A stretch of DNA of 64,000 bases from Nitrospirota bacterium. Its GTDB lineage: Bacteria; Nitrospirota; Thermodesulfovibrionia; Thermodesulfovibrionales; Dissulfurispiraceae. How positions within the stretch are numbered: the first letter of the stretch is position 1; each line of letters starts with the position of its first letter. This document shows positions 1-64,000 of the stretch, piece by piece. The notes under the pieces were generated by a model. That model did no database searches. It worked only from the letters and a program-made list of their open reading frames with translations, and was not told the DNA's origin. A program made the translations under genes and the position numbers. The stretch is taken from assembly GCA_040758355.1 (NCBI GenBank), contig JBFLWF010000011.1, positions 1 through 64,000 on the forward strand, read 5' to 3'.

Positions 1-124
1 CGGACTTGAAGCCGCGTTGTTTGAGGTTATTATGTGCTGTAGTTGCGGTTTGCATTGCCTTGTTGTCTGATTTGCCCAGTTTGTTAACTCCTTGTCAAAA
101 ACTATTCGCTGTTATTGAACAGCC
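1..124 (-). mobile_element. Probable end of an insertion sequence inserted into the kinase gene (element runs off the window)
   Basis: Kinase similarity stops abruptly after MVYGIIKQ. The minus strand then reads GGCTGTTCAATAAC..., resembling IS5/IS1182-like termini, followed by an ORF start MQTATTAHNNLKQRGFKS running off the edge. Confidence 0.5.
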
Positions 125-1525
125 TTGTTTTATTATTCCATAGACCATCGAAAGTCCGAGTCCTGTGCCCTTGCCCTTCTCCTTTGTTGTAAAAAACGGT
201 TCAAAGATATGAGGGAGGTCCTTTTTCTCTATCCCTGTCCCGGTATCGCTCACAGATAGCATCATGTACTTGCCCGGCCTTGCGCCATATCTTTCCGTAT
301 ATTCTTGGCCAAGCATTACCTGAGTCGTTTCTATGGACAATGTCCCTCCTGATGGCATAGCGTCCTTTGCATTGATGGCAAGGTTCATTACAACCTGTTC
401 TAACTGATGGGGGTCTATAAATACGGGAAATTCTGCCTCTGAACATTTAAGCTTGAGTTCGATTTCCTCTCCGACAAGCCGTTTCAAGAGTCCGGAAATA
501 TTCTTTATCGCTTCATTAAGGCTGACCACTCTCGGTTCTATAATCTGTTTGCGGCTGAAGGCAAGAAGGCTCGATGTAAAACTTTGGGCCTTCACAGATG
601 CATCGAGTATCTGCTGAAGATAATCCTTCGTTTCATTATCGCTGTCATGAAGTTTTTCTCTTAACAAAGAAGAATAACCCATAATACCCGTCAAAAGGTT
701 GTTAAAGTCATGGGCAATGCCTCCGGCCATAAGGCCGAGGGATTCCATCTTCTGAGACTGCACGAGCTGATTAACGGTAGACTCCAATTTTTCCTGCTGT
801 CTCCAGATATTTTTTGAAAGCACTGCAATGCTCACCATGCCCACAAGCCAAAGAAACATATGGGTAATGGTTATATTTTTCCGTGCCGTTGCTTCGCCTT
901 CATAGTACGGCTTCATCGGGACAGCTATGCTTATCCCGCCGCGAACATCTCCTATCCTATACCCCGGATGGCATTTCAGACATCCTTCCTCTGTTATTAA
1001 AGGTATCATCAATCTCAAATAAGGATTGCCATTCACACTTGTAAGCTGGCTCATCTCCTTCTGGCTCGCCTCAAAGGCACGAAGCGCCTTTTCCTCCCAT
1101 TTGTCGGGTTTGTTTACAGGATTTAAGTGCTTCAGGCTGACCAATCTGTTCAGCGCCGGGAGTTGTGATTGTTCTCCGAGAACTTCATATATCTGTCTTG
1201 TCATCCATGCAGGATTGATAAGTGTAAGTTTTATTCCGTCGGTTGTTGTCTTGTCTCTATTCGGGACATCTAAATAAGGGTTTGGTTTAAAGCTTTCGGT
1301 AACAGGAACGTATGCACCGCCATGCATGGTATTCCACTTTCTGAACGCAAGGGTAAGGTCAATAACAGCCCTTGCCTCAACATGCGCTTTCTCTATAGTC
1401 TCTATGTGGATATGATAGAAGTTCCATGTGACAGAGATAATAACAAGACCTGTCCACACCAATAGTATGCATGCGAAATGTCTTTTAGTATATCCGTGAG
1501 ATATATTTTTAAGACTTGTTGACAT
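95..1525 (-). pseudogene. Sensor histidine kinase with periplasmic Tll0287/DUF3365-like heme c domain, C-terminally truncated
   Basis: Two TM helices, NPAWMTRQ motif, CLKCH, H-box GGIAHDFNN, N/G1/F/G2 boxes. It lacks the final HATPase strands. Confidence 0.75.
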
Positions 1526-1622
1526 TTTGAGTTTAGGTTACATGATATTTGGGTAAAATTTGAGTAAATTTAAGTAAATTTTAAGTAAAAAATCAGGACA
1601 ATGTTTTATGTATACTAATATG

Positions 1623-1868
1623 ATGAGTATTTTCGAAATCGGCATGCTCCTCTGTTTCGGCGCTGCATGGCCATTTTCCATTTATAAGTCCCTGCGGTAT
1701 AAAGAGGTAAGAGGCAAAAGCCTGCCATTTCTCATAATCGTGCTCATCGGTTATATAGCGGGCATACTGCACAAAATTCTATATAACTATGATGCGGTAG
1801 TATACCTCTATATGCTCAATGGATTAATGGTGACGGTGGATATAGTCCTGTATATGAGATATAGGTAA
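1623..1868 (+). CDS. Small PQ-loop/SemiSWEET-like membrane protein
   Basis: ~81 aa, 3 TM, CFGAAWPFSIYKS...GKS pattern. TATACT lies 6 nt before the ATG. Confidence 0.65.
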   Translation: MSIFEIGMLLCFGAAWPFSIYKSLRYKEVRGKSLPFLIIVLIGYIAGILHKILYNYDAVVYLYMLNGLMVTVDIVLYMRYR

Positions 1869-1950
1869 TGGGTAATAGGTGATAGGTTCCTTTATCCCAT
1901 GACGACCCATTACCCATAACCTATAGCCTATGACCTATAGCCTACAGCCT
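1861..1950. repeat. Degenerate heptamer tandem repeats arranged as an inverted pair between convergent genes
   Basis: ATAGGTA ATGGGTA ATAGGTG ATAGGTT ... GACCCAT TACCCAT AACCTAT AGCCTAT GACCTAT AGCCTAC. Confidence 0.8.
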
Positions 1951-1953
1951 AAA

Positions 1954-2964
1954 TTACGGCATTCCTATGCCGTCGATCTGCGCCCCGCATTTTGAACACT
2001 TCGAGTCTTTCATTTTAATGGTGGTCAGGGAAAATCCAAACCTCTCTATAAGCAATTCCCCGCATGAATGGCAATATGTATTCTCACCGCCCTCACCCGG
2101 AACATTGCCTTCATAAACATATTTCAGGCCTGCCTTCAATCCTATATCCCTCGCCATCCTCAGTGTCTTTATTGGCGTCCTCGGCTGGTCAGTCAATTTA
2201 TAGGTGGGATAAAACTGTGTTACATGCCACGGCATTGCAGTATCAACAGATTTTACAAATTCGGCTGTCCATTTTAAAAATTCTTCCGAGTCATTATAGG
2301 TCGGTATAATAAGTGTCGTTACCTCCACCCAGACGCCAAGCTCCTTCATAAGCTTAATAGTGTCAAGAACAGGCTGTAGTTTCGCACCTGCAACCTTTTT
2401 GTAAAAATTCTCATCCCCTTTTAAATCGATGTTGTTGGCATCGAGATAAGGCGCGATAAGCCTGGTTGCCTCAGGGCTTGTGTAACCGTTGCTTACGAAC
2501 ACATTTTTTATTCCCTTTTCATGTGCGAGCCTTGCGCAATCGTATGCAAACTCAAAGAATATCGTGGGTTCTGTGTAGGTGTAGGATATGCTCTTGCATC
2601 CTGTGAGTTCTGCATCTCTCACAACCTGTTCCGGCGTCATTTCCTCACCGGGGATGTCAGGGTATTCCTTTGGATATTGCGATATTTCATAGTTCTGGCA
2701 ATGCAAGCATCTGAAGTTGCAGCCAACTGTGGCAATGGAATAAGACCTCGATCCCGGATAGAAATGGAATAACGGCTTTTTCTCTATGGGATCTATATGC
2801 CTTGCTATGACCTTCCCATAGACAAGGGTATAAAGCGTGCCGTCCCTGTTTTCCCTCACTGCACATATCCCACGCTTGCCTGGCGAAATGGTGCAGGAGT
2901 GATTGCAAAGATGGCACTTTACCTTGCCATCAGCAACTTTCTCATAAAGCATTGCCTCTTTCAT
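1954..2964 (-). CDS. amrS: AmmeMemoRadiSam system radical SAM enzyme
   Basis: CxxCxxxC...C N-terminus, DPIEKKPLFHFYPG, GCNFRCLHCQNYEISQ, YTYTEPTIF, YVYEGN. Confidence 0.9.
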   Translation of the reverse strand: MKEAMLYEKVADGKVKCHLCNHSCTISPGKRGICAVRENRDGTLYTLVYGKVIARHIDPIEKKPLFHFYPGSRSYSIATVGCNFRCLHCQNYEISQYPKEYPDIPGEEMTPEQVVRDAELTGCKSISYTYTEPTIFFEFAYDCARLAHEKGIKNVFVSNGYTSPEATRLIAPYLDANNIDLKGDENFYKKVAGAKLQPVLDTIKLMKELGVWVEVTTLIIPTYNDSEEFLKWTAEFVKSVDTAMPWHVTQFYPTYKLTDQPRTPIKTLRMARDIGLKAGLKYVYEGNVPGEGGENTYCHSCGELLIERFGFSLTTIKMKDSKCSKCGAQIDGIGMP

Positions 2965-3179
2965 TATTTTGTCTTTTTTGCTCTCCCAGCAGTTTTTTTG
3001 GCCTCGGTTTTTTTAGTTTCAGTCTTCTTAGCGCCTGACGATGTCTTCTTCTGGCCTTTGTGCCTCGCCATTACAATCTTTTCTGCCTCAAGCCAGTGCT
3101 CGAGATCATGTCCGGGCATCCTCCCGCTCTTCTCATAAAGCTCGTGTGCTACCTTTGCAATCTCATCATGTACGTTCAT
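2964..3179 (-). CDS. DUF2934 domain protein with Lys-rich tail
   Basis: IAKVAHELYEKSGRMPGHDLEHWLEAE signature; GGAGG RBS. Confidence 0.85.
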   Translation of the reverse strand: MNVHDEIAKVAHELYEKSGRMPGHDLEHWLEAEKIVMARHKGQKKTSSGAKKTETKKTEAKKTAGRAKKTK

Positions 3180-3278
3180 TTCTGTCCCCTCCTGTAATAG
3201 TATTTTTTACAAATCATATCTCTATTTGCGGATTAATGCAAGACGTGTATTACTGTTGCTTAACTTCTATACGAAAAT

Positions 3279-4322
3279 CTACTTCTTTGGCAGGGTAAAG
3301 CTGAAAGTGCTGCCCTTTTCCGGTACGCTTTCGGCCCAGATCCTACCGCCATGAGCCTCTACTATCGTTTTTGCAATTGACAGGCCGAGACCCGAGCCTT
3401 TCATATCCCTTTTCCCGCGATAAAAGGCATCGAATATATAGGGGAGGTGGTCTTCGGTAATGCCAATACCCGTGTCCGTTACCTGCACAAGAATATCTTC
3501 GCCTCTCTCATCAAGTCTGACTGCCACAGACCCTCCTGGATTTGTGTATTTTATTGCATTGTCCAGCAGATTGGTAATAACCCTGCCGATTAACATTGCA
3601 TCTGCATTGGTCACCACTCCTGCCTCGTGGGTCTCAAAAATAATTGTAATATTTTTTTTATCGGCTTCTACTTTTGCTATTTCAATATGTTTGCGTATGG
3701 AGGCTTCCATGTTGAATGGTCCCAATACAGGCTTGCACTCTGTTGCTTCAAACCTCGAAAATTCAAGGAAGTCGGTAATCAATCCCTGCAGTCCATCCAG
3801 CTCCTCCTTTACCAGTTCAAGATAGTTTTTTTGAGTTTCAGACAGAGGGCCCGCCTTTCCGAAAAGCAGCCTTGATATAAAACCTTCTGCGGTAATAACC
3901 GGATTTTTCATATCGTGGGCAAACATCGAGAGGATATTCTTTCGTTCCCTCTCCAATCGTTTTAATTCGGTAATATCTCTGAAGAGCTCAATGCCTCCGA
4001 TAAAATTGCCATTGCTGTCAAAAAGCGGAGATGTCGTGACAGATACTGCAATAAAGTCACCGTTCTTCTTCATTATAGTGGCCTCTGTTGCAATCAATTG
4101 CTCATGCTTCTGGAGTGCGTGTTTGAATAAAGGGCATGCATCTTTATCATCAGTGCCGTGGAGCATTTTAAGATGGGACTTGCCGATCACCCCTTTTTTT
4201 GTATAGCCCGTTATTTTTTCTGCGGTATTGTTGAAGTCGATAATAATTCCGTCCTTGTCCACTATGGAGAAGCCGACCGGGAGGTTGTCTATAATGATAT
4301 CGTAAATCTGCTGTTTTTCCAT
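3279..4322 (-). CDS. Cytoplasmic PAS-domain sensor histidine kinase
   Basis: PAS-PAC, H-box FAHDMKNP, HATPase boxes. Start placed at MEKQQ (TATAAT 7 nt upstream). Confidence 0.85.
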   Translation of the reverse strand: MEKQQIYDIIIDNLPVGFSIVDKDGIIIDFNNTAEKITGYTKKGVIGKSHLKMLHGTDDKDACPLFKHALQKHEQLIATEATIMKKNGDFIAVSVTTSPLFDSNGNFIGGIELFRDITELKRLERERKNILSMFAHDMKNPVITAEGFISRLLFGKAGPLSETQKNYLELVKEELDGLQGLITDFLEFSRFEATECKPVLGPFNMEASIRKHIEIAKVEADKKNITIIFETHEAGVVTNADAMLIGRVITNLLDNAIKYTNPGGSVAVRLDERGEDILVQVTDTGIGITEDHLPYIFDAFYRGKRDMKGSGLGLSIAKTIVEAHGGRIWAESVPEKGSTFSFTLPKK

Positions 4323-4408
4323 AAATGTAATTATACCGAAAAACAGACTGAAGAACAAAATGGCAATAAAAGACTTGACAATGTATTTGTATTCACTACA
4401 ATTACTAC

Positions 4409-4424
4409 TATGATATAAATCATA
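4409..4424 (+). promoter_or_regulatory. Crp/Fnr-family-like palindrome upstream of norCB
   Basis: TATGA-TATAAA-TCATA; the same half-sites recur at 14128. Confidence 0.55.
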
Positions 4425-4490
4425 CCAGACTGGTGCTCCGATACGATAACGTAAAACACTCATTTTAAGAGGGGGTAGGATTCCCGAAAG

Positions 4491-4507
4491 GCACTATATT
4501 ATAGTGC
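4491..4507. promoter_or_regulatory. Perfect 8-1-8 palindrome just upstream of the norC RBS (candidate operator)
   Basis: GCACTATA-T-TATAGTGC. Confidence 0.45.
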
Positions 4508-4531
4508 TCTTATAATCCTAAGGAGGTGTTT

Positions 4532-5206
4532 ATGAGTAACAAGGCAGCACGGAATCTCTTCATCTTCGGAAGTCTCTTCTTCTTTGTCATCTTTGTCATG
4601 CTAACCATTGACACGATGGGGAAGCTTGACAAGAGGGCTCCGGCGATTACGGAAGAGGTGAATGCAGGGAAGATGGTGTGGCACAAATACGATTGTATAG
4701 GTTGTCACACAATCCTGGGCAACGGGTCGTATTTCGCACCCGACATGACAAAGGTAACAGAGAAAAAACCAAAGGACTATCTCAAGCAGTTCCTGATGGA
4801 CCCAAAATCAGTAAACCCAAAGGCATCGATGCCCAAACTGGGGATTAGTTCGAAAGAGGCAGACGATCTGATAGCTTTCCTCGACTGGATATCCAAGGTG
4901 GATACCAATGGATGGCCGCCAAAACCGATACTCGCTACAGCAGCAGGGGTTGCAGTAAAGGAACTGACAGCAGGTCAGAGAGTTTATCAGTCACAGAATT
5001 GTGCAAACTGCCATATGGTAAGCGGCATCGGCGGAACAACAGGGCCTGACCTCACTCATGTGGGAAGCAAAAGGGACAGGGCATGGCTCTTTGGACACTT
5101 CAAAGATCCAAAGGCATATGTCCCCAACTCTGCAATGCCAGGCTACGGGCATCTTGGCGAAAAGGAATTAAACGACCTAACAGATTATATGGTTGCGCTT
5201 AAATAG
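4532..5206 (+). CDS. norC: Nitric oxide reductase cytochrome c subunit with an extra C-terminal cytochrome c domain
   Basis: N-terminal TM; GKMVWHKYDCIGCHTILGNGSYFAPDMT; second heme motif CANCH; AGGAGG RBS. Confidence 0.88.
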   Translation: MSNKAARNLFIFGSLFFFVIFVMLTIDTMGKLDKRAPAITEEVNAGKMVWHKYDCIGCHTILGNGSYFAPDMTKVTEKKPKDYLKQFLMDPKSVNPKASMPKLGISSKEADDLIAFLDWISKVDTNGWPPKPILATAAGVAVKELTAGQRVYQSQNCANCHMVSGIGGTTGPDLTHVGSKRDRAWLFGHFKDPKAYVPNSAMPGYGHLGEKELNDLTDYMVALK

Positions 5207-5218
5207 GAGGTGGCATAA

Positions 5219-6613
5219 ATGACTATAAAATACGAAAGTCAAAAAATAGCACAGAACTTCTATACATTTGCTGTGCTTTTGTTTCTTGTTCAGGTGGTTG
5301 TGGGCATAATCGCGGCACTGCAGTTCATGTGGCCGGATTTCTTTGTATTGAATTTCAATATAATAAGGTCGCTTCACATTAATGCAATGGTTGTCTGGCT
5401 GCTCGTAGGCATGATGGGAGCGACATATTATGTAGTCAGCGAGGAGTCAGATACAGAACTCTGGAGCATCCCGATGGCGAACTTTCAATTCTGGGCTACT
5501 GTTGTAACAGTTACCCTTGTGGTTCTTGGCTACATATGGATGGGTATTAATCCACAGGCAAACAGCACTAATTTATTCGGCACCGGCGTGTTAAACGAAG
5601 GAAGAGAGTACATCGAGGCGCCAAGATGGGCTGACATACTTATCGTGGTTTCGGTCCTGTTATTCCTCTTAAACAACTTCATGACAGTGCTTAAGACAAA
5701 AAAGTGGACAGGGATCCAGGGCACGCTCCTTGGAGGCTTAACAGTTCTTGCACTCATGTACTTACCAGGGATGTTTTACACAAAAAGCATGGTAAAAGAT
5801 CAGTTCTGGTGGTGGTGGGTAGTCCATCTCTGGGTTGAGGGTGCGTGGGAGATTATTGCAGGCGCTCTCCTGGCCTTCATGCTTATGAAAGTAGTTGGTG
5901 CAAAAAGAGAAGTTGTCGAAAAATGGATGTATGTAGAAGTAGGACTGGTCATGTTTACAGGAATACTCGGCACAGGACATCACTACTACTGGATTGGAAC
6001 CCCCAGTTATTGGTTGTGGGTAGGCGGAATATTCAGCTCCCTCGAACCAATTCCCCTGCTCATCATGGTCTGGGACGCATTCAGGACAACAAGGGAAACA
6101 AGGGTTGTGACCAATAGGGCAGGGCTTTATTACACTGTGGCACATGCCATATTCAACTTTGTTGGCGCCGGTTTGTGGGGTGTGATACATACACTTCCGC
6201 AGGTAAACAAATGGACGCATGGCACACAGATAACAACAGCCCACGGGCATCTTGCATTCTACGGCGCATATGTCCTGCTCGTGCTTGCAATGATATACAT
6301 AACATTGCCTGCAATCAGGGGAGTCAAGGCATTCAATACATCGAGGGCATTTCAGTCATTCTGGTGGATGACCATCTCGATGATATTCATCGTCCTGACA
6401 ATAACAGGCGCTGGAATGGTCCAGACATACATGGAAAGGCTCATGGGTCTTGATTATGTTGCCGTTAAGACGAATTACAACCTATGGTTCTGGATACTGA
6501 GGGCCATATTCGGTGTCGGCTTCCTCTATGGGGTCTGGATATTCGTAGTCGATTACTTCAAACTGGGTAAGGAACCTGCACCTGCTGTAGCGCCTGCTCC
6601 TGAGAAGGCATAG
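5219..6613 (+). CDS. norB: Cytochrome c-dependent nitric oxide reductase large subunit
   Basis: RSLHIN, GREYIE, WWWWVVHLWVEG, GTGHHYYWIG, HGHLAFYG; about 12 TM. Confidence 0.95.
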   Translation: MTIKYESQKIAQNFYTFAVLLFLVQVVVGIIAALQFMWPDFFVLNFNIIRSLHINAMVVWLLVGMMGATYYVVSEESDTELWSIPMANFQFWATVVTVTLVVLGYIWMGINPQANSTNLFGTGVLNEGREYIEAPRWADILIVVSVLLFLLNNFMTVLKTKKWTGIQGTLLGGLTVLALMYLPGMFYTKSMVKDQFWWWWVVHLWVEGAWEIIAGALLAFMLMKVVGAKREVVEKWMYVEVGLVMFTGILGTGHHYYWIGTPSYWLWVGGIFSSLEPIPLLIMVWDAFRTTRETRVVTNRAGLYYTVAHAIFNFVGAGLWGVIHTLPQVNKWTHGTQITTAHGHLAFYGAYVLLVLAMIYITLPAIRGVKAFNTSRAFQSFWWMTISMIFIVLTITGAGMVQTYMERLMGLDYVAVKTNYNLWFWILRAIFGVGFLYGVWIFVVDYFKLGKEPAPAVAPAPEKA

Positions 6614-6631
6614 CAGACAACAACTATAAAC

Positions 6632-6660
6632 CTGTGGCGGATGGAAACCATCCGCCACAG
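6632..6660 (+). terminator. Strong hairpin after norB (terminator or stabiliser)
   Basis: CTGTGGCGGATGG-AAA-CCATCCGCCACAG, 13-bp perfect stem, weak U-tract. Confidence 0.6.
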
Positions 6661-6682
6661 TAATTTGCATGTAAGACAGAAC

Positions 6683-8755
6683 ATGTTTAAATTCAGATCG
6701 CTTGCCACCAAATACATCTCCATAAGCCTAATAATACTCGCATTTATAGCTATCTTCGTATGTGCAAGTTTTAACTTCACGCACCACATGAAAGGCGAGG
6801 CCACGAAAATAAATCTTGCAGGCCAGATGAGATTTCGCTCCTTTGAAATGGCATGGCTGGCCCAGAGAATTGCCGAAAGGACGGTGAAGACCGGAACATT
6901 GCCTATCTCATTTCTAACAATGGAACTCAAACAAGAAATGGATATGTTCGACAGAGCAATCTCGGATTTTAAAAACGGCAACAAACAACTCGGTCTGAAA
7001 CCCATCAAGCATTATAAAAAAGCAGAGCCAGTTTTTGACGCCATCGTTACTGAATGGAGTAATAACCTTAAGCCCATACTTTTAAACCTGACCGAGCTTA
7101 CAGAAGAAGTCCCGGAGAAAGAAGTGAGGGCGTTGCTTGATAGATACGACTCAAGGATTCAGGGATATGTTGAAGAAATAAACAAGCTTGTAAAAGTCCT
7201 TGAAGAACACTACGAAACAGAAATAAATCAGTTCGATAGCTTCAGGATTTATACCCTCGGTTTTTTTGTACTGGTTTCATTCTTTATTATTGTTTTCATG
7301 AGGCAAGGAATTATCATTCCTGTAAAGCGGCTTGAAAATGCAGCAAAAGAAATGGAGGAAGGAATCTTTGATGTCAGGGTCGATATAAAAAGCAGAGACG
7401 AAATAGGGGCACTTGGCAATACATTTAACAGCATGGCTAATGCCATAGAGAGGCTCGTATGTGAAAAGATAGAACACCTGAATGAGCTAAGCGCCTTAAA
7501 CAGGCTGTCTTCTGTAGTAAGCAGTTCGCTGTCTGTGGAGGGGATACTGAACAAGGCGCTGGATGAAATACTGAACCTCGAACATCTGAGAATAGAGAAA
7601 AAGGGTGCAATTTTCCTATCGGACGAAAAGTCAGGAGTACTTAAGCTTGAAGCACACAGGGGTTTTTCAGAAGAATTTGCAAGGCTTGAAGCAACGATCC
7701 CCTTTGGAGAATGCCTCTGCGGCATTGCCGCAAAGACAGGAGAGATTATCGTTTCGGATGACTGTTACAAAGACGAAAGGCATACGAGGAAATACCCTGA
7801 GATGGTAAAACATGGTCATATAAACCTTCCACTTAAATCAAGAGACAAAACACTCGGCATATTATGCCTTTACCTGCCTCCTCAAACCATGCTCTCAAAA
7901 GAAGACATCGACCTTTTCAAATCAATTGCCGACATTATAGCCGTCTCCCTCCAGAATGCATTAAATCACAGGCAGGTTGCAATGCTTGCCCAATCACTCG
8001 AAGGAAAAGTAAATAAGCGGACAAAAGAACTCGAAGAAGCAAGACAGATGGCAGAGGCTGCAAATAAAGCCAAATCCGAATTTCTTGCAAACATGTCACA
8101 TGAACTGAGAACTCCCCTTAATTCTATTATCGGATTCTCTGAGATTATGCGGGATGGGTTGACAGGCCCGATCAGCGATACACACAAGGAATATCTCAAA
8201 GATGTATGGGAGAGTGGAAAACATCTTCTCAGTCTCATAAACGATGTGCTCGACCTGTCAAAGATAGAGGCTGGCGCCATGGAGCTTGAACCGGAAGAGT
8301 TTTTTATAAACGAGATACTCGAAGGAAGTCTTGTTATGTTCAAAGAAAAGGCCATGAAACATAGAATAAAATTGAAAGCAGACATCCCATCAGATATCGG
8401 CTCTATTACTGCTGACACAAGGAAAATAAAGCAGGTAGTCTTTAATCTTTTAAGCAATGCTGTAAAATTTACCCCCGACGGAGGGGAAGTCGGCATAACA
8501 GCCCGCAGAAAAGACAGCGAGGTCGAAATTACCGTATGGGATACAGGGATAGGCATAGCAAAAGGGGATATGGAAAGGCTATTCCAGCCATTTCAGCAGC
8601 TTGAGGCGAGTCTTACAAAAAAATACGAAGGTACAGGGCTCGGTCTCCATCTGAGCAAAAAGATTGTCGAACTCCACGGCGGAAGGATATGGGTGGAAAG
8701 CGAAGTCGGCAAGGGTTCGAGGTTCAGCTTTACAATACCCATAGGGAGCAAATAA
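6683..8755 (+). CDS. NarX-like (nitrate/nitrite P-box) HAMP-GAF sensor histidine kinase
   Basis: [12 protein letters not shown] resembles the NarX P-box; TM-HAMP; GAF (GECLCG); [14 protein letters not shown]; HATPase. Confidence 0.85.
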
Positions 8756-9129
8756 TGTCTAAAACCGTGCTCATTGTTGAGGACAATGAAAAAAATCTTA
8801 AACTTTTTAAGGTTATAATAGATTCTATGGGTCATAAAACCATCACTGCAAAGGACGGCGAAGAAGGGGTGAAAACTGCAATAGAAAAAATTCCTGATCT
8901 CATACTCATGGATATTCAGATGCCTGTGATGGACGGCATCACTGCACTGAGGATTCTCAAATCAGATGCACGGACCGAAAACATTCCTGTAATAGCCCTT
9001 ACCTCTTATGCCATGAAAGGAGACAGGGAACGCCTGCTGAAAGAGGGATTTGTGCATTACATATCAAAACCAATAGACAAAAACAGTTTTATAGAGGACG
9101 TAGAAAAAAATATTAAAAAATGCAGTTAA
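8755..9129 (+). CDS. Single-domain response regulator (DivK/CheY-like)
   Basis: VLIVEDN, DLILMDIQMP, ALTSYAMKGD, SKP; TAATG coupling to the kinase. Confidence 0.9.
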   Translation: MSKTVLIVEDNEKNLKLFKVIIDSMGHKTITAKDGEEGVKTAIEKIPDLILMDIQMPVMDGITALRILKSDARTENIPVIALTSYAMKGDRERLLKEGFVHYISKPIDKNSFIEDVEKNIKKCS

Positions 9130-9179
9130 ATAGGCAAAAAACCTTTGAGAAATCCTATAGATACGATATACTATTTTCT

Positions 9180-10097
9180 ATGAAAAGATGGCTTCTCAAT
9201 ATATCCCTCATCATTACAGCATTGTTTCTTCTTCCATCCATTTCTCTTGCTACAACAGAATATGCACGCCAGACAGGAATGTCATGTAAAGAATGCCATA
9301 TCGACCCCATGGGAGGCGGTTCACTTACACATACGGGGAAACAATTCCTCGATGATATGAAAATAAAGGGTCTTTACAGGCCATTGACAGGCACACAGAA
9401 GGTTGTACGATTCTTTATAGGCTATATACATCTAATGACTGCAATAGCATGGTTCGGTACAATACTTTATGTCCATATACTCCTGAAGCCTGCATATGCT
9501 GCAAGGGGACTTCCGAAAGGCGAACTATTTTTAGGCTGGCTGTCTATTATCATCCTTGCAATTACAGGTACGCTTCTTACCATATCAAGAATACCTGCAT
9601 GGAAGGTTTTATACACAACACGGTTTGGCATATTGTTAAGCATAAAAATTATCCTGTTTATGATAATGGCATCGACAGCAGCTATAGTCACATTTGTAAT
9701 AGGGCCGCGACTGAAAAGAAAGATTGCTGCAACCGATATCTCAACAGGAAAGAAAGAATTTACAATTGAGGATTTACATAGCCTTGACGGAAAGGAAGGA
9801 AGGCCTGCGTTTGTCGCATATAAAGGCAAGATTTACGATGTAACAAACAGCAAGCTCTGGAAGGATGGTTCTCATGTAAAAAAGCACCTTGCAGGACATG
9901 ACCTTACAGATGCGCTTAAAACAGCGCCCCACGGGGAAGAAAAGATACTCTCCATGCCAGAGGTCGGGATACTGGTAGAGGCAGGAGTTAAGGAAACAAG
10001 ACCCATGCCTGTAAGGATATTCTACATATTTGCCTATACAAATCTCGCCTTTGTATTCCTGATAACATTCATAATAGCGCTCTGGAGATGGGGATAA
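9180..10097 (+). CDS. Membrane protein: N-terminal CxxCH, CopD-like TM bundle, cytochrome b5-like heme/steroid-binding domain
   Basis: YARQTGMSCKECH; 3-4 TM; DGKEGRPAFVAYKGKIYDVT..W..G.H...H.AG.DLT...APHG. Confidence 0.8.
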   Translation: MKRWLLNISLIITALFLLPSISLATTEYARQTGMSCKECHIDPMGGGSLTHTGKQFLDDMKIKGLYRPLTGTQKVVRFFIGYIHLMTAIAWFGTILYVHILLKPAYAARGLPKGELFLGWLSIIILAITGTLLTISRIPAWKVLYTTRFGILLSIKIILFMIMASTAAIVTFVIGPRLKRKIAATDISTGKKEFTIEDLHSLDGKEGRPAFVAYKGKIYDVTNSKLWKDGSHVKKHLAGHDLTDALKTAPHGEEKILSMPEVGILVEAGVKETRPMPVRIFYIFAYTNLAFVFLITFIIALWRWG

Positions 10098-10115
10098 AAA
10101 GCGGCAATAGTTGCA

Positions 10116-10144
10116 TTGACTCTGACCTCTGAGAGCGATATAAT
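10116..10144 (+). promoter_or_regulatory. Sigma70 promoter of the ttr-like operon
   Basis: TTGACT-N17-TATAAT. Confidence 0.75.
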
Positions 10145-10184
10145 TTTTATAAATTATCGAAGCAGTATAAAAGTGAATGTTAGG

Positions 10185-10325
10185 ACAGTCCGTGCGAAAC
10201 ACCTTTTGAAGTCTTCACGGTTGGGGAATCTCGCAAGAAATTTGCAATCTTCGTTAGGGAAAGGGGAAAGGAAAAGCACCGATAGGAGACTTGCTCCCGT
10301 GCGGGGCAGATGATGAGAGGAGGAG
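10185..10325 (+). ncRNA. Candidate Moco/Tuco-type riboswitch
   Basis: Within a ~177-nt 5' UTR of a Mo-enzyme operon. Order TCC..GCGA..ACC..AAG..CACGGT..TCGC, hairpin, AGGG...CTCCCG...GGAGGAG loosely follows the Moco RNA motif. Confidence 0.4.
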
Positions 10326-10327
10326 TT

Positions 10328-11008
10328 ATGAATGACAGAAGGCTTTTTTTGAAGAACGGTCTTTTGGCAATTGTCGGCATAGCCGCATTGTCAAAGACAC
10401 CGAAGGCAGAGGCAGCAGCCGAGACAAAAAAGTACGGCATGATTATCGACCTGAACCGATGCACGGGATGTCAGTCATGCGTCATTGCCTGCAAGGCACA
10501 GAACAAGACCGTGCAGGACAGGTTTAATACCAGGATACTCACCATTGAGGACGGCATCTACCCGGATGCGAGGATTGTCTTTACACCTATCCTCTGCAAT
10601 CAATGTGAAAATCCGCCATGCGTGCCTGCCTGCCCCCTAAAGGCTACATTCAAGCTTCCTAACGGTATTGTGGTGACTGACTGGGACAAATGCCAGGGCA
10701 TAGGCGCCTGTGTGCCTGCCTGTCCCTATGAAGCAAGGTTTCTTGATCCGAGATACAAGGGAGAGTCCGGAGGCAAGGTGGACAAGTGCGACTTCTGCCT
10801 GAACAGACTGGAAAAAGGGCTGCTGCCGGCATGCGTTGAGGCATGTTCACCAAGGGCGAGGCTCTTTGGTGACCTGAATGCACCCGAAGGCGAGTTCGCA
10901 GAATACCTTACGAGAACAGACTTGAAGAGGAGGAAGGCTGAGATGAAAATAAAGACTTCTGTCCTGTATGTGCCTTCTCGTAAAAGCAAGAAGGGGGGTT
11001 CTCTATGA
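10328..11008 (+). CDS. Tat-exported 4Fe-4S dicluster subunit (TtrB/SrdB-like)
   Basis: DRRLFLK; CTGCQSCVIAC, CNQCENPPCVPAC, CQGIGACVPAC, CDFC..PACVEAC. Confidence 0.88.
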   Translation: MNDRRLFLKNGLLAIVGIAALSKTPKAEAAAETKKYGMIIDLNRCTGCQSCVIACKAQNKTVQDRFNTRILTIEDGIYPDARIVFTPILCNQCENPPCVPACPLKATFKLPNGIVVTDWDKCQGIGACVPACPYEARFLDPRYKGESGGKVDKCDFCLNRLEKGLLPACVEACSPRARLFGDLNAPEGEFAEYLTRTDLKRRKAEMKIKTSVLYVPSRKSKKGGSL

Positions 11009-14000
11009 AAAAGGATATCCTTAATATGATAGAATCCGGCATTTCCGTAACACGCCGCTCATTTATAAAACTGGCTGCGGCTGCAGCAGGAGCCATGGCA
11101 TTCGGGATTGATAAAGCAAAGGCTGCGGTTAAATGGCTCAGTCCGAGAAGGGTTCAGAAGTCGGCAGCAACGCAGCTTGACAAGGATGTAAAGGTAGTTC
11201 ATTCGGTCTGTCTCGGCTGCAATTCAAGATGCGGAGTAAGGGCAGTGGTTGAGAACGGAAAACTTGTAAAACATTCAGGCAATCCCTATCATCCTTACAA
11301 CAGTAGATTTGAACCAGTAGATTACAAAACACCTGTTAAAGAAACTCTGGGCTTATCATCTCCTGTGTGCGGTAAATCCCAGAATATGCCTACTTATGTC
11401 TATAACCCTTATCGTATTTTAAAGCCGTTGAAGCGTGCAGGGGAGAGGGGATCAGGGAAGTTCGAGCCCATTGAATGGGAGCAATTGATTAACGAGGTAG
11501 CTGACGGCGGAAAGCTCTTTGCTCATCTCGGTGAAGACAGGGTTGTTCCGGGCATTAAGGATTTAAACAGGGATGATCTGATAAATCCCGAAGCGCCTGA
11601 ACTCGGCACTGTAAGAAACGGTTTTGTCTTTATCGGAGGAAGGGACCAGAATGCGAGAAAGGAGTTTTCTGACAGGTTTGTAAAAGAGGCCCTCGGCTCG
11701 GTGAACCGTATTGGACATACCGACATATGCGGCATCGGCTTCAGGCAGGGAAACATGGCTTTTACCGAGAGGAAAGATGTGGAGATAAAGGCAGACCCCC
11801 TCGGCGCGGAGTATATTCTTGTTTTCGGTGCAAATATTTATGAGGCCCTTCAGCCCGGTGTAAATACTTACGGCGCTCTTGTTGGAAAGAGGAGTTCGGA
11901 GGGCAAGGTAAAATTCACAATTGTTGACCCCCGTGCCACAAATGCCTCCACACATGCAGAACAATGGATACCCATAAAGCCAGGACAGGACGGCGCATTT
12001 GCCATGGGGATGATAAGATGGATTGTAGAGAATGAACGGTATAACAAGGAATTCCTCACAGCGCCAAACCCAAAGGCTGCGGACAAGAGAGGACACGCAT
12101 GTTATTCAAATGCCACCCATCTTGTAATCACAGACGATAGACATAAAAACAACAGGAAATTTCTGAGGATAAGCGATATCAATCCTGCAGCCTCTAAAGA
12201 AGAGGGTGTGGCATTTGTTGTCCTCACAAATAACGGCATGCCTGTTGCCTTTGACAAGGCTGATGATGCTGCTCTTGATGCTGAAACCGTTGTTAAGGAT
12301 TCAGCAGGCAAGGAAATAAAGGCAAAGACATCCTTCCGCCTTATGAAAGAGGGCGTCATGGAACATGCCATTGATGAGTATGCAAAACTGGCTGGAGTTG
12401 GAAGGTCCGATATCGAAAAGGTAGCCAATGAATTCACTTCCCATGGGACAAAGGCAGCAGTTACCCAGTATCATGGGGCAGGAAACTATATCAGCGGAAC
12501 CTATTCCTCTTATCCGGTTGCTATGCTCAATGCAATGATTGGAAGTGTTGACCGCAAGGGAGGATACATGAAAGGCGGAGGCGGTGCAGCCTCATGGAAT
12601 ACCGGCATGTATGACCTGAAGGATTTTGCAGGTAAGAGAAAGCTGCAGGGGCCGATTATCTCAAGAGAGAAGTTCGCCTATGAAAAGACGACCGAATACA
12701 AAAAGAAAGGCTATCCTTCCAAAAGGCCGTGGTTCCCATTCTCGCTGGGCGGGCTTTGTGTTGAGGCGATGAGCGGCATTGACCAGCAGTATCCTTATCC
12801 ATGTAAGATTCTATTCACATACTTCTTTAACCCGATTTATTCGATCCCGGGCGGCTACCGTTACATAGAGACATTGAAAAACAGCGATAAAGTGCCTCTT
12901 CATGTATCCATTGATATAGGGATAAACGAATCGAATCTCTATGCTGACTACATTGTGCCCGATATTACTTATGCAGAGGGACATTACGGATTCCTCACCC
13001 CTCATGCCCCGGCACTCAAGTTCTCAGGTGTCCGCACCCCGACCATTGAGCCCCTGACCGGCAAAACATCTGATGGAAGACCGTTCTCTGAGGAGACATT
13101 CCTTATTGACCTCGCAAAAGCGGCAGGACTGCCCGGTTTTGGGGAAAATGCAATCAAAGGCAAGGACGGAAAGATGTATCCGCTCAACAAGGCTGAAGAC
13201 TTTTATTTTAGAGCTATCGCTAATGTCGCAACAGGCGCAAAGGTTCTTCAGGCATCTCAGGATGAAATAGACTTTGTAGAAAGGAACTACCCTGTTGCAA
13301 AACACAAGGAAATGGTTCCTGAAAGCGAATGGAAACAGGTCTGCTATGTGCTTGCGAGGGGAGGTGTATTTGACAAGAGATACGAGGATGTCTTTGACGG
13401 TGAAAAACACAAATTCGGTCTCAATAGAGTTGTTCTTTACAACGAAGAACTCGGGACAACGAGAAATTCCATTACAGGTGAGTTCTTCTCAGGCACACTG
13501 AAATACATACCACTGATGACTCCCAAAGGGCGAGTTATCGAGGATGTGGATAAGGACTATCCGTTTACAGTCATAACCTACAAGATGAATCTCCATGCAC
13601 AAGCAAGGACAGTATGGCACGACTGGTCAATGGAGGTATTCCCTGAGAACTTTGTTGTGGTGAATGAAAGGGATGCAAAGGCTCTGAAACTAAAGACAGG
13701 TGATAAAGTGCGCCTTGTTTCAAAGAGCAATACAAGGGGTATTGCGGGAAGGGCTAAGGTCAGCAAGCTGGTAAGGGAAGGGTGCATACAGGTTTCCCAC
13801 CACTATGGACATACACAGATGGGGGCCTCCCCATTGCCGATTAAAAAGGCTGAAGAGGTCTTTTTGGGAGGAAAGAAGGTTGCTGGCAAGAAAGGTCTTA
13901 TCCCGAATCCGAGATACGGAACAGGTCTTAACACAAATAACATAACGCGCCTTGATGAGGATTTTGCCAATACGCCGATGGTGGATGTTGTTGGAGGCAT

Positions 14001-14043
14001 TCCGGACTTCAGCAGCACGAGGGTAAAGGTTATAAAGCTATAG
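11005..14043 (+). CDS. Mo-bisPGD oxidoreductase catalytic subunit, tetrathionate/selenate reductase (TtrA/SrdA) clade
   Basis: Tat TRRSFIK; SVCLGCNSRCG..GNPYHP..VCGK; GHTDICG ligand region; C-terminal molybdopterin dinucleotide domain (HHYGH). Confidence 0.8.
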   Translation: MKKDILNMIESGISVTRRSFIKLAAAAAGAMAFGIDKAKAAVKWLSPRRVQKSAATQLDKDVKVVHSVCLGCNSRCGVRAVVENGKLVKHSGNPYHPYNSRFEPVDYKTPVKETLGLSSPVCGKSQNMPTYVYNPYRILKPLKRAGERGSGKFEPIEWEQLINEVADGGKLFAHLGEDRVVPGIKDLNRDDLINPEAPELGTVRNGFVFIGGRDQNARKEFSDRFVKEALGSVNRIGHTDICGIGFRQGNMAFTERKDVEIKADPLGAEYILVFGANIYEALQPGVNTYGALVGKRSSEGKVKFTIVDPRATNASTHAEQWIPIKPGQDGAFAMGMIRWIVENERYNKEFLTAPNPKAADKRGHACYSNATHLVITDDRHKNNRKFLRISDINPAASKEEGVAFVVLTNNGMPVAFDKADDAALDAETVVKDSAGKEIKAKTSFRLMKEGVMEHAIDEYAKLAGVGRSDIEKVANEFTSHGTKAAVTQYHGAGNYISGTYSSYPVAMLNAMIGSVDRKGGYMKGGGGAASWNTGMYDLKDFAGKRKLQGPIISREKFAYEKTTEYKKKGYPSKRPWFPFSLGGLCVEAMSGIDQQYPYPCKILFTYFFNPIYSIPGGYRYIETLKNSDKVPLHVSIDIGINESNLYADYIVPDITYAEGHYGFLTPHAPALKFSGVRTPTIEPLTGKTSDGRPFSEETFLIDLAKAAGLPGFGENAIKGKDGKMYPLNKAEDFYFRAIANVATGAKVLQASQDEIDFVERNYPVAKHKEMVPESEWKQVCYVLARGGVFDKRYEDVFDGEKHKFGLNRVVLYNEELGTTRNSITGEFFSGTLKYIPLMTPKGRVIEDVDKDYPFTVITYKMNLHAQARTVWHDWSMEVFPENFVVVNERDAKALKLKTGDKVRLVSKSNTRGIAGRAKVSKLVREGCIQVSHHYGHTQMGASPLPIKKAEEVFLGGKKVAGKKGLIPNPRYGTGLNTNNITRLDEDFANTPMVDVVGGIPDFSSTRVKVIKL

Positions 14044-14054
14044 CTTTTAAGGCA

Positions 14055-14097
14055 TGCTGGGGAGTGTACTGCTGTTTCCGTGCATGGCTCCCCAGCA
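14055..14097 (+). terminator. Hairpin after the ttrA-like gene
   Basis: TGCTGGGGAG...CTCCCCAGCA followed by ACTCCTTT. Confidence 0.55.
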
Positions 14098-14127
14098 ACT
14101 CCTTTGCCTTGTCAAAATATTTCAATA

Positions 14128-14143
14128 TATGATTTAACTCATA
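14128..14143 (+). promoter_or_regulatory. Crp/Fnr-family-like site at class II spacing
   Basis: TATGA-TTTAAC-TCATA, centred ~42 nt before the ATG at 14178; TGtTATAAA extended -10 at 14163-14171. Confidence 0.6.
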
Positions 14144-14177
14144 CACTCGCTCATTCCTGCCATGTTATAAATAAAGC

Positions 14178-15104
14178 ATGGAAGGAACAAAAACATTACA
14201 CATTGCGCGAAGAATAACACAGGCAGGATTTCTGCTCCTCATCTTTCTCATGCCTGTCTTCGACATACTGAGATACGACACAGCTACTAAAGAACTCTTT
14301 ATTTTCGGACAGGTATGGTCACTGGGATTAAAATCAGGATTCTATAATGACCCGTCAATGTATGGGGCAGCACATGTTGCAGTGCATTTCTTCTTAAAGG
14401 CAATACTGCCCTGGGTTATAGTCCTTTCCATATTCCCTCTGCTCGGGGTTTTGCTCGGAAGGTTTTTCTGCGGATGGTTATGCCCTGAAGGCGCATTATT
14501 TGAGCTTGCTGACTTTCTTACCCTCAAGACCCTCAGCCGCAGAAGCCTCTATAAGAAAAAGCCCAACGACCCCGAAATTAAAAAAGGCAATAAATTTTTC
14601 TATGGCGCATTGGCAGGATTATTTCTATTGATAGTTCCCCCGCTCACAGGCATAGCATTGACAGGTTATTTCATTGCTCCGAAAACAATATGGAGTCAGA
14701 TAACAACAGGTAATTTTACATTTGGGGTGAAGGCAGGAATCATCGGGGTGTCGATATACATGTTTGTAACATCTATCCTCGTGAGACATACCTTTTGCAA
14801 ATATGTGTGCGCAGCAGGCCTTATGCAGATGCTCTTTGGATGGATAAGCCCAATATCATTAAGGATAAAGTTCGATAGGGAAAACCTCTCAAGATGCACT
14901 GATTGCAAGGGATGCGAGAAAGTATGCTTTATGGATGTCAAGCCGAGATATCCGAAAAAAGATATAAATTGCGTAAACTGCGGAGAGTGCATTACGGCAT
15001 GCAGAAAAGAGCTTGGAGACAACTGTCTCTTCAGCTACCAATCCGGAAAGGACAGAACAGCAGAAAACGCAGATGGAATATTGGTTAAGCCTGCGGTTGA
15101 ATAA
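14178..15104 (+). CDS. NapH/CcoG-type membrane polyferredoxin
   Basis: GRFFCGWLCPEG, FCKYVC, CTDCKGCEKVC, CVNCGECITAC; several TM. Confidence 0.85.
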   Translation: MEGTKTLHIARRITQAGFLLLIFLMPVFDILRYDTATKELFIFGQVWSLGLKSGFYNDPSMYGAAHVAVHFFLKAILPWVIVLSIFPLLGVLLGRFFCGWLCPEGALFELADFLTLKTLSRRSLYKKKPNDPEIKKGNKFFYGALAGLFLLIVPPLTGIALTGYFIAPKTIWSQITTGNFTFGVKAGIIGVSIYMFVTSILVRHTFCKYVCAAGLMQMLFGWISPISLRIKFDRENLSRCTDCKGCEKVCFMDVKPRYPKKDINCVNCGECITACRKELGDNCLFSYQSGKDRTAENADGILVKPAVE

Positions 15105-16088
15105 TTAAACGACCAATACCAGTATCTTGCAAACAGCCCATGCAAGAAAGACGCATACAGGAAGGGTGAATATCCATGCCAGAACAATCTTTCCTGCAAC
15201 TCCCCACCTCACAGCAGACAATCTCTTGGTGGCACCAACTCCCATTATTGTAGTGGCTATGACATGCGTTGTGCTGACAGGAAGGCCGAATTGACTTGCA
15301 CCCAGGATAATAGCTGTCGCTGATGTCTCTGCGGCAAAGCCATGAACAGGTTCAAGCTTAAGCATGTGAACGCCCATCGTTTTTATCACCTTCCAACCTC
15401 CCAGCGCTGTTCCAAGACCCATTGCGAGGGCGCATAAAAGTACTACCCAGAATGGAACCTCCACCGTGTGTAGAATACCTCCGCTCACGAGTGAAAGGGT
15501 AATTATTCCCATTACCTTCTGTGCATCATTGGAGCCGTGACTGAATGCCATAAAGCTTGATGAAAGCAACTGGAGTTTTCCGAAGTGCCTGTTTACCGTC
15601 CCGGACGGATGTCTTCCAAAGAGTTTTGTTATAAGCTTCATGAGAAAAAAACCAACTATAATTCCAAGCACCGGCGAGATTAGGAGGGATGAGAATATTG
15701 TAACAAGGCCAGAAATATTAAGAATCTTTATTCCGCCGTACGACACGGACGCGCCTATTAGACCGCCTATGAGGGCATGTGATGCACTAACAGGCAGTCC
15801 CAATCTGGTCATTGCAGTGTTCCACGTAAATCCAGCAAATAACGCTGCAGCAACCACAACCTCTGTAACAGCCTTGGGATCCACAATACCCTTGCCGATG
15901 GTCTTTGCCACTGCAGTTGTGAGAAATGCACCAAGCACATTCATCCCTGCGGCAAGAAGGACTGCCTTGGTTGGCGTCAGAACCCTTGTAGATACAACAG
16001 TTGCAATCGCGTTAGCAGAATCATTCCAGCCATTGCTTATATCAAAGAGTATGGCAAGAATAATGATAAGGATTATTATTTCAGGCAT
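15105..16088 (-). CDS. pit: Inorganic phosphate transporter (PiT family)
   Basis: NGWNDSANAIAT, GLPVSASHA, HGSNDAQK, GLPVSTTH. Confidence 0.93.
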   Translation of the reverse strand: MPEIIILIIILAILFDISNGWNDSANAIATVVSTRVLTPTKAVLLAAGMNVLGAFLTTAVAKTIGKGIVDPKAVTEVVVAAALFAGFTWNTAMTRLGLPVSASHALIGGLIGASVSYGGIKILNISGLVTIFSSLLISPVLGIIVGFFLMKLITKLFGRHPSGTVNRHFGKLQLLSSSFMAFSHGSNDAQKVMGIITLSLVSGGILHTVEVPFWVVLLCALAMGLGTALGGWKVIKTMGVHMLKLEPVHGFAAETSATAIILGASQFGLPVSTTHVIATTIMGVGATKRLSAVRWGVAGKIVLAWIFTLPVCVFLAWAVCKILVLVV

Positions 16089-16698
16089 ATTTAAGGACTA
16101 TTGCCTCAAGAATATTCGAGACATCCTCACACCTGTCGGACGCATCCTCGAGATGCTCATATACCTCTTTCCATTTTATTATGAGGATAGGGTCTTTTAT
16201 TTCATCAAATAATTTTCCAAGCGCATCTCTGAAATCCCTGTCTATGCTGTTCTCAAGCCTGTTTATCTCGATGCAGTATTCCTGGACGTGGGAGTAATTC
16301 TTTTCTTTGAGCTTTCTTATTGCCTTGTGCATGACTTCTGTTGTCATGAGCAGGTCTTTCGACATCGAGACAGCCTCTTTTGTTGATTCCTTGATCTTGA
16401 AGACCACAAGCCTGTCCACAGCGCCCCATATAAGGTCAAGCACATCATCAAGCCTCGATGCAAGGGCATGCAGGTCTTCCCTGTCGATTGGGGTAATAAA
16501 GGTCTTATTGAGCTTTTTCATTATATCGTGGGTAAGAATATCCCCTTCCTGTTCTACCTCGTATATCTCCTTTGCCCTCCCCTCTATATTGTCAAAGTTC
16601 TCCATAAGTGCAACGAGGAGGGAAGCGGCCTTTGTGAGGTTCAGAGATGCCCTGTCAAATATTTCAAAAAAATCTATCTCTTTCGGAAAAAGTTTCAT
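16081..16698 (-). CDS. DUF47 phosphate transport regulator
   Basis: TFITPIDREDL, IIKWKEVYEHLE..DRCED; directly upstream of pit. Confidence 0.9.
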   Translation of the reverse strand: MKLFPKEIDFFEIFDRASLNLTKAASLLVALMENFDNIEGRAKEIYEVEQEGDILTHDIMKKLNKTFITPIDREDLHALASRLDDVLDLIWGAVDRLVVFKIKESTKEAVSMSKDLLMTTEVMHKAIRKLKEKNYSHVQEYCIEINRLENSIDRDFRDALGKLFDEIKDPILIIKWKEVYEHLEDASDRCEDVSNILEAIVLKYA

Positions 16699-16763
16699 GA
16701 TTTTACCCAGCAATAGGATATAGAAAGTTAAAGCATGATGTCAAATGAAATGCTTTTATGGGT

Positions 16764-18020
16764 TTATAGATATGTGTCTATTATGATGTTTACCTTTGTG
16801 CCGCGCCATGGTTCGCTCTCTATCCTCATATTCCAATCATGTGCGCTGACCAGATGCTTGACAATTGCAAGCCCCAAACCTGTTCCGCCCAGTTCCCTCG
16901 ACCTTGCCCTGTCAACACGATAAAACCTCTCGCCAAGCCTGTGCAGATGGTTCGGCGATACGCCGATGCCTGTGTCATGGACATAAAGGGTAATCCTGCC
17001 CCCTGTCTCATCTATGCCCACAGTCACGCCGCCCTTTTCCGTAAATTTTATGCCGTTGTCAACAAGGTTGAGTATTACCTGGATAAGCTTGTCCTTATCA
17101 GCATAGATCGTCTGTGTGCCATCGGATATAGCCTTTTTCAAATAAAGCCCCTTCCTGTCAGCCTTCTCTTTCAGGGTCATGAAAACAGTATCAATCACAT
17201 TTTCTACACTGACCTCGGTTTTTTTTATGGGTATATCTCCAAGCTCTATCCTCGACAATGTCAAAAGGTCGTCCACAAGGCTGTTCAGCCTTTCACTGTG
17301 ACTTTTTATCATGCCTAAAAACCGCACTGCATTTTCCTTATCATCCATTGCGCCATCGAGAAGTGTTTCCGCAAAACCTTTTATTGCAGTTATGGGCGTC
17401 TTTATCTCATGGGATACATTTGCCACAAAATCCTTTCTCATCTCCTCAAGCTGCTTCAGCCTCGTAATATCATGCAGTGTAAGAACCGTTCCTGTTACCA
17501 AGTCCCCCGAATATACAGGTACTGCCGTGGCAATCAGATGCATATCCTTGTGAGGTCTCGATATGCTTATCTCCTCTGATGTAATACGCCCCGATTCCAG
17601 CGCATTCCTGAAAATATCTATAAGTTGGGCATTTCTCAGAACCTCCATTATCTGTTTGCCTTCTATATCATCATTCACAGAAATGAGGCTTCTGAACGGC
17701 TGGTTGGCAAGGATCACCATTCCTCGAACATCTGTAATCAACACGCCGTCAGACATCCCGCGCAATATGGCCTCCATTCGCTGCATTTCTGTCTCTGCAA
17801 AATCAAGCCTTGTCTTTGTCTTTTCCATTAAAGAGGCAATATCCATTACGATGCCGTCAAGTTCTCCTTTTCCTTTAGGGAAAAGCCTTGCATTGAGATT
17901 GCCGGATGACAGCTCCTTAAGAAATCCGCTTATTTCTTTTATGGATTTCGAAATGCGACTCAGGCGAAAAACAAGAAAAATTACTGCAATGGAGAGTATT
18001 ATGATTAATAAATAGGCCAT
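16764..18020 (-). CDS. phoR: Phosphate regulon sensor kinase
   Basis: HAMP-PAS, RKDFVANVSHEIKTP, ERFYRVDRARSRELGGTGLGLAIVKH. Confidence 0.88.
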   Translation of the reverse strand: MAYLLIIILSIAVIFLVFRLSRISKSIKEISGFLKELSSGNLNARLFPKGKGELDGIVMDIASLMEKTKTRLDFAETEMQRMEAILRGMSDGVLITDVRGMVILANQPFRSLISVNDDIEGKQIMEVLRNAQLIDIFRNALESGRITSEEISISRPHKDMHLIATAVPVYSGDLVTGTVLTLHDITRLKQLEEMRKDFVANVSHEIKTPITAIKGFAETLLDGAMDDKENAVRFLGMIKSHSERLNSLVDDLLTLSRIELGDIPIKKTEVSVENVIDTVFMTLKEKADRKGLYLKKAISDGTQTIYADKDKLIQVILNLVDNGIKFTEKGGVTVGIDETGGRITLYVHDTGIGVSPNHLHRLGERFYRVDRARSRELGGTGLGLAIVKHLVSAHDWNMRIESEPWRGTKVNIIIDTYL

Positions 18021-18043
18021 AGGCGATAGGCTATAGGCAATAG
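18012..18043. repeat. Heptamer tandem repeat
   Basis: ATAGGCC ATAGGCG ATAGGCT ATAGGCA ATAG. Confidence 0.8.
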
Positions 18044-18085
18044 TTTAAGAAGTTGCTTACCGTTGTTTTTACCATAACCTCTTGC

Positions 18086-18805
18086 CTATTGCCCATCGCC
18101 TGATTCTATAAAATATCCGACCCCGCGCATTGTCTTTATATACAACGGTTTGTTGGGGTCTTCCTCTATCTTGGTCCGGAGCCTTCTTATATGCACATCC
18201 ACTGTCCTCGGCTCCACATAGACATCATCCCCCCAAACCGTATCCAGAAGATGATCCCTGCTGTAAATCTTATTAGGCCTTTCTGCAAGATACAGAAGCA
18301 GTTTAAACTCTGTGGCGCTCAGCTTTATCTGACGATCATCTATAGTGACTATGTATTTTTCCCTGTCTATAATCATGTCCTTTATCTTCAATACCTTTCC
18401 TGCTGTTATCGGCAATTCATGAACCGCTGTCTTTTCTGCCCTCCTGAGAATTGCCTTTGTCCTTGCCACCAGTTCCCTCGTACTAAAGGGTTTTGTGATG
18501 TAATCATCCGCCCCCATTTCGAGGCCGAGCACCTTGTCGAATTCTTCGCCCTTTGCAGTTAGCATTATTATGGGCAAATGGGATGTGTCGGGAATGCCCC
18601 TGATAATCTTGCAAAGCTCAAGCCCCTGAATTCCCGGGAGCATGAGGTCCAATATAATGAGATTGTACTTATTGTTTTTTATTTTTTTCAGGGCAGCTTC
18701 TCCGTCATAGGCATAATCGACAGAAAAGCCCTCTTTTTTGAGGTTGTACGAGATTAATTCAACAATATCCGCTTCATCATCTATGACAAGGATATTTCTC
18801 ATCAA
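18086..18805 (-). CDS. phoB: Phosphate regulon response regulator (OmpR family)
   Basis: Receiver plus winged helix, YVEPRTVDVHIRRLR; adjacent to phoR/pit. Confidence 0.88.
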   Translation of the reverse strand: MMRNILVIDDEADIVELISYNLKKEGFSVDYAYDGEAALKKIKNNKYNLIILDLMLPGIQGLELCKIIRGIPDTSHLPIIMLTAKGEEFDKVLGLEMGADDYITKPFSTRELVARTKAILRRAEKTAVHELPITAGKVLKIKDMIIDREKYIVTIDDRQIKLSATEFKLLLYLAERPNKIYSRDHLLDTVWGDDVYVEPRTVDVHIRRLRTKIEEDPNKPLYIKTMRGVGYFIESGDGQ

Positions 18806-19875
18806 CCAAGCGCCTTCCTTATATTTTCAATATCTATGCCCTTCTGAATTTTTACCTTCCCGATCTTCTCAGGCAGGATAAATTTCATTTCCCCTGCCTC
18901 TACCTTTTTGTCCAGCTTCATATGCGAAATAAGTTTATCGGCATTTAAGTCCGCAGGCAATTCAGAAGGCAAACCGTATGAATCTATAACAGCCTTTATC
19001 TTCAGGGCATCTTTTCTACCCAGAAAACCCATTATCTCGGAAAGCCATGCCTCGAGGTTCATGCCTATGGCAATCGCCTCGCCGTGAAGAAATCTTGAGT
19101 ATCCAGTTTCTGTTTCTATGGCATGACCAATGGTGTGCCCATAATTAAGGATTGCCCTCAATCCCGCCTCCCTCTCGTCCCTCGAAACCACTTCTGCCTT
19201 TATCTCGCATGAACGCATGATAATATGGGTCAGGGGTAAAGGGTCAAGGGTCAAGATAGATTCTCTGTGCTTTTCAAGGAATTCAAAAAGCTCCTCATCC
19301 CATATCACGCCGTATTTTATTATCTCTGCAATGCCGCACAAAATTTCTCTTTTCGGCAGAGTTTTAAGCGTATCGATATCTATCCATACAAGCCTCGGTT
19401 GGTAAAAAGTTCCTATCATATTTTTGCCGAGTTCATGGTTTACGCCTGTCTTTCCGCCCACAGAACTGTCGACCTGAGAAAGAAGTGTTGTCGGAACCTG
19501 AATGAAATCGATCCCTCGCATGTATATAGATGCAACAAAACCTGTTATATCTCCTATCACACCGCCTCCGAGGGCGATAAGGCATGATTTTCTGTCGAGT
19601 TTATTTTTTAAAAGCTCGGTCAGTATCTGGTATGTCTGGTTAAAATTCTTATACTCCTCGCCATCGGGAATAATGACATGGAGAGTCTCAAATCCAGCGT
19701 TTTTTATTGAATTTATAACTACATCTCCGTAAAGATTAAAAACCGTGGGGTTGCTTATAACAGCCACTTTGCTGAAACCGAATCCTTTAATCCTCTCTCC
19801 GATACTTGAAAGGATTCCGCTGTCAATTACAATGTCATAGCTTCTTTCGCCGAGATCAACCCTTACTGTCTGCAT
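18802..19875 (-). CDS. aroB: 3-dehydroquinate synthase
   Basis: ALGGGVIGD, PTTLLSQVDSSVGGKTG, LNYGHTIGHA, LHGEA. Confidence 0.96.
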   Translation of the reverse strand: MQTVRVDLGERSYDIVIDSGILSSIGERIKGFGFSKVAVISNPTVFNLYGDVVINSIKNAGFETLHVIIPDGEEYKNFNQTYQILTELLKNKLDRKSCLIALGGGVIGDITGFVASIYMRGIDFIQVPTTLLSQVDSSVGGKTGVNHELGKNMIGTFYQPRLVWIDIDTLKTLPKREILCGIAEIIKYGVIWDEELFEFLEKHRESILTLDPLPLTHIIMRSCEIKAEVVSRDEREAGLRAILNYGHTIGHAIETETGYSRFLHGEAIAIGMNLEAWLSEIMGFLGRKDALKIKAVIDSYGLPSELPADLNADKLISHMKLDKKVEAGEMKFILPEKIGKVKIQKGIDIENIRKALG

Positions 19876-20131
19876 AATATCTCCAATGTATAAGTATATT
19901 ACCACATGCTGTTTTTAAAAATTGCACCGAAAATTCCATTACTTGCCTATGCTCCATGCCCGATTACTCTATATTAAACCAGCCTGTCAATCCAATATCG
20001 TATCTCTCTTGGTTATAGGTTCCATAATATATCTACCTTACTGTATTTTAGCAGATTACCGTTCTCCTCTGTCCCTCATCATGCAGCACTTGAAATATGG
20101 ATAAATGTCCCACTTATCACATGCAACGATA

Positions 20132-23100
20132 TTAACTATGAATCCTAAAATCCACCGCTACAACACGGATCTCAACAACATCGTGACAAGTTTTCTCTAT
20201 CTCCAGTGCTTTATCCTCAAGAAGTCTTACCAGCTCAGAAAAGTCAATGTATCGCTTTTCCGTAGGATGATTCCATTGCTGTTGCCGTCCGATATATCCT
20301 AACAGATAAATTCCATAGCGAACATTATAAGCTCTGAGATATTGACCAACAAGCTGGTTTTCTAATCGCTCTAATAGTTCTGGGGCAGTCCAGTTTTCAG
20401 CCCATTTGAGTTCTACTGGAACTGCAGGAATGCCCGGATATTCAAATCTCAAATCAGGTTTCTGTCCAAAGTCTATTTCCGCTTCTTGAGGTATGTTATA
20501 CCGTTGCCGTGACCGTTCATTAAGTTTGCGTTGAAACCAACGCCTCAAAGCCGCTTCATCCCAATCTTTATGGACCTCTTCGCGCAGACTATTTTCTGTT
20601 TGTTCAACCTCGTGCTTGATGTCCTGTAGTCGCCAACAAGCAATTCTGAATAACTCAGTGTCATTACGTGGATTAGTTTCAAGTCCCTCCGAGAAAGTAC
20701 GGAAATCATCCACTTTCATAGGAGGTAGATCAACCCTCTGTGCGAGATGCTGCTCAATTAAATGAGTAATCCAATCTTGATATTTGGATAATTCAGGGGC
20801 AGTTTTCAATTCTTTCAAAGCAGTGAGCACATCTGGGTCATCAAGCTGTGCCAATCGTTGCAACAAGCTGTTTCTGAAATGTTGAGCGTCATCGCGAGGC
20901 GTGGGAGTATATGCTTCGCCGTTGGCGCGATCAATATCCTCACTCGGACGGACATGGCGATATATCATAGGAATAAATAAACGCATTGCAGATGGCTGTA
21001 GATACTCCGGTCTTGCCACTTGAGGGATAGAACGGCTACGATATTCATGCAGAGATGCGCACATGTGGAGTACGAGTTCATCGGCTTGCGGCGATGGCAA
21101 TTCGGCAAGATAAGCATTAAGCCATGTCAACGCGGCTATAGCGTTTAATTGCAGCCAGACTGAAAGCCATGTAAAAAAGAAAGGGCTATCCGATGCATAG
21201 TTTTCTATGCGCTTAGAGGCAAGAGTGCTTAGCTCGGAATGATAAATGTTGCCTGACTTCAGGAGAATGGAAATCGCATAGTCAAGAATCTCTGGATGAC
21301 TTGGGTTTTGCCGTTGTAATTGAGCAAGCAAATCGCTGGCAACAAGGGACCAGTATCTCTCGCCATGCCACCGAAGTTTATAGAGTGTTTCAGAAACATA
21401 TTCTCGGTCCCGCTCATATCGCCACTCACCTTCTATGCAGGCTCTCAGCGTCTGACGAAAAATCTGCGGCTTAGCTCCCACAAAATCCGGCAGCCAATCA
21501 GGAAAGCCATTCAGTTCCCAGAGCGCAAAACGGCAGGCACGCTCTGCCTCTTGATCAGACAATGCAGAAAAATTAATCTGACCTTTCTGCCATAAAGATT
21601 GTAGACCGCATAAGCCGATGACAATTTGAGTGTTCGTCTGATTCAAAACTGGTCTTTCATGAGGCAAAATAGGCGTATGGCGGACCCACACAACTTCGCA
21701 ACCATGTCTAACGGCCCAAGCGATTGCTGGACCTCGTCTTCTTTTTAGTGCTGCCCAATCGTCAGCGGCCCATGACAATGAGTTGCCTTTGCTTCTTGCC
21801 TCATGTGACAGATTGCCTATCCATTGTATAGCAGTTCCAGAATACAACCTGTAAATATGGCGATGTAATATATATTGATCTTTTATCCAACCCATTGCTC
21901 TCTGAAGTCGCCAGCCTTTTCGTCTCCACCAATAATCCTCTAAAAACTTATACTTAATCTGCCTATACCAAAATGAAATGATAGGAGCAGTCAGCCGCTG
22001 CCAAGTATATTTCCAAAATAAACTGTGGAATTCGTGCATAGCGAACTGAACGTGTAATAGCGCAAACCACTGTTTCCATTGGAAGCGATATGGTTGCCAT
22101 AACTCGAAAGCAAAACGCATAGATAATAGGCGATCTTCATACGCCTCTAACTGTCCCGCATCAGCAGTCATCCAGAAGATATCTGAGTTATTAAACGAAA
22201 TGATCTGATGATGCCACCCCGTAGCTTGAAGGAGCCAGCCAGGTTCTCTTTGATGACTATCTCGATATTTGGCTACACCTTGCCATAGATACTCTCGTTT
22301 GACAATTGGATGGGAATATATAGCGTCGGAAACCTCTTGGTATTCCTTTTCTTCACTATATCCACCATAGTGCCTGTGTGCTTCCATTATACGAATACCT
22401 CTTGCAATAACTTTAGCCGCGCACAAACTTAAGTGATAATCAGCGAGCAGTTTTTTTAAAATGATAGGAACTATATCGCATAACCAGCTGAATCTGCTGG
22501 AAATTGGTTCAACATCCTGACCATGCTCAAGGTATGGTGCCGTATGCAGCAACTCAACAACAACTTCGAGTAAAAGCGCAGCGAGAGACGGTGTAAGCTT
22601 TTCTTCTAAATGATGTTTAAGAGTCCATAGTAGATGCGAACCATGACGGCTCTGTGGTTCTGTTCTTCTTATAAGTCCAGCTAAACCGCTTGCATCAATG
22701 GCATCAGGATAAAGGGCTTCACAAATTACTCCCGCAAGGCCGTTTGATATTGTTGCAAAAGTATCCACAATTTCTTTAAGCCTTGTTTTCATTTGAACAT
22801 CGGCACAGTCGCGTAACGCAGCAGCGGCATATTGTTTGATTCTATCATCTTCTGCAGGATCGGCTATTACGGTCAATGCCGCCTCCAGACAGGCTGTCAG
22901 CCTGCCATGCCGTACTAATGAAAGCATGTCTGCTCTCAGATCATCAGCCAAATAACGATTAAGAATAATATCAGACACATCCGATGCCAAGGCTGGATCA
23001 GATAGTCGTGCGAGGGTCTGGGGTTCGTAATCCAGCCAAACTTGCCGTCAATCTTTATAGCGAGTAGTTAATGCCTGAAGAATCTTTCGTTTGTAATCAA

Positions 23101-24415
23101 GGGGCAACTGAGCCGGATCGCCATAAATGAAATGGACTCCCGGAGCCGCCTGAAGCAATCTTTCACGCACTAACCTGTTGTGAGGGGCATTTCCACTTGC
23201 AAGCCATGCCGCAACCGGTGCAAGTGCCAGGCGCAAAATAAATTCACCTTGCCGTCTGTCAAACAATAGATCATCAAGCCGATCAATCGGGCAGCCGTCT
23301 TTCATGCGTTCATTCAGCCAGGAAGCAGCCAGATACTCCAAAGTTCTGCGGTGATGGAATCGTATACATCCATAAGTTGCACCATCAAACAAAGGACGAT
23401 CCAACAGAGAGCGTCTTTCTGCTGCTGACCAATCAGCAGGAAGACAAATTGATGCATCTATCGCGGCAGATGCCGGTATGAATGCGTCATCCGGCACCTT
23501 AAAGTTAAGGTTTTTGCATAACATGGCGGCAGCAGCCAGCGCCTCCGCGCCTTTCCGAGCTTTTTCCAGTGTCAAATGACAAGCTGTCTCACGCGTTTCA
23601 CTTTCACGCAAGGAGCGAGTCAGATTGTGTTCAATTAGTTCAGTAAGACTGCCCAGTCGGCCATAATCTTGCCAGTATTCAACCATGGCATTTACATCTA
23701 AAGGACGGCGTGCAAATTCCCATGCATAATGCTCGTTTAATGCTTGAATAAAATCATCAGGAGCAGCCACCCCACGCCCTTGAGCGTAAAGTCGTACCCG
23801 AGACTGATCAAGAGGCGCAAGATGTACCACCAATAGTTTACTGTTCTGATCTTTATTCTCATGATTTGAATAGGGGAGTGGAAATCGGATATTGATCTCA
23901 TGCTCATCGGTCACACGCCGCCACTCGCTGATACGCGAACTAAAGATCAATGAGGCTCGTCTTAAATCCTGAATATTTATAGCATCTCTGATTTTATCCA
24001 AAGCAGTCAAAAAGTCGTCAGATTTTCTGAGTTTTGACTCATCAACCGAGTCGAAGAAAAAATAAGCGAAATGTCGGCCACGCTTCCATTTCTGAAAGTC
24101 TTTTCGATCACACTCGCTGAGAACTTCTGTGAAAGGTTCATACACTAAACGATCTAATCTCAATAAAAATGCCTGTTCGGACTGCCTATGCAGCTTGTCT
24201 AACTGCAAACGGAATTCAGTGCTCTTTCCACTGCCGGGTTCACCTAAAATAACAACCAAGCGATGTTGCAGAAGTTCAGACCAGCTAAGACTTGCCTCGC
24301 TGCCAAGCCGAGAGAGCAAATAGCTATCTTGCGCTGATTCTTCCGGATTATCCTTATCTGGTGCTTTGTAGAAGCGACGATTAAGCTCAATAAATTTCGT
24401 CATATCTTCTGGCAA
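20132..24415 (-). pseudogene. Large STAND/NACHT NTPase with C-terminal PD-(D/E)xK nuclease-like domain (Avs/NLR-like), split by one in-frame TGA at 23048-23050
   Basis: Walker A GEPGSGKS and Walker B FFFDSVDE; C-terminal KPDLR...VELKW...NQLVGQY. The two ORFs are in the same frame with 19 open codons between them. Confidence 0.75.
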
Positions 24416-24551
24416 GCTGAACTCTCTGTGTCATTAGAAGCCATTCTGAACGCGCCCTACTCCTTATTTTTATTTCATGATCGAAAAGGACGGGATTTAT
24501 CAGTTCAGTTCTCGTTTATTGCTCATTTCACAGCATTGTGTTAATAGTCCG

Positions 24552-24788
24552 TTATGCAGCCTGAAGTGAAATTTTCCGGACATGCAATATCTCTTTGCTA
24601 TCCATTAATCTAATATCGTCATGGGTCAGCGTAATTACTGCAATTGTTCGTCCGTCGGCTGATACAAACTCAACTTCGTACGCCTTGGCGTCACTATAAC
24701 AATGCACAACCGTGCCTATATCTCCTTCCTTCAGGTCGTATTCTTCAATATCATGGATCAGAACCACCGTATCTAATTCTCTAATCAT
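24552..24788 (-). CDS. DUF4926 domain protein
   Basis: ELDTVVL..DI....LKEGDIGTVVH...AYEVEF...DGRT. Confidence 0.85.
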   Translation of the reverse strand: MIRELDTVVLIHDIEEYDLKEGDIGTVVHCYSDAKAYEVEFVSADGRTIAVITLTHDDIRLMDSKEILHVRKISLQAA

Positions 24789-24803
24789 AGCTTAAACCTC
24801 CTT

Positions 24804-25136
24804 TTAAATAGGATATGTTGTTACAAAACGCGGGCTGGTGTGCCCCTTGTCGATAATCCAGATTGTCCGCACCTTGACAGCCTCACCCGCCGGCGTTTGA
24901 AGCAGCCCGTCTATAACATATTTTACACCATGCATTGACGATACCGCTTCTTCCACTTCTTCTGTCCGTGCAATGGTTAACAACCCTTGTTTTAACAAAT
25001 CCGCATTCATCTCATTAAAACCAAATGAACGAAAAAATTTAGCCTTTGATTTTCCGATAGGATGCGTTTCTGAGAGCAGATAATCCTTAATCTTTAAAAG
25101 CGGGATATATGCTTTTTCTCTGTCAGGAAGCTTCAC
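24804..25136 (-). CDS. DUF6883-like protein (putative toxin partner of DUF4926)
   Basis: MKLP...A.I...KI.DYLL...HP.GKSKAKFF...GF; PRFVTTYP; GTGA overlap with the aroK stop. Confidence 0.7.
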   Translation of the reverse strand: MKLPDREKAYIPLLKIKDYLLSETHPIGKSKAKFFRSFGFNEMNADLLKQGLLTIARTEEVEEAVSSMHGVKYVIDGLLQTPAGEAVKVRTIWIIDKGHTSPRFVTTYPI

Positions 25137-25645
25137 TCCAATATCCCCTTCACCTTCTCGATTATCTCTTCCGCCACTTCGATTGGACTCTTCCCTTCCG
25201 TATCTATCATTATATCCGCCTTCTCATAATATGGCTTCCTGAATTCGAGGAGTTCCTTTATCCTTTGAAGGGGATTATCCACCTGAAGGAGCGGCCTGTC
25301 ATTGTTGTTGCCCGTCCTTTTAAGAATGGTCTCTGGAGATGCAGTAAGGCAGATTATCACTCCGTTCTTCCTGAGATTATCCATATTCTCCTGCCTGAGC
25401 ACTGCACCGCCTCCTGTGGATATGACTGCATTCTTTATCTCCGAAAGTCTCTTTATGACATTTGATTCTATCTCTCTGAATTTAGGCTCTCCGTATTGCT
25501 TAAAGATCTCTGTTATAGTAATCCCCTGCTCTTTCTCTATCTCGGTGTCTGCATCCACCAGCACATATCCCAGTTTCCTGGACAATATCCTGCCCACCTC
25601 TGTCTTTCCTGTCCCCATAAAACCTGTAAGAACAATGTTCTTCAT
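25133..25645 (-). CDS. aroK: Shikimate kinase
   Basis: GFMGTGKT, GE..FR..E, STGGG, RPLL. Confidence 0.96.
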   Translation of the reverse strand: MKNIVLTGFMGTGKTEVGRILSRKLGYVLVDADTEIEKEQGITITEIFKQYGEPKFREIESNVIKRLSEIKNAVISTGGGAVLRQENMDNLRKNGVIICLTASPETILKRTGNNNDRPLLQVDNPLQRIKELLEFRKPYYEKADIMIDTEGKSPIEVAEEIIEKVKGILE

Positions 25646-25656
25646 AAAATCTCCAA

Positions 25657-25705
25657 GTGAATGAGTAAATGGGTATATGAGTTTTTACTCATTTACTCAT
25701 TAACT
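25657..25705. repeat. Octamer repeats, partly inverted
   Basis: ATGAGTAA ATGGGTAT ATGAGTTT / TTACTCAT TTACTCAT. Confidence 0.7.
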
Positions 25706-25724
25706 AATTATGTTAAAATATTCC

Positions 25725-26264
25725 ATGAAACTTTCTTATTATACAAGATTTTCATTAATTATTATCCTCGTTTTATTCATTACATTCCCCACAGCAAATG
25801 CATCGCAGCAGAAGTTCCGCGTTACAGAAGTCCATGACGGCGATACTATAAGCATAAGGACAAGGAGCTTTGCAGGCGTACCTCTCAAGATAGAGCGCGT
25901 CAGGCTTATAGGCATTGATGCACCGGAGTTGAAACAAGAACCATGGGGGAGGCTATCAAAGAGATATTTGAAGAAGCTTATAAGCGAAAGCGACTGGGTT
26001 GTAAGTATTGAATTTGATGTTGAACAAAGAGATAAATATGGGAGGCTTCTGAGCTATGTATGGGATAAAAAGGGACGGTTGATCAATGAAAAAATGATCG
26101 AGAATGGATATGCAATGCTCTATACAATCCCGCCGAATGTAAAATATGCAGAAAAATTCACTGCAGCACAGAAAAAGGCACAAGCACGCCAGATCGGAAT
26201 ATGGGGCAAGAAAGGCCTCAGAAAGAGTCCTGAACAGTGGAGAATGGAACATCCGAGGAACTAA
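25725..26264 (+). CDS. Secreted thermonuclease (SNase) family protein
   Basis: Signal peptide, VHDGDT, VRLIGIDAPE, DKYGRLL. Confidence 0.92.
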   Translation: MKLSYYTRFSLIIILVLFITFPTANASQQKFRVTEVHDGDTISIRTRSFAGVPLKIERVRLIGIDAPELKQEPWGRLSKRYLKKLISESDWVVSIEFDVEQRDKYGRLLSYVWDKKGRLINEKMIENGYAMLYTIPPNVKYAEKFTAAQKKAQARQIGIWGKKGLRKSPEQWRMEHPRN

Positions 26265-27586
26265 ATCTCAAAACTCTTTCTTCTCCTGTACTTCTCAAAT
26301 TCTTCCCTCTTTTCCTCGTATCCCCTTTTCCCCATCATTCCATATGTGAGATTCTTTCCTTCCTCGACACCGGGCTGGTTGAATGGGTTTATGCCGTATA
26401 AGAAGCCTGCCACTGCAGTCGAGATTTCAAAAAAATGGAATAACTGGCCGAGATGGTATGCATCTATTTTGGGAAGTTTTATGGTAATGCTCGGCCTGCC
26501 GTTCTTTGCAAGGGCAATCTCGGATGCCTCCTGCTCAATCCTTATCAGCTCACCGAGAGAATGCCCTGAAAGATAACTCAATCCCTCCATATCCTGAAAA
26601 ACATCGGGAATATTTATATCAACGCCATAGTCCTCGATTGACAAAAACACAACAACCTTGTCTTCAGGCCCTTCCATCCACAACTGCAACTGGGAGTGCT
26701 GATCCGTAGTGCCAACAGACGGATATGGCGTGAGGCCTTTGCCGTCTTTTCCAAGGCTCTCAGCCCACAACTGACAGAACCATTCGGAAAATGACTTCAG
26801 GCGGTCTGCATAAGGCATTATCACTGTAATGTTTTTATTTTTAAGCTGCTGCATAAGGTAGAGACCTGCTGAAAAAAGATATGCAGGGTTCTGCCACAAA
26901 TCAGCATTCATGCATTTATCATGAATATCCTTTGCGCCCTTGAGCATATCGTCAGAGCTAATCCCTATCGCCTCAGCAAGGAGCAATCCCACAGGACTTA
27001 AGACAGAGTATCTTCCTCCGACTCCATGAGGGATTGGAAGGGACATAAGGCAGTAATCCTTTACAATCTTCCTGAGGTTGCCTTTCTCCGGGTCTGTTGT
27101 AACAATAACATGTTCTTCTAATTTTAATGACTGCTCCTGCAGTATTTTCCATATGATCATAAAAGATGCAATGGTTTCCGCTGTGCTTCCTGATTTTGTT
27201 ATAATGTTTATGACTGTTTTTTTAAGGTCTATCAAACTTAGTATATTCTTTAATGTTGCAGGGTCCACATTGTCGTAAATGAAAACCCTCGGCTTGTTTT
27301 TAAGATTGTGAAAGGGGCTTAATGCCTCAAGTATAGACCTCGGCCCAAGCGCAGAGCCGCCGATTCCCAGAAGCAGGAAGTTTTCGAATTTGCTTGCGTA
27401 TTTTCCCAATTCCTTTATTTGAGAGGTGTCTGCCTTATGCAGGTCAAGGAATTCGAGTTCTGGGTATTTCCTTGTTTCTATTATTTCGGCTATTTTTTCA
27501 GCGGCGATATTTTTGAAATCATCCTTTGTCAGGCCGTTCCTGCCCACAGCATCCTGCATTAAATTGGAAAAGTCGATCCTTATCAT
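26261..27586 (-). CDS. pgi: Glucose-6-phosphate isomerase
   Basis: GIGGSALG, TKSGSTAET, VGGRYSV, QLWAESLGK, DQHS, NPFNQPGVEEGK. Confidence 0.95.
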   Translation of the reverse strand: MIRIDFSNLMQDAVGRNGLTKDDFKNIAAEKIAEIIETRKYPELEFLDLHKADTSQIKELGKYASKFENFLLLGIGGSALGPRSILEALSPFHNLKNKPRVFIYDNVDPATLKNILSLIDLKKTVINIITKSGSTAETIASFMIIWKILQEQSLKLEEHVIVTTDPEKGNLRKIVKDYCLMSLPIPHGVGGRYSVLSPVGLLLAEAIGISSDDMLKGAKDIHDKCMNADLWQNPAYLFSAGLYLMQQLKNKNITVIMPYADRLKSFSEWFCQLWAESLGKDGKGLTPYPSVGTTDQHSQLQLWMEGPEDKVVVFLSIEDYGVDINIPDVFQDMEGLSYLSGHSLGELIRIEQEASEIALAKNGRPSITIKLPKIDAYHLGQLFHFFEISTAVAGFLYGINPFNQPGVEEGKNLTYGMMGKRGYEEKREEFEKYRRRKSFEI

Positions 27587-27598
27587 AACTCCCTCCGG

Positions 27599-27745
27599 CT
27601 AATCCCTGCTCTTTGGTCTTTTTATCTGATTCTTTACAACCAGCATCACAAGCAATGCAAGTATTATTGCAATGCCCATGAACTTCGCAAGTTTCAGCGC
27701 CATAAAAATCAGGATTATGGCTATTATTATGAGCCAGTTTAACAT
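27599..27745 (-). CDS. Small 48-aa membrane protein (not in the ORF track)
   Basis: MLNWLIIIAIILIFMALKLAKFMGIAIILALLVMLVVKNQIKRPKSRD; fills the atpI-pgi gap. Confidence 0.6.
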   Translation of the reverse strand: MLNWLIIIAIILIFMALKLAKFMGIAIILALLVMLVVKNQIKRPKSRD

Positions 27746-27748
27746 AGG

Positions 27749-28114
27749 TCATGCGCCCTTTTTAGCTGCAATCAATCCCTCTTTCACTATGATAATAAAT
27801 ACTACAGTAAAACCGATTAACAGTCCATACGGTTTAATGACCTTAAATATGGCGAGTATTATGAGGATGGAAAAGATCACGAGAAGCCTGAACATGCTTA
27901 AGACCATCATCTTTGTCTGGGCCTTTTCTGTTCCGAGCAAAGCCCTCACGCTCCAGACGATTCCGCGCAGATTGACCTCGCCTGCAAGGCCTCCGATCAC
28001 TATGCCCAATGAAAAGCGCCAGTCCCTAAAAAAGAGGGTTATTATCGCAAGTGCCCCAATAACAAATGCCGACTGCCGGTAAATCCTTTTAATCATTAAC
28101 TCCGGATGTTCCAT
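27749..28114 (-). CDS. atpI: ATP synthase protein I
   Basis: 121 aa, 4 TM, SLGIVIGG...N...R pattern; follows an AtpZ-like gene. Confidence 0.75.
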   Translation of the reverse strand: MEHPELMIKRIYRQSAFVIGALAIITLFFRDWRFSLGIVIGGLAGEVNLRGIVWSVRALLGTEKAQTKMMVLSMFRLLVIFSILIILAIFKVIKPYGLLIGFTVVFIIIVKEGLIAAKKGA

Positions 28115-28121
28115 TAATTTT

Positions 28122-28343
28122 CTATTCCTCCTGTTTCTTCGCTATCCTGATGAGTTCCCTGAATCCTGCAATTATGCCGATAATCAGAAATATTACCGTC
28201 AAATAAGGCGATGTGCCGAAAAGTTTGTCAAGGCCGTAACCGATGGCAAGGCCGACAAACGTGGAAACAACAAGGTGTATGCCCACACTGCTTGCCTCAA
28301 GGAGTTGTTTGAATAATGTCTTTTCCGGCTGTTTCTCTGTCAA
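28122..28343 (-). CDS. AtpZ/AtpI (ATPase gene 1) family protein
   Basis: G..IGYGLDKLFGTSPY...IFLIIGIIAGF. Confidence 0.85.
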   Translation of the reverse strand: MTEKQPEKTLFKQLLEASSVGIHLVVSTFVGLAIGYGLDKLFGTSPYLTVIFLIIGIIAGFRELIRIAKKQEE

Positions 28344-28358
28344 TCAGTCACCCTTTTA

Positions 28359-28444
28359 GTGTAAATGGGTATATGGGTAAATGGGTATATGAGTTAATGG
28401 GTTCTCACTCATAACCCCATACACTCATCCACTCATTAACCCAT
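28359..28444. repeat. Octamer repeats in inverted arrangement
   Basis: ATGGGTAT ATGGGTAA ATGGGTAT ATGAGTTA ATGGGT.. then ..ACTCAT/..CCCAT units. Confidence 0.75.
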
Positions 28445-28964
28445 GTTCAGATAATATAAATTCCTTAAGTATATTTGCAATCTCTTTATAAAAAACAGTG
28501 CCTGCATATTTCTGAAGTTCGTTGCAATATTCGGGTATCCATTTAGCAAGATGTTCTTCAAGAAACCTTTTCTGAAGCTCCGAGATGCCGTTTTCTATCA
28601 AATAGCTCATGAAGAGCATCTCTGCTGATATGTGGTCAGGGATAAGGTTTATCTCCTCATCCATCACGATTCCTGCCGAGATGTAAAATGCCTGCACTTC
28701 CTCTGCAGCCTTTCCCCAGAGCCTCGGCCTGTCGCCCAGCGGGTAATTATGAAGGGATTCATATGGCATGAGGCGTCCGTCCGGTCCCAGAAAGATACGG
28801 GCAAAATCCATTCTTATCTCCTGTGGCGAATCGGCAAATTTCATCTGGAACATATCCTTAAGCTGTATAACTATTTCATCAGTGGGCTCATGAATAAACA
28901 GTCCGGCAAAAAGCCTGTACAGTTCTGCCCTCTCAATATCTTCCACATTATCGTAAAATGCCAC
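28425..28964 (-). CDS. TorD/DmsD family Mo-enzyme maturation chaperone
   Basis: PYES, PDHISAEMLFM, FLEEHLAKW. Confidence 0.88.
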   Translation of the reverse strand: MAFYDNVEDIERAELYRLFAGLFIHEPTDEIVIQLKDMFQMKFADSPQEIRMDFARIFLGPDGRLMPYESLHNYPLGDRPRLWGKAAEEVQAFYISAGIVMDEEINLIPDHISAEMLFMSYLIENGISELQKRFLEEHLAKWIPEYCNELQKYAGTVFYKEIANILKEFILSEHGLMSG

Positions 28965-29032
28965 AGCAAAACTCCAAAAAATGATTTAATATTATATTTT
29001 ACTCCAGATTCTGCTTTATCAAGCAATAAAAA

Positions 29033-29063
29033 ATCTCCCCATGGAAAAGCTCATGGGGAGATT
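29033..29063 (-). terminator. Intrinsic terminator after the nrfD-like gene
   Basis: AATCTCCCCATG...CATGGGGAGATT, followed on the minus strand by a T-run. Confidence 0.75.
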
Positions 29064-29080
29064 ATCGTATTTGCAGCGGA

Positions 29081-30334
29081 TTAATGCGATTCCTTGTAAT
29101 CGAATACAGGGAATATCTTGGCGAATATCCAGAACAGTACGAAAGGCATAATGAAAATACTTAATGCGCCGCCGAATCCTTCCTTGAAGGTTTCCCAGTC
29201 ATGCGGGATTATCGGCAGGTGATAATGCATGTACCCTGCAAATGTCAAAGAGAATGCCTGCCCTCCGATAACGACGTTCCATCTCATCATAAAGACGCCG
29301 AACATCACAAGGATTACAGCGATTACCGCACGTCTTATCGTAAGCCCCGGCATTACAAAGAGAATAAACGGAATGAGATTGCCAATGGTATACTGTAATA
29401 TAAATATATTTGTGAAGTCTTTCCCGTAAATAACGCTCCTTAAGACATCCCATGACTTAACTGCCGTGTATCCCCTGAAGATAAGGTCTAAAAGCTCAAG
29501 GCTTATTGCAAATATCAGGAATAAGAGGAGATATTTTGCAGTCATCCTTATGACATTGATCTCAACCCCTCCTATCTCCTCCCTTGTCTGAAGGTGCGTA
29601 TAGGTGGTCTTTTTGCGGGATGCGAGGAACTTCTTAATCTCCATGGTGACTATGTATGTGAGCATGCAGAGCGCAATCCCTGACACTACAGCAGACATTA
29701 TGAAGATAACAGGCATAAGCGGCGTCATCCACAATGCATTTGCCTTGACAGAGCCGAAGATGAACCCAGCGTAACCGTGGAGGAAACATGCGACGGGGAT
29801 GCCGAGACCCGCAAGGATCTTAATGGCCTTCTCGTCTCTTTTCAGAGATTCCTCGCTTATATCGTATACGCCGAGGGTCAGTGCGCAGAAAACGAGGTAT
29901 TTAAACCATTCAAACAGGGTTTTATCCTGTTTCGCCTTGAGTGGCAGGGCAATCTCTGTAAAATGTTTCCTGTATATGAACCACAACTCCGATGCAACTA
30001 TCGCCCCATATGCAGAAAAGACAATGCCAAAGGCAGCTATTGCAGAGGTGAAGTGAGGGGTCATGAATATATTAAAACCCCTGTGCGGGAACTGGAGATG
30101 CAGAACTATAGGCATGGGCGCTGCAAAAAGGAGGGCAAACGAGAACACAAGGGCAAATCTCGCCATATCCTTCAACTGTTTTATCCCGAAGACATGATAC
30201 AGCGATGAGAGTACAAATGCCCCAGCAACAAGTCCTGTCATGAAAGGATACATTACTATCTGTATGCTCCAGTATATGTATTCGTTTGGATAGGTAAAGA
30301 GCTCTTTTAGTGTCCAGACTTCTCCGTGAACCAT
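29081..30334 (-). CDS. NrfD/PsrC family quinol-interacting membrane subunit
   Basis: W...IVMYPFMTGLVAG, HL..P.R, LHGYAGFIFG, RWNVVIGGQ. Confidence 0.9.
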   Translation of the reverse strand: MVHGEVWTLKELFTYPNEYIYWSIQIVMYPFMTGLVAGAFVLSSLYHVFGIKQLKDMARFALVFSFALLFAAPMPIVLHLQFPHRGFNIFMTPHFTSAIAAFGIVFSAYGAIVASELWFIYRKHFTEIALPLKAKQDKTLFEWFKYLVFCALTLGVYDISEESLKRDEKAIKILAGLGIPVACFLHGYAGFIFGSVKANALWMTPLMPVIFIMSAVVSGIALCMLTYIVTMEIKKFLASRKKTTYTHLQTREEIGGVEINVIRMTAKYLLLFLIFAISLELLDLIFRGYTAVKSWDVLRSVIYGKDFTNIFILQYTIGNLIPFILFVMPGLTIRRAVIAVILVMFGVFMMRWNVVIGGQAFSLTFAGYMHYHLPIIPHDWETFKEGFGGALSIFIMPFVLFWIFAKIFPVFDYKESH

Positions 30335-30336
30335 GA

Positions 30337-31122
30337 TTATCTTACCTCCTTATCCAGGCCGATGTAATAGACCTGCGGTTTTGTTCCGAATTCTTCCTTT
30401 AATATCCCTACCCTTTCTGTCTTTATAATCTTTGTGACAGGGTCTTTGGGGTCTTTAATATTGCCTATCTGTCTTGCGCCAAAAGGACATGCACTAACGC
30501 ATGCTGTTTTCATGCCCTTTGTAATCCTGTGGTAGCAGAAATTGCACTTTTCAGCCGTATGGTGTTCAGGATGGAAGAATCTCACGCCGTAAGGACATGC
30601 CATTATGCAGTAACCGCAGCCGATGCAGGTCTTCCTGTCAACGAGTACGACGCCATCAGAGGTTTGATAGGTCGCTCCAACAGGGCATACCTGAACGCAC
30701 GGAGGATTTTCGCACTGGTTGCAGAGCTTTGGAACAAAAAATGCCTTGTCTATCTCCTCCTTTTTTATATCCTGATATTTTCCGGCTCCGAGATCGATCT
30801 TGCTTGTAGTAAAGCCATCCCTTGCCCCCTTTGGAGTGTCGGCAAATAGTTTCCCTTCCTTTGTAACAACGTATCTCTCAACCCATGTCCTTGTCACATT
30901 AGCATCGTAGGGGATCTCATTTTCGGTTTTGCATGCCTTGACGCAAAGACCGCAGCCGACACATTTGTATGTATCAACCAGAAAAACCCATCTGACATTT
31001 GATTTATCGTTTTTGCCCGCAAAAATCTTGTTGGGATTAACTATTTCCAGTGCTGCTATAGGCACTGCCAATCCTGCAATGCCCTTAACCGTATATTTCA
31101 ATAAGTCCCTTCTCGTTATCAT
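30337..31122 (-). CDS. Tat-exported 4Fe-4S dicluster protein (NrfC/DsrO-like)
   Basis: TRRDLLK; four Cys groups; GTKPQVYY. Confidence 0.9.
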   Translation of the reverse strand: MITRRDLLKYTVKGIAGLAVPIAALEIVNPNKIFAGKNDKSNVRWVFLVDTYKCVGCGLCVKACKTENEIPYDANVTRTWVERYVVTKEGKLFADTPKGARDGFTTSKIDLGAGKYQDIKKEEIDKAFFVPKLCNQCENPPCVQVCPVGATYQTSDGVVLVDRKTCIGCGYCIMACPYGVRFFHPEHHTAEKCNFCYHRITKGMKTACVSACPFGARQIGNIKDPKDPVTKIIKTERVGILKEEFGTKPQVYYIGLDKEVR

Positions 31123-31607
31123 CGTTTACCTCCCTTTGAAGCGCCAAGATTAGGTTTGTGCGGGTTATGACACATGGAACACTCAATATCGGGATTGTGC
31201 TTGTCGGGATCTATTCCCCGGATATTTGCCCTTCCGCTTGTCGGATATGGGAGATAAGAATGACACCTGAGGCATTGCTGCCTGCTTTTATCTATGTGCA
31301 GTTTTGTTGGATTTAACGGATGCTCCAACGCAGGGCCATGACAGTTCTCGCACTTTATAATCGCATGTGGCGACTGCATTAAGCTGTCATATTTATCGCC
31401 GTGGCAGTCCTTGCAGTATTCGTTATTGAACTGATATTTCGCCTTTACGGCCTTCCATTCCCCTTCATTGCTCTTCCGGTGCCAGCCGTACATGTACCCC
31501 CTCTCCCAGACGCCGAAATCCTTCGGAACAATAAATAAACGGGCAATTAAAACAATACCCACCAGACCGATGACAACGAAAAGCGGTCTGAACACATGGT
31601 TCTTCAT
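31119..31607 (-). CDS. Tetraheme cytochrome c
   Basis: CKDCH, CENCH, CLRCH, CSMCH; N-terminal TM. Confidence 0.9.
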   Translation of the reverse strand: MKNHVFRPLFVVIGLVGIVLIARLFIVPKDFGVWERGYMYGWHRKSNEGEWKAVKAKYQFNNEYCKDCHGDKYDSLMQSPHAIIKCENCHGPALEHPLNPTKLHIDKSRQQCLRCHSYLPYPTSGRANIRGIDPDKHNPDIECSMCHNPHKPNLGASKGGKR

Positions 31608-31650
31608 AATCCCTCCCCGGAAAACTGTATTGTATATTCCCTTTAGCCTG

Positions 31651-32649
31651 CTAACTTATAAATTTTTTCGGGCTCTTATACTCGTGGCACTTCACGCAAT
31701 CCTTCTTTGCCTGAGCCTCCGTAACTCTCCATGAATGCGGCTTATGGCAGTCCACGCACTTCATGTTCATGCCCTTTATATGTAGTTCATGCTTGCCCAC
31801 GCTCAATTGATCGCTGTGGCAGCCTATACAAGTCCCATAATCAGGCCTCACCTTTTTGTGTGGTTTATGACACTCATAACACTTAAACTGCATTGGTGCA
31901 TCTGCAGGCACATCTATCTTTGTTGCCTTTTTAATTACCTGCTGAGACGGCTGGAAGTATTTCACATCTATTGTTCCCTCAGCAATCAATTTCTTTCTTA
32001 CAGACTCGTCCCCGTGACAGAAGAGACACTTATTCCTTCCAGGCTTTAAATCCTCGGTGCGGTCCGTATGGCAGTTGATGCAGGCTAATTTTTCCATACC
32101 TATGCCGTGAACCTCTTTGTCCTTATGGCACTGCATGCAGAATCTCTCCTCGGGCAAAAACTTATGCGCAACATAACCATGGCATTTGGTACATTCTATC
32201 TTCTCCATAAATACATGCTTTGCATGGTATCTGGATTTATTAACCTTCGCAGCCTGCGGATATTTTTCCTTTCCTTCCCAGTGGCATTCCATGCATAATT
32301 TTGACGGCACGATAATCTTTCCGTGCCTCGCCTCGACCTGCTTCTGTCCGAGAAAGACAAATCTGTACAACTGCACTACCTGCTCTTTTTTTGTGGAATG
32401 GTGGCATTCATGGCAGGTAATCACATTATGCTTGCTCTGAGCCCATCTCTCCTGCGCATAATCATGCACGTGGCACAACTGGCATGCATCAGGGTCGTTC
32501 TCAAAATAGTCGTTGATCCTGTATCCTGTAAAACCAACCCCTATCAGGAAGAATAAAATGACCAGCGCAATGACAATCCTTGCCTTGCGCGAAATGCCTT
32601 CCGAGTACCACTTGACCACCCTGTCGAACAACCGAAACGGATTAAACAC
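31651..32649 (-). CDS. Membrane-anchored 11-heme cytochrome c with NapC/NrfH-like N-terminus
   Basis: CQLCH, CHECH, CMECH, CTKCH, CMQCH, CINCH, CLFCH, CYECH, CIGCH, CVDCH, CVKCH. Confidence 0.9.
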   Translation of the reverse strand: MFNPFRLFDRVVKWYSEGISRKARIVIALVILFFLIGVGFTGYRINDYFENDPDACQLCHVHDYAQERWAQSKHNVITCHECHHSTKKEQVVQLYRFVFLGQKQVEARHGKIIVPSKLCMECHWEGKEKYPQAAKVNKSRYHAKHVFMEKIECTKCHGYVAHKFLPEERFCMQCHKDKEVHGIGMEKLACINCHTDRTEDLKPGRNKCLFCHGDESVRKKLIAEGTIDVKYFQPSQQVIKKATKIDVPADAPMQFKCYECHKPHKKVRPDYGTCIGCHSDQLSVGKHELHIKGMNMKCVDCHKPHSWRVTEAQAKKDCVKCHEYKSPKKFIS

Positions 32650-32688
32650 TTGAGACCTCCCCTACCTGTTCTATTTTTATTTTTTATT

Positions 32689-33972
32689 TTAAAGACCCCT
32701 CAATGTCCTGTATGCTGCATTAATAGTCTTATTTATATCGGCCTTTGTATGTGCGATGGAAATAAAACCAGCCTCGAACTGTGACGGTGCAAGGTTTATC
32801 CCCTGATTTAACATGCCCCTGAAAAACCGTGAAAACTTTTCTGTGTCTGATGTCTTTGCTGTTTTATAATCAACAACCTCGGTATCGGTAAAGTATGTGC
32901 AGAACATAGTCCCTGCCCTGTAAAATTTCGTTTCAGCCCCTGCCTTTTTTGCAGCGTCCTTAAGCCCTTCTTCAAGGTGCTGCATTGTCTTTTCGAGCCC
33001 TTTGTAGGCGTCTTTCTTTGAGAGGATATTCAAGGTCTCTATGCCTGCTGTCATGGCAAGGGGATTTCCGGACAATGTACCTGCCTGATATACAGGGCCT
33101 TCAGGGGCAACCATGGACATGATCTCCCTCTTCCCTCCGTATGCGCCGACAGGAAGCCCTCCTCCGATGACCTTGCCGAGGCATGTCATATCAGGGACTA
33201 TTCCATAATATTTCTGCGCTCCTCCGTATGAAACCCTGAAGCCTGTCATCACCTCATCGAATATGAGGACAATTCCGTATTTCTCTGTCTCTCTTCTTAA
33301 TGTTTCAAGAAAACCGGGCATTGGCAGGACACATCCGATATTGCCGACGACCGGTTCGAGGATAACGCAGGCAATATTTTTCCACTCTTTCTGAACAACA
33401 TCCTTAAATGCCTTAATATCATTAAATGGAAGTGTTATGGTATTTTTTGCATATGATTTGGGGACGCCTGGACTGTCCGGAACGCCGAATGTTGTAGCGC
33501 CTGAACCAGCCTTCACTAAAAGCCCGTCGGCATGCCCGTGATAGCATCCCTCGAACTTTATTATCCTGTCCCTCTTTGCAAAACCCCTCGCAGCCCTTAT
33601 GGCGCTCATTGTTGCCTCTGTACCGGAGTTGACCATTCTTACCTTTTCAATGGAAGGGTATGCCTTTATTATCATCCGGGCAAGTTCTATCTCGAGGGGT
33701 GTTGGCGCCCCGAAACTTGTACCGTTTTCGATGGCTGTTTTGAGGGCCTTAACAACAGAGGGATGGGAATGCCCAAGTATCATCGGCCCCCATGAAAGGA
33801 CATAATCTATGTATGCATTGCCGTCAACATCGTAGATTTTGGAGCCTTTTGCTTTCTTGATAAATATAGGTGAGCCGCCCACTGCCTTGAATGCCCTTAC
33901 AGGACTGTTCACGCCGCCGGGCATCAATTCGACAGCTTTTTTATAAAATATCCTTGATTTTCTCGTTTCCAC
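32689..33972 (-). CDS. hemL: Glutamate-1-semialdehyde 2,1-aminomutase
   Basis: [47 protein letters not shown]. Confidence 0.96.
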
Positions 33973-34181
33973 CCCGATATCCCTCAAAAAACATGGAAAT
34001 GTAGCACAAATGTTTTGAGTTTGTAAAGTTTAATATTTTAATAATTTAATAATTATTCCTTTATTTCTATTTTGGATCTCGGCTGTTTTTATGGGTGGCA
34101 AAAAGGCTCTTCCCAGTTCCTTTTGCTTCTTGGTTCAAACCTCAGTCCCCGGAAGAATTTTTATGTCGGATTTTTAAACCT

Positions 34182-34985
34182 TTATGGCAAAATCGCCGTA
34201 GCGCTTTGGCCAGGGCGTATTATAGTCATTGGATCAAAGCTGAATTTAATATCCACCTCGTATAAAGGCTTGCTATTCCTCATACCCACTGGCTCAAGGC
34301 CAAGGCGACTGATTACGCCTTTATATTTTTTATCCGCAACCTTAACAAAAACTTTCTGGCCAATGGAGAGTGCCGATATCTCTTCATTAGTCATCTTAAT
34401 CCTTGCCAGCATATTTCCTGCTTCTGCAAGAACGAACAGCGTAGCGGGTTGCATTGTTGACACAATAGTCTGGCCGACTTCCACATGCCGCTGTAATACA
34501 ACACAATCAAAGGGGGCGCGCACCACACTATATTCTAAATTCAGTTCTGCCTTCGTCAGAGCCGCCTGAGCAGCCTGATATTCAGAATTTACTGCAACAA
34601 ATCCAATTCGTGCCAGCTCCAGTTCGTGGTCTGCTATGAGGTCCCGTTCATGCATCTCCTTTGCCCTTTTTAATTCCTGCTCTGCCTCATTGCGTTTCAC
34701 CTCCAGCCGTTTAACATCTGCACTTGTCTTTTCCACATGCGTTTTAAAAAGACGATCATCCAGCCGCAATAAAGGTTGTCCCTTGCGCACATGACCGCCT
34801 GCATTTACCACCACCTCTGATACAACTCCTGATACCGGCGTACTAAGCTCAACTCTCCGGGACCATTGCAGAGCAGCCTCTATATCTTTCGCCCATAATG
34901 TTGCAGGCAATATAAAGGCCAGTATAAAACAAACCAATACCGAACCTGCTATTTTATTCATTGCTGTCTCCTTATTACTTTTCAT
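34182..34985 (-). CDS. Short efflux periplasmic adaptor (MFP)
   Basis: PVSGVV..V.V..G..V.KGQ.L..LD, coiled hairpin, VRAPFD. Confidence 0.85.
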   Translation of the reverse strand: MKSNKETAMNKIAGSVLVCFILAFILPATLWAKDIEAALQWSRRVELSTPVSGVVSEVVVNAGGHVRKGQPLLRLDDRLFKTHVEKTSADVKRLEVKRNEAEQELKRAKEMHERDLIADHELELARIGFVAVNSEYQAAQAALTKAELNLEYSVVRAPFDCVVLQRHVEVGQTIVSTMQPATLFVLAEAGNMLARIKMTNEEISALSIGQKVFVKVADKKYKGVISRLGLEPVGMRNSKPLYEVDIKFSFDPMTIIRPGQSATAILP

Positions 34986-36574
34986 TGCTCACATCTCCTC
35001 TTAATAGACATCTTAAAGGCGAACCTGCTCCCCTTTCCATATTCACTCTCTGCCCAGATATTGCCTCCATGAAGTTCAACTATCCTTTTACAAAGGGCAA
35101 GGCCGAGCCCTGTACCTTCGCATCTCTTTTCATAAATTGACCCAAGCTGTTGAAATGGTTCAAAGAGTTTGCCCATGTCTTCCTTTGCAATGCCGATGCC
35201 GGTGTCTGTGACGGAGATTTCGATAGAATCACTATCAGCTAAGCGTGCTCTCACGCCTACACTTCCTCCATCAGGCGTAAACTTAACAGCATTGCTCAAA
35301 AGGTTTATCAACACCTGTTTCAATCTCTTTTCATCAGCCTTGATAATGTCAATATTTTCCTCCACATCAGTGGCGACTTTTATCCCGTGCTTCATCGACT
35401 TTTCTCTCATAAAAATCAGACTTTCATTAATGATATTTTTTATATCCACATCCGAATAGCTGAGTTCCATCTTGTCTGCCTCTACTTTGCTGAGGTCAAG
35501 AATATCATTGATAAGTCCGAGGAGGTGAGCGCCGCTCTTATTTATGGCTTCGATATATCTCTTCTGTTTGTCTGTAAGTTCGCCTCCGATTCTCATCTGC
35601 ATTAACTCTGAAAAGCCGATTATTGCAGTCAGAGGCGTCCTCAGCTCATGCGACATATTGGCAAGGAACTTAGACTTTGCCCTTGTTGCAGCCTCTGCCT
35701 CCTCTCGTCTTACCGCAAGCTCCCTGTTTAATAATTGAAGTTCATAGTTTGAGTCCTCAAGCTGTCTTGTTCTTTCCTTTACCTTTTCCTCAAGCCCTTC
35801 GATAAGCAATCTGTTTTCATTAAATGTAATCCCCAGCGTCTCGGCCATATTATTGAAACTCTTTGACAGCTCCTCAATTTCATCGCCTGTCTTAATGTCA
35901 ATCCTCGTGCCAAAATTTCCTTTTTCGATCTCCTTTACTGCATCCCTGAGTCTCATGGCCGGCATAATAATTAAATTCCTTGCATAAATGACAATAAACA
36001 AACAGACTAAAGCTAAAAATCCGATGAAATAAAGCCTGAAGATGTCTCTTTCCCTCAACTCCCGTTTATAGTGATCTTCGATGAAACCCACAAATTTATC
36101 TATCTCGTACACATAGTCATGAATCGCTGAATCATATTTATCAAGGATTTCATGCAAATCTTTTCCAGAAGCCTCGATGCCTTTTAGAAGCATCGGCTTA
36201 AAATCACCGTGCCATTTATCCATTATATTATTAAGCATTATCTGTCCTTCTTTGTATTCAAAGAAATAAATGTTGAGAGACTCATTGTCCTCTTTTATAT
36301 ACCTTGCAATGGCCTCAAAGGTATTCATCTCATGCTTAAGCTCCATGATAAGAGATTCCCTTAATTCAGGCTTCTTTGCCTCTGCAATCCTGTGTATGAG
36401 CCATGCCATCTCAAAATTCCTGAACCGCATCTGCCCTGCCATGTTCACCCTCGTTGCCTCACCCCTTATGTGTTGTGTAAATCGATAATCCCTGAACAGA
36501 TGCGCAGCCGTAAATGAAAGCATTATCAGACCCATGAGGATGAATTTTGATGTGAGGGATTTTAAAATGTTCAT
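34982..36574 (-). CDS. Second NarX-like HAMP sensor histidine kinase
   Basis: [34 protein letters not shown]; HATPase; paralogous to 6683..8755. Confidence 0.85.
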   Translation of the reverse strand: MNILKSLTSKFILMGLIMLSFTAAHLFRDYRFTQHIRGEATRVNMAGQMRFRNFEMAWLIHRIAEAKKPELRESLIMELKHEMNTFEAIARYIKEDNESLNIYFFEYKEGQIMLNNIMDKWHGDFKPMLLKGIEASGKDLHEILDKYDSAIHDYVYEIDKFVGFIEDHYKRELRERDIFRLYFIGFLALVCLFIVIYARNLIIMPAMRLRDAVKEIEKGNFGTRIDIKTGDEIEELSKSFNNMAETLGITFNENRLLIEGLEEKVKERTRQLEDSNYELQLLNRELAVRREEAEAATRAKSKFLANMSHELRTPLTAIIGFSELMQMRIGGELTDKQKRYIEAINKSGAHLLGLINDILDLSKVEADKMELSYSDVDIKNIINESLIFMREKSMKHGIKVATDVEENIDIIKADEKRLKQVLINLLSNAVKFTPDGGSVGVRARLADSDSIEISVTDTGIGIAKEDMGKLFEPFQQLGSIYEKRCEGTGLGLALCKRIVELHGGNIWAESEYGKGSRFAFKMSIKRRCEQ

Positions 36575-37896
36575 TTATCCGGCACCTCCCTAACCTTGCC
36601 CGTCAGTGCATCAAGCCTTTCCCATGATAGTGCCAGCGCATACTTTGTCTGTGCAAGGCGCAGTCTTGCCTCGGAATACCTGACCAGTGCATCACCGAGA
36701 TATGCCTTCAATCCCTGTTCATAAATTGTCCTGCTGCGGTCAAGATAGAGATCGCTGTATTTCATCAGTGTTCTAACCTCCTCAAGCTGGAGGTGCAATA
36801 CCTTTATCTGCTGCCATGCCTCAAGAACTGCCTGCCTGATCGCCCTTTCCTTGAGTGAAAGTTGTGATTCGAGGCGATGCAGTTTGGCTGTATGATCCGC
36901 GATTTTAGAGTCTGTGCGGCCTCCTGTGAATATAGGTATTTCCAGTATCAGTCCGGCACGCAATCTATCCCTCGAGCCGAACTCCCGCTCATAAGCCGAT
37001 GCCTCGAATTCAGCGGATAGAATGGGGTTATTTTCTGCACGAACTGCCTTCAGATTCTCAAGGGCAGCATCAACTTTGGCTCGCAGTGCTAAAATCGTCG
37101 GATCATTGGCAAAGGCCTTCTTAATGAGTTCTTCAGCCTCCGGCAATTCACGGTCGATACTGGGAAGCTCTGGTTCTGCCAGCGTAACAGGCAAAATACC
37201 GGGACGATTAAGGGCTTCTGCAAGGAGTTCGCGGGTATACTGCTGACGCATCTCGCTGACAGAGCGTTTTCTGCGGGTCTCCATGTATTTTGTTTCTGCC
37301 TCCAGGAGTTCTAAATCTGAAGTCTGTCCCAATTCCCTTTGTCCCTGCAGTCTCTGAAACCTGTAAAAAGCAACTGCCACCGCCTCTCTGTCACGGATAA
37401 ACTCGAGGTCTGCAAGCAATACATCGAAAAACCGCTCCATAATCTCGATACGCCTCCTGTTCAGGGTATCGATATAAAGCAGCTTATTAGCCCTTATGTC
37501 TGTTTCCGCTGCAGAAAGCTTAAGGCTGGTTTTACCAAAATCAAATATCTTTTTCCGCACATAAAAACTCAGGCTCGAATCATTATTGGATTGATCAGGG
37601 GCAAGCCTTGTAGGATCAACCCACTGTGCACGGCCGACAACAGAGGCATTGATCCCTGTCTCTGATTTTACACCGAGATATTGGGCTTCAGCCTGCTCCA
37701 GATCTGCCTTTGAAAGGACAATATCTGGATGCGGTTCATTGGCAAGCTGGAGTGCATATTCGAGGGATAGAGGTTCCGGCAGAGGGGAAATGTTATTGTC
37801 TCCAGCATGCAGATGTGTGGACAAACTCAATATGCAGAAGACTATAAAAAACCTTGCGCTGAAAAACAGATATTCATCTCTGTGTCTTTTCTCCAA
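36571..37896 (-). CDS. TolC family outer-membrane protein (start uncertain)
   Basis: PLSLEYAL..A...P, IFDFG, IPIFTGG repeats. Confidence 0.85.
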   Translation of the reverse strand: MEKRHRDEYLFFSARFFIVFCILSLSTHLHAGDNNISPLPEPLSLEYALQLANEPHPDIVLSKADLEQAEAQYLGVKSETGINASVVGRAQWVDPTRLAPDQSNNDSSLSFYVRKKIFDFGKTSLKLSAAETDIRANKLLYIDTLNRRRIEIMERFFDVLLADLEFIRDREAVAVAFYRFQRLQGQRELGQTSDLELLEAETKYMETRRKRSVSEMRQQYTRELLAEALNRPGILPVTLAEPELPSIDRELPEAEELIKKAFANDPTILALRAKVDAALENLKAVRAENNPILSAEFEASAYEREFGSRDRLRAGLILEIPIFTGGRTDSKIADHTAKLHRLESQLSLKERAIRQAVLEAWQQIKVLHLQLEEVRTLMKYSDLYLDRSRTIYEQGLKAYLGDALVRYSEARLRLAQTKYALALSWERLDALTGKVREVPDK

Positions 37897-37936
37897 ATCT
37901 TTGCTGTTTCGATCAGATTTTAAGCTCACTGTATAA

Positions 37937-38860
37937 TCAATCTTTGTCTTTAAGAAAGTCGGTGATTGCATCCACAAGGTCCTCGGCGCTAAGATCCCGG
38001 AAAAAATGGTCTGCCATCTCAACTACTACGAGCTGAATCTTTTTGCCATCAGCCTTCGGCGATATCTTTTTTTCCAAGTCCGGGACTATGTTATCCTTCC
38101 CTGCTGCAATAACGAGCACCGGCTTTTTAATCGACGGAAGCAGAAAGGGTGTATCCATCTTCTTATCGTGTGCATAGTAACTGGCAAAGGCCTCTGCTGT
38201 AACCGACGCATTCTCGCAGTACAGAAAATCGGTATGAGTCAGCATGGTGCCGCCTTTTCCTGCATCGACTAAATCACCCGCTTTTTTCAATATGGGTTGA
38301 AGTTCTTTTTTGTATCGCTGCCTGTAATTTATGGATAAGCCATCTTCGTCCCATGTCTGCGGGGCAATAAGTATCACTCCCTTGATTGCCGGGTCATCCT
38401 GTTCGGATGCAAACCGTGCAATCTGATTGCCTCCCCGTGAGTGTCCCATGAGTATCACCTTTTTTACGCCCTTCTTTTTTAACCAATGAAGCCAGGCCCC
38501 GATCTCTGCTACGGCATCTTCATGTTTATGAGTATGAGGTACTGCACAGTCATACATGCCGTGGCGGTTGTCGATACCCAGGCTGAGATTTATTGCAATG
38601 GTATTCCACCCCTTTCCTTTAATCAACTGCTGGAGGGTGGAAACAATTTCCATGCCATTGTGAGCCAATGTGCCGTGGGTAATAAGAATCACGCCATCTG
38701 TGATGGACTTATCCTGTGCTTGCTCCAGATTGGCATTAAGAGTAATACCCCTGAACTGGATAGAAACCTCTTCTGCCTGAACAGCTTCGGACAGCCAGAA
38801 TAGACAAAATATTACAATTATGCCTCTAACGATTAGGGCAAAACCAACGATATCCCTCAT
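37937..38860 (-). CDS. Periplasmic alpha/beta hydrolase
   Basis: Signal/TM, THGTLAH, GHSRGG nucleophile elbow, ADHFF. Confidence 0.85.
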   Translation of the reverse strand: MRDIVGFALIVRGIIVIFCLFWLSEAVQAEEVSIQFRGITLNANLEQAQDKSITDGVILITHGTLAHNGMEIVSTLQQLIKGKGWNTIAINLSLGIDNRHGMYDCAVPHTHKHEDAVAEIGAWLHWLKKKGVKKVILMGHSRGGNQIARFASEQDDPAIKGVILIAPQTWDEDGLSINYRQRYKKELQPILKKAGDLVDAGKGGTMLTHTDFLYCENASVTAEAFASYYAHDKKMDTPFLLPSIKKPVLVIAAGKDNIVPDLEKKISPKADGKKIQLVVVEMADHFFRDLSAEDLVDAITDFLKDKD

Positions 38861-38894
38861 CCTTTCTCCTGTCATTTTTTCCTGCATTGACACC

Positions 38895-39605
38895 TCAGAA
38901 CTTTATCCCAAAATCAGGGAAGATTGCTGACAGTCTCCCCATGCTGTTCGTTAAGAGCATAATGCCAAAGATTATCAGAATCAGACCGCTCAGTATCATA
39001 ATCGCCTTCATGAACTTATGGAGCTTCTTTGTATAGGTGAAAAAGGCATTCATGGCCAGGGTTGCAAGGATAAAGGGTATAGCAAGACCCAGAGAATATA
39101 CTGAGAGCAGTTTTAATCCGTAAGAGGCAGATGCCTTGGTACCTGCATAGATTAAAATTGTTCCAAGAATCGGACCGATGCACGGGGTCCATCCAGCAGC
39201 AAAGCTCATTCCGATAAGGAAAGACCCCAGATAGCCTACCGGGCCTTTACTCACATGAAACCTCTTTTCCCTCATAAGGAAATCAAGTTTTATAAAACCT
39301 GCTATGAAAAGGCCGAATACTATCGTCATGATTCCGCCGCCGATCCTCAAATAGTCCTGATATTCAAGGAGCAGATTTCCCAACAGTGAAGATGATGCGC
39401 CCAGTGATACGAAGATAGTTGAAAAGCCAAAAACAAAGGCGATTGTGCTGCCCATGGTTCTGGATATGCGGGGAGAATGTCTGAGTTCATCCAAGGATAG
39501 GCCTGTTATGAAAGAAACATAGGCAGGGACAAGGGGCAAGACGCATGGAGAGAGGAATGAGAGAAACCCTGCAAAAAACGCCAGCTGAAAGGACATGTCT
39601 TTCAT
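38895..39605 (-). CDS. CcdA/SoxV-like disulfide transporter
   Basis: SFLSPCVLPLVP, GWTPCIGPIL. Confidence 0.9.
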   Translation of the reverse strand: MKDMSFQLAFFAGFLSFLSPCVLPLVPAYVSFITGLSLDELRHSPRISRTMGSTIAFVFGFSTIFVSLGASSSLLGNLLLEYQDYLRIGGGIMTIVFGLFIAGFIKLDFLMREKRFHVSKGPVGYLGSFLIGMSFAAGWTPCIGPILGTILIYAGTKASASYGLKLLSVYSLGLAIPFILATLAMNAFFTYTKKLHKFMKAIMILSGLILIIFGIMLLTNSMGRLSAIFPDFGIKF

Positions 39606-40129
39606 CTCTGAGTCCTTTCTTTTAATCTTTGCTGTTTATATTTCACAAAGGGCATGTCCTTGTGTATGCCCTTTACAACATATTCACCAAGCCACAGAAA
39701 CTCCTCGGCAGTCTGGGTGGCACCGAAGTAGCGTGTTATCTCACTGCCGTTAAGGTCATAGAAGACAAATGTGGGAGTGGCACGGACATGACTATTCTTT
39801 GCGAATTTTTTCTGGGGCATTGTCTTTCCCTTAAAATCTGTTATCTCCACATCGCCCTGCATATCCACAGAAAATATGAGAAAATGTTTCTTGTAAAATT
39901 TCTGGACTTCTGGCTGGGTGAATATCTTTTCTTTCATCCAGTGGCAGAAAGGGCAGTCATCCATTTCAAAAAATAGAATAATGCCTTTCTTGCCCTGTTT
40001 CTGCGCAGTCTGTATTTCTTCAGGGAAGTCCCCGAGGGTCATATCAAGAAATTCGGCAGCAGCGCCTGATACGCCTGTCAGCAATAACATCACTAAAAGA
40101 AAGATGCAAATAGTGCCGGACATCCTCAT
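39602..40129 (-). CDS. SoxW-like periplasmic thioredoxin
   Basis: Signal peptide, FEMDDCPFC, VRATPT; ATGA-coupled to the CcdA gene. Confidence 0.85.
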   Translation of the reverse strand: MRMSGTICIFLLVMLLLTGVSGAAAEFLDMTLGDFPEEIQTAQKQGKKGIILFFEMDDCPFCHWMKEKIFTQPEVQKFYKKHFLIFSVDMQGDVEITDFKGKTMPQKKFAKNSHVRATPTFVFYDLNGSEITRYFGATQTAEEFLWLGEYVVKGIHKDMPFVKYKQQRLKERTQR

Positions 40130-40181
40130 CGTTCCACCTCCCCTATCAAATAGAGCCAGTTTAATTTACATCATAACTTCT

Positions 40182-40679
40182 TTACTTTTTAAACATACCT
40201 ATGACATCGTTGACGAGTTCATCGAGCAACTTCTCCACAGGTTCAAGGACATCTTTACCTCTGTCATCTTTCCAGATGAGATGTCTGTAAGAGAGATATA
40301 CCTTCTTCTCATCATCTGGAAGTGTATAGACCATTATCTGGTAGGGGCAGAATGCAAGAAAGTGAGGATTCTTCTCCATCATATCCCTTGAGATAACAGC
40401 GCTGCAGAATTCAAGGACATTTGCCCTGCCGAATATCTTCCTTGTCCTGCCAAGTTCCTTGCCAGTACGTTCGAGCATCTCGCCCACGTGGGAAACGCTG
40501 GATACGGTCAGACCCCTCTCATTTAAGGCCATCTCCAAACCCTTCCAGACCTCATCATAATCGGCATGTACCGTGTAAATAACAACAGGCTCTTTACACC
40601 TGCCATCTTCGGCAAAGACATGCCCGCCAACAGACAGTATCGAAAATATAGCAAAAAGGAAAAGGTATCGATTTAGCAT
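40182..40679 (-). CDS. DUF302 domain periplasmic protein
   Basis: H.GEML.RT, EFCSA, FCPY.I.VY. Confidence 0.8.
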   Translation of the reverse strand: MLNRYLFLFAIFSILSVGGHVFAEDGRCKEPVVIYTVHADYDEVWKGLEMALNERGLTVSSVSHVGEMLERTGKELGRTRKIFGRANVLEFCSAVISRDMMEKNPHFLAFCPYQIMVYTLPDDEKKVYLSYRHLIWKDDRGKDVLEPVEKLLDELVNDVIGMFKK

Positions 40680-40710
40680 GTTTCAAGTATACCAAAACTA
40701 TATTGACTAT

Positions 40711-41628
40711 TTATTTTTTTCCAGCGCTTTCATCAATTATAGGCAAACTCTGGTCGCTGGACCATTCATCTATTCCGCCCCAGTAAATGCGCACATTATA
40801 CCCGAGACTCTTCATCGCTGAAAATAAAAATGCTGCCTTAGGTCCCCAGTTGCAATAGGTTATAGTCTCTTTGTCCTTTGTAACGCCCTTTTTATTGAGT
40901 ATGCCGGCAACCTCCTTAGGTGATTTGAAGGTCTCTTTCGGGTCCTGAAGGTCATGCCACTCAAGGAGTTTTGCACCCGGGATATGGCCCATGCTCGATT
41001 CTCCGGTATATTCATCCGGCAGCCTTGCGTCTAAAATATTGATGTCCCTTTTTAAGTTCTTTAAAAGCCAGTCGGCAGTAACCACGAGTTCGTTCCTCGG
41101 ATTTGCCTTAAAGACAGATGGTTTTATAACCGGGGCATCTGCAGTTAATGGGCGTCTCTCTTCTTCCCACCGTTTTTTGCCTCCTGAAAGTATCTGAGCC
41201 CTGTTATGCCCGTATACCGTAAATACCGTCCATGCAAGGCCTGCCCCCTTATCCAGTTCCGTGCCGCTGTCATAAATAATTACCCTCGAATCATTGCTTA
41301 TGCCGATGCTGCCCAGAATCTCTTCTACCTTTTCAGGCCGCAGCGCCAGGCCGGTTTGCCTCTGATATTCTTTGTCTATGGACATTTTTATCTTGCTGAT
41401 AGGAAGGACCACGGCACCCGGGATATGTGATTTCTTGTAAATATCTGCCTCGGTGGCCTCGACTATTACAACACCGGGCTTCCCCATTATTTTTGAAAGT
41501 TCGGAGGGCTTTATCAGGACATCCAGACTTTCAGCCTTTCCCGGCGTACCTTGAATAAACAAAATGGCTAATAAAAGATATATTGCAGATACAAAACCTT
41601 TCCCGATCGATCTCATTCTTGCCTCCAT
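40711..41628 (-). CDS. Exported double-domain rhodanese/sulfurtransferase
   Basis: Signal peptide, HIPGA twice, LDAR...EY, active loop YCNWGPKA, YWGGIDEWS. Confidence 0.88.
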   Translation of the reverse strand: MEARMRSIGKGFVSAIYLLLAILFIQGTPGKAESLDVLIKPSELSKIMGKPGVVIVEATEADIYKKSHIPGAVVLPISKIKMSIDKEYQRQTGLALRPEKVEEILGSIGISNDSRVIIYDSGTELDKGAGLAWTVFTVYGHNRAQILSGGKKRWEEERRPLTADAPVIKPSVFKANPRNELVVTADWLLKNLKRDINILDARLPDEYTGESSMGHIPGAKLLEWHDLQDPKETFKSPKEVAGILNKKGVTKDKETITYCNWGPKAAFLFSAMKSLGYNVRIYWGGIDEWSSDQSLPIIDESAGKK

Positions 41629-41674
41629 TGAATTTTATTCGCACCTATGGCGTTCGGCATAGCTCATTTTTATT

Positions 41675-41690
41675 AGCATAATCTATGCCA
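41675..41690 (-). promoter_or_regulatory. Sigma54 promoter (rhodanese)
   Basis: TGGCATAGATTATGCT (GG-N10-GC). Confidence 0.8.
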
Positions 41691-41731
41691 AAAAGGGATT
41701 CAGGAATTATAAAGATTCTTTAAGACACAGA

Positions 41732-41780
41732 TGTTCAAAGAAGAACGGGAAGGCAGGTTGCAATTGTTCCTTTATGAACA
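41732..41780. promoter_or_regulatory. Pair of enhancer (UAS) sites
   Basis: TGTTC-AAAGAA-GAACG (41732) and TGTTC-CTTTAT-GAACA (41765). Confidence 0.7.
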
Positions 41781-41790
41781 GGATGGCTTT

Positions 41791-43128
41791 TTAAAGGAGC
41801 TTATATTTTACCATTCTTAATCTGAGCTGTCTCCTCGTAATCCCGAGGCGGGCTGCTGCCTTTGTCTGGTTCCAGTTCTCTGCCTCAAGGGTCTTTAAAA
41901 CTACTGCACGTTCGAGTTCATCGAGTTTGAGGCCTGACAGGTCGGCTATACCTTTTGAGACGGCATTTCCTGAACCTTTATTGATGATCTTATTCGGAAG
42001 GTCATCGAGGGCAATGGTCTCCTGTTTGGTCAATACAATTGCCCTCTCTATAATATTCTCGAGCTCCCTTATATTCCCTGGCCAGTCATAACTCAAAAGT
42101 GCGTCCATTGCCATCTGATCAATCCCCTTTATGAATTTCTGGTTCTCAAGGGCATATTTTTTTATAAAGTGGTCAGCGAGCAAGGGAATGTCCTCTTTTC
42201 GTTCCCTCAAAGGAGGCATATGTATGGATATTACATTAAGGCGGTAGTAAAGGTCCTCCCTGAACCCTCCTGTCTCGATCTCCTTTTCGAGATTTCTGTT
42301 TGTTGCTGCAATTATCCTGCAATCGGCTTTTATCGGCTTGTTCCCCCCTACCCTGTAGAATTCTTTTTCCTGTATAAACCTCAGTAGTTTCACCTGCATG
42401 GATAAGGGCATCTCTCCTATCTCATCAAGAAAAAGTGTACCTCTGTTAACCATTTCTACCTTGCCCGCCTCTTTTGACACTGCACCGGTATATGCACCTG
42501 CCTCGTGTCCGAAAAGTTCATTCTCGATGAGATCCTTGGGTATTGCAGCACAGTTTATTGCCACGAAGGGGAATTCCCTTCTCTGTGATGCGCTATGAAC
42601 GGCCTTTGCCACAAGCTCCTTGCCTGTCCCTGACTCTCCTGTTATGAGTATATTTGCACGGCTGCTGCTGACAACATCAATGGTAGATAAAACATCCTGA
42701 ATTGCCCTGCTGTTGCCGATTATACCGTATTGTTCCTGTTGATACACTGCTTGACTTTTTACCGATACATGGCTGTGAATCAATGCATGTTTGATTATGG
42801 CAAGCATCTCGTCATGCTCTATGGGCTTTGTGAGATAATTGGCAGCGCCTATCTTCATTGCCTCCACTGCATTTTCTATGCTGCCATAGGCTGTGATCAC
42901 TATGACAGGGAGTTCGGGATCCTTCTCCTTTACATGCCTTAAAAGGTCAAGCCCTGACCTGCCTGGAAGCCTCATATCCGTAATGACCAGATCATAGGGG
43001 TCAGCAAGTCTTGAAACGGCTTCCTCGTAACTCCTTGCTGTCTCAACATGAAAACCTTCCTGCTTCAGAAATTTATTGAGCACAAGGAGTATATTTCTCT
43101 CATCGTCCACTACCAGTATTCTTTCCAT
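41791..43128 (-). CDS. Sigma54-dependent response regulator (NtrC family)
   Basis: Receiver, GESGTGKE, ELFGHEAGAYTGA, FLDEIGE, WPGNIREL, HTH. Confidence 0.95.
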   Translation of the reverse strand: MERILVVDDERNILLVLNKFLKQEGFHVETARSYEEAVSRLADPYDLVITDMRLPGRSGLDLLRHVKEKDPELPVIVITAYGSIENAVEAMKIGAANYLTKPIEHDEMLAIIKHALIHSHVSVKSQAVYQQEQYGIIGNSRAIQDVLSTIDVVSSSRANILITGESGTGKELVAKAVHSASQRREFPFVAINCAAIPKDLIENELFGHEAGAYTGAVSKEAGKVEMVNRGTLFLDEIGEMPLSMQVKLLRFIQEKEFYRVGGNKPIKADCRIIAATNRNLEKEIETGGFREDLYYRLNVISIHMPPLRERKEDIPLLADHFIKKYALENQKFIKGIDQMAMDALLSYDWPGNIRELENIIERAIVLTKQETIALDDLPNKIINKGSGNAVSKGIADLSGLKLDELERAVVLKTLEAENWNQTKAAARLGITRRQLRLRMVKYKLL

Positions 43129-43144
43129 GGCTATCCTGCCGAGG

Positions 43145-43171
43145 CGTAAGGGGGACTTCGTCCCCCTTACG
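43145..43171. repeat. Perfect intergenic hairpin (REP-like)
   Basis: CGTAAGGGGGAC-TTC-GTCCCCCTTACG. Confidence 0.55.
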
Positions 43172-43179
43172 AAAACCCC

Positions 43180-44685
43180 CTATTTTGTTCCTGTCACCCC
43201 CTCCATAGTTAAAGATTCTAATTTAAGCTCGCCTGTGTCCACGATATGTCTATCTCCCATCGGGAGTTTTATAACAAAGTGCGCTCCCTTTCCGGATGGA
43301 AGCAATTTTATATCACCATGATGGGCTAATATTATCTTATAAACAGTGGCAAGGCCGAGGCCGGTGCCGTCAGCCCTTGTTGTAAAGAATGGTTGGAAGA
43401 TCTTCTGGGCGATTTCCTTCGGCACGCCGGGACCCGTGTCCTTTACATAAATCTCCAGCCACTCATCCGATACCTTATATTCCACTGTTATGGCCCCATC
43501 CTTTTTCATTGCCTGGATTGCGTTCATAAGGAGGTTTATAAACACCTGCTTCAGGAGGGTGGGATCACCCGTAACCCTTGGAATTTTGTCCCCCTCCTTT
43601 TTAATCACTCTAACATTAGACTCTTCGAGATCAGGCTCGAGCAAATCAATAACCCTGTCTACAACATCGCCCACATCACAATGCACAAAGGCGGGCGAAG
43701 GCATCTTTGCAAACCTGAAAAATTCATCAGCCATCATGGTCATTCCGATGGTTTCGTCTTTGATAATAGCTATATACTCACGCACTTCTGCTATATCGCC
43801 GGATCGCTCGATTCCCGATATCGCGCCACGAATGGAATACAGGCTGTTCCTTAATTCATGGGCTATCTGTGCTGACATTTCTCCTACTGTTGCCATACAT
43901 GTAAGCATCTCCCTTTCCTCCGACATCCTCTTGAATTCAGATAGATGCCTCTTGAGATTCTCTATCATATTATAAAAGGCGTGCCTCAACTGGACTGTCT
44001 CATCCCTGTCCGACGGATCATACAGTTTGATATGCCTTAACCCAATCTCTTTTTCAAATGCCTCTATCTCCTTTGAAAGAGATGTTATTGGCCGCGTCAT
44101 TATCATTGAAACAATAAATGAACCGCCGATGCCGACAGCAAATATGATCAATGAAAGATACATGAGCTGAATTATTGTCTTTTTGAATTCCTTATTGAGA
44201 GCTGCATCTTCAGCCTCGAGGTCAAAGTCAATCTCAAGGCCGCCAAGGATATCCCTTTCTATCTCGATAGGCAGAAATATCTGGCCTTCGGGGTTCTCAT
44301 TCCGCTTGCCATTGATAAAATCATCCAGCTTTTTCGATATGGCATCGTTCAGATGACCTAATCTTTTTAAGCTGTCGGAGGCTATGACTATTCCCTGTTT
44401 ATCTATAATATTTATGCCTTTTGCCTGGCCTGAAGATTTCAACTGCCGGATCTGCTCCATCAAAAAGCCAAAATCTTGTGATATCATGGCATCAGATGCA
44501 TTGATTGCCAGTTTTTCAGCAACGCTTTTGTGGAACTGCTGCCGCTGGATATTGAGATTCCTTTTGGATGAAGAAAGAACCACTATGCTCACAGAGACAT
44601 AGATTATCACTATCAACAGCATCACATAGAGGATGCCCTTGCTTTTTATGCTCGTCCGCTTATTTAGATCCTTCAAAGCCTTCAT
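43180..44685 (-). CDS. Membrane sensor histidine kinase
   Basis: 2 TM, Cache-like periplasmic domain, [12 protein letters not shown], HATPase. Confidence 0.9.
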
Positions 44686-44704
44686 ATTTACAATAAAATT
44701 CCGA

Positions 44705-46303
44705 TCATTCTTCCATTATCCTGAATGCCTTTATTCCTGTCTGTTTCTGCAGTTCCATGGTCTGCCTTTTAGAGTACTGGACGAGGTGTCTTTTTGCATT
44801 ATCTACAAACCTCCTGTCCATGTCCTTTCTTGCACTCAAGACCCATCCATGAAGGGGGGGAGTTTTAGCAAGTATCACGATGCGGCTCGTGTCTATATCA
44901 TCCTGCATGGACTTCAAAGACGATAGGCTCACAAACCCTGCATCAACCGAGCCTCTATAGACCTGCATAATTACATTCTCATAAGTCTTCAGCTCCACAA
45001 ACTTTATTCCATTCATTGGCACTCCGCTGGCAGTTAATAAATTCTTCTGAGAAATATAGCCTCCGTCTGAATGCAGGGATGTTATACCAATCCTCCTGTC
45101 AGCCAGATCTTTAATTGTCCTGATATTACTTACCGAGTGGGCAATAATCACTCCAACATTATCCTCGGAATTGCCTGCCTCGACAATGGCAGCAATCCCT
45201 TTTGCTCTGCCCGTCTTTTTCGTTTCCATGTATAGATGGTAATTCTGGAGGAAGATATCACCCTCCCCTTTATTCATTATTTTTATAAATGCCTCCGCAT
45301 TCTCGGGGATAATAAGCTGAAACTTACTTCCTGTCATCCTCGCAAGATACTCTATCAAGGGGTTTAGCTGTATAAAGACATCGGGACCAAAGGAGACAGG
45401 CTCTACAACGAACCTTTTACCGCCATGCTGTCTCAAGATTATGCCCTCCTTTTCTCCAGGGACGCTGCTCATCAAAACCCTCACTATGTCATAGTCGCTG
45501 TCCTTTGTCTCTGAAAAGCCATCAACTCCTGCTCCAATACTGCCGATGATATCCTTTTTGTTTTTCAGGCTGTTTACAGAAAGCATTGCATTTTTGAGAT
45601 CATGTATAAGGCCTTTGCCAATGGCTGCCCTTGCAACAAAGAGATACTGGGGAATGGAATAGGAATACTTCACTATTCTGAGACCGCTGTTCAAGTATGG
45701 TTTTGCTGTCATCTCAGGCACCCCGGTGGCATCGAACATCCGTGCCATTACAGCAGTCAGGGAACTCTCATCCGAACCTAACTTCACAACCTCGAGAAAA
45801 TCTTTATCAGAAATCCCTACCCTCTGAAGCATTATTTTTGGCAAAAGGCCTGAACCAGGGCATTTATATCTGCCATATGCAAGTGTCTTATCTAAGAGAT
45901 CAGCAGTCTTTTTAACAGAAGAATCATCACGAACAACCAGAACGCTTCTTTCCTCTGTAGAACCATTTATGCTGAGCTTTACAAGGGGCACAATTGATGT
46001 TTTGCTGTATGCCTCGCAGTAAATGGTTGGGCAGAGGAATGCTATATCCGCATCGCCCTTTTCAAGATGTTTAGGCATATCAGCCGTCTCCCTCGCCACC
46101 CTGATTTTGATGGATATGTTCAGCTTATCCTCAAGGTATCTCTTCAATGGAAGGAAATTTTTATACATGGTTGATGGGGACTGAAGGGGGATGAGCATCA
46201 TGGTTATCTGCTGTCTGGAGAAGGCAGGGGAACTGCAAAAGAGGATAAGGGCAGTTACCAAGATAATCCTTTTTAAAACAGTGGAATGGAAGAAAAACTT
46301 CAT
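44705..46303 (-). CDS. Tandem PhnD/phosphonate-binding-fold periplasmic protein
   Basis: Signal peptide; two similar halves (F.PL..YL, SGLLP/SDGGY, V....DA.., SDYD); no ABC permease nearby. Confidence 0.8.
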   Translation of the reverse strand: MKFFFHSTVLKRIILVTALILFCSSPAFSRQQITMMLIPLQSPSTMYKNFLPLKRYLEDKLNISIKIRVARETADMPKHLEKGDADIAFLCPTIYCEAYSKTSIVPLVKLSINGSTEERSVLVVRDDSSVKKTADLLDKTLAYGRYKCPGSGLLPKIMLQRVGISDKDFLEVVKLGSDESSLTAVMARMFDATGVPEMTAKPYLNSGLRIVKYSYSIPQYLFVARAAIGKGLIHDLKNAMLSVNSLKNKKDIIGSIGAGVDGFSETKDSDYDIVRVLMSSVPGEKEGIILRQHGGKRFVVEPVSFGPDVFIQLNPLIEYLARMTGSKFQLIIPENAEAFIKIMNKGEGDIFLQNYHLYMETKKTGRAKGIAAIVEAGNSEDNVGVIIAHSVSNIRTIKDLADRRIGITSLHSDGGYISQKNLLTASGVPMNGIKFVELKTYENVIMQVYRGSVDAGFVSLSSLKSMQDDIDTSRIVILAKTPPLHGWVLSARKDMDRRFVDNAKRHLVQYSKRQTMELQKQTGIKAFRIMEE

Positions 46304-46315
46304 ATTTAAATTATA

Positions 46316-46359
46316 TAAAAATGGTGTTCTGGATGTAAACAAATACATCCAGAACACCA
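46316..46359 (-). terminator. Intrinsic terminator after soxB
   Basis: TGGTGTTCTGGATGTA-loop-TACATCCAGAACACCA, then TTTTT on the minus strand. Confidence 0.8.
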
Positions 46360-46369
46360 AGGGGAGGGG

Positions 46370-48031
46370 TCAGATTACCATCTTTGGCCTTTCAGACTTT
46401 ATCTTTATGGTCTTCTTCTTCTTGATGTAATTGATGACAACATCATAAACCGGTGGGCCCGGCTGTTCTTCCATTGACGCCCATCCTGCCATTGTGTATT
46501 CCTTATCGGGATGGACATCTTTCCCGCGAACCTTCAAATCCTGTATCCTGTTACCCATCTTCTCATTCACCTTAATAACAAAACTCATGCCCGCTGTCCT
46601 GACCATATCTCCACCCTGCTGTTTATAAGGGTCGTGATGGAAGATGTTATCAGCTATGTCTTCCATCACCTCTTTCAGGAAGCTGCCTTTCATCTTTGTC
46701 TTGTATGTGTTTGCATAGGTGATGGCTGTCTGGGAATAAACATCGTCCGCTGTAATCGGGCCCGGAAGAATTGTCCTTCCCCACCTGAACCCGGCGGAAA
46801 GGGCAAACTCTGCATCATAATGGTCGATCATTGCCTCACAGATGAGGTCATCAAAGGTTCCGTCCAGATTGCCCCTGCGGTAAAGGATATCCTCTGTATG
46901 TCCCAATACCTCATCAAGCTTTGCCTTGTGGGGCTTTCTTATGTCCTCTACGAGCTTTGACATTTCAGGATCCGGGTCTATCATCTCGGACATCACGGGT
47001 ATGAGTCTGAAGGAGTAATCAACCATCCTTTTATTCTTCACTTCGATGTCCATCCTTGAGAGGAACTTCCCATAACAACCCGTGTTTACCACAAGGGTCT
47101 TGCCAACAACTATTGGCTTGGGTATTCCATCATGGGTATGTCCGCCAAAGATTACATCGATGCCCTTAACCCTGCTCGCCATCTTTTTGTCCACATCACA
47201 GCCATTATGGGAAAGAACGATAACAAGGTCAACATTCTTTGCCCTCACCTCATCCACGATCTTCTGCATGTTTTCGTCTTTGATCCCAAATGACCAATTT
47301 GGTATGAATCTCCTCGGATTGGCTATTGGCGTATAGGGAAATGCCTGGCCTATTACTGCAACAGCAAGACCATTGACTGTTTTTATCTCGTAGGGCTTGA
47401 ATATGGGGTCTCCCCATGTAGATTCGTGGACATTCTGGGCAACAAATGGGAAGTTCATCATCTTTATTAGCTCGAGAACGCGCTCCTCAGGATAGGTGAA
47501 TTCCCAGTGGCCAGTCATGACATCACAGCCAAAAAGATTCAGAACCCGCACCATGTCTTCTCCGCGGCTCCAGAGGCTCGTTGCAGATCCCTGAAGTGTA
47601 TCACCGCCATCTATACACAGCACCTTTCCGTGCCTTTCAGCCTTTACCCTTTTAATCATGGTGGCAATATGGGCCACACCACCCACCTTTCCGTACTTCT
47701 TTGCGAGGGCTGAGAAGTTGTCACTGGTGTACGCATAAGCCTCAAGGGTATCAGGCTTATAGCCATAATATTTCAGAAGCTCCCTACCGGTAAGGTGTGG
47801 CGGCTTGCCCTTATTTTCACCCACTCCTATATTTGTATCAGGCTCCCTGTAATACATGGGGACAAGCTGTGCATGTATGTCTGTGGTGTGTAATATCGTG
47901 ATATTCCCCTTTGCATCAAATTTGAACAGATTTTCCGGCCTTAAACTCTTTGCGAGGGCTGCCGGTGATACAGCAGCGGTTCCTGCAGTGAGTGCTGCCA
48001 TCCAGAGAAATTCTCTTCGTGTAATAGCCAT
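46370..48031 (-). CDS. soxB: Thiosulfohydrolase SoxB
   Basis: Tat TRREFL; HTTDIHAQL.P.YYREP, DGGDT.QGS, GHWEFTY, GQAFPY.PIANP, LSHNG, GGHTHD, GFRWG, QQGGDMVR. Confidence 0.96.
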   Translation of the reverse strand: MAITRREFLWMAALTAGTAAVSPAALAKSLRPENLFKFDAKGNITILHTTDIHAQLVPMYYREPDTNIGVGENKGKPPHLTGRELLKYYGYKPDTLEAYAYTSDNFSALAKKYGKVGGVAHIATMIKRVKAERHGKVLCIDGGDTLQGSATSLWSRGEDMVRVLNLFGCDVMTGHWEFTYPEERVLELIKMMNFPFVAQNVHESTWGDPIFKPYEIKTVNGLAVAVIGQAFPYTPIANPRRFIPNWSFGIKDENMQKIVDEVRAKNVDLVIVLSHNGCDVDKKMASRVKGIDVIFGGHTHDGIPKPIVVGKTLVVNTGCYGKFLSRMDIEVKNKRMVDYSFRLIPVMSEMIDPDPEMSKLVEDIRKPHKAKLDEVLGHTEDILYRRGNLDGTFDDLICEAMIDHYDAEFALSAGFRWGRTILPGPITADDVYSQTAITYANTYKTKMKGSFLKEVMEDIADNIFHHDPYKQQGGDMVRTAGMSFVIKVNEKMGNRIQDLKVRGKDVHPDKEYTMAGWASMEEQPGPPVYDVVINYIKKKKTIKIKSERPKMVI

Positions 48032-48040
48032 TTTCTCCTC

Positions 48041-48754
48041 CTATGAATGAACCTTTGCTCCCATGCAAATTTGATCTTCTGCGTCATCTTCACTATCTTC
48101 AAATTTAAAATTCGTGACTTTTTGAGGCGATACATCGAGGTATCTGCATTCCGCATTAATCCAGCATCTCAGAAACTGGCTGATGGAACTGTAAAATAAA
48201 CTTCCCTCTGATTTTAGGGCATCTGAGAATGCATCGACCCATCTGCCAAGGTGGTCCTGTAAGAATTTCCTCTCAACAGATATGCAGATCTCGACATTAT
48301 TGCCCTCACCTTTAGATGCTGCCTCTGCTTCCTTAAGTGTGACAAGGTGCATAAACTCAAGCTCTGCTGCTATATGGTCAGGCCTCTCATTTGTGAAATT
48401 CATTCCGAATGCCTTGTAAAACCCTGCAATGTCAGCCATTTCTTCTGTCGTATAAACAGACAGCCTGGACCTGTAGTACTCGTTCTCGTAAGGAGGACAT
48501 CCGCTTTTAAGGGTCAAAAATCTAATGTGTTCATCCGCCATTTTATCCACATCAAAGGTTTCTGCCTCTTTAAGGTCTTTTAAAGACGCCTCTATCTCTG
48601 TCTTTAAGGGATATCTTTCAATCGCCTCCTTTATCTCGTTTACGAATTCACCGCTCCTTAAAAATCCTCCAAACTCTTCATCCGGATAAAAAAAGCAGTA
48701 ACTGAGAAGCCTGTACGTCTTTGACCTTTGAAAGGCTACATTTGCATTGCTCAT
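48041..48754 (-). CDS. TorD/NarJ-like chaperone for the NXR-like enzyme
   Basis: CPPYENEY, MADIAGFYKAFG, ERPDHIAAELEFM, FLQDHLGRW. Confidence 0.9.
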   Translation of the reverse strand: MSNANVAFQRSKTYRLLSYCFFYPDEEFGGFLRSGEFVNEIKEAIERYPLKTEIEASLKDLKEAETFDVDKMADEHIRFLTLKSGCPPYENEYYRSRLSVYTTEEMADIAGFYKAFGMNFTNERPDHIAAELEFMHLVTLKEAEAASKGEGNNVEICISVERKFLQDHLGRWVDAFSDALKSEGSLFYSSISQFLRCWINAECRYLDVSPQKVTNFKFEDSEDDAEDQICMGAKVHS

Positions 48755-48786
48755 TTTTTACTCCTTCTGTTTTTTATCTGCATCCT

Positions 48787-49920
48787 CTATGTTATGTTGT
48801 GGCGGTATACCTGGAGTTTTTTGTCATAAAAAGGTCTGATATACGCAGGCTCTTTTATAGGCACCTTCACAATCTCTTTGCCCTTGACATCGTAACCAGA
48901 GGCACTGCCCTTTGAGACCTTGAACTTCGCAGGCCAGAAATCAGTGGAACCAAATAGCATCAGCACGCCGAGTAATGTCTCATCGGTGTGTGCATTCCTA
49001 TAAGTCTTGATCGCATCTTCAACTCCAGGCCCGAACGTCTGCCTCAAGAAGGGAGGAGGCACATGGATGGGCGGGATGTAGTATATATTGGGCTCCGTCC
49101 CAAACTGCGGGAAAAGCGGTAATGCCACCTTTTTGATATGGACAAGGTAGTCAATAGGGTTTGATGGATCAGCCTTTTCAGGGGTATGTATCCAGCCGTT
49201 CAGCCTCGTTCTGCCTATGCATGTCCTCATACACTGTGTCTGTTCCCCTTGTTCAACAAGCGGGTAACAACCTATACATTTTTCCGATTTCCTCGTTGTA
49301 CTATTGAAAAAAACCTTTTTATATGGGCATGCTCGGACACAGTCCCTGTACCCCTTACACCTCTTCTGGTCGACAAGGACAATGCCATCCTCGGCACGTT
49401 TATATATCGCCTTCCTCGAACAGGCAGAAATACAGGCAGGGTATGTACAGTGGTTACACATCCTTGGCAGATAGAAATGCCATACCCTGTGGGGCATTGT
49501 TATGTAATCGCCCCCATCTATCGAGCCGTGAGCGTCGTCTTCGCCTATATTTGGATGCGCCCAATCCATCTCCTCAGGCCAATAACCCTGCGTGACCTGT
49601 CCCTTTGGGGCTGCCTCGAATATGGTTTTGCCTTTATAGACATTCCCTTCCCACTTCTGAGGCCCGAGGAGTCCGAGTATCTTCACATCCCATCCAAGTG
49701 GATAAAAACCATACGGCTTTGACTCCACATTGTTCCAGAACATGTACTCCTGACCCTCTCCTGTTGTCCATGTATGTTTGCATGCCATAGTACAAGTCTG
49801 ACAGGCTATGCATTTGTTGATGTCAAAGACCGCTGCAAACTGTTTTTCGGGCCTCACACCCTCATAGGGGTAAAACATTTCTCTTTGAATCTGCCAGTTC
49901 TTGACTTTAATCTCAGCCAT
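48787..49920 (-). CDS. NxrB/NarH-like Fe-S beta subunit
   Basis: NWQI.R.M.YPY, CIACQTCTMAC, MFWNNVESKP, CNHCTYPAC, CKGYRDCVRACPYKK, CIGC..CMRTC, PLFPQFGTEPN. Confidence 0.92.
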   Translation of the reverse strand: MAEIKVKNWQIQREMFYPYEGVRPEKQFAAVFDINKCIACQTCTMACKHTWTTGEGQEYMFWNNVESKPYGFYPLGWDVKILGLLGPQKWEGNVYKGKTIFEAAPKGQVTQGYWPEEMDWAHPNIGEDDAHGSIDGGDYITMPHRVWHFYLPRMCNHCTYPACISACSRKAIYKRAEDGIVLVDQKRCKGYRDCVRACPYKKVFFNSTTRKSEKCIGCYPLVEQGEQTQCMRTCIGRTRLNGWIHTPEKADPSNPIDYLVHIKKVALPLFPQFGTEPNIYYIPPIHVPPPFLRQTFGPGVEDAIKTYRNAHTDETLLGVLMLFGSTDFWPAKFKVSKGSASGYDVKGKEIVKVPIKEPAYIRPFYDKKLQVYRHNIT

Positions 49921-49947
49921 TATATCCTCCAAGATTTTGCATTCCTA

Positions 49948-52900
49948 TTAAACGATAAAACCGCCGTTCAGGTATTTCTTCATGTCATCATTTTCATAAG
50001 TAGGTCTGTAGCCTAATGATGCAGGCCTCCAGAGACCCTTGCCTCCAATTCCACCATCTTCAGCCTTTGCCACCTTGACATATGCCTCCCTCGGTGCCCC
50101 AACAGGACAGTGGATGTCTGGCGCAAACCCCTTTCCAACTAACTGCCCAAAGGTCTCCTTCCTTATAAGGGTATCTGTCATCAATGTAGGACCGAGCCAT
50201 GCCCTTGTGCAACTCTGGTGGCCGCCATAGCGGAACATGGATTGATATGTTGTCTCGGGGTTTTTTGCGAGTTTGTCAGGATTGGCCTCGTGAGCAGCGA
50301 CAGACCCATGGCTTGACTGATACATATTGAACCACATGAGCAGCACCCCCCTCGGTATCCCCGGATAATACCTTGCACGGCACATCATGCGGCTCACTTT
50401 ATAATCCTCATCGGTCTTCTTCCATCCTCTATAAGGCCTATCTTCAGGGTCGGCATCTATCCAGACGTAATCGCCATCATTGATGCCAAGCTCCTTGGCA
50501 TCCTTTGGATTTATATTCACATATGCCTCGCCCACCCATGGCATCCTCTTGTCAGATCTCTTCAGATCTCCAAAAGGCCCGAAGAATACGGATACGACAT
50601 CGATGTCAACGGGTGTTGTGTGGGCACCGTGCCTGTATTTTGGCGTGATGAACTGGAATTTTAGACCATCCTTTTCCCCCGGATGCTTCGTCTTCTTGAG
50701 ATCCTTCCATGACTTTACAATGTTTCTTACCTGCCTGACCTCGACAGAGAGATCGTCCCTCTTTAGACCATATGCCTCTGGAGGGGTTGGCTTAAGGGTA
50801 TCTAATGGCTTGCTCACAACCACATTGGGTTCATAAAATGTCGCATCTATGGGCTCACGATAAACAGGGAGGTTCTCGCCATGCTCGATAAACTCTGGCT
50901 CTTCCCTGTAGAATTCAAGCCTTCCTGTCTTTGTATACCAGGGCTTGCTTTCATGATACTGTTCCCATCCAGGTACCTTCGGATATGTCCTGAAAAGGGT
51001 AAGCACCGGTATGCCGTCCTTTGCCCTCTTTTCCATTTCCTCTATCTTGTATCCCTTGAGTGTTGTGCTTTCGTTTATTATCCTCTGGAGATAGACCTCC
51101 ACCTTTTTGTCATGAACGAACTTCCAGTAATCCTCGAACCTCTTATCTCCTGTGAGTTTTGCCAGTTTCTTTGCAACACCTGCATAGGTCTCGATATCGC
51201 TTACAGTATCATGTATCCTCTTAAGCGGGGTCCTTGGATATATATGAACAAAGGGATTTGTGACCGATGCAGTCATATCGGGGTATTTGAACTCTGCCCA
51301 TGAATCAACGCCATATACAACGTCGGCATATTCGCATGAAAGGGTCCACCACCATTCATTGACGATTATACCCTCCATCTTTGGAAGTGTATTATGTATC
51401 AAGTCATAGAACCACTTTGCATTTCCGAGAAGGGAGTTGCTGTTGGCAAACCAGAGGAGCTTTGTGGGTGTTGGTGTATGTGTCTTCCCTGTAAAGAGTT
51501 TATTCCCAATCCTGAGCGGCCTGTCGCCGTAATTGTAATAGTGGGCTGATTCAAATTTGAAATAATATTTCAGTTTTGGAGCCTTTTCAGACGAAAGCTC
51601 GGGATTGAACGGGTCCTCCATGACGTACTGGGGCGTACCATTGAATATGGCAATCCTGTAATTCCCTGCATAACTTCCAGGGCTTCCGCCGAGATTGCCA
51701 ATATTTTTGGTCATTGCAGCCACAAGGAATATCCCCCTGTCTTTAAGCCCTGCATTGAAGAACTGATTTGGCCCCATGCCAACAGCAAAGAGCGTTTTGC
51801 CTTTGTTCTTCGCTATCTGCTCTGCGAGGTTTATGATGGCCTCCTTTGGAGCGCCTGTTATTTCCGAGACGTTCTCCGGTGTAAACTCCTCAAGATATTC
51901 TTTGATAACATCAAGTACAGTCCTCACCTCGATCTCTTTGCCATCAATACCCTTGACCTTAAACCTTCCCGTAAGGGCAATATCTTTCCGCAACCCTCTA
52001 AACTTCTTCCCCACATGGTCCCTTGTGATAACTGCCGGCGTCTTGGCCTTTTTATCCCAGACCACAAAGTCGCCCCATTCATTCCTCATTGTTTCGGGTA
52101 TATACTGCTCTTTATGCACAGGCATGGGCGGAGGCGTTTCACCTTCCTTTAAGACTTTTACATAATTATTTAGCGGGGAAGGAGTATAACTACTGATTAT
52201 GTCAGATGCCCTTAAATACTGCAGGTTGTCGCTCCTGAGTAAAACGGGCAGGTCTGTGTATTCCTTGAGATAGCCGGGATCATAGAGGTTTTTCTTTATG
52301 AGCAAATGCGCAACGCCGAGGGCAAGTGCCTGGTCTGTGCCCGGCCTGATGACTACGACCTCATCGGACTTATTGGCAGTAGATTGATACTCTATCGTTA
52401 TATTTATGACCTTTGAACCTTTCAGCCTTGCCTCTGTGAGCCAGTGGGCATCGGGCATCTTTGTGGATATCCAGTTCAACCCCCAGATGGTAATGAGGTT
52501 AGCCTGTTCAGTAGCATGGAGCTCAAAGTCAACAGTCTGCTGTCCGGTAACCATTGGATGACCTGGAGGAAGGTCTGTATGCCAACTGTAGTTATCCCAG
52601 TAACGGCCGCCGATTGCCTTCTCATGGTTGGTTTTCCTTATATGGTTGTCGAGGAGGGCGAGCATATTGGAAAACCTTCCCAATCCAGCAACCCTCGTTA
52701 TCCCGAGGAAATGCATGCCCCCCCTGTGTTTGAGGGTCAATGTCCCCGCGCCCTTCATCCACTCTATCATTGATGGGTCATAGCCCTGCGCCTTCAGATA
52801 CTTTGCACCCTGTTCGCCACTGTAAGTCTGTGCAATATTCATATAGGCCTTTGCCGCTATCTCATTCACTTCGTCGTGAGATAACTTAAGCCATTTATCC

Positions 52901-53391
52901 TTCCCCCTCTGGAAGTACTTTTCTGGCGGCCTTCCTGTCTCCGGATCCCTCGGGAAATCGGCCTTGACCCATTCGTAAAAACCCTTTCTGACCATGGCGC
53001 CCTTGACCCTCCTGTCTCCGTAGAACTTCCTCACGAGGGCGAGCCCCTTCTGGCAGCATCTGGGCTCCCATCTGTGGGAAGGCCTGTTGCCGTACACATC
53101 CGTTGCCTTTCCATAACCATAGGTGGGCATAATCCTGACAACAACGCCGTTTCTTACATAAGCCCTTAAAAGGCAGTTGTGAGTATCATTGGGCGCACAT
53201 GTAAAGACAAATGTGTCATCGTATTTGAATTTATCCCTGTACAGTTTTTCCCAGTCCCTGTGTGGGTATCCACCGAGGGGGTTGTCAGTATCTACCGGCT
53301 GTAGAAATGCAAGCCTTGGCGAACTGACAGCTAATCCAGCCGCACCTGCAAGAGACCATTTCAGAAAATCCCTTCTGCTAAATCCTTTCAC
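49948..53391 (-). CDS. Periplasmic type II Mo-bisPGD alpha subunit, Nitrospira/anammox NXR-related (NXR/pNAR-like)
   Basis: Tat SRRDFLK; FS0 motif C-x3-D-x3-C-x39-C (CAPNDTHNC...PRCCQKG); Asp-ligand region [19 protein letters not shown]. Confidence 0.9.
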
Positions 53392-53418
53392 ACGATCCTC
53401 CTCATAATCGATGCCTTT

Positions 53419-54252
53419 TTAAAACCTGAAACCAGGAACCTGGATTGGAAGCCCGTTGGCCTGATATGTTAAATAGAACTCAAGGTTGCGAATGTCCTCG
53501 CTCTCGTATTCCGGCAGCTTTTCCACCCTCATGTTCCCAATACAATCTTTAATGATCCTTCTCTGAATGGTGCCCGTAGAACCCCATGCCATCCTGTAAG
53601 TTGGCCAGTGGTCTGCATGGCCTCTATTTCTCGAAAGAATATTGGCCCTTGTCTTACGGCCTGCATACTTTATATGACATTGGGCGCAATTCCAGCTCCA
53701 CTCCCCCCACTTCGTATAGTACATCTTCTTTCCGGCCTCGTAGAATGGCTTCGCAGGGCCGTCTATGTTTATCTTGATCGGCATACCGTTGGAAAGGGAC
53801 TTCACAAACAATTCAACTGCAACTATATCGGGGGTGTCATACTTCCAGGGCTTGGCACCCATCTGTCCTTCACGGCACCTGTTGATCTGTACCGGAAGGG
53901 TGAGTATGCCTTTAATGCTTGCATCGTATTTTGGATAGGTGGTTGCAGCACCTTTAAGCTTTTCCCCATTCTGTCCGTGGCAACTGGCACATGACTTCCC
54001 TTTGCTTCCATCAGCCTTCTGGAATAGGGCATTTCCATCGTCAAGCAATATCTCGGCCGGATTGCCCTCTTCTGCCATCTTCTTTGTAGCCTCACCGTAA
54101 AACTCATTGTATCTCTTCTCATACTCTTCAGGCGAGATCTCAGGAGTATATTCCACAATCTCTCCAGCAGTAGAGTCTTGCAATGTTACAACAGGTATAA
54201 CACCCACCAGAGATAACAGCAATATCAGACCACCTAAAACTCTTTTATTCAT
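53419..54252 (-). CDS. soxA: Diheme SoxA
   Basis: NPAE, GKSCASCH, YPKYD, INRCR, CAQCH, WPTYR..WG, QRR...C...R, NLEFYL...NG......PG.R. Confidence 0.93.
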   Translation of the reverse strand: MNKRVLGGLILLLSLVGVIPVVTLQDSTAGEIVEYTPEISPEEYEKRYNEFYGEATKKMAEEGNPAEILLDDGNALFQKADGSKGKSCASCHGQNGEKLKGAATTYPKYDASIKGILTLPVQINRCREGQMGAKPWKYDTPDIVAVELFVKSLSNGMPIKINIDGPAKPFYEAGKKMYYTKWGEWSWNCAQCHIKYAGRKTRANILSRNRGHADHWPTYRMAWGSTGTIQRRIIKDCIGNMRVEKLPEYESEDIRNLEFYLTYQANGLPIQVPGFRF

Positions 54253-54273
54253 TTTCCACCTCTCCTTATACCA

Positions 54274-54603
54274 TTATTGCGGATTAACCTGGACAGTATC
54301 TTCATAAGTACCACCCTTGTTGTCCTTGTATACTATCTTAAGGGGTGCGGCCTTATCAGCCTTAACATAAAAGGTTATAAATGGGTCCGCACTGACAGCC
54401 GTTGTCCACTCCATGCTGCTTATGAGATCGTTTCCATAATAAACTTTTACATCGTTAATGTAGTGAGCTGGGATCGGCTTTCCTGCCTTATCCTTCCTCA
54501 ACCCTGTTTCCATTGGGTGCATTACCAACGCCTTTACAGAGACCACTTCATCTTTTTTTATGGTCTGTGGCAACTTTATCCTTATTTTCCCGACTTCTGC
54601 CAT
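54274..54603 (-). CDS. soxZ: Sulfur carrier SoxZ
   Basis: HPMETGLRKD, IPAHYI, VSADPF, DNKG. Confidence 0.96.
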   Translation of the reverse strand: MAEVGKIRIKLPQTIKKDEVVSVKALVMHPMETGLRKDKAGKPIPAHYINDVKVYYGNDLISSMEWTTAVSADPFITFYVKADKAAPLKIVYKDNKGGTYEDTVQVNPQ

Positions 54604-54652
54604 TGTATTTTCCTCCTTTTGAAATTTAAAGTTTAGAATTCTTTAAAACAGG

Positions 54653-55147
54653 CTATCCACCGCAGCCGCCGATGGTGACCTTAACCGGCTTGGACCCCTG
54701 ATAAAGCTTACCTGTATTGGTCTCAACCACGGCACGGACATCGGAGGTCTGCCTCATCTTGATCCTCAGTGCAAGTTCTGCCTTGCCATTGGCAGGAGTA
54801 AGTTCCATACTTGCTGTAAAGGGCCTCAGGTTCCCCTCGGCAAAAACATAGATTTTCTTAACATAATTGTCAGGTGTCATTGGAAGATCCGAAGTGACCG
54901 TTATCGGGACAACAGCTCCATTCTCTGCAATTATAGGCACCTTTAGATCCACATGTCCTGTCTCTATCTTACGGTCTCCAAAGAACTTCTTCAACACATC
55001 CTTGATGTCCTCCTTTTCCTCTGCTGCCAGTGCAGGTTTAAGAAGGCCCGGCACAGTGCCTGCCATAAAAAAGGCTGCACATGCAACACCCGTTGCCTTA
55101 ATAAACTCTCTCCTCGAAAGTCCAGTACTTTCCTTTGAGTCTTTCAT
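54653..55147 (-). CDS. soxY: Sulfur carrier SoxY
   Basis: Tat SRREFIK, IAENGAVVP, RIKM, C-terminal KVTIGGCGG. Confidence 0.97.
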   Translation of the reverse strand: MKDSKESTGLSRREFIKATGVACAAFFMAGTVPGLLKPALAAEEKEDIKDVLKKFFGDRKIETGHVDLKVPIIAENGAVVPITVTSDLPMTPDNYVKKIYVFAEGNLRPFTASMELTPANGKAELALRIKMRQTSDVRAVVETNTGKLYQGSKPVKVTIGGCGG

Positions 55148-55163
55148 ACATTCCTCCTGTCTT

Positions 55164-55601
55164 TTATTTCTCTTTTAGCGTGTATAGATATTCGACGATA
55201 TCATCAATTCGCTGTTCGATCAGCTTCTTTTTCTGATCCTCGGGCAGATTCTCTTCTCCCTTGAAAATCAGGAGCTTGCTGGCCCCATAAGACGGCATAA
55301 AGGGGTCTGCTTTGGTTTTCTTCGCATCGTATATCCACTGCCTTAATTTCTCCCTATCTTTCGGTGTATCGGCATAGTCTTCCATAATTTCAGCAAAGTC
55401 CGGGGAAATGTCACTGGGAAACTCGATACCTTTAAAGTAATGACATGCCACACAGTTAGCAACCGGTCTGCCGTGAAAAAGCTTTTTACCATTCTTTGCA
55501 TCCCCTGCCCTAACAGCTATCGGGAAAGCAACAAATACAGAGAGTAACATCACGACCGCAATCATAGTGCCGAACCTTGACCACACCTTGCTTTTTTGCA
55601 T
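55164..55601 (-). CDS. soxX: SoxX-like monoheme cytochrome c
   Basis: GD..NGK.LF...ANCVACH, LRQWIYD, MP.YG, IDDIVEYL.TL; immediately upstream of soxY. Confidence 0.8.
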   Translation of the reverse strand: MQKSKVWSRFGTMIAVVMLLSVFVAFPIAVRAGDAKNGKKLFHGRPVANCVACHYFKGIEFPSDISPDFAEIMEDYADTPKDREKLRQWIYDAKKTKADPFMPSYGASKLLIFKGEENLPEDQKKKLIEQRIDDIVEYLYTLKEK

Positions 55602-55627
55602 ACAAAATCCTCCTTTTATCATTCTCA

Positions 55628-56125
55628 TCATTCAACCTTTATGTAGGCAAAGCCTTCATCCTGAAGCTCTACAACCCTTACCTGACCCGAATCCGTGAGT
55701 TTGCAGAATGGCTTGAGTTTGGTCTTGTCTATCTTCATTCTCTTCAGGGTTATATCGCACTGCTCAACTTTCACTCCGTAGCCGTCCACAAGGCTTGCAA
55801 GCATCTCATCTATTGATTTTTGCAGCTTTTCGTCTATCTGCTTTTCTGCGAAATTTGTCCCTGACTTATCCTTCAGCAGAAACTGCACGCATGCCCCGTT
55901 GGCAACTACCCTTACATCATAAGAAACATTTTTGGTTGTGTAGTAATTGACGAGATTGTAGACATTGCGCAGCATGCCGTCAAACCTCTTGGCATCTCCA
56001 AAGTCGCAGTGATAAACAGCCTTTCTCTCTTTTTCTTTGTCAGATGCTTTGCCTATGGATGGCATTAAAAGAACCGCCATGGCAAGACCTAAGATCGAGA
56101 TTTTTAGAAAACTTCCCCATTTCAT
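55628..56125 (-). CDS. Exported DsrE-like protein
   Basis: Signal peptide; KAVYH, VVANG, YGVKVEQC..T, SG...VVELQ..GFAYIK. Confidence 0.8.
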   Translation of the reverse strand: MKWGSFLKISILGLAMAVLLMPSIGKASDKEKERKAVYHCDFGDAKRFDGMLRNVYNLVNYYTTKNVSYDVRVVANGACVQFLLKDKSGTNFAEKQIDEKLQKSIDEMLASLVDGYGVKVEQCDITLKRMKIDKTKLKPFCKLTDSGQVRVVELQDEGFAYIKVE

Positions 56126-56174
56126 ATTCTCCCCCTTCCGCCCCGAAGCATTCAGGGCAACTTTTTGGAATTTA

Positions 56175-56564
56175 CTAACACCCTTTATTTCTTATCCCAT
56201 CTACATAATTACAGAGCAGGTCCTTAAAGTCCTCCTTCGTTACAGCACCCGGAACCCTTAATAACTCCTCACCATTGGCATTTAAAAATATAACTGTTGG
56301 GGTGCCTATTATCCTGTACTTTTTTGCAAGGTCTTTTTCAGGCATGCCCATTTTGCGCATCTTTCTTCCCCCATGAACATCTACCCTTATAATATCTGCA
56401 TTTCTCAGAAGGATACTTTTTATCGACGAGTCATTCATAATACTATCCATGCGCTCACACCACCTGCACCCTTCCTCATAAAAATACAACACCTTGATAT
56501 CGGATGCTGCTGCGACAGATGAAAGCAAGAAAAAAACTGAAACTATAAGTATTAGCTGTTTCAT
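56175..56564 (-). CDS. Periplasmic thioredoxin (SoxW/SoxS-like)
   Basis: Signal peptide, GCRWC, GTPT, RVPG. Confidence 0.85.
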   Translation of the reverse strand: MKQLILIVSVFFLLSSVAAASDIKVLYFYEEGCRWCERMDSIMNDSSIKSILLRNADIIRVDVHGGRKMRKMGMPEKDLAKKYRIIGTPTVIFLNANGEELLRVPGAVTKEDFKDLLCNYVDGIRNKGC

Positions 56565-56579
56565 TACACTTTATAGTTT

Positions 56580-56595
56580 AGCAAGATATGTGCCA
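56580..56595 (-). promoter_or_regulatory. Sigma54 promoter heading the sox gene run
   Basis: TGGCACATATCTTGCT, consensus match. Confidence 0.88.
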
Positions 56596-56626
56596 TTATT
56601 TTTCCTTTATATTTATCAGGATACCC

Positions 56627-56674
56627 TGTCCTTTCCGGTACAGTTCCAAACCATCCAATGTTCAATTCTGAACA
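56627..56674. promoter_or_regulatory. Pair of enhancer (UAS) sites
   Basis: TGTCC-TTTCCG-GTACA (56627) and TGTTC-AATTCT-GAACA (56659). Confidence 0.72.
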
Positions 56675-56700
56675 TAAACGGCGAAGCCGTCTTGCCTCCT

Positions 56701-56775
56701 AAAAAAATTTGCGGCCATCCATTAAAGAATGGCCGCCAGCACGGGTGTTTCTATAATAATGGAGGGTTTATGCAT
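56701..56775 (-). ncRNA. Candidate sigma54-dependent small RNA (or leaderless 17-aa peptide)
   Basis: Bounded by a sigma54 promoter and the terminator GCGGCCATTC-TTTAAT-GGATGGCCGC-AAATTTTTTT; contains ACCCTCC. Confidence 0.55.
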
Positions 56776-56785
56776 CTTAAACTTT

Positions 56786-56801
56786 AGCAAATTTTTTGCC
56801 A
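56786..56801 (-). promoter_or_regulatory. Sigma54 promoter of the small transcript
   Basis: TGGCAAAAAATTTGCT (GG-N10-GC). Confidence 0.75.
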
Positions 56802-56854
56802 GACTAATTAACCTTATAATTTCAAATAATAATATGATTTCAAGGCAGGATATC

Positions 56855-56902
56855 TGTTCAATAAAGTACAGATCAAAACCCAATTATGTCCAAAAATGAA
56901 CA
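56855..56902. promoter_or_regulatory. Pair of enhancer (UAS) sites
   Basis: TGTTC-AATAAA-GTACA (56855) and TGTCC-AAAAAT-GAACA (56887). Confidence 0.72.
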
Positions 56903-56982
56903 TATGGGCACAAACTGCGGCGGGCATGCAAGTTCTGTCTCCAGTGCTGACCCGTAAGAAAATTTTTATCCTGTCAGGCCTT

Positions 56983-58044
56983 TTAGTCTGGATTTTCGGT
57001 ACTGGATGACTCATCAAGGTCTATTATCTTTTTTCCTTTTACATAATCCTTGGTCTTGTAATCTGTTATGGTTAACATCTTCCTGATAATGTTGTTCATC
57101 CGGTCACACTGGTTGTTGATAATGCTCATCTCTTCCTCTGTTAGCGGTTCTTGATGCTCAAACTTCTCTTTAAACAGACCTATAAGGTTATGGACAATTG
57201 TCATTGGCTGTCTCATCTCATGGGCTGTTGCCCCTGCCAGCTCGATGATGGCCGCAAGCTTTTCCCTCTCTATGTCCTTTTCTATGGCGGAACTGAGTCT
57301 TTTAGATACTATAACTGTTATCGCGGCAACAAAAACAATGCTGAGCAAACCTATAGCCAATAAGGAGATAATAGTTTTACGGAGTTCTGCTGAACGTATG
57401 TAATCATACCTTTCCATAGGGATGCTTATACTGATGCCGCCCTTGATATCTCCATAACTATATCCGTGTTTTGCATGGCACTTGAGACATGGTTCCTCTA
57501 TTTTGAGAGGCGCAATGTATTTAAAGACCCTGCTGCCGTCTTGTTCCGATATTGCCGCAGTTTCCGCAATTGCACCCTTCTCAAACTCTTTAAGCGCATT
57601 CCTTTCCCATGCATCAGGAATATTATATGGATTCACGGGCTTGAGGCTTATAATACGGAATTTATAACCCTGTCGCTGCATTGTTATTTCTGATAGCTGC
57701 CTCGTCATGTATGCCGGATTAATCTTCGTATAGCGTCTGCCGTCAACCGAAACAATATCACGGCGGGGGTCTTCCAGATATGGATTTGGCGGGGTATCTG
57801 GCGAGATCTCCACATAAACACCTCCGTGCTGTGCATTCCAGAGGCGGGCAACCATTATCTGGTCAAAGAACGCCCCTGCAGTCTCTTTCAATTCATTTAT
57901 CTGTTCTTTTTTTCTTTCGCTTTGCACCCACAGTACCAATGAAAAAAAGAGGATGCTCAGTATAATCACAAAGGGGACTAAAAACGTTACAGTCAGCCTA
58001 CAAGGACTTTCCGGTTTGTTTATTTCTGAAAAGAACTTTCTCAC
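56983..58044 (-). CDS. Tll0287/DUF3365 heme c sensor with HisKA-like tail and no ATPase domain
   Basis: WNAQHGGVYV, NPAYMTRQ, CLKCH, TM, AGATAHEMRQP, ends YVKGKKIIDL. Confidence 0.8.
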   Translation of the reverse strand: MRKFFSEINKPESPCRLTVTFLVPFVIILSILFFSLVLWVQSERKKEQINELKETAGAFFDQIMVARLWNAQHGGVYVEISPDTPPNPYLEDPRRDIVSVDGRRYTKINPAYMTRQLSEITMQRQGYKFRIISLKPVNPYNIPDAWERNALKEFEKGAIAETAAISEQDGSRVFKYIAPLKIEEPCLKCHAKHGYSYGDIKGGISISIPMERYDYIRSAELRKTIISLLAIGLLSIVFVAAITVIVSKRLSSAIEKDIEREKLAAIIELAGATAHEMRQPMTIVHNLIGLFKEKFEHQEPLTEEEMSIINNQCDRMNNIIRKMLTITDYKTKDYVKGKKIIDLDESSSTENPD

Positions 58045-58150
58045 CCTTAAATTTTACATATATCGCCGCCATTCACACAAGGTAAAAAAATTGTAAATTC
58101 ATGACCTTATATATTCGAAGGATACAACTTGTCCTCCATACAAAAAAATC

Positions 58151-58197
58151 TTGACAAAAAGAAATGCCTTCCTTTACTATTGAGAATAAATCTCAAT
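58151..58197 (+). promoter_or_regulatory. Sigma70 promoter with overlapping Fur-like operator
   Basis: TTGACA-N18-TACTAT; palindrome ATTGAGA-ATAAA-TCTCAAT at 58179-58197; upstream of feo genes. Confidence 0.7.
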
Positions 58198-58211
58198 TTG
58201 GAGGAGAAAAA

Positions 58212-58667
58212 ATGAAAACAGTGTTCACATCAGTTGTTTTAGTCTCGATCCTGACATGCATCTCGCTGTCATGGTCCGAGGAGATAACGTACAGAAAGCA
58301 CATCAAACCTTTATTCGATGCCAAATGCATAGGATGCCACGGACAGGATGCTGCTCCTGAGTATTATGCATTTAAAGAAGAGAAAGACATGTGGCTTTCA
58401 AAAGGAAAGGGAATGAGGATGGATACTTACAGCCATCTCGTCTTTTACACTGCATGGCCTGATACGGGAGCATTGATGCGCAGGCTCGATGACGGCAAGG
58501 GATCAAAGGAAGGCAAGCCGGGCAATATGTATCAGCATTTAGGCTCAACAGAGGAAGAGAGGCAGCAGAACCTTAAACTCTTTAAGGATTGGGTCGGAGG
58601 CTGGACATTAAAGAGGTGGAAGGATATTACAAAAGAGGATATGGACGGGATAAAGGCAAAGTATTAA
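58212..58667 (+). CDS. Monoheme cytochrome c
   Basis: Signal peptide, CIGCH, GALMRRLDDG, GNMY. Confidence 0.8.
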   Translation: MKTVFTSVVLVSILTCISLSWSEEITYRKHIKPLFDAKCIGCHGQDAAPEYYAFKEEKDMWLSKGKGMRMDTYSHLVFYTAWPDTGALMRRLDDGKGSKEGKPGNMYQHLGSTEEERQQNLKLFKDWVGGWTLKRWKDITKEDMDGIKAKY

Positions 58668-58686
58668 AGATGACAGAAGCAACGAT

Positions 58687-58813
58687 GATAGGGCTTAGTA
58701 TTTTCGCTCATTCTCGAAAGGCATCCAAGCCTTTCTGCGAGGCTAAGCCAGCCCGCTTAGGCATCCATGTCACGCCTGGGCTGCCTAAGTCCGCTCAAAT
58801 ACCAAGCCCTATC
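58687..58813. mobile_element. ~127-bp MITE/ERIC-like element
   Basis: Terminal inverted repeats GATAGGGCTTAGTATTT / AAATACCAAGCCCTATC (16/17); internal AGGCATCCA twice in hairpins. Confidence 0.65.
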
Positions 58814-58852
58814 GGTGCAATTGATTAGAAGTTTTTATTTTTTTATCAAATA

Positions 58853-58871
58853 ATTGCGACTAAGTCTCTTT
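58853..58871 (+). promoter_or_regulatory. Second, weaker Fur-like box
   Basis: ATTGCGA-CTAAG-TCTCTTT, just before the DUF2325 RBS. Confidence 0.45.
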
Positions 58872-58885
58872 ATCTGGAGGTTTTT

Positions 58886-59170
58886 ATGTGCGTAGCGTTG
58901 ATAGGCGGGATGGACAGGCTTGAGAGGAATTACATAAGCGAAGCCGAAAGGATGGGCGTAGACCTTAAGGTTTATACCAAATCCGAAACAGGCATCGCTT
59001 CAAAGGTCAAAAACATGGACGCGGTGGTTATTTTCACGAACAAAGTATCTCATAAGGCGAAAAGAGAGGTGATGAACACGGCTAAAGCAAAGAACATTCC
59101 GGTTTTCATGTATCACTCATGCGGCATATGCACGCTGAGGGATTGCCTGAACTGCCTTAAGAAAATATAA
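58886..59170 (+). CDS. DUF2325 domain protein
   Basis: LIGGMDRL...Y, D.VVIFTNKVSH, HSCG; commonly near feo genes. Confidence 0.85.
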   Translation: MCVALIGGMDRLERNYISEAERMGVDLKVYTKSETGIASKVKNMDAVVIFTNKVSHKAKREVMNTAKAKNIPVFMYHSCGICTLRDCLNCLKKI

Positions 59171-59185
59171 AAGGAGATTGCAAGA

Positions 59186-60004
59186 ATGATTAAAATTTTT
59201 TTAAGGACGGTTCTTATATTGATCGCTTCGGTAACAACCTCCTTTGCCGCTCACCCGCTTGTTACCGATGACACGGGCACGCAGGGTAAAGGCAAGTATC
59301 AGGTAGAGGTGACCAGCGAATTCACCTACGAAAAAGAGCGGCAATACAACACGGACGAAGATAAATGGGAGACGAAAAAGGAAACCGGAGGAGAACTATC
59401 AACCGTTCTGTCTTACGGCATAACGGATAACGTGGATATTGTTTTAGGTATTCCGTATCAATGGAAAAAGACAAGGATAGACGGAGTTGTAACAGCAGAT
59501 AGAACCGAGCAGGGAGACGGCATTGCTGATATGTCCTTAGAGGTCAAATGGAGATTTTATGAAAAGGACGGGCTGAGCTTTGCGATAAAGCCTGGAATTA
59601 CACTTCCGTCAGGAGACGAAAACAAAGGGCTCGGCAACGGAAGGATGTCATACGGCCTTGTTCTCATCGCAACCAAAGAGGCAGCGCCTTTTGCGTTTCA
59701 TTTCAATCTGGGCTACACGAACAACGAATACAAGCTTCAGGCAGATAAAGACGCAAACAGAAAGGGCATATGGCATGCGTCCGTTGCTTCTGAGGTAGAG
59801 GTTATTAAAGACCTCAAGGCGGTCGCCAATATCGGGATGGAGAGGAATTCGGATAAGACATCAAATACCCATCCGGCGTTTATACTCGGCGGCCTGATTT
59901 ATTCGATAACTGAAAGCATTACGGTTGATTTCGGCGTTAAGGGCGGGCTTAACAAGCCTGAAACGGATTTAACTTTCCTTGCCGGAATCGCGTTTAAATT
60001 TTAG
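59186..60004 (+). CDS. Outer-membrane beta-barrel transporter (Phenol_MetA-like)
   Basis: Signal, AHPLVTDDTGTQG, G..D..L..KWRF, LPSGD, terminal Phe. Confidence 0.8.
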   Translation: MIKIFLRTVLILIASVTTSFAAHPLVTDDTGTQGKGKYQVEVTSEFTYEKERQYNTDEDKWETKKETGGELSTVLSYGITDNVDIVLGIPYQWKKTRIDGVVTADRTEQGDGIADMSLEVKWRFYEKDGLSFAIKPGITLPSGDENKGLGNGRMSYGLVLIATKEAAPFAFHFNLGYTNNEYKLQADKDANRKGIWHASVASEVEVIKDLKAVANIGMERNSDKTSNTHPAFILGGLIYSITESITVDFGVKGGLNKPETDLTFLAGIAFKF

Positions 60005-60015
60005 GAGGTGGCATT

Positions 60016-60264
60016 ATGGCTCCGCTGGGGCTTTTATCGAAAGGCGAGAAGGCAGAGATTATGGAAATAAAGACGCAAAAGGTTTGCGGTCACGGAAGCG
60101 GCAAGAATCAATTATGCCACGCTGAGGATATGGGCCTGCGTATAGGCAAGACTGTCGAGATGCTGAACAATGCGGGGCGAGGCTCTATTCTCGTCAAAGT
60201 TGACGAATCGCGTATCGCCATAGGCCGCGGCATGGCGATGAAGATAATGGTGAAAAAAATATAG
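60016..60264 (+). CDS. feoA: Ferrous iron transport protein A
   Basis: DMGLRIG, SRIAIGRGMAMKI. Confidence 0.88.
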   Translation: MAPLGLLSKGEKAEIMEIKTQKVCGHGSGKNQLCHAEDMGLRIGKTVEMLNNAGRGSILVKVDESRIAIGRGMAMKIMVKKI

Positions 60265-60345
60265 CTTTAATAGAAAGACAAAGCAGCTCCGCTCGAACAC
60301 CTTGTCTTTCTATACGACTGTTAAATTTATTTAAAGGGAGGCAAT

Positions 60346-60573
60346 ATGAATTTGGCGATGCTTAAACCCGGAGAGACCGGAAAAATTACCGCTATAGGCG
60401 TAATCGGCCCGTTGAAGAGGAGGCTCATGGATATGGGCGTTCTCGTAGGCGAAAAGGTGAAGGTCGAAAAAGTAGCGCCCCTGGGCGATCCGCTTGAGGT
60501 GACAATTAAAAACTATAACCTTTCTCTGAGAAAAAAAGAGGCGGAGGGAATAGAAGTGGAGGTGGTGAGATGA
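60346..60573 (+). CDS. feoA: Ferrous iron transport protein A
   Basis: RRLMDMG, APLGDP, LSLRKKEA. Confidence 0.93.
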   Translation: MNLAMLKPGETGKITAIGVIGPLKRRLMDMGVLVGEKVKVEKVAPLGDPLEVTIKNYNLSLRKKEAEGIEVEVVR

Positions 60574-62798
60574 CGACAGCAATCAGTAATCAGCAATCAG
60601 CCGTCAGCAATCAGCGGACGAATAGAAAAGCGATAACAGTAGCGGTTGCAGGAAATCCGAATTCGGGTAAATCCACGCTCATAAACGCCATAGCCGGAAC
60701 GCGGCTTCATGTCGGCAACTGGCCCGGAGTTACGGTCGAGAAAAAATCGGCCGTATTCGGACATGAAGGCAGAGACATAAAACTCGTGGATCTTCCGGGC
60801 ATATACAGCCTGAGCCCTTATACTCAGGAAGAGATAATCGCAAGGGACTATCTCGTTCACGAAAAACCGGATGTGATCATCGATGTTGTTGATGCAACAA
60901 ATCTTGAGAGAAATCTCTACCTTACGGTTCAACTTATGGAACTGAGCATCCCGGTTGTCATCGCCTTGAATATCTATGACGAGGCTGAAAAGAAAGGCTA
61001 TAAGATCGACATAAAGGCGATGGAAAAGATGCTCGGCATCAGGATAATCCCGACTATAGCGACTAAGAAATCCGGACTGGACGCCTTATTAAAGACAGTC
61101 GCTGAAGTTGCGGACAATCCGGCACTGCACAGTCCTAAGAAATTGCATTATGAGGACGATATCGAATCCGCCGCCGCTGCTGTGGAGATGCACATCAAAA
61201 ACAGTTATCCGCAGCTTGCGGAAAAATATCCTTTGAGATGGCTTTCCTTAAAGCTTATAGAAGGAGACCCGCATGTGCAAAAAGAGATAAATCTTTCCGG
61301 CGAAGATGCGTTTGTCAATGAAGCCATGATTCATCTCAAAAAGGTTCACGGAGAAGACATCGAATCCATAATGGCGGATGAAAGGTATGCTAAGGCTGCA
61401 GGACTCACTCATGAGGTCTTGAAAATGCCCACGGTCAGAAAAATGGAAATGACGGAAAGGATAGACAGGATAGTCCTTAACAGGTTTTTAGGCATACCTA
61501 TATTCCTTTCCGCCATGTGGCTTGTATTCAAATTCACCTTCGATGTATCAACGCCTTTCGCCGACTGGATAGACGCCATGACTGCCGGCCCATTCAAGAG
61601 ATGGGCGGAGGCGATACTCGGTTTTATCCAAGCACCTGAATGGACGGTATCGCTTGCGACTGACGGTATTATTGCGGGCGTCGGATTTGTCATAGTGTTT
61701 GTGCCTGTCATATTCGCAATGATGTTTTTCATAACATTCCTTGAGGGAAGCGGGTACATGGCGAGGGCAGCGTTCGTTATGGACAGGGCAATGCATGCAA
61801 TAGGTCTTCACGGAAAATCCTTCATCCCGATGCTTTTAGGGTTCGGCTGCAACGTGCCTGCCGTCTACGCCACGAGGGTTCTTGAAAATCCGAGGGATAA
61901 GGCTCTCACATCTCTGCTCATACCTCTTATGTCGTGCGGCGCGAGGCTCCCCGTATATGTGGTGTTCATAGGCGCGTTTTTTACGCGCAACGCGGGAACG
62001 GTTCTCTGGTCCCTTTATGTAATGGGAATAGCTCTCGCAATCTTGATGGGTATCATATTCAAGAAGACCCTTTTCAAAGGCGAATCCCCGATGTTCATAA
62101 TGGAGCTTCCGCCATATAGGATGCCTTCTTTCAGGAGCCTCATGATACACACATGGGAAAAGGGAAAGCACTTCCTCATTAAGGCTGGGACTTACATCCT
62201 TGCAGTATCCATACTTGTATGGTTTCTTTTGAACCTGCCATGGGGCGTTGAGAACAAGAAAGACTCTTACTTAGGCAGAATGGGGCAGGTAATAGCACCA
62301 GTATTAGAACCTCTCGGATTCGGCAATTGGGAGGCTGCATCGTCGCTCGTTTCGGGACTGATCGCAAAAGAGATAGTCGCGGGGACAATGGGAGAGATAT
62401 ACGTTCAAAAGACGGAGGACGATAAGAAAGAAAAGCCTTCGTTAACCGATGACTTGAAAGAGATAGGGACATCATTTGCGAACGCCGTTAAGGATTCGGC
62501 GTCGAATGTAATTTCGACCCTTGGCATATCAAGTCTGAGCAGCGAGGAATCCACCGAAGAAACGGAAGAAAGAATGCCTCTCCGGGATGTGATTAAAACT
62601 CAGTTTACGCCATTGAGCGCTTATGCCTTTATTGCCTTTGTTCTTCTCTATATGCCATGCGTAGTTGTGGCGATAGCGATGCGGCAGGAATTTGGCACAT
62701 GGAAGTGGTTTGGGATCGCATTCGCATACCAGATGGCACTGGCATGGGTTACAGCCTTTGTGATTTATCAGGGCGGGAAAATAATTGGATTGGGATAA
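60570..62798 (+). CDS. feoB: Ferrous iron transport protein B
   Basis: GNPNSGKS, GNWPGVTVE, DLPGIYS, GFGCNVP, SCGARLP, MELPPY, LYMPC. Confidence 0.97.
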   Translation: MTTAISNQQSAVSNQRTNRKAITVAVAGNPNSGKSTLINAIAGTRLHVGNWPGVTVEKKSAVFGHEGRDIKLVDLPGIYSLSPYTQEEIIARDYLVHEKPDVIIDVVDATNLERNLYLTVQLMELSIPVVIALNIYDEAEKKGYKIDIKAMEKMLGIRIIPTIATKKSGLDALLKTVAEVADNPALHSPKKLHYEDDIESAAAAVEMHIKNSYPQLAEKYPLRWLSLKLIEGDPHVQKEINLSGEDAFVNEAMIHLKKVHGEDIESIMADERYAKAAGLTHEVLKMPTVRKMEMTERIDRIVLNRFLGIPIFLSAMWLVFKFTFDVSTPFADWIDAMTAGPFKRWAEAILGFIQAPEWTVSLATDGIIAGVGFVIVFVPVIFAMMFFITFLEGSGYMARAAFVMDRAMHAIGLHGKSFIPMLLGFGCNVPAVYATRVLENPRDKALTSLLIPLMSCGARLPVYVVFIGAFFTRNAGTVLWSLYVMGIALAILMGIIFKKTLFKGESPMFIMELPPYRMPSFRSLMIHTWEKGKHFLIKAGTYILAVSILVWFLLNLPWGVENKKDSYLGRMGQVIAPVLEPLGFGNWEAASSLVSGLIAKEIVAGTMGEIYVQKTEDDKKEKPSLTDDLKEIGTSFANAVKDSASNVISTLGISSLSSEESTEETEERMPLRDVIKTQFTPLSAYAFIAFVLLYMPCVVVAIAMRQEFGTWKWFGIAFAYQMALAWVTAFVIYQGGKIIGLG
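60577..60615 (+). repeat. Heptamer repeat within the feoB 5' end
   Basis: CAGCAAT CAGTAAT CAGCAAT CAGCCGT CAGCAAT CAGC. Confidence 0.8.
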
Positions 62799-63007
62799 TG
62801 GGTTATAAAACTTAATACAACAGGCAAGCTGACTTTCGCAAAATAATTAGTCGTCTATGTATGATTTATGTAAATACAGAATACAAAGTTTTCACAGTGC
62901 AAAGGCGAGGGGCAGTCGTTACTTTGCCCCTTAGAGAACCCAGCAATTTTGCTTCAAGTCAGCCAACCTGCTGTATTAACTGAATGAAAAAATCTTTGGA
63001 GGTTAAG

Positions 63008-63136
63008 ATGGGATTTGTTGATGTTGCGTTAATGGCTGTGATTATCGCGGGAGCGGTATATCTCTTATACCGCTCCCTCTGGAAAAAGAAAGGGCATTGT
63101 CCGGGCTGCGATTCAGAGACATGCACTAAAAAATAG
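63008..63136 (+). CDS. FeoB-associated Cys-rich membrane protein (not in the ORF track)
   Basis: GGAGG RBS; MGFVDVALMAVIIAGAVYLLYRSLWKKKGHCPGCDSETCTKK. Confidence 0.8.
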   Translation: MGFVDVALMAVIIAGAVYLLYRSLWKKKGHCPGCDSETCTKK

Positions 63137-63157
63137 GGGCATATGATAGAATAAACC

Positions 63158-64000
63158 ATGAAAATACCGAGGGTCATGTCCACCCAGCACCCTGACAATG
63201 TCCTTCTGCCCTTCTTTGCAGAAAGCCAGGATATGTCTGGTGACGATGAAATCCAGGAGGCATACTATGCCTTTTCTCATCTTGGATGCGACGAGCAGAT
63301 GTGGGACTGCGAGGGCAAGGAGGTCGACGACTTTGTTGTAAGAAAACTCCTTACCAAATATGAGCATTTCTTCCAGCAAACAAAATTAGGAGAAGATGTA
63401 TTCCTTACATTAAGGGTTCCAAACCCTGATGTAGAAAAGGAAGAGGCAAAAGTGCTCATCGAGACCCTCGAAAGCATACCCCGCTCATGCGATGCAGCAA
63501 GGCTCTTTTACGGCAAGGATATCCCTCCCATCTTTGAGGTGATCCTTCCCATGACAATGTCATCGCAAAGCCTGAACAGGATTTATTACTATTACAAGGA
63601 CTTTGTTGTCGGCAAGCAAAATCAGCCGTTTTATCCGGGGGATATAACCATATCCGAATGGATTGGGGAGTGCAAGCCTGAGAAGATCAATGTAATCCCG
63701 CTCTTTGAAGACAAGGAGCATCAGCTTGAGGCGCACAATATAATGAGGCAATATCTAAAAGGCAAAGACATTAAGCATCAGCGGGTATTTATAGCACGGT
63801 CGGACCCTGCAATGAACTATGGGATGGTAAGCGCCATCCTTTGCAACAAGATTGCCCTTCAGCGATTGAGAAGGCTTTCCGAAGAAACAGGAGTCAAGAT
63901 ATACCCGATACTGGGTGCCGGCTCTGCTCCTTTCAGAGGGCATCTTGCACCGGACACAATTGACATGATATTGGAGGAGTATCCCGATGTCCAAACATTC
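63158..64000 (+). CDS. ppcA: Archaeal-type phosphoenolpyruvate carboxylase (3' partial)
   Basis: MKIPRVMSTQHPDN, EQMWDCEGK, EVILPMT, IPLFED, RVFIARSDPAMNYG, GSAPFRG. Confidence 0.92.
   Translation, partial: MKIPRVMSTQHPDNVLLPFFAESQDMSGDDEIQEAYYAFSHLGCDEQMWDCEGKEVDDFVVRKLLTKYEHFFQQTKLGEDVFLTLRVPNPDVEKEEAKVLIETLESIPRSCDAARLFYGKDIPPIFEVILPMTMSSQSLNRIYYYYKDFVVGKQNQPFYPGDITISEWIGECKPEKINVIPLFEDKEHQLEAHNIMRQYLKGKDIKHQRVFIARSDPAMNYGMVSAILCNKIALQRLRRLSEETGVKIYPILGAGSAPFRGHLAPDTIDMILEEYPDVQTF

Follow-up and report, generated by a model that had tools for sequence, protein, structure and literature searches.

Organization of the sox operon

The window (the whole stretch of 64,000 nucleotides analyzed, from a subsurface sulfur bacterium of the Nitrospirota) carries on its minus strand a run of genes in the order trx-dsrE-soxX-soxY-soxZ-soxA-alpha-beta-torD-soxB, in which soxA and soxB are separated by a molybdoenzyme from the family of type II dimethyl sulfoxide (DMSO) reductases and its chaperone (Table 1). 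ORF coordinates and profile matches agreed with the gene order given in an earlier note on this DNA, and also with its short gaps of 27 nt (soxA-alpha), 27 nt (alpha-beta), 32 nt (beta-torD), and 9 nt (torD-soxB), the second of which assumes the beta ATG at 49920 and would be 15 nt if an upstream TTG were used. SoxXYZAB were all found in one cluster. SoxA, SoxB, SoxY, and SoxZ scored over the NCBIfam cut-offs, while SoxX remained under its own (52.2 versus 61) and was backed by synteny and by profile-to-PDB comparison, its family profile matching the solved SoxX 2c1d_B (E value of 9e-16). Alpha, beta, and the chaperone were all present, and no cofactor ligand was missing.

Table 1. Features of the sox operon and its surroundings in the window
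Feature	Positions	Strand	Evidence or remark
trx, periplasmic thioredoxin-like	56175..56564	-	PF13098 E 1.8e-15; also in G001 and G314
dsrE, DsrE/F-like protein with signal peptide	55628..56125	-	PF02635 E 8.6e-11
soxX, SoxX monoheme cytochrome c	55164..55631	-	TIGR04485 E 7e-14, under cut-off
soxY, SoxY with GGCGG arm and Tat signal	54653..55147	-	TIGR04488 over cut-off
soxZ, SoxZ	54274..54603	-	TIGR04490 over cut-off
soxA, SoxA diheme cytochrome	53419..54252	-	TIGR04484 over cut-off; 1h31_A E 1.6e-39
alpha, type II DMSO reductase family	49948..53391	-	7b04_B E 3.5e-285
beta, four Fe-S clusters	48787..49920	-	7b04_A E 3.9e-118
torD, TorD/NarJ-type chaperone	48041..48754	-	PF02613 E 5.5e-17
soxB, SoxB thiosulfohydrolase	46370..48031	-	TIGR04486 826 bits, cut-off 550
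Gained cassette alpha-beta-TorD, 5.4 kb	48044..53416	-	BLASTN versus G001
Intrinsic terminator-like hairpin, then T run	46322..46359	-	Fold versus shuffles
Proximal sigma54 (-24/-12) consensus site	56581..56595	-	16 nt upstream of trx
Distal sigma54 (-24/-12) consensus site, predicted	56787..56801	-	Regex match; also in G001
Solute-binding protein, histidine kinase, and sigma54-dependent regulator	41791..46360	-	Downstream; beside sox in relatives too

Instead of the single upstream sigma54 promoter described before, there are two consensus sites in the intergenic region, both also found in a genome of the same genus (G001), and the proximal one has a match upstream of trx in G314 as well. The regulator set downstream of soxB is probably the activator of the operon. 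The terminator proposed after soxB corresponds to a 16-bp hairpin (z score of -7.8, none of 200 shuffles as stable), and the absence of internal terminators was borne out, since terminator-like matches inside the operon had stems of only 5 to 6 bp; three junction windows of the operon folded no better than shuffles. An Rfam search of the window gave no match.

The location of the cassette inside the sox operon is confirmed as real rather than a misassembly, because in another study's run (X2) one contig covers 43000-58260 and spans both junctions at ~98% identity (244 differing letters), and a contig of run X5 bridges the soxA-alpha junction. This comparison covers 4 of 12 matching runs. The X3 contig across torD-soxB had fewer than 31 letters on one side and was not counted as a bridge. 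Runs X3, X5, and X7 contained pieces inside 48044-53416, and no indels within the alpha, beta, and TorD ORFs were listed in the four runs compared. The idea that runs with a share of ~0.45 represent strains devoid of the cassette was not borne out, as no joint skips this interval.

Gain and distribution of the cassette

In BLASTN, the alignment with G001 breaks off at 48043 and begins again at 53417; the G001 operon is otherwise collinear, with a soxA-soxB gap of 24 nt and no cassette. The same soxXYZAB set without the cassette is found in 20 other genomes of the order (20 of the 21 that carry SoxA). Among 317 genomes of the order, SoxA was present in 21 and alpha in 27, and both occurred together in only 1, versus ~1.8 expected by chance; across the phylum, co-occurrence was 1 in 401. 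The cassette is therefore a gain by one species into an ancestral soxXYZAB operon. The earlier note had tied a coupling between cassette and sox to conserved synteny of soxA-alpha-beta-torD-soxB, and what we found is an arrangement restricted to one species and thus largely unique. Its remark that no described operon of this kind was known to it is in line with our literature search, in which titles and abstract openings held no description of it.

A mobile element or recent island was discarded, since the cassette is filled by the three ORFs alone, with no transposase or integrase and no flanking or terminal repeats at its ends, and the GC3 of alpha and beta (0.54) is host-like (0.52 to 0.53 in soxA/soxB versus 0.64 to 0.67 in the closest relative's cluster). 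The cassette genes have their own ribosome-binding sites and come after soxA and before soxB, the sole strong terminator lying further downstream. This clean, intact, in-operon integration, together with the missing gamma subunit (see below), argues for functional recruitment.

The molybdoenzyme and its missing partners

Alpha has the Tat signal and the C65-x3-D69-x3-C73-x39-C113 motif noted previously. These had been taken as a marker of the periplasmic Nitrospira/anammox nitrite oxidoreductase (NXR) lineage and related periplasmic nitrate reductases, but here they are not specific to that NXR lineage, as they occur in a protein of a separate clade. Its domains are PF00384/PF01568 and not the PF00174 fold, with one molybdopterin, of SoxCD and the sulfite oxidase family. 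Its cofactor and active-site residues comprise a 3Cys/Asp FS0 cluster, the Mo ligand Asp273, Thr310, Met539, and Lys918, the Mo site (Y-4x-D-11x-QT) and Thr310 being NarG-like. Alpha is 40 to 42% identical to NxrA of canonical type from the phylum, and the two were split with 100/100 support in a tree where the canonical reference consists of 4 rows assigned by their Asn/Glu signature. The type II DMSO reductase phylogeny places alpha beside the canonical NXR clade and not within it; judged by sequence, alpha is a putative member of the periplasmic nitrate reductase/NXR sister group and not a canonical NXR. Its tree neighbors belong to phylogenetically mixed hosts (Acetothermia/Bipolaricaulota, Fraserbacteria, and Magnetominusculus-type records). 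In seven windows over active-site and cofactor motifs, alpha matches exactly or almost exactly its relatives of 83 to 84% identity from sox-free clusters. Alpha shows no rate change (dN of 0.09 to 0.11, dS saturated, ratio of ~0.04 where computable). The estimate of purifying selection spans a long branch, so that it is not datable to the time after insertion.

The characterized members of the sister clade are Hydrogenobacter, which reduces nitrate (Kameya et al. 2017 for H. thermophilus NAR, as cited in PMC6050957), and Nitrotoga, which oxidizes nitrite, according to PMC6050957. Our enzyme shares with this clade the export of alpha by Tat, a beta without a signal, a chaperone of the TorD type, and the 3Cys/Asp FS0. 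The position of alpha as sister to canonical NXR and the mixed hosts around it fit as well, and its putative membership follows from position in the tree, which includes neither reference sequence. In contrast to this clade, the enzyme has no gamma, bd-like, or cytochrome c partner in its cluster, has QT rather than QM, and is embedded in sox. Compared with Kuenenia stuttgartiensis NXR (7B04; PMC8387239), Asn68/Asp69, Asp273, and Lys918 correspond to Asn70/Asp71, Asp275, and Lys917, whereas Asn312 and Glu527 of Kuenenia/Nitrospirales NXR are replaced by Thr310 and Met539, and the C subunit is absent.

The donor-type clusters (L001/G029, L016, and L099) have the order radical SAM, bd-like, two cytochromes c, TorD, alpha, beta, and gamma, with identities of 83 to 84% for alpha, 80% for beta, and 56 to 61% for TorD and with matching active-site motifs. 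Unlike them, the sox cassette keeps only three genes, and its alpha-beta-TorD order is a circular permutation of TorD-alpha-beta, so that TorD follows beta, in the place taken by gamma in the closest relatives. None of 45 locus rows from relatives contained sox genes. Gamma was in the cluster in 39 of these 45 rows (some of them duplicates); of the 6 without it, contig ends truncate 5, and 1 (L017) is aberrant. Neither the heme b gamma nor the bd-like membrane partner is in the sox operon, and, apart from a distant EB_dh-domain protein on contig C7 (21 to 23% identity to gamma, profile E value of 2e-19) that was not found in four congeners, neither was found elsewhere in the host genome. The C7 protein is another candidate electron donor, and so are two cytochromes c from the NosZ/bc cluster of C4, which fit the cytochrome profile of the donor cluster (E value of ~1e-44).

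Beta carries a Pro168Ser change unique to this lineage that adjoins Cys167; Pro was found in 51 of 51 homologs and in the solved NxrB, EbdB, NarH, and PcrB, and Ser is kept in a strain variant. The neighboring Cys is the equivalent of NarH Cys196, which has a role in FS4. Other relatives also have single changes at invariant beta columns. The AlphaFold model of beta, with a pLDDT of 49.9, was set aside, and the prediction of a SoxA-SoxX-beta complex (score of 0.00, controls not folded) speaks neither for nor against such a complex.

Divergence of SoxX and SoxY

The host SoxX shares 66 to 68% identity with six relatives that are 89 to 99% identical among themselves, and its end branch is 0.34 versus a median of 0.068. 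Against distant outgroups, the excess of changes was 14 versus 5 (chi2 of 4.3). Larger contrasts of 36 versus 5 and 31 versus 2 were set aside as inflated by the unusual likeness of G001 and G314, and the weaker outgroup figure was preferred. The SoxX signal is confounded, as this excess is smaller, dS is raised across soxX-soxY (1.3 to 1.6 versus 0.25 to 1.0 for other genes), and another family (f22), which has no cassette, also shows fast SoxA/SoxX. Recombination may be the source of the signal. Approximately unbiased (AU) tests did not reject a clade of the host and G001 SoxX (P = 0.15). SoxY departs from the outgroup consensus at 9 positions in the host versus 0 in G001.

Sulfur, nitrogen, and oxygen metabolism of the host

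The claimed lack of soxCD held, as TIGR04555 (SoxC) had no match in the 99%-complete genome. The only PF00174 match was a C-terminal fragment on contig C17, which was rejected as the remnant of a lost SoxC because only 37 profile positions match and its motif resembles that of MsrP. SoxC was over the cut-off in 0 of 24 SoxA-bearing genomes. The dsr search that had been suggested recovered DsrABD, DsrC, and DsrMK in the host, plus AprA and an ORF resembling Sat, whereas nothing passed TIGR03012 (DsrE). Scans for SQR, sHdr, NirK, and QmoA used motif patterns too weak to show absence. The host also has NapA (in a cluster with NapGH), NosZ, and a NorBC-like pair; NapGH provides quinol-level electron input. 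No heme-copper oxygen reductase was found in the host besides the NorB-like protein, nor was NirS. Since oxygen reductase and NirS were not found and NapA input is at the quinol level, cytochrome c-level electrons from Sox would have few sinks in this cell.

The operon resembles the truncated SoxXYZAB of early-branching Nitrospirota in its five genes, their order, the lack of soxCD, and the presence of Dsr in the genome (PMC11033732 and PMC13500833). It differs from them in the 5.4-kb cassette that splits soxA from soxB and in a Dsr set with DsrD rather than rDsr with DsrEFH.

Proposed function of the cassette

We read the cassette as pointing to a short path in the periplasm that leads from thiosulfate to nitrate, and not to a substitute for SoxCD. 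The reading that we favor, and to which we give about an even chance, is that it encodes a nitrate reductase co-transcribed with Sox that serves as a sink for SoxAX electrons; we infer the co-transcription, nitrate as the substrate, the direction, and SoxAX as the electron source. A truncated soxXYZAB operon, ancestrally without soxCD, would have gained an alpha-beta-chaperone nitrate reductase core, probably transcribed from the sigma54 promoter of the operon. SoxAX would join thiosulfate to SoxY, freeing two electrons, and SoxB would release sulfate. The electrons would exit at the cytochrome c level via SoxX, either directly or with a soluble cytochrome c in between. They would pass into beta at the [3Fe-4S] end, the normal place of gamma, and serve at the Mo-Asp273 site of alpha to reduce nitrate to nitrite. 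Because this periplasmic reaction would be proton neutral, its role might be that of a valve for electrons, which lets SoxAX go on working when oxygen is absent, and not that of a coupling site. Sulfane sulfur could proceed to Dsr/Apr/Sat and nitrite to Nrf-type enzymes. The clean integration with host-like GC3 and intact ORFs, the missing gamma and bd-like partner, the NarG-like Mo site, nitrate reduction by Hydrogenobacter, the scarcity of sinks, SoxX divergence, and the beta Pro168Ser change count in its favor; the one-species occurrence, the confounded SoxX signal, the single changes at invariant beta columns in other relatives, the other candidate donors (C7 and C4), the existing NapA, NosZ, and NorBC-like proteins, and the purifying selection that is not datable count against it. 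The thiosulfate-to-nitrate module of the earlier note thus fits the evidence and is the best reading, but no conservation backs the coupling. A more specific version, in which SoxAX replaces the lost gamma and beta, at its [3Fe-4S] face, binds a remodeled SoxX to form a quinone-independent thiosulfate:nitrate oxidoreductase, seems to us unlikely; it would mean a type II DMSO reductase enzyme wired directly to a sulfur oxidation cytochrome within one operon.

It is possible, if somewhat doubtful, that the cassette is a co-regulated passenger, i.e., a periplasmic nitrate reductase that is active, is placed in sox only for the promoter, has no special link to SoxAX, and takes quinol-pool electrons via another partner. 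This partner could be the EB_dh protein of C7, acting in trans as a gamma, or the bc-complex cytochromes of C4. Candidate partners do exist in the genome, the linkage is not conserved in other genomes, and SoxX divergence may reflect recombination. However, the C7 protein is encoded in a neighborhood of chemotaxis-type genes, lacks the C-terminal membrane anchor and Lys-containing motif of the clade gammas, and shares only 21 to 23% identity with them, and gamma and the bd-like partner are both gone although alpha and beta are intact. The enzyme might also run in reverse as a nitrite oxidase, for detoxification or energy, or be a partnerless relic that has yet to decay; the missing gamma, the nitrite oxidation by Nitrotoga in the sister clade (PMC6050957), and an alpha strain variant with 16 residue differences besides the start speak for this. 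We regard it as improbable, as no oxygen reductase was found to take electrons at +420 mV, the NXR-type Asn312 and Glu527 are absent, and the ORFs are intact, with host-like codon usage and a whole copy in the other study's strain.

Replacement of SoxCD, by which the Mo-bisPGD enzyme would oxidize SoxY-bound sulfane sulfur or sulfite and pass electrons to cytochromes, was the other proposal of the earlier note and appears very improbable. SoxCD itself oxidizes SoxY-persulfide and in this way raises the yield to 8 electrons per thiosulfate. The position between soxA and soxB, the genome without SoxC, and the SoxY departures speak for it, as does SoeA, a precedent for sulfite oxidation by a Mo-bisPGD enzyme. 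Yet the absence of SoxC is the norm of the lineage, so nothing needed replacing; the active-site motifs of alpha are those of sox-free relatives, alpha shows no acceleration, the host carries Dsr/Apr/Sat, and the homologous Kuenenia NXR site ends a narrow 25-Å tunnel (PMC8387239).

The weight of the arrangement is limited by its occurrence in one species only. Annotation of this genome as having an NXR or NarG would miss both the sox embedding and the loss of gamma in a member of a poorly characterized Nar/NXR sister clade, whose direction and partner are open to testing. For anaerobic sulfur oxidizers, diagrams usually show no more than an arrow for the path of electrons from SoxAX to nitrate; in this case, a single operon carries the donor and a candidate acceptor, and the G001 operon, which has no acceptor, provides a natural control.

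Operon architecture and gain of the cassette

The minus-strand run trx-dsrE-soxX-soxY-soxZ-soxA-alpha-beta-torD-soxB has the ten genes, gene order and intergenic gaps claimed in an earlier note, and we recovered its other landmarks as well, namely, the Tat signal and C65-x3-D69-x3-C73-x39-C113 motif of alpha and a terminator (16-bp hairpin 3′ of soxB, z −7.8). The σ54 consensus predicted upstream is present, but as two intergenic sites rather than one, both also found in the sister genome of the same genus (G001). soxCD seems to be lacking, with no SoxC found by profile search of the host genome (2.77 Mb, 99% complete), which its relatives and gene content would place in the Thermodesulfovibrionia (Nitrospirota). 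Four of 12 matching sequencing runs were compared with the window. One from another study (X2) gave a single contig across 43000-58260 with 244 differences, and another (X5) bridged the soxA-alpha junction; the sox-embedded architecture is real and common to strains. In X5, an alpha-beta piece (window 49283-51632) differed at 74 of 2350 letters, whereas only 6 of 1983 differed in the part covering sox. The piece continued into unlike sequence at 49283 and may be chimeric or stem from another copy in the genome.

The alpha-beta-TorD cassette is a lineage-specific gain. G001 (99% complete) carries the same operon, 79 to 86% identical in DNA; its alignment with the window ends at 48043 and restarts at 53417, with the cassette interval missing and a soxA-soxB gap of 24 nt. 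SoxA was found in 21 of 317 genomes of the order, with soxB directly after soxA in 20 of the 21, an adjacency kept in 8/8 SoxA loci from outside the order. The alpha type appeared in 27 of the 317, and together with SoxA only in the host (chance expectation of ca. 1.8 genomes, kin not being independent). The phylum set of 401 genomes, which overlaps the order set, gave the same single co-occurrence (alpha homologs in 109, SoxA in 13), and none of 45 locus rows had sox genes near an alpha homolog. Synteny of soxA-alpha-beta-TorD-soxB, raised in the earlier note, is confined to one species in both sets. The cassette has a host-like GC3, and no transposase or end repeats marking it were seen.

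Affiliation of the enzyme and its missing partners

The best solved-structure match of alpha was Kuenenia NxrA (E 3.5e-285). Its motif had suggested the Nitrospira/anammox NXR lineage, but the tree placed it outside canonical-type NxrA of the phylum (40 to 42% identity, split with 100/100 support), clustered with relatives of 83 to 84% (loci L001, L099, and L122) in a wider group from Acetothermia, Fraserbacteria, and other mixed hosts. The sections covered of PMC6050957 describe Nitrotoga NXR and Hydrogenobacter periplasmic NAR as a sister clade, and the position of alpha would fit it, in a tree without either reference sequence. In Kuenenia NXR numbering, according to the parts covered of PMC8387239 and PMC12300631, alpha keeps Asn70, Asp71, Asp275, and Lys917, while Asn312 is replaced by Thr, as in NarG, and Glu527 by Met. 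The active-site motifs are common to relatives in sox-free clusters, and both alpha and beta showed a dN of ~0.1, saturated dS, and no rate excess; nothing in the sequences points to a new substrate.

The closest clusters are ordered radical SAM, bd-like protein, two cytochromes c, TorD, alpha, beta, and gamma (haem-b subunit), with gamma inside the cluster in 39 of 45 locus rows (duplicates included); among the misses, five rows are truncated where the contig stops, and the other, L017, is aberrant. The host retains no more than alpha, beta, and TorD, in an order circularly permuted relative to that of the relatives, and a search of the host genome found neither gamma nor the bd-like subunit. 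A clean claim of no partner is, however, weakened by a distant EB_dh protein on contig C7 and two cytochromes c on C4. The former (21 to 23% identical to gamma, no membrane anchor, not found in four congeners) might act in trans as the gamma subunit or serve in redox sensing. The latter match the donor-cluster cytochrome profile; their bc-like cluster lies immediately upstream of a Tat-type NosZ and a NosR-like gene, which ties it to N2O reduction.

SoxX and beta give limited hints of rewiring. Mature SoxX is 66 to 68% identical to six relatives that are themselves 89 to 99% identical to one another, with an end branch of 0.34 versus a median of 0.068, changes that include the loop preceding the axial Met, and no closer sequence among the 11 matches of a protein search. 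Against this, dS is also raised throughout soxX-soxY, the SoxX excess over G001 comes to no more than 14 versus 5 when distant outgroups are used, and SoxY shows 9 versus 0. Family f22 has fast SoxAX and no cassette, and recombination may be the source of the SoxX divergence. At position 168 of beta, where 51/51 homologs and four relatives of solved structure have Pro, the host has Ser, which is retained in a strain variant; the adjoining Cys aligns to NarH Cys196, which we take to be a ligand of the [3Fe-4S] cluster on the gamma-facing side. Since single changes of like rarity occur in other relatives' beta, this substitution is only suggestive of rewiring.

Electron route and alternative explanations

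The SoxX potential is about +130 to +210 mV and that of the nitrate/nitrite couple +0.42 V. Truncated Sox would give two electrons per thiosulfate, at SoxAX, and a nitrate reductase taking cytochrome-c-level electrons and co-transcribed with sox would permit anaerobic SoxAX turnover. The net periplasmic reaction would be proton-neutral, so that energy would be gained from sulfane oxidation via Dsr/Apr/Sat. NapA of the host is divergent (1111 aa, with the Cys-ligand motif retained) and is accompanied by NapGH; Nrf-like multihaems, NosZ, and a NorBC-like pair are also encoded. The genome search found no NirS and no haem-copper oxidase beyond that pair, and no NapB was seen in the NapA cluster. 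G001 has instead a canonical NapA (923 aa) with a NapB-like dihaem gene. Going beyond this inventory, we give a Sox-fed nitrate reductase an even chance, direct docking of SoxX on the enzyme taking an unlikely share of the whole. That the enzyme is a co-regulated passenger is less probable than Sox-fed nitrate reduction, and a reverse-running enzyme or a relic is improbable.

Replacement of SoxCD by this Mo-bisPGD enzyme, one of two alternatives in the earlier note, is the least probable. SoxC exceeded the cut-off in 0 of 24 SoxA-bearing genomes, and SoxCD is missing from sox-bearing or early-branching Nitrospirota in the sections covered of PMC11033732 and PMC13500833; its absence is, judging from these genomes, the ancestral state and needs no explaining. 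Besides the active-site motifs shared with sox-free relatives, the host carries the dsr genes that the note had raised (DsrAB, DsrC, and DsrMK) as well as a DsrD-like ORF, AprA, and a Sat-like ORF.

The Sox half and the nitrate-reductase-type half are both of known kinds. No description of the combination was found in literature coverage that excluded most subscription papers and supplements; so far limited to one species, it comes with a ready natural control.

Coordinates of the cassette, candidate partners, and other loci (G000, host genome)
Location	Content	Remark
Window 48044-53416	alpha-beta-TorD cassette	
G000:C7:79566-80492 (L055:1378-2304)	Soluble EB_dh-domain protein	Between Tll0287-like gene and chemotaxis-type genes
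G000:C4:29920-40098 (L125)	Flavoprotein, Rieske protein, cytochrome b, hexahaem, two dihaem cytochromes	bc-like cluster
G000:C10:27735-35729 (L123)	Oversized NapA, NapG, NapH, seven-CxxCH Nrf-like cytochrome, monohaem protein	NapA cluster
G000:C17:35274-35384 (L044)	PF00174 (sulfite oxidase/MsrP-like) gene	C-terminal remnant
L017:10001-14368	alpha homolog, 74%, 1455 aa	Diverges after residue 1043 and lacks an adjacent beta gene; either a fusion or an artefact of assembly
L131:15227-16470 (genome G314)	Two dsrE-like genes in tandem	Upstream of soxX
Window 4526-6613	NorC-like dihaem cytochrome, NorB-like protein	Present despite no NirS found in genome
Window 10310-15104	TtrB-like, TtrA-like (581 bits, under cut-off), NapH-like genes	No TtrC; TtrA-like protein another putative periplasmic Mo enzyme
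Window 20132-24415	Two long ORFs (952 and 455 aa)	Inserted between aroB and aroK-like genes; no Pfam match at 1e-5; P-loop-like motif in 455-aa ORF; may be a defence-type NTPase split in two
Window 28425-32649	Multihaem cytochromes, Fe-S protein, NrfD, TorD-like chaperone	Adjoining catalytic Mo subunit absent
Window 34982-36574	Histidine-kinase gene between TolC-like and HlyD-like genes	Downstream of sox accessory cluster; G001 alignment gapped here

L146 and L149 (genomes G001 and G002) each carry a SoxB-like gene that is shorter, at 482 aa, and 34% identical to SoxB; the one at L146 adjoins cytochrome genes, bd-like genes, and a sulfite-oxidase-family match.
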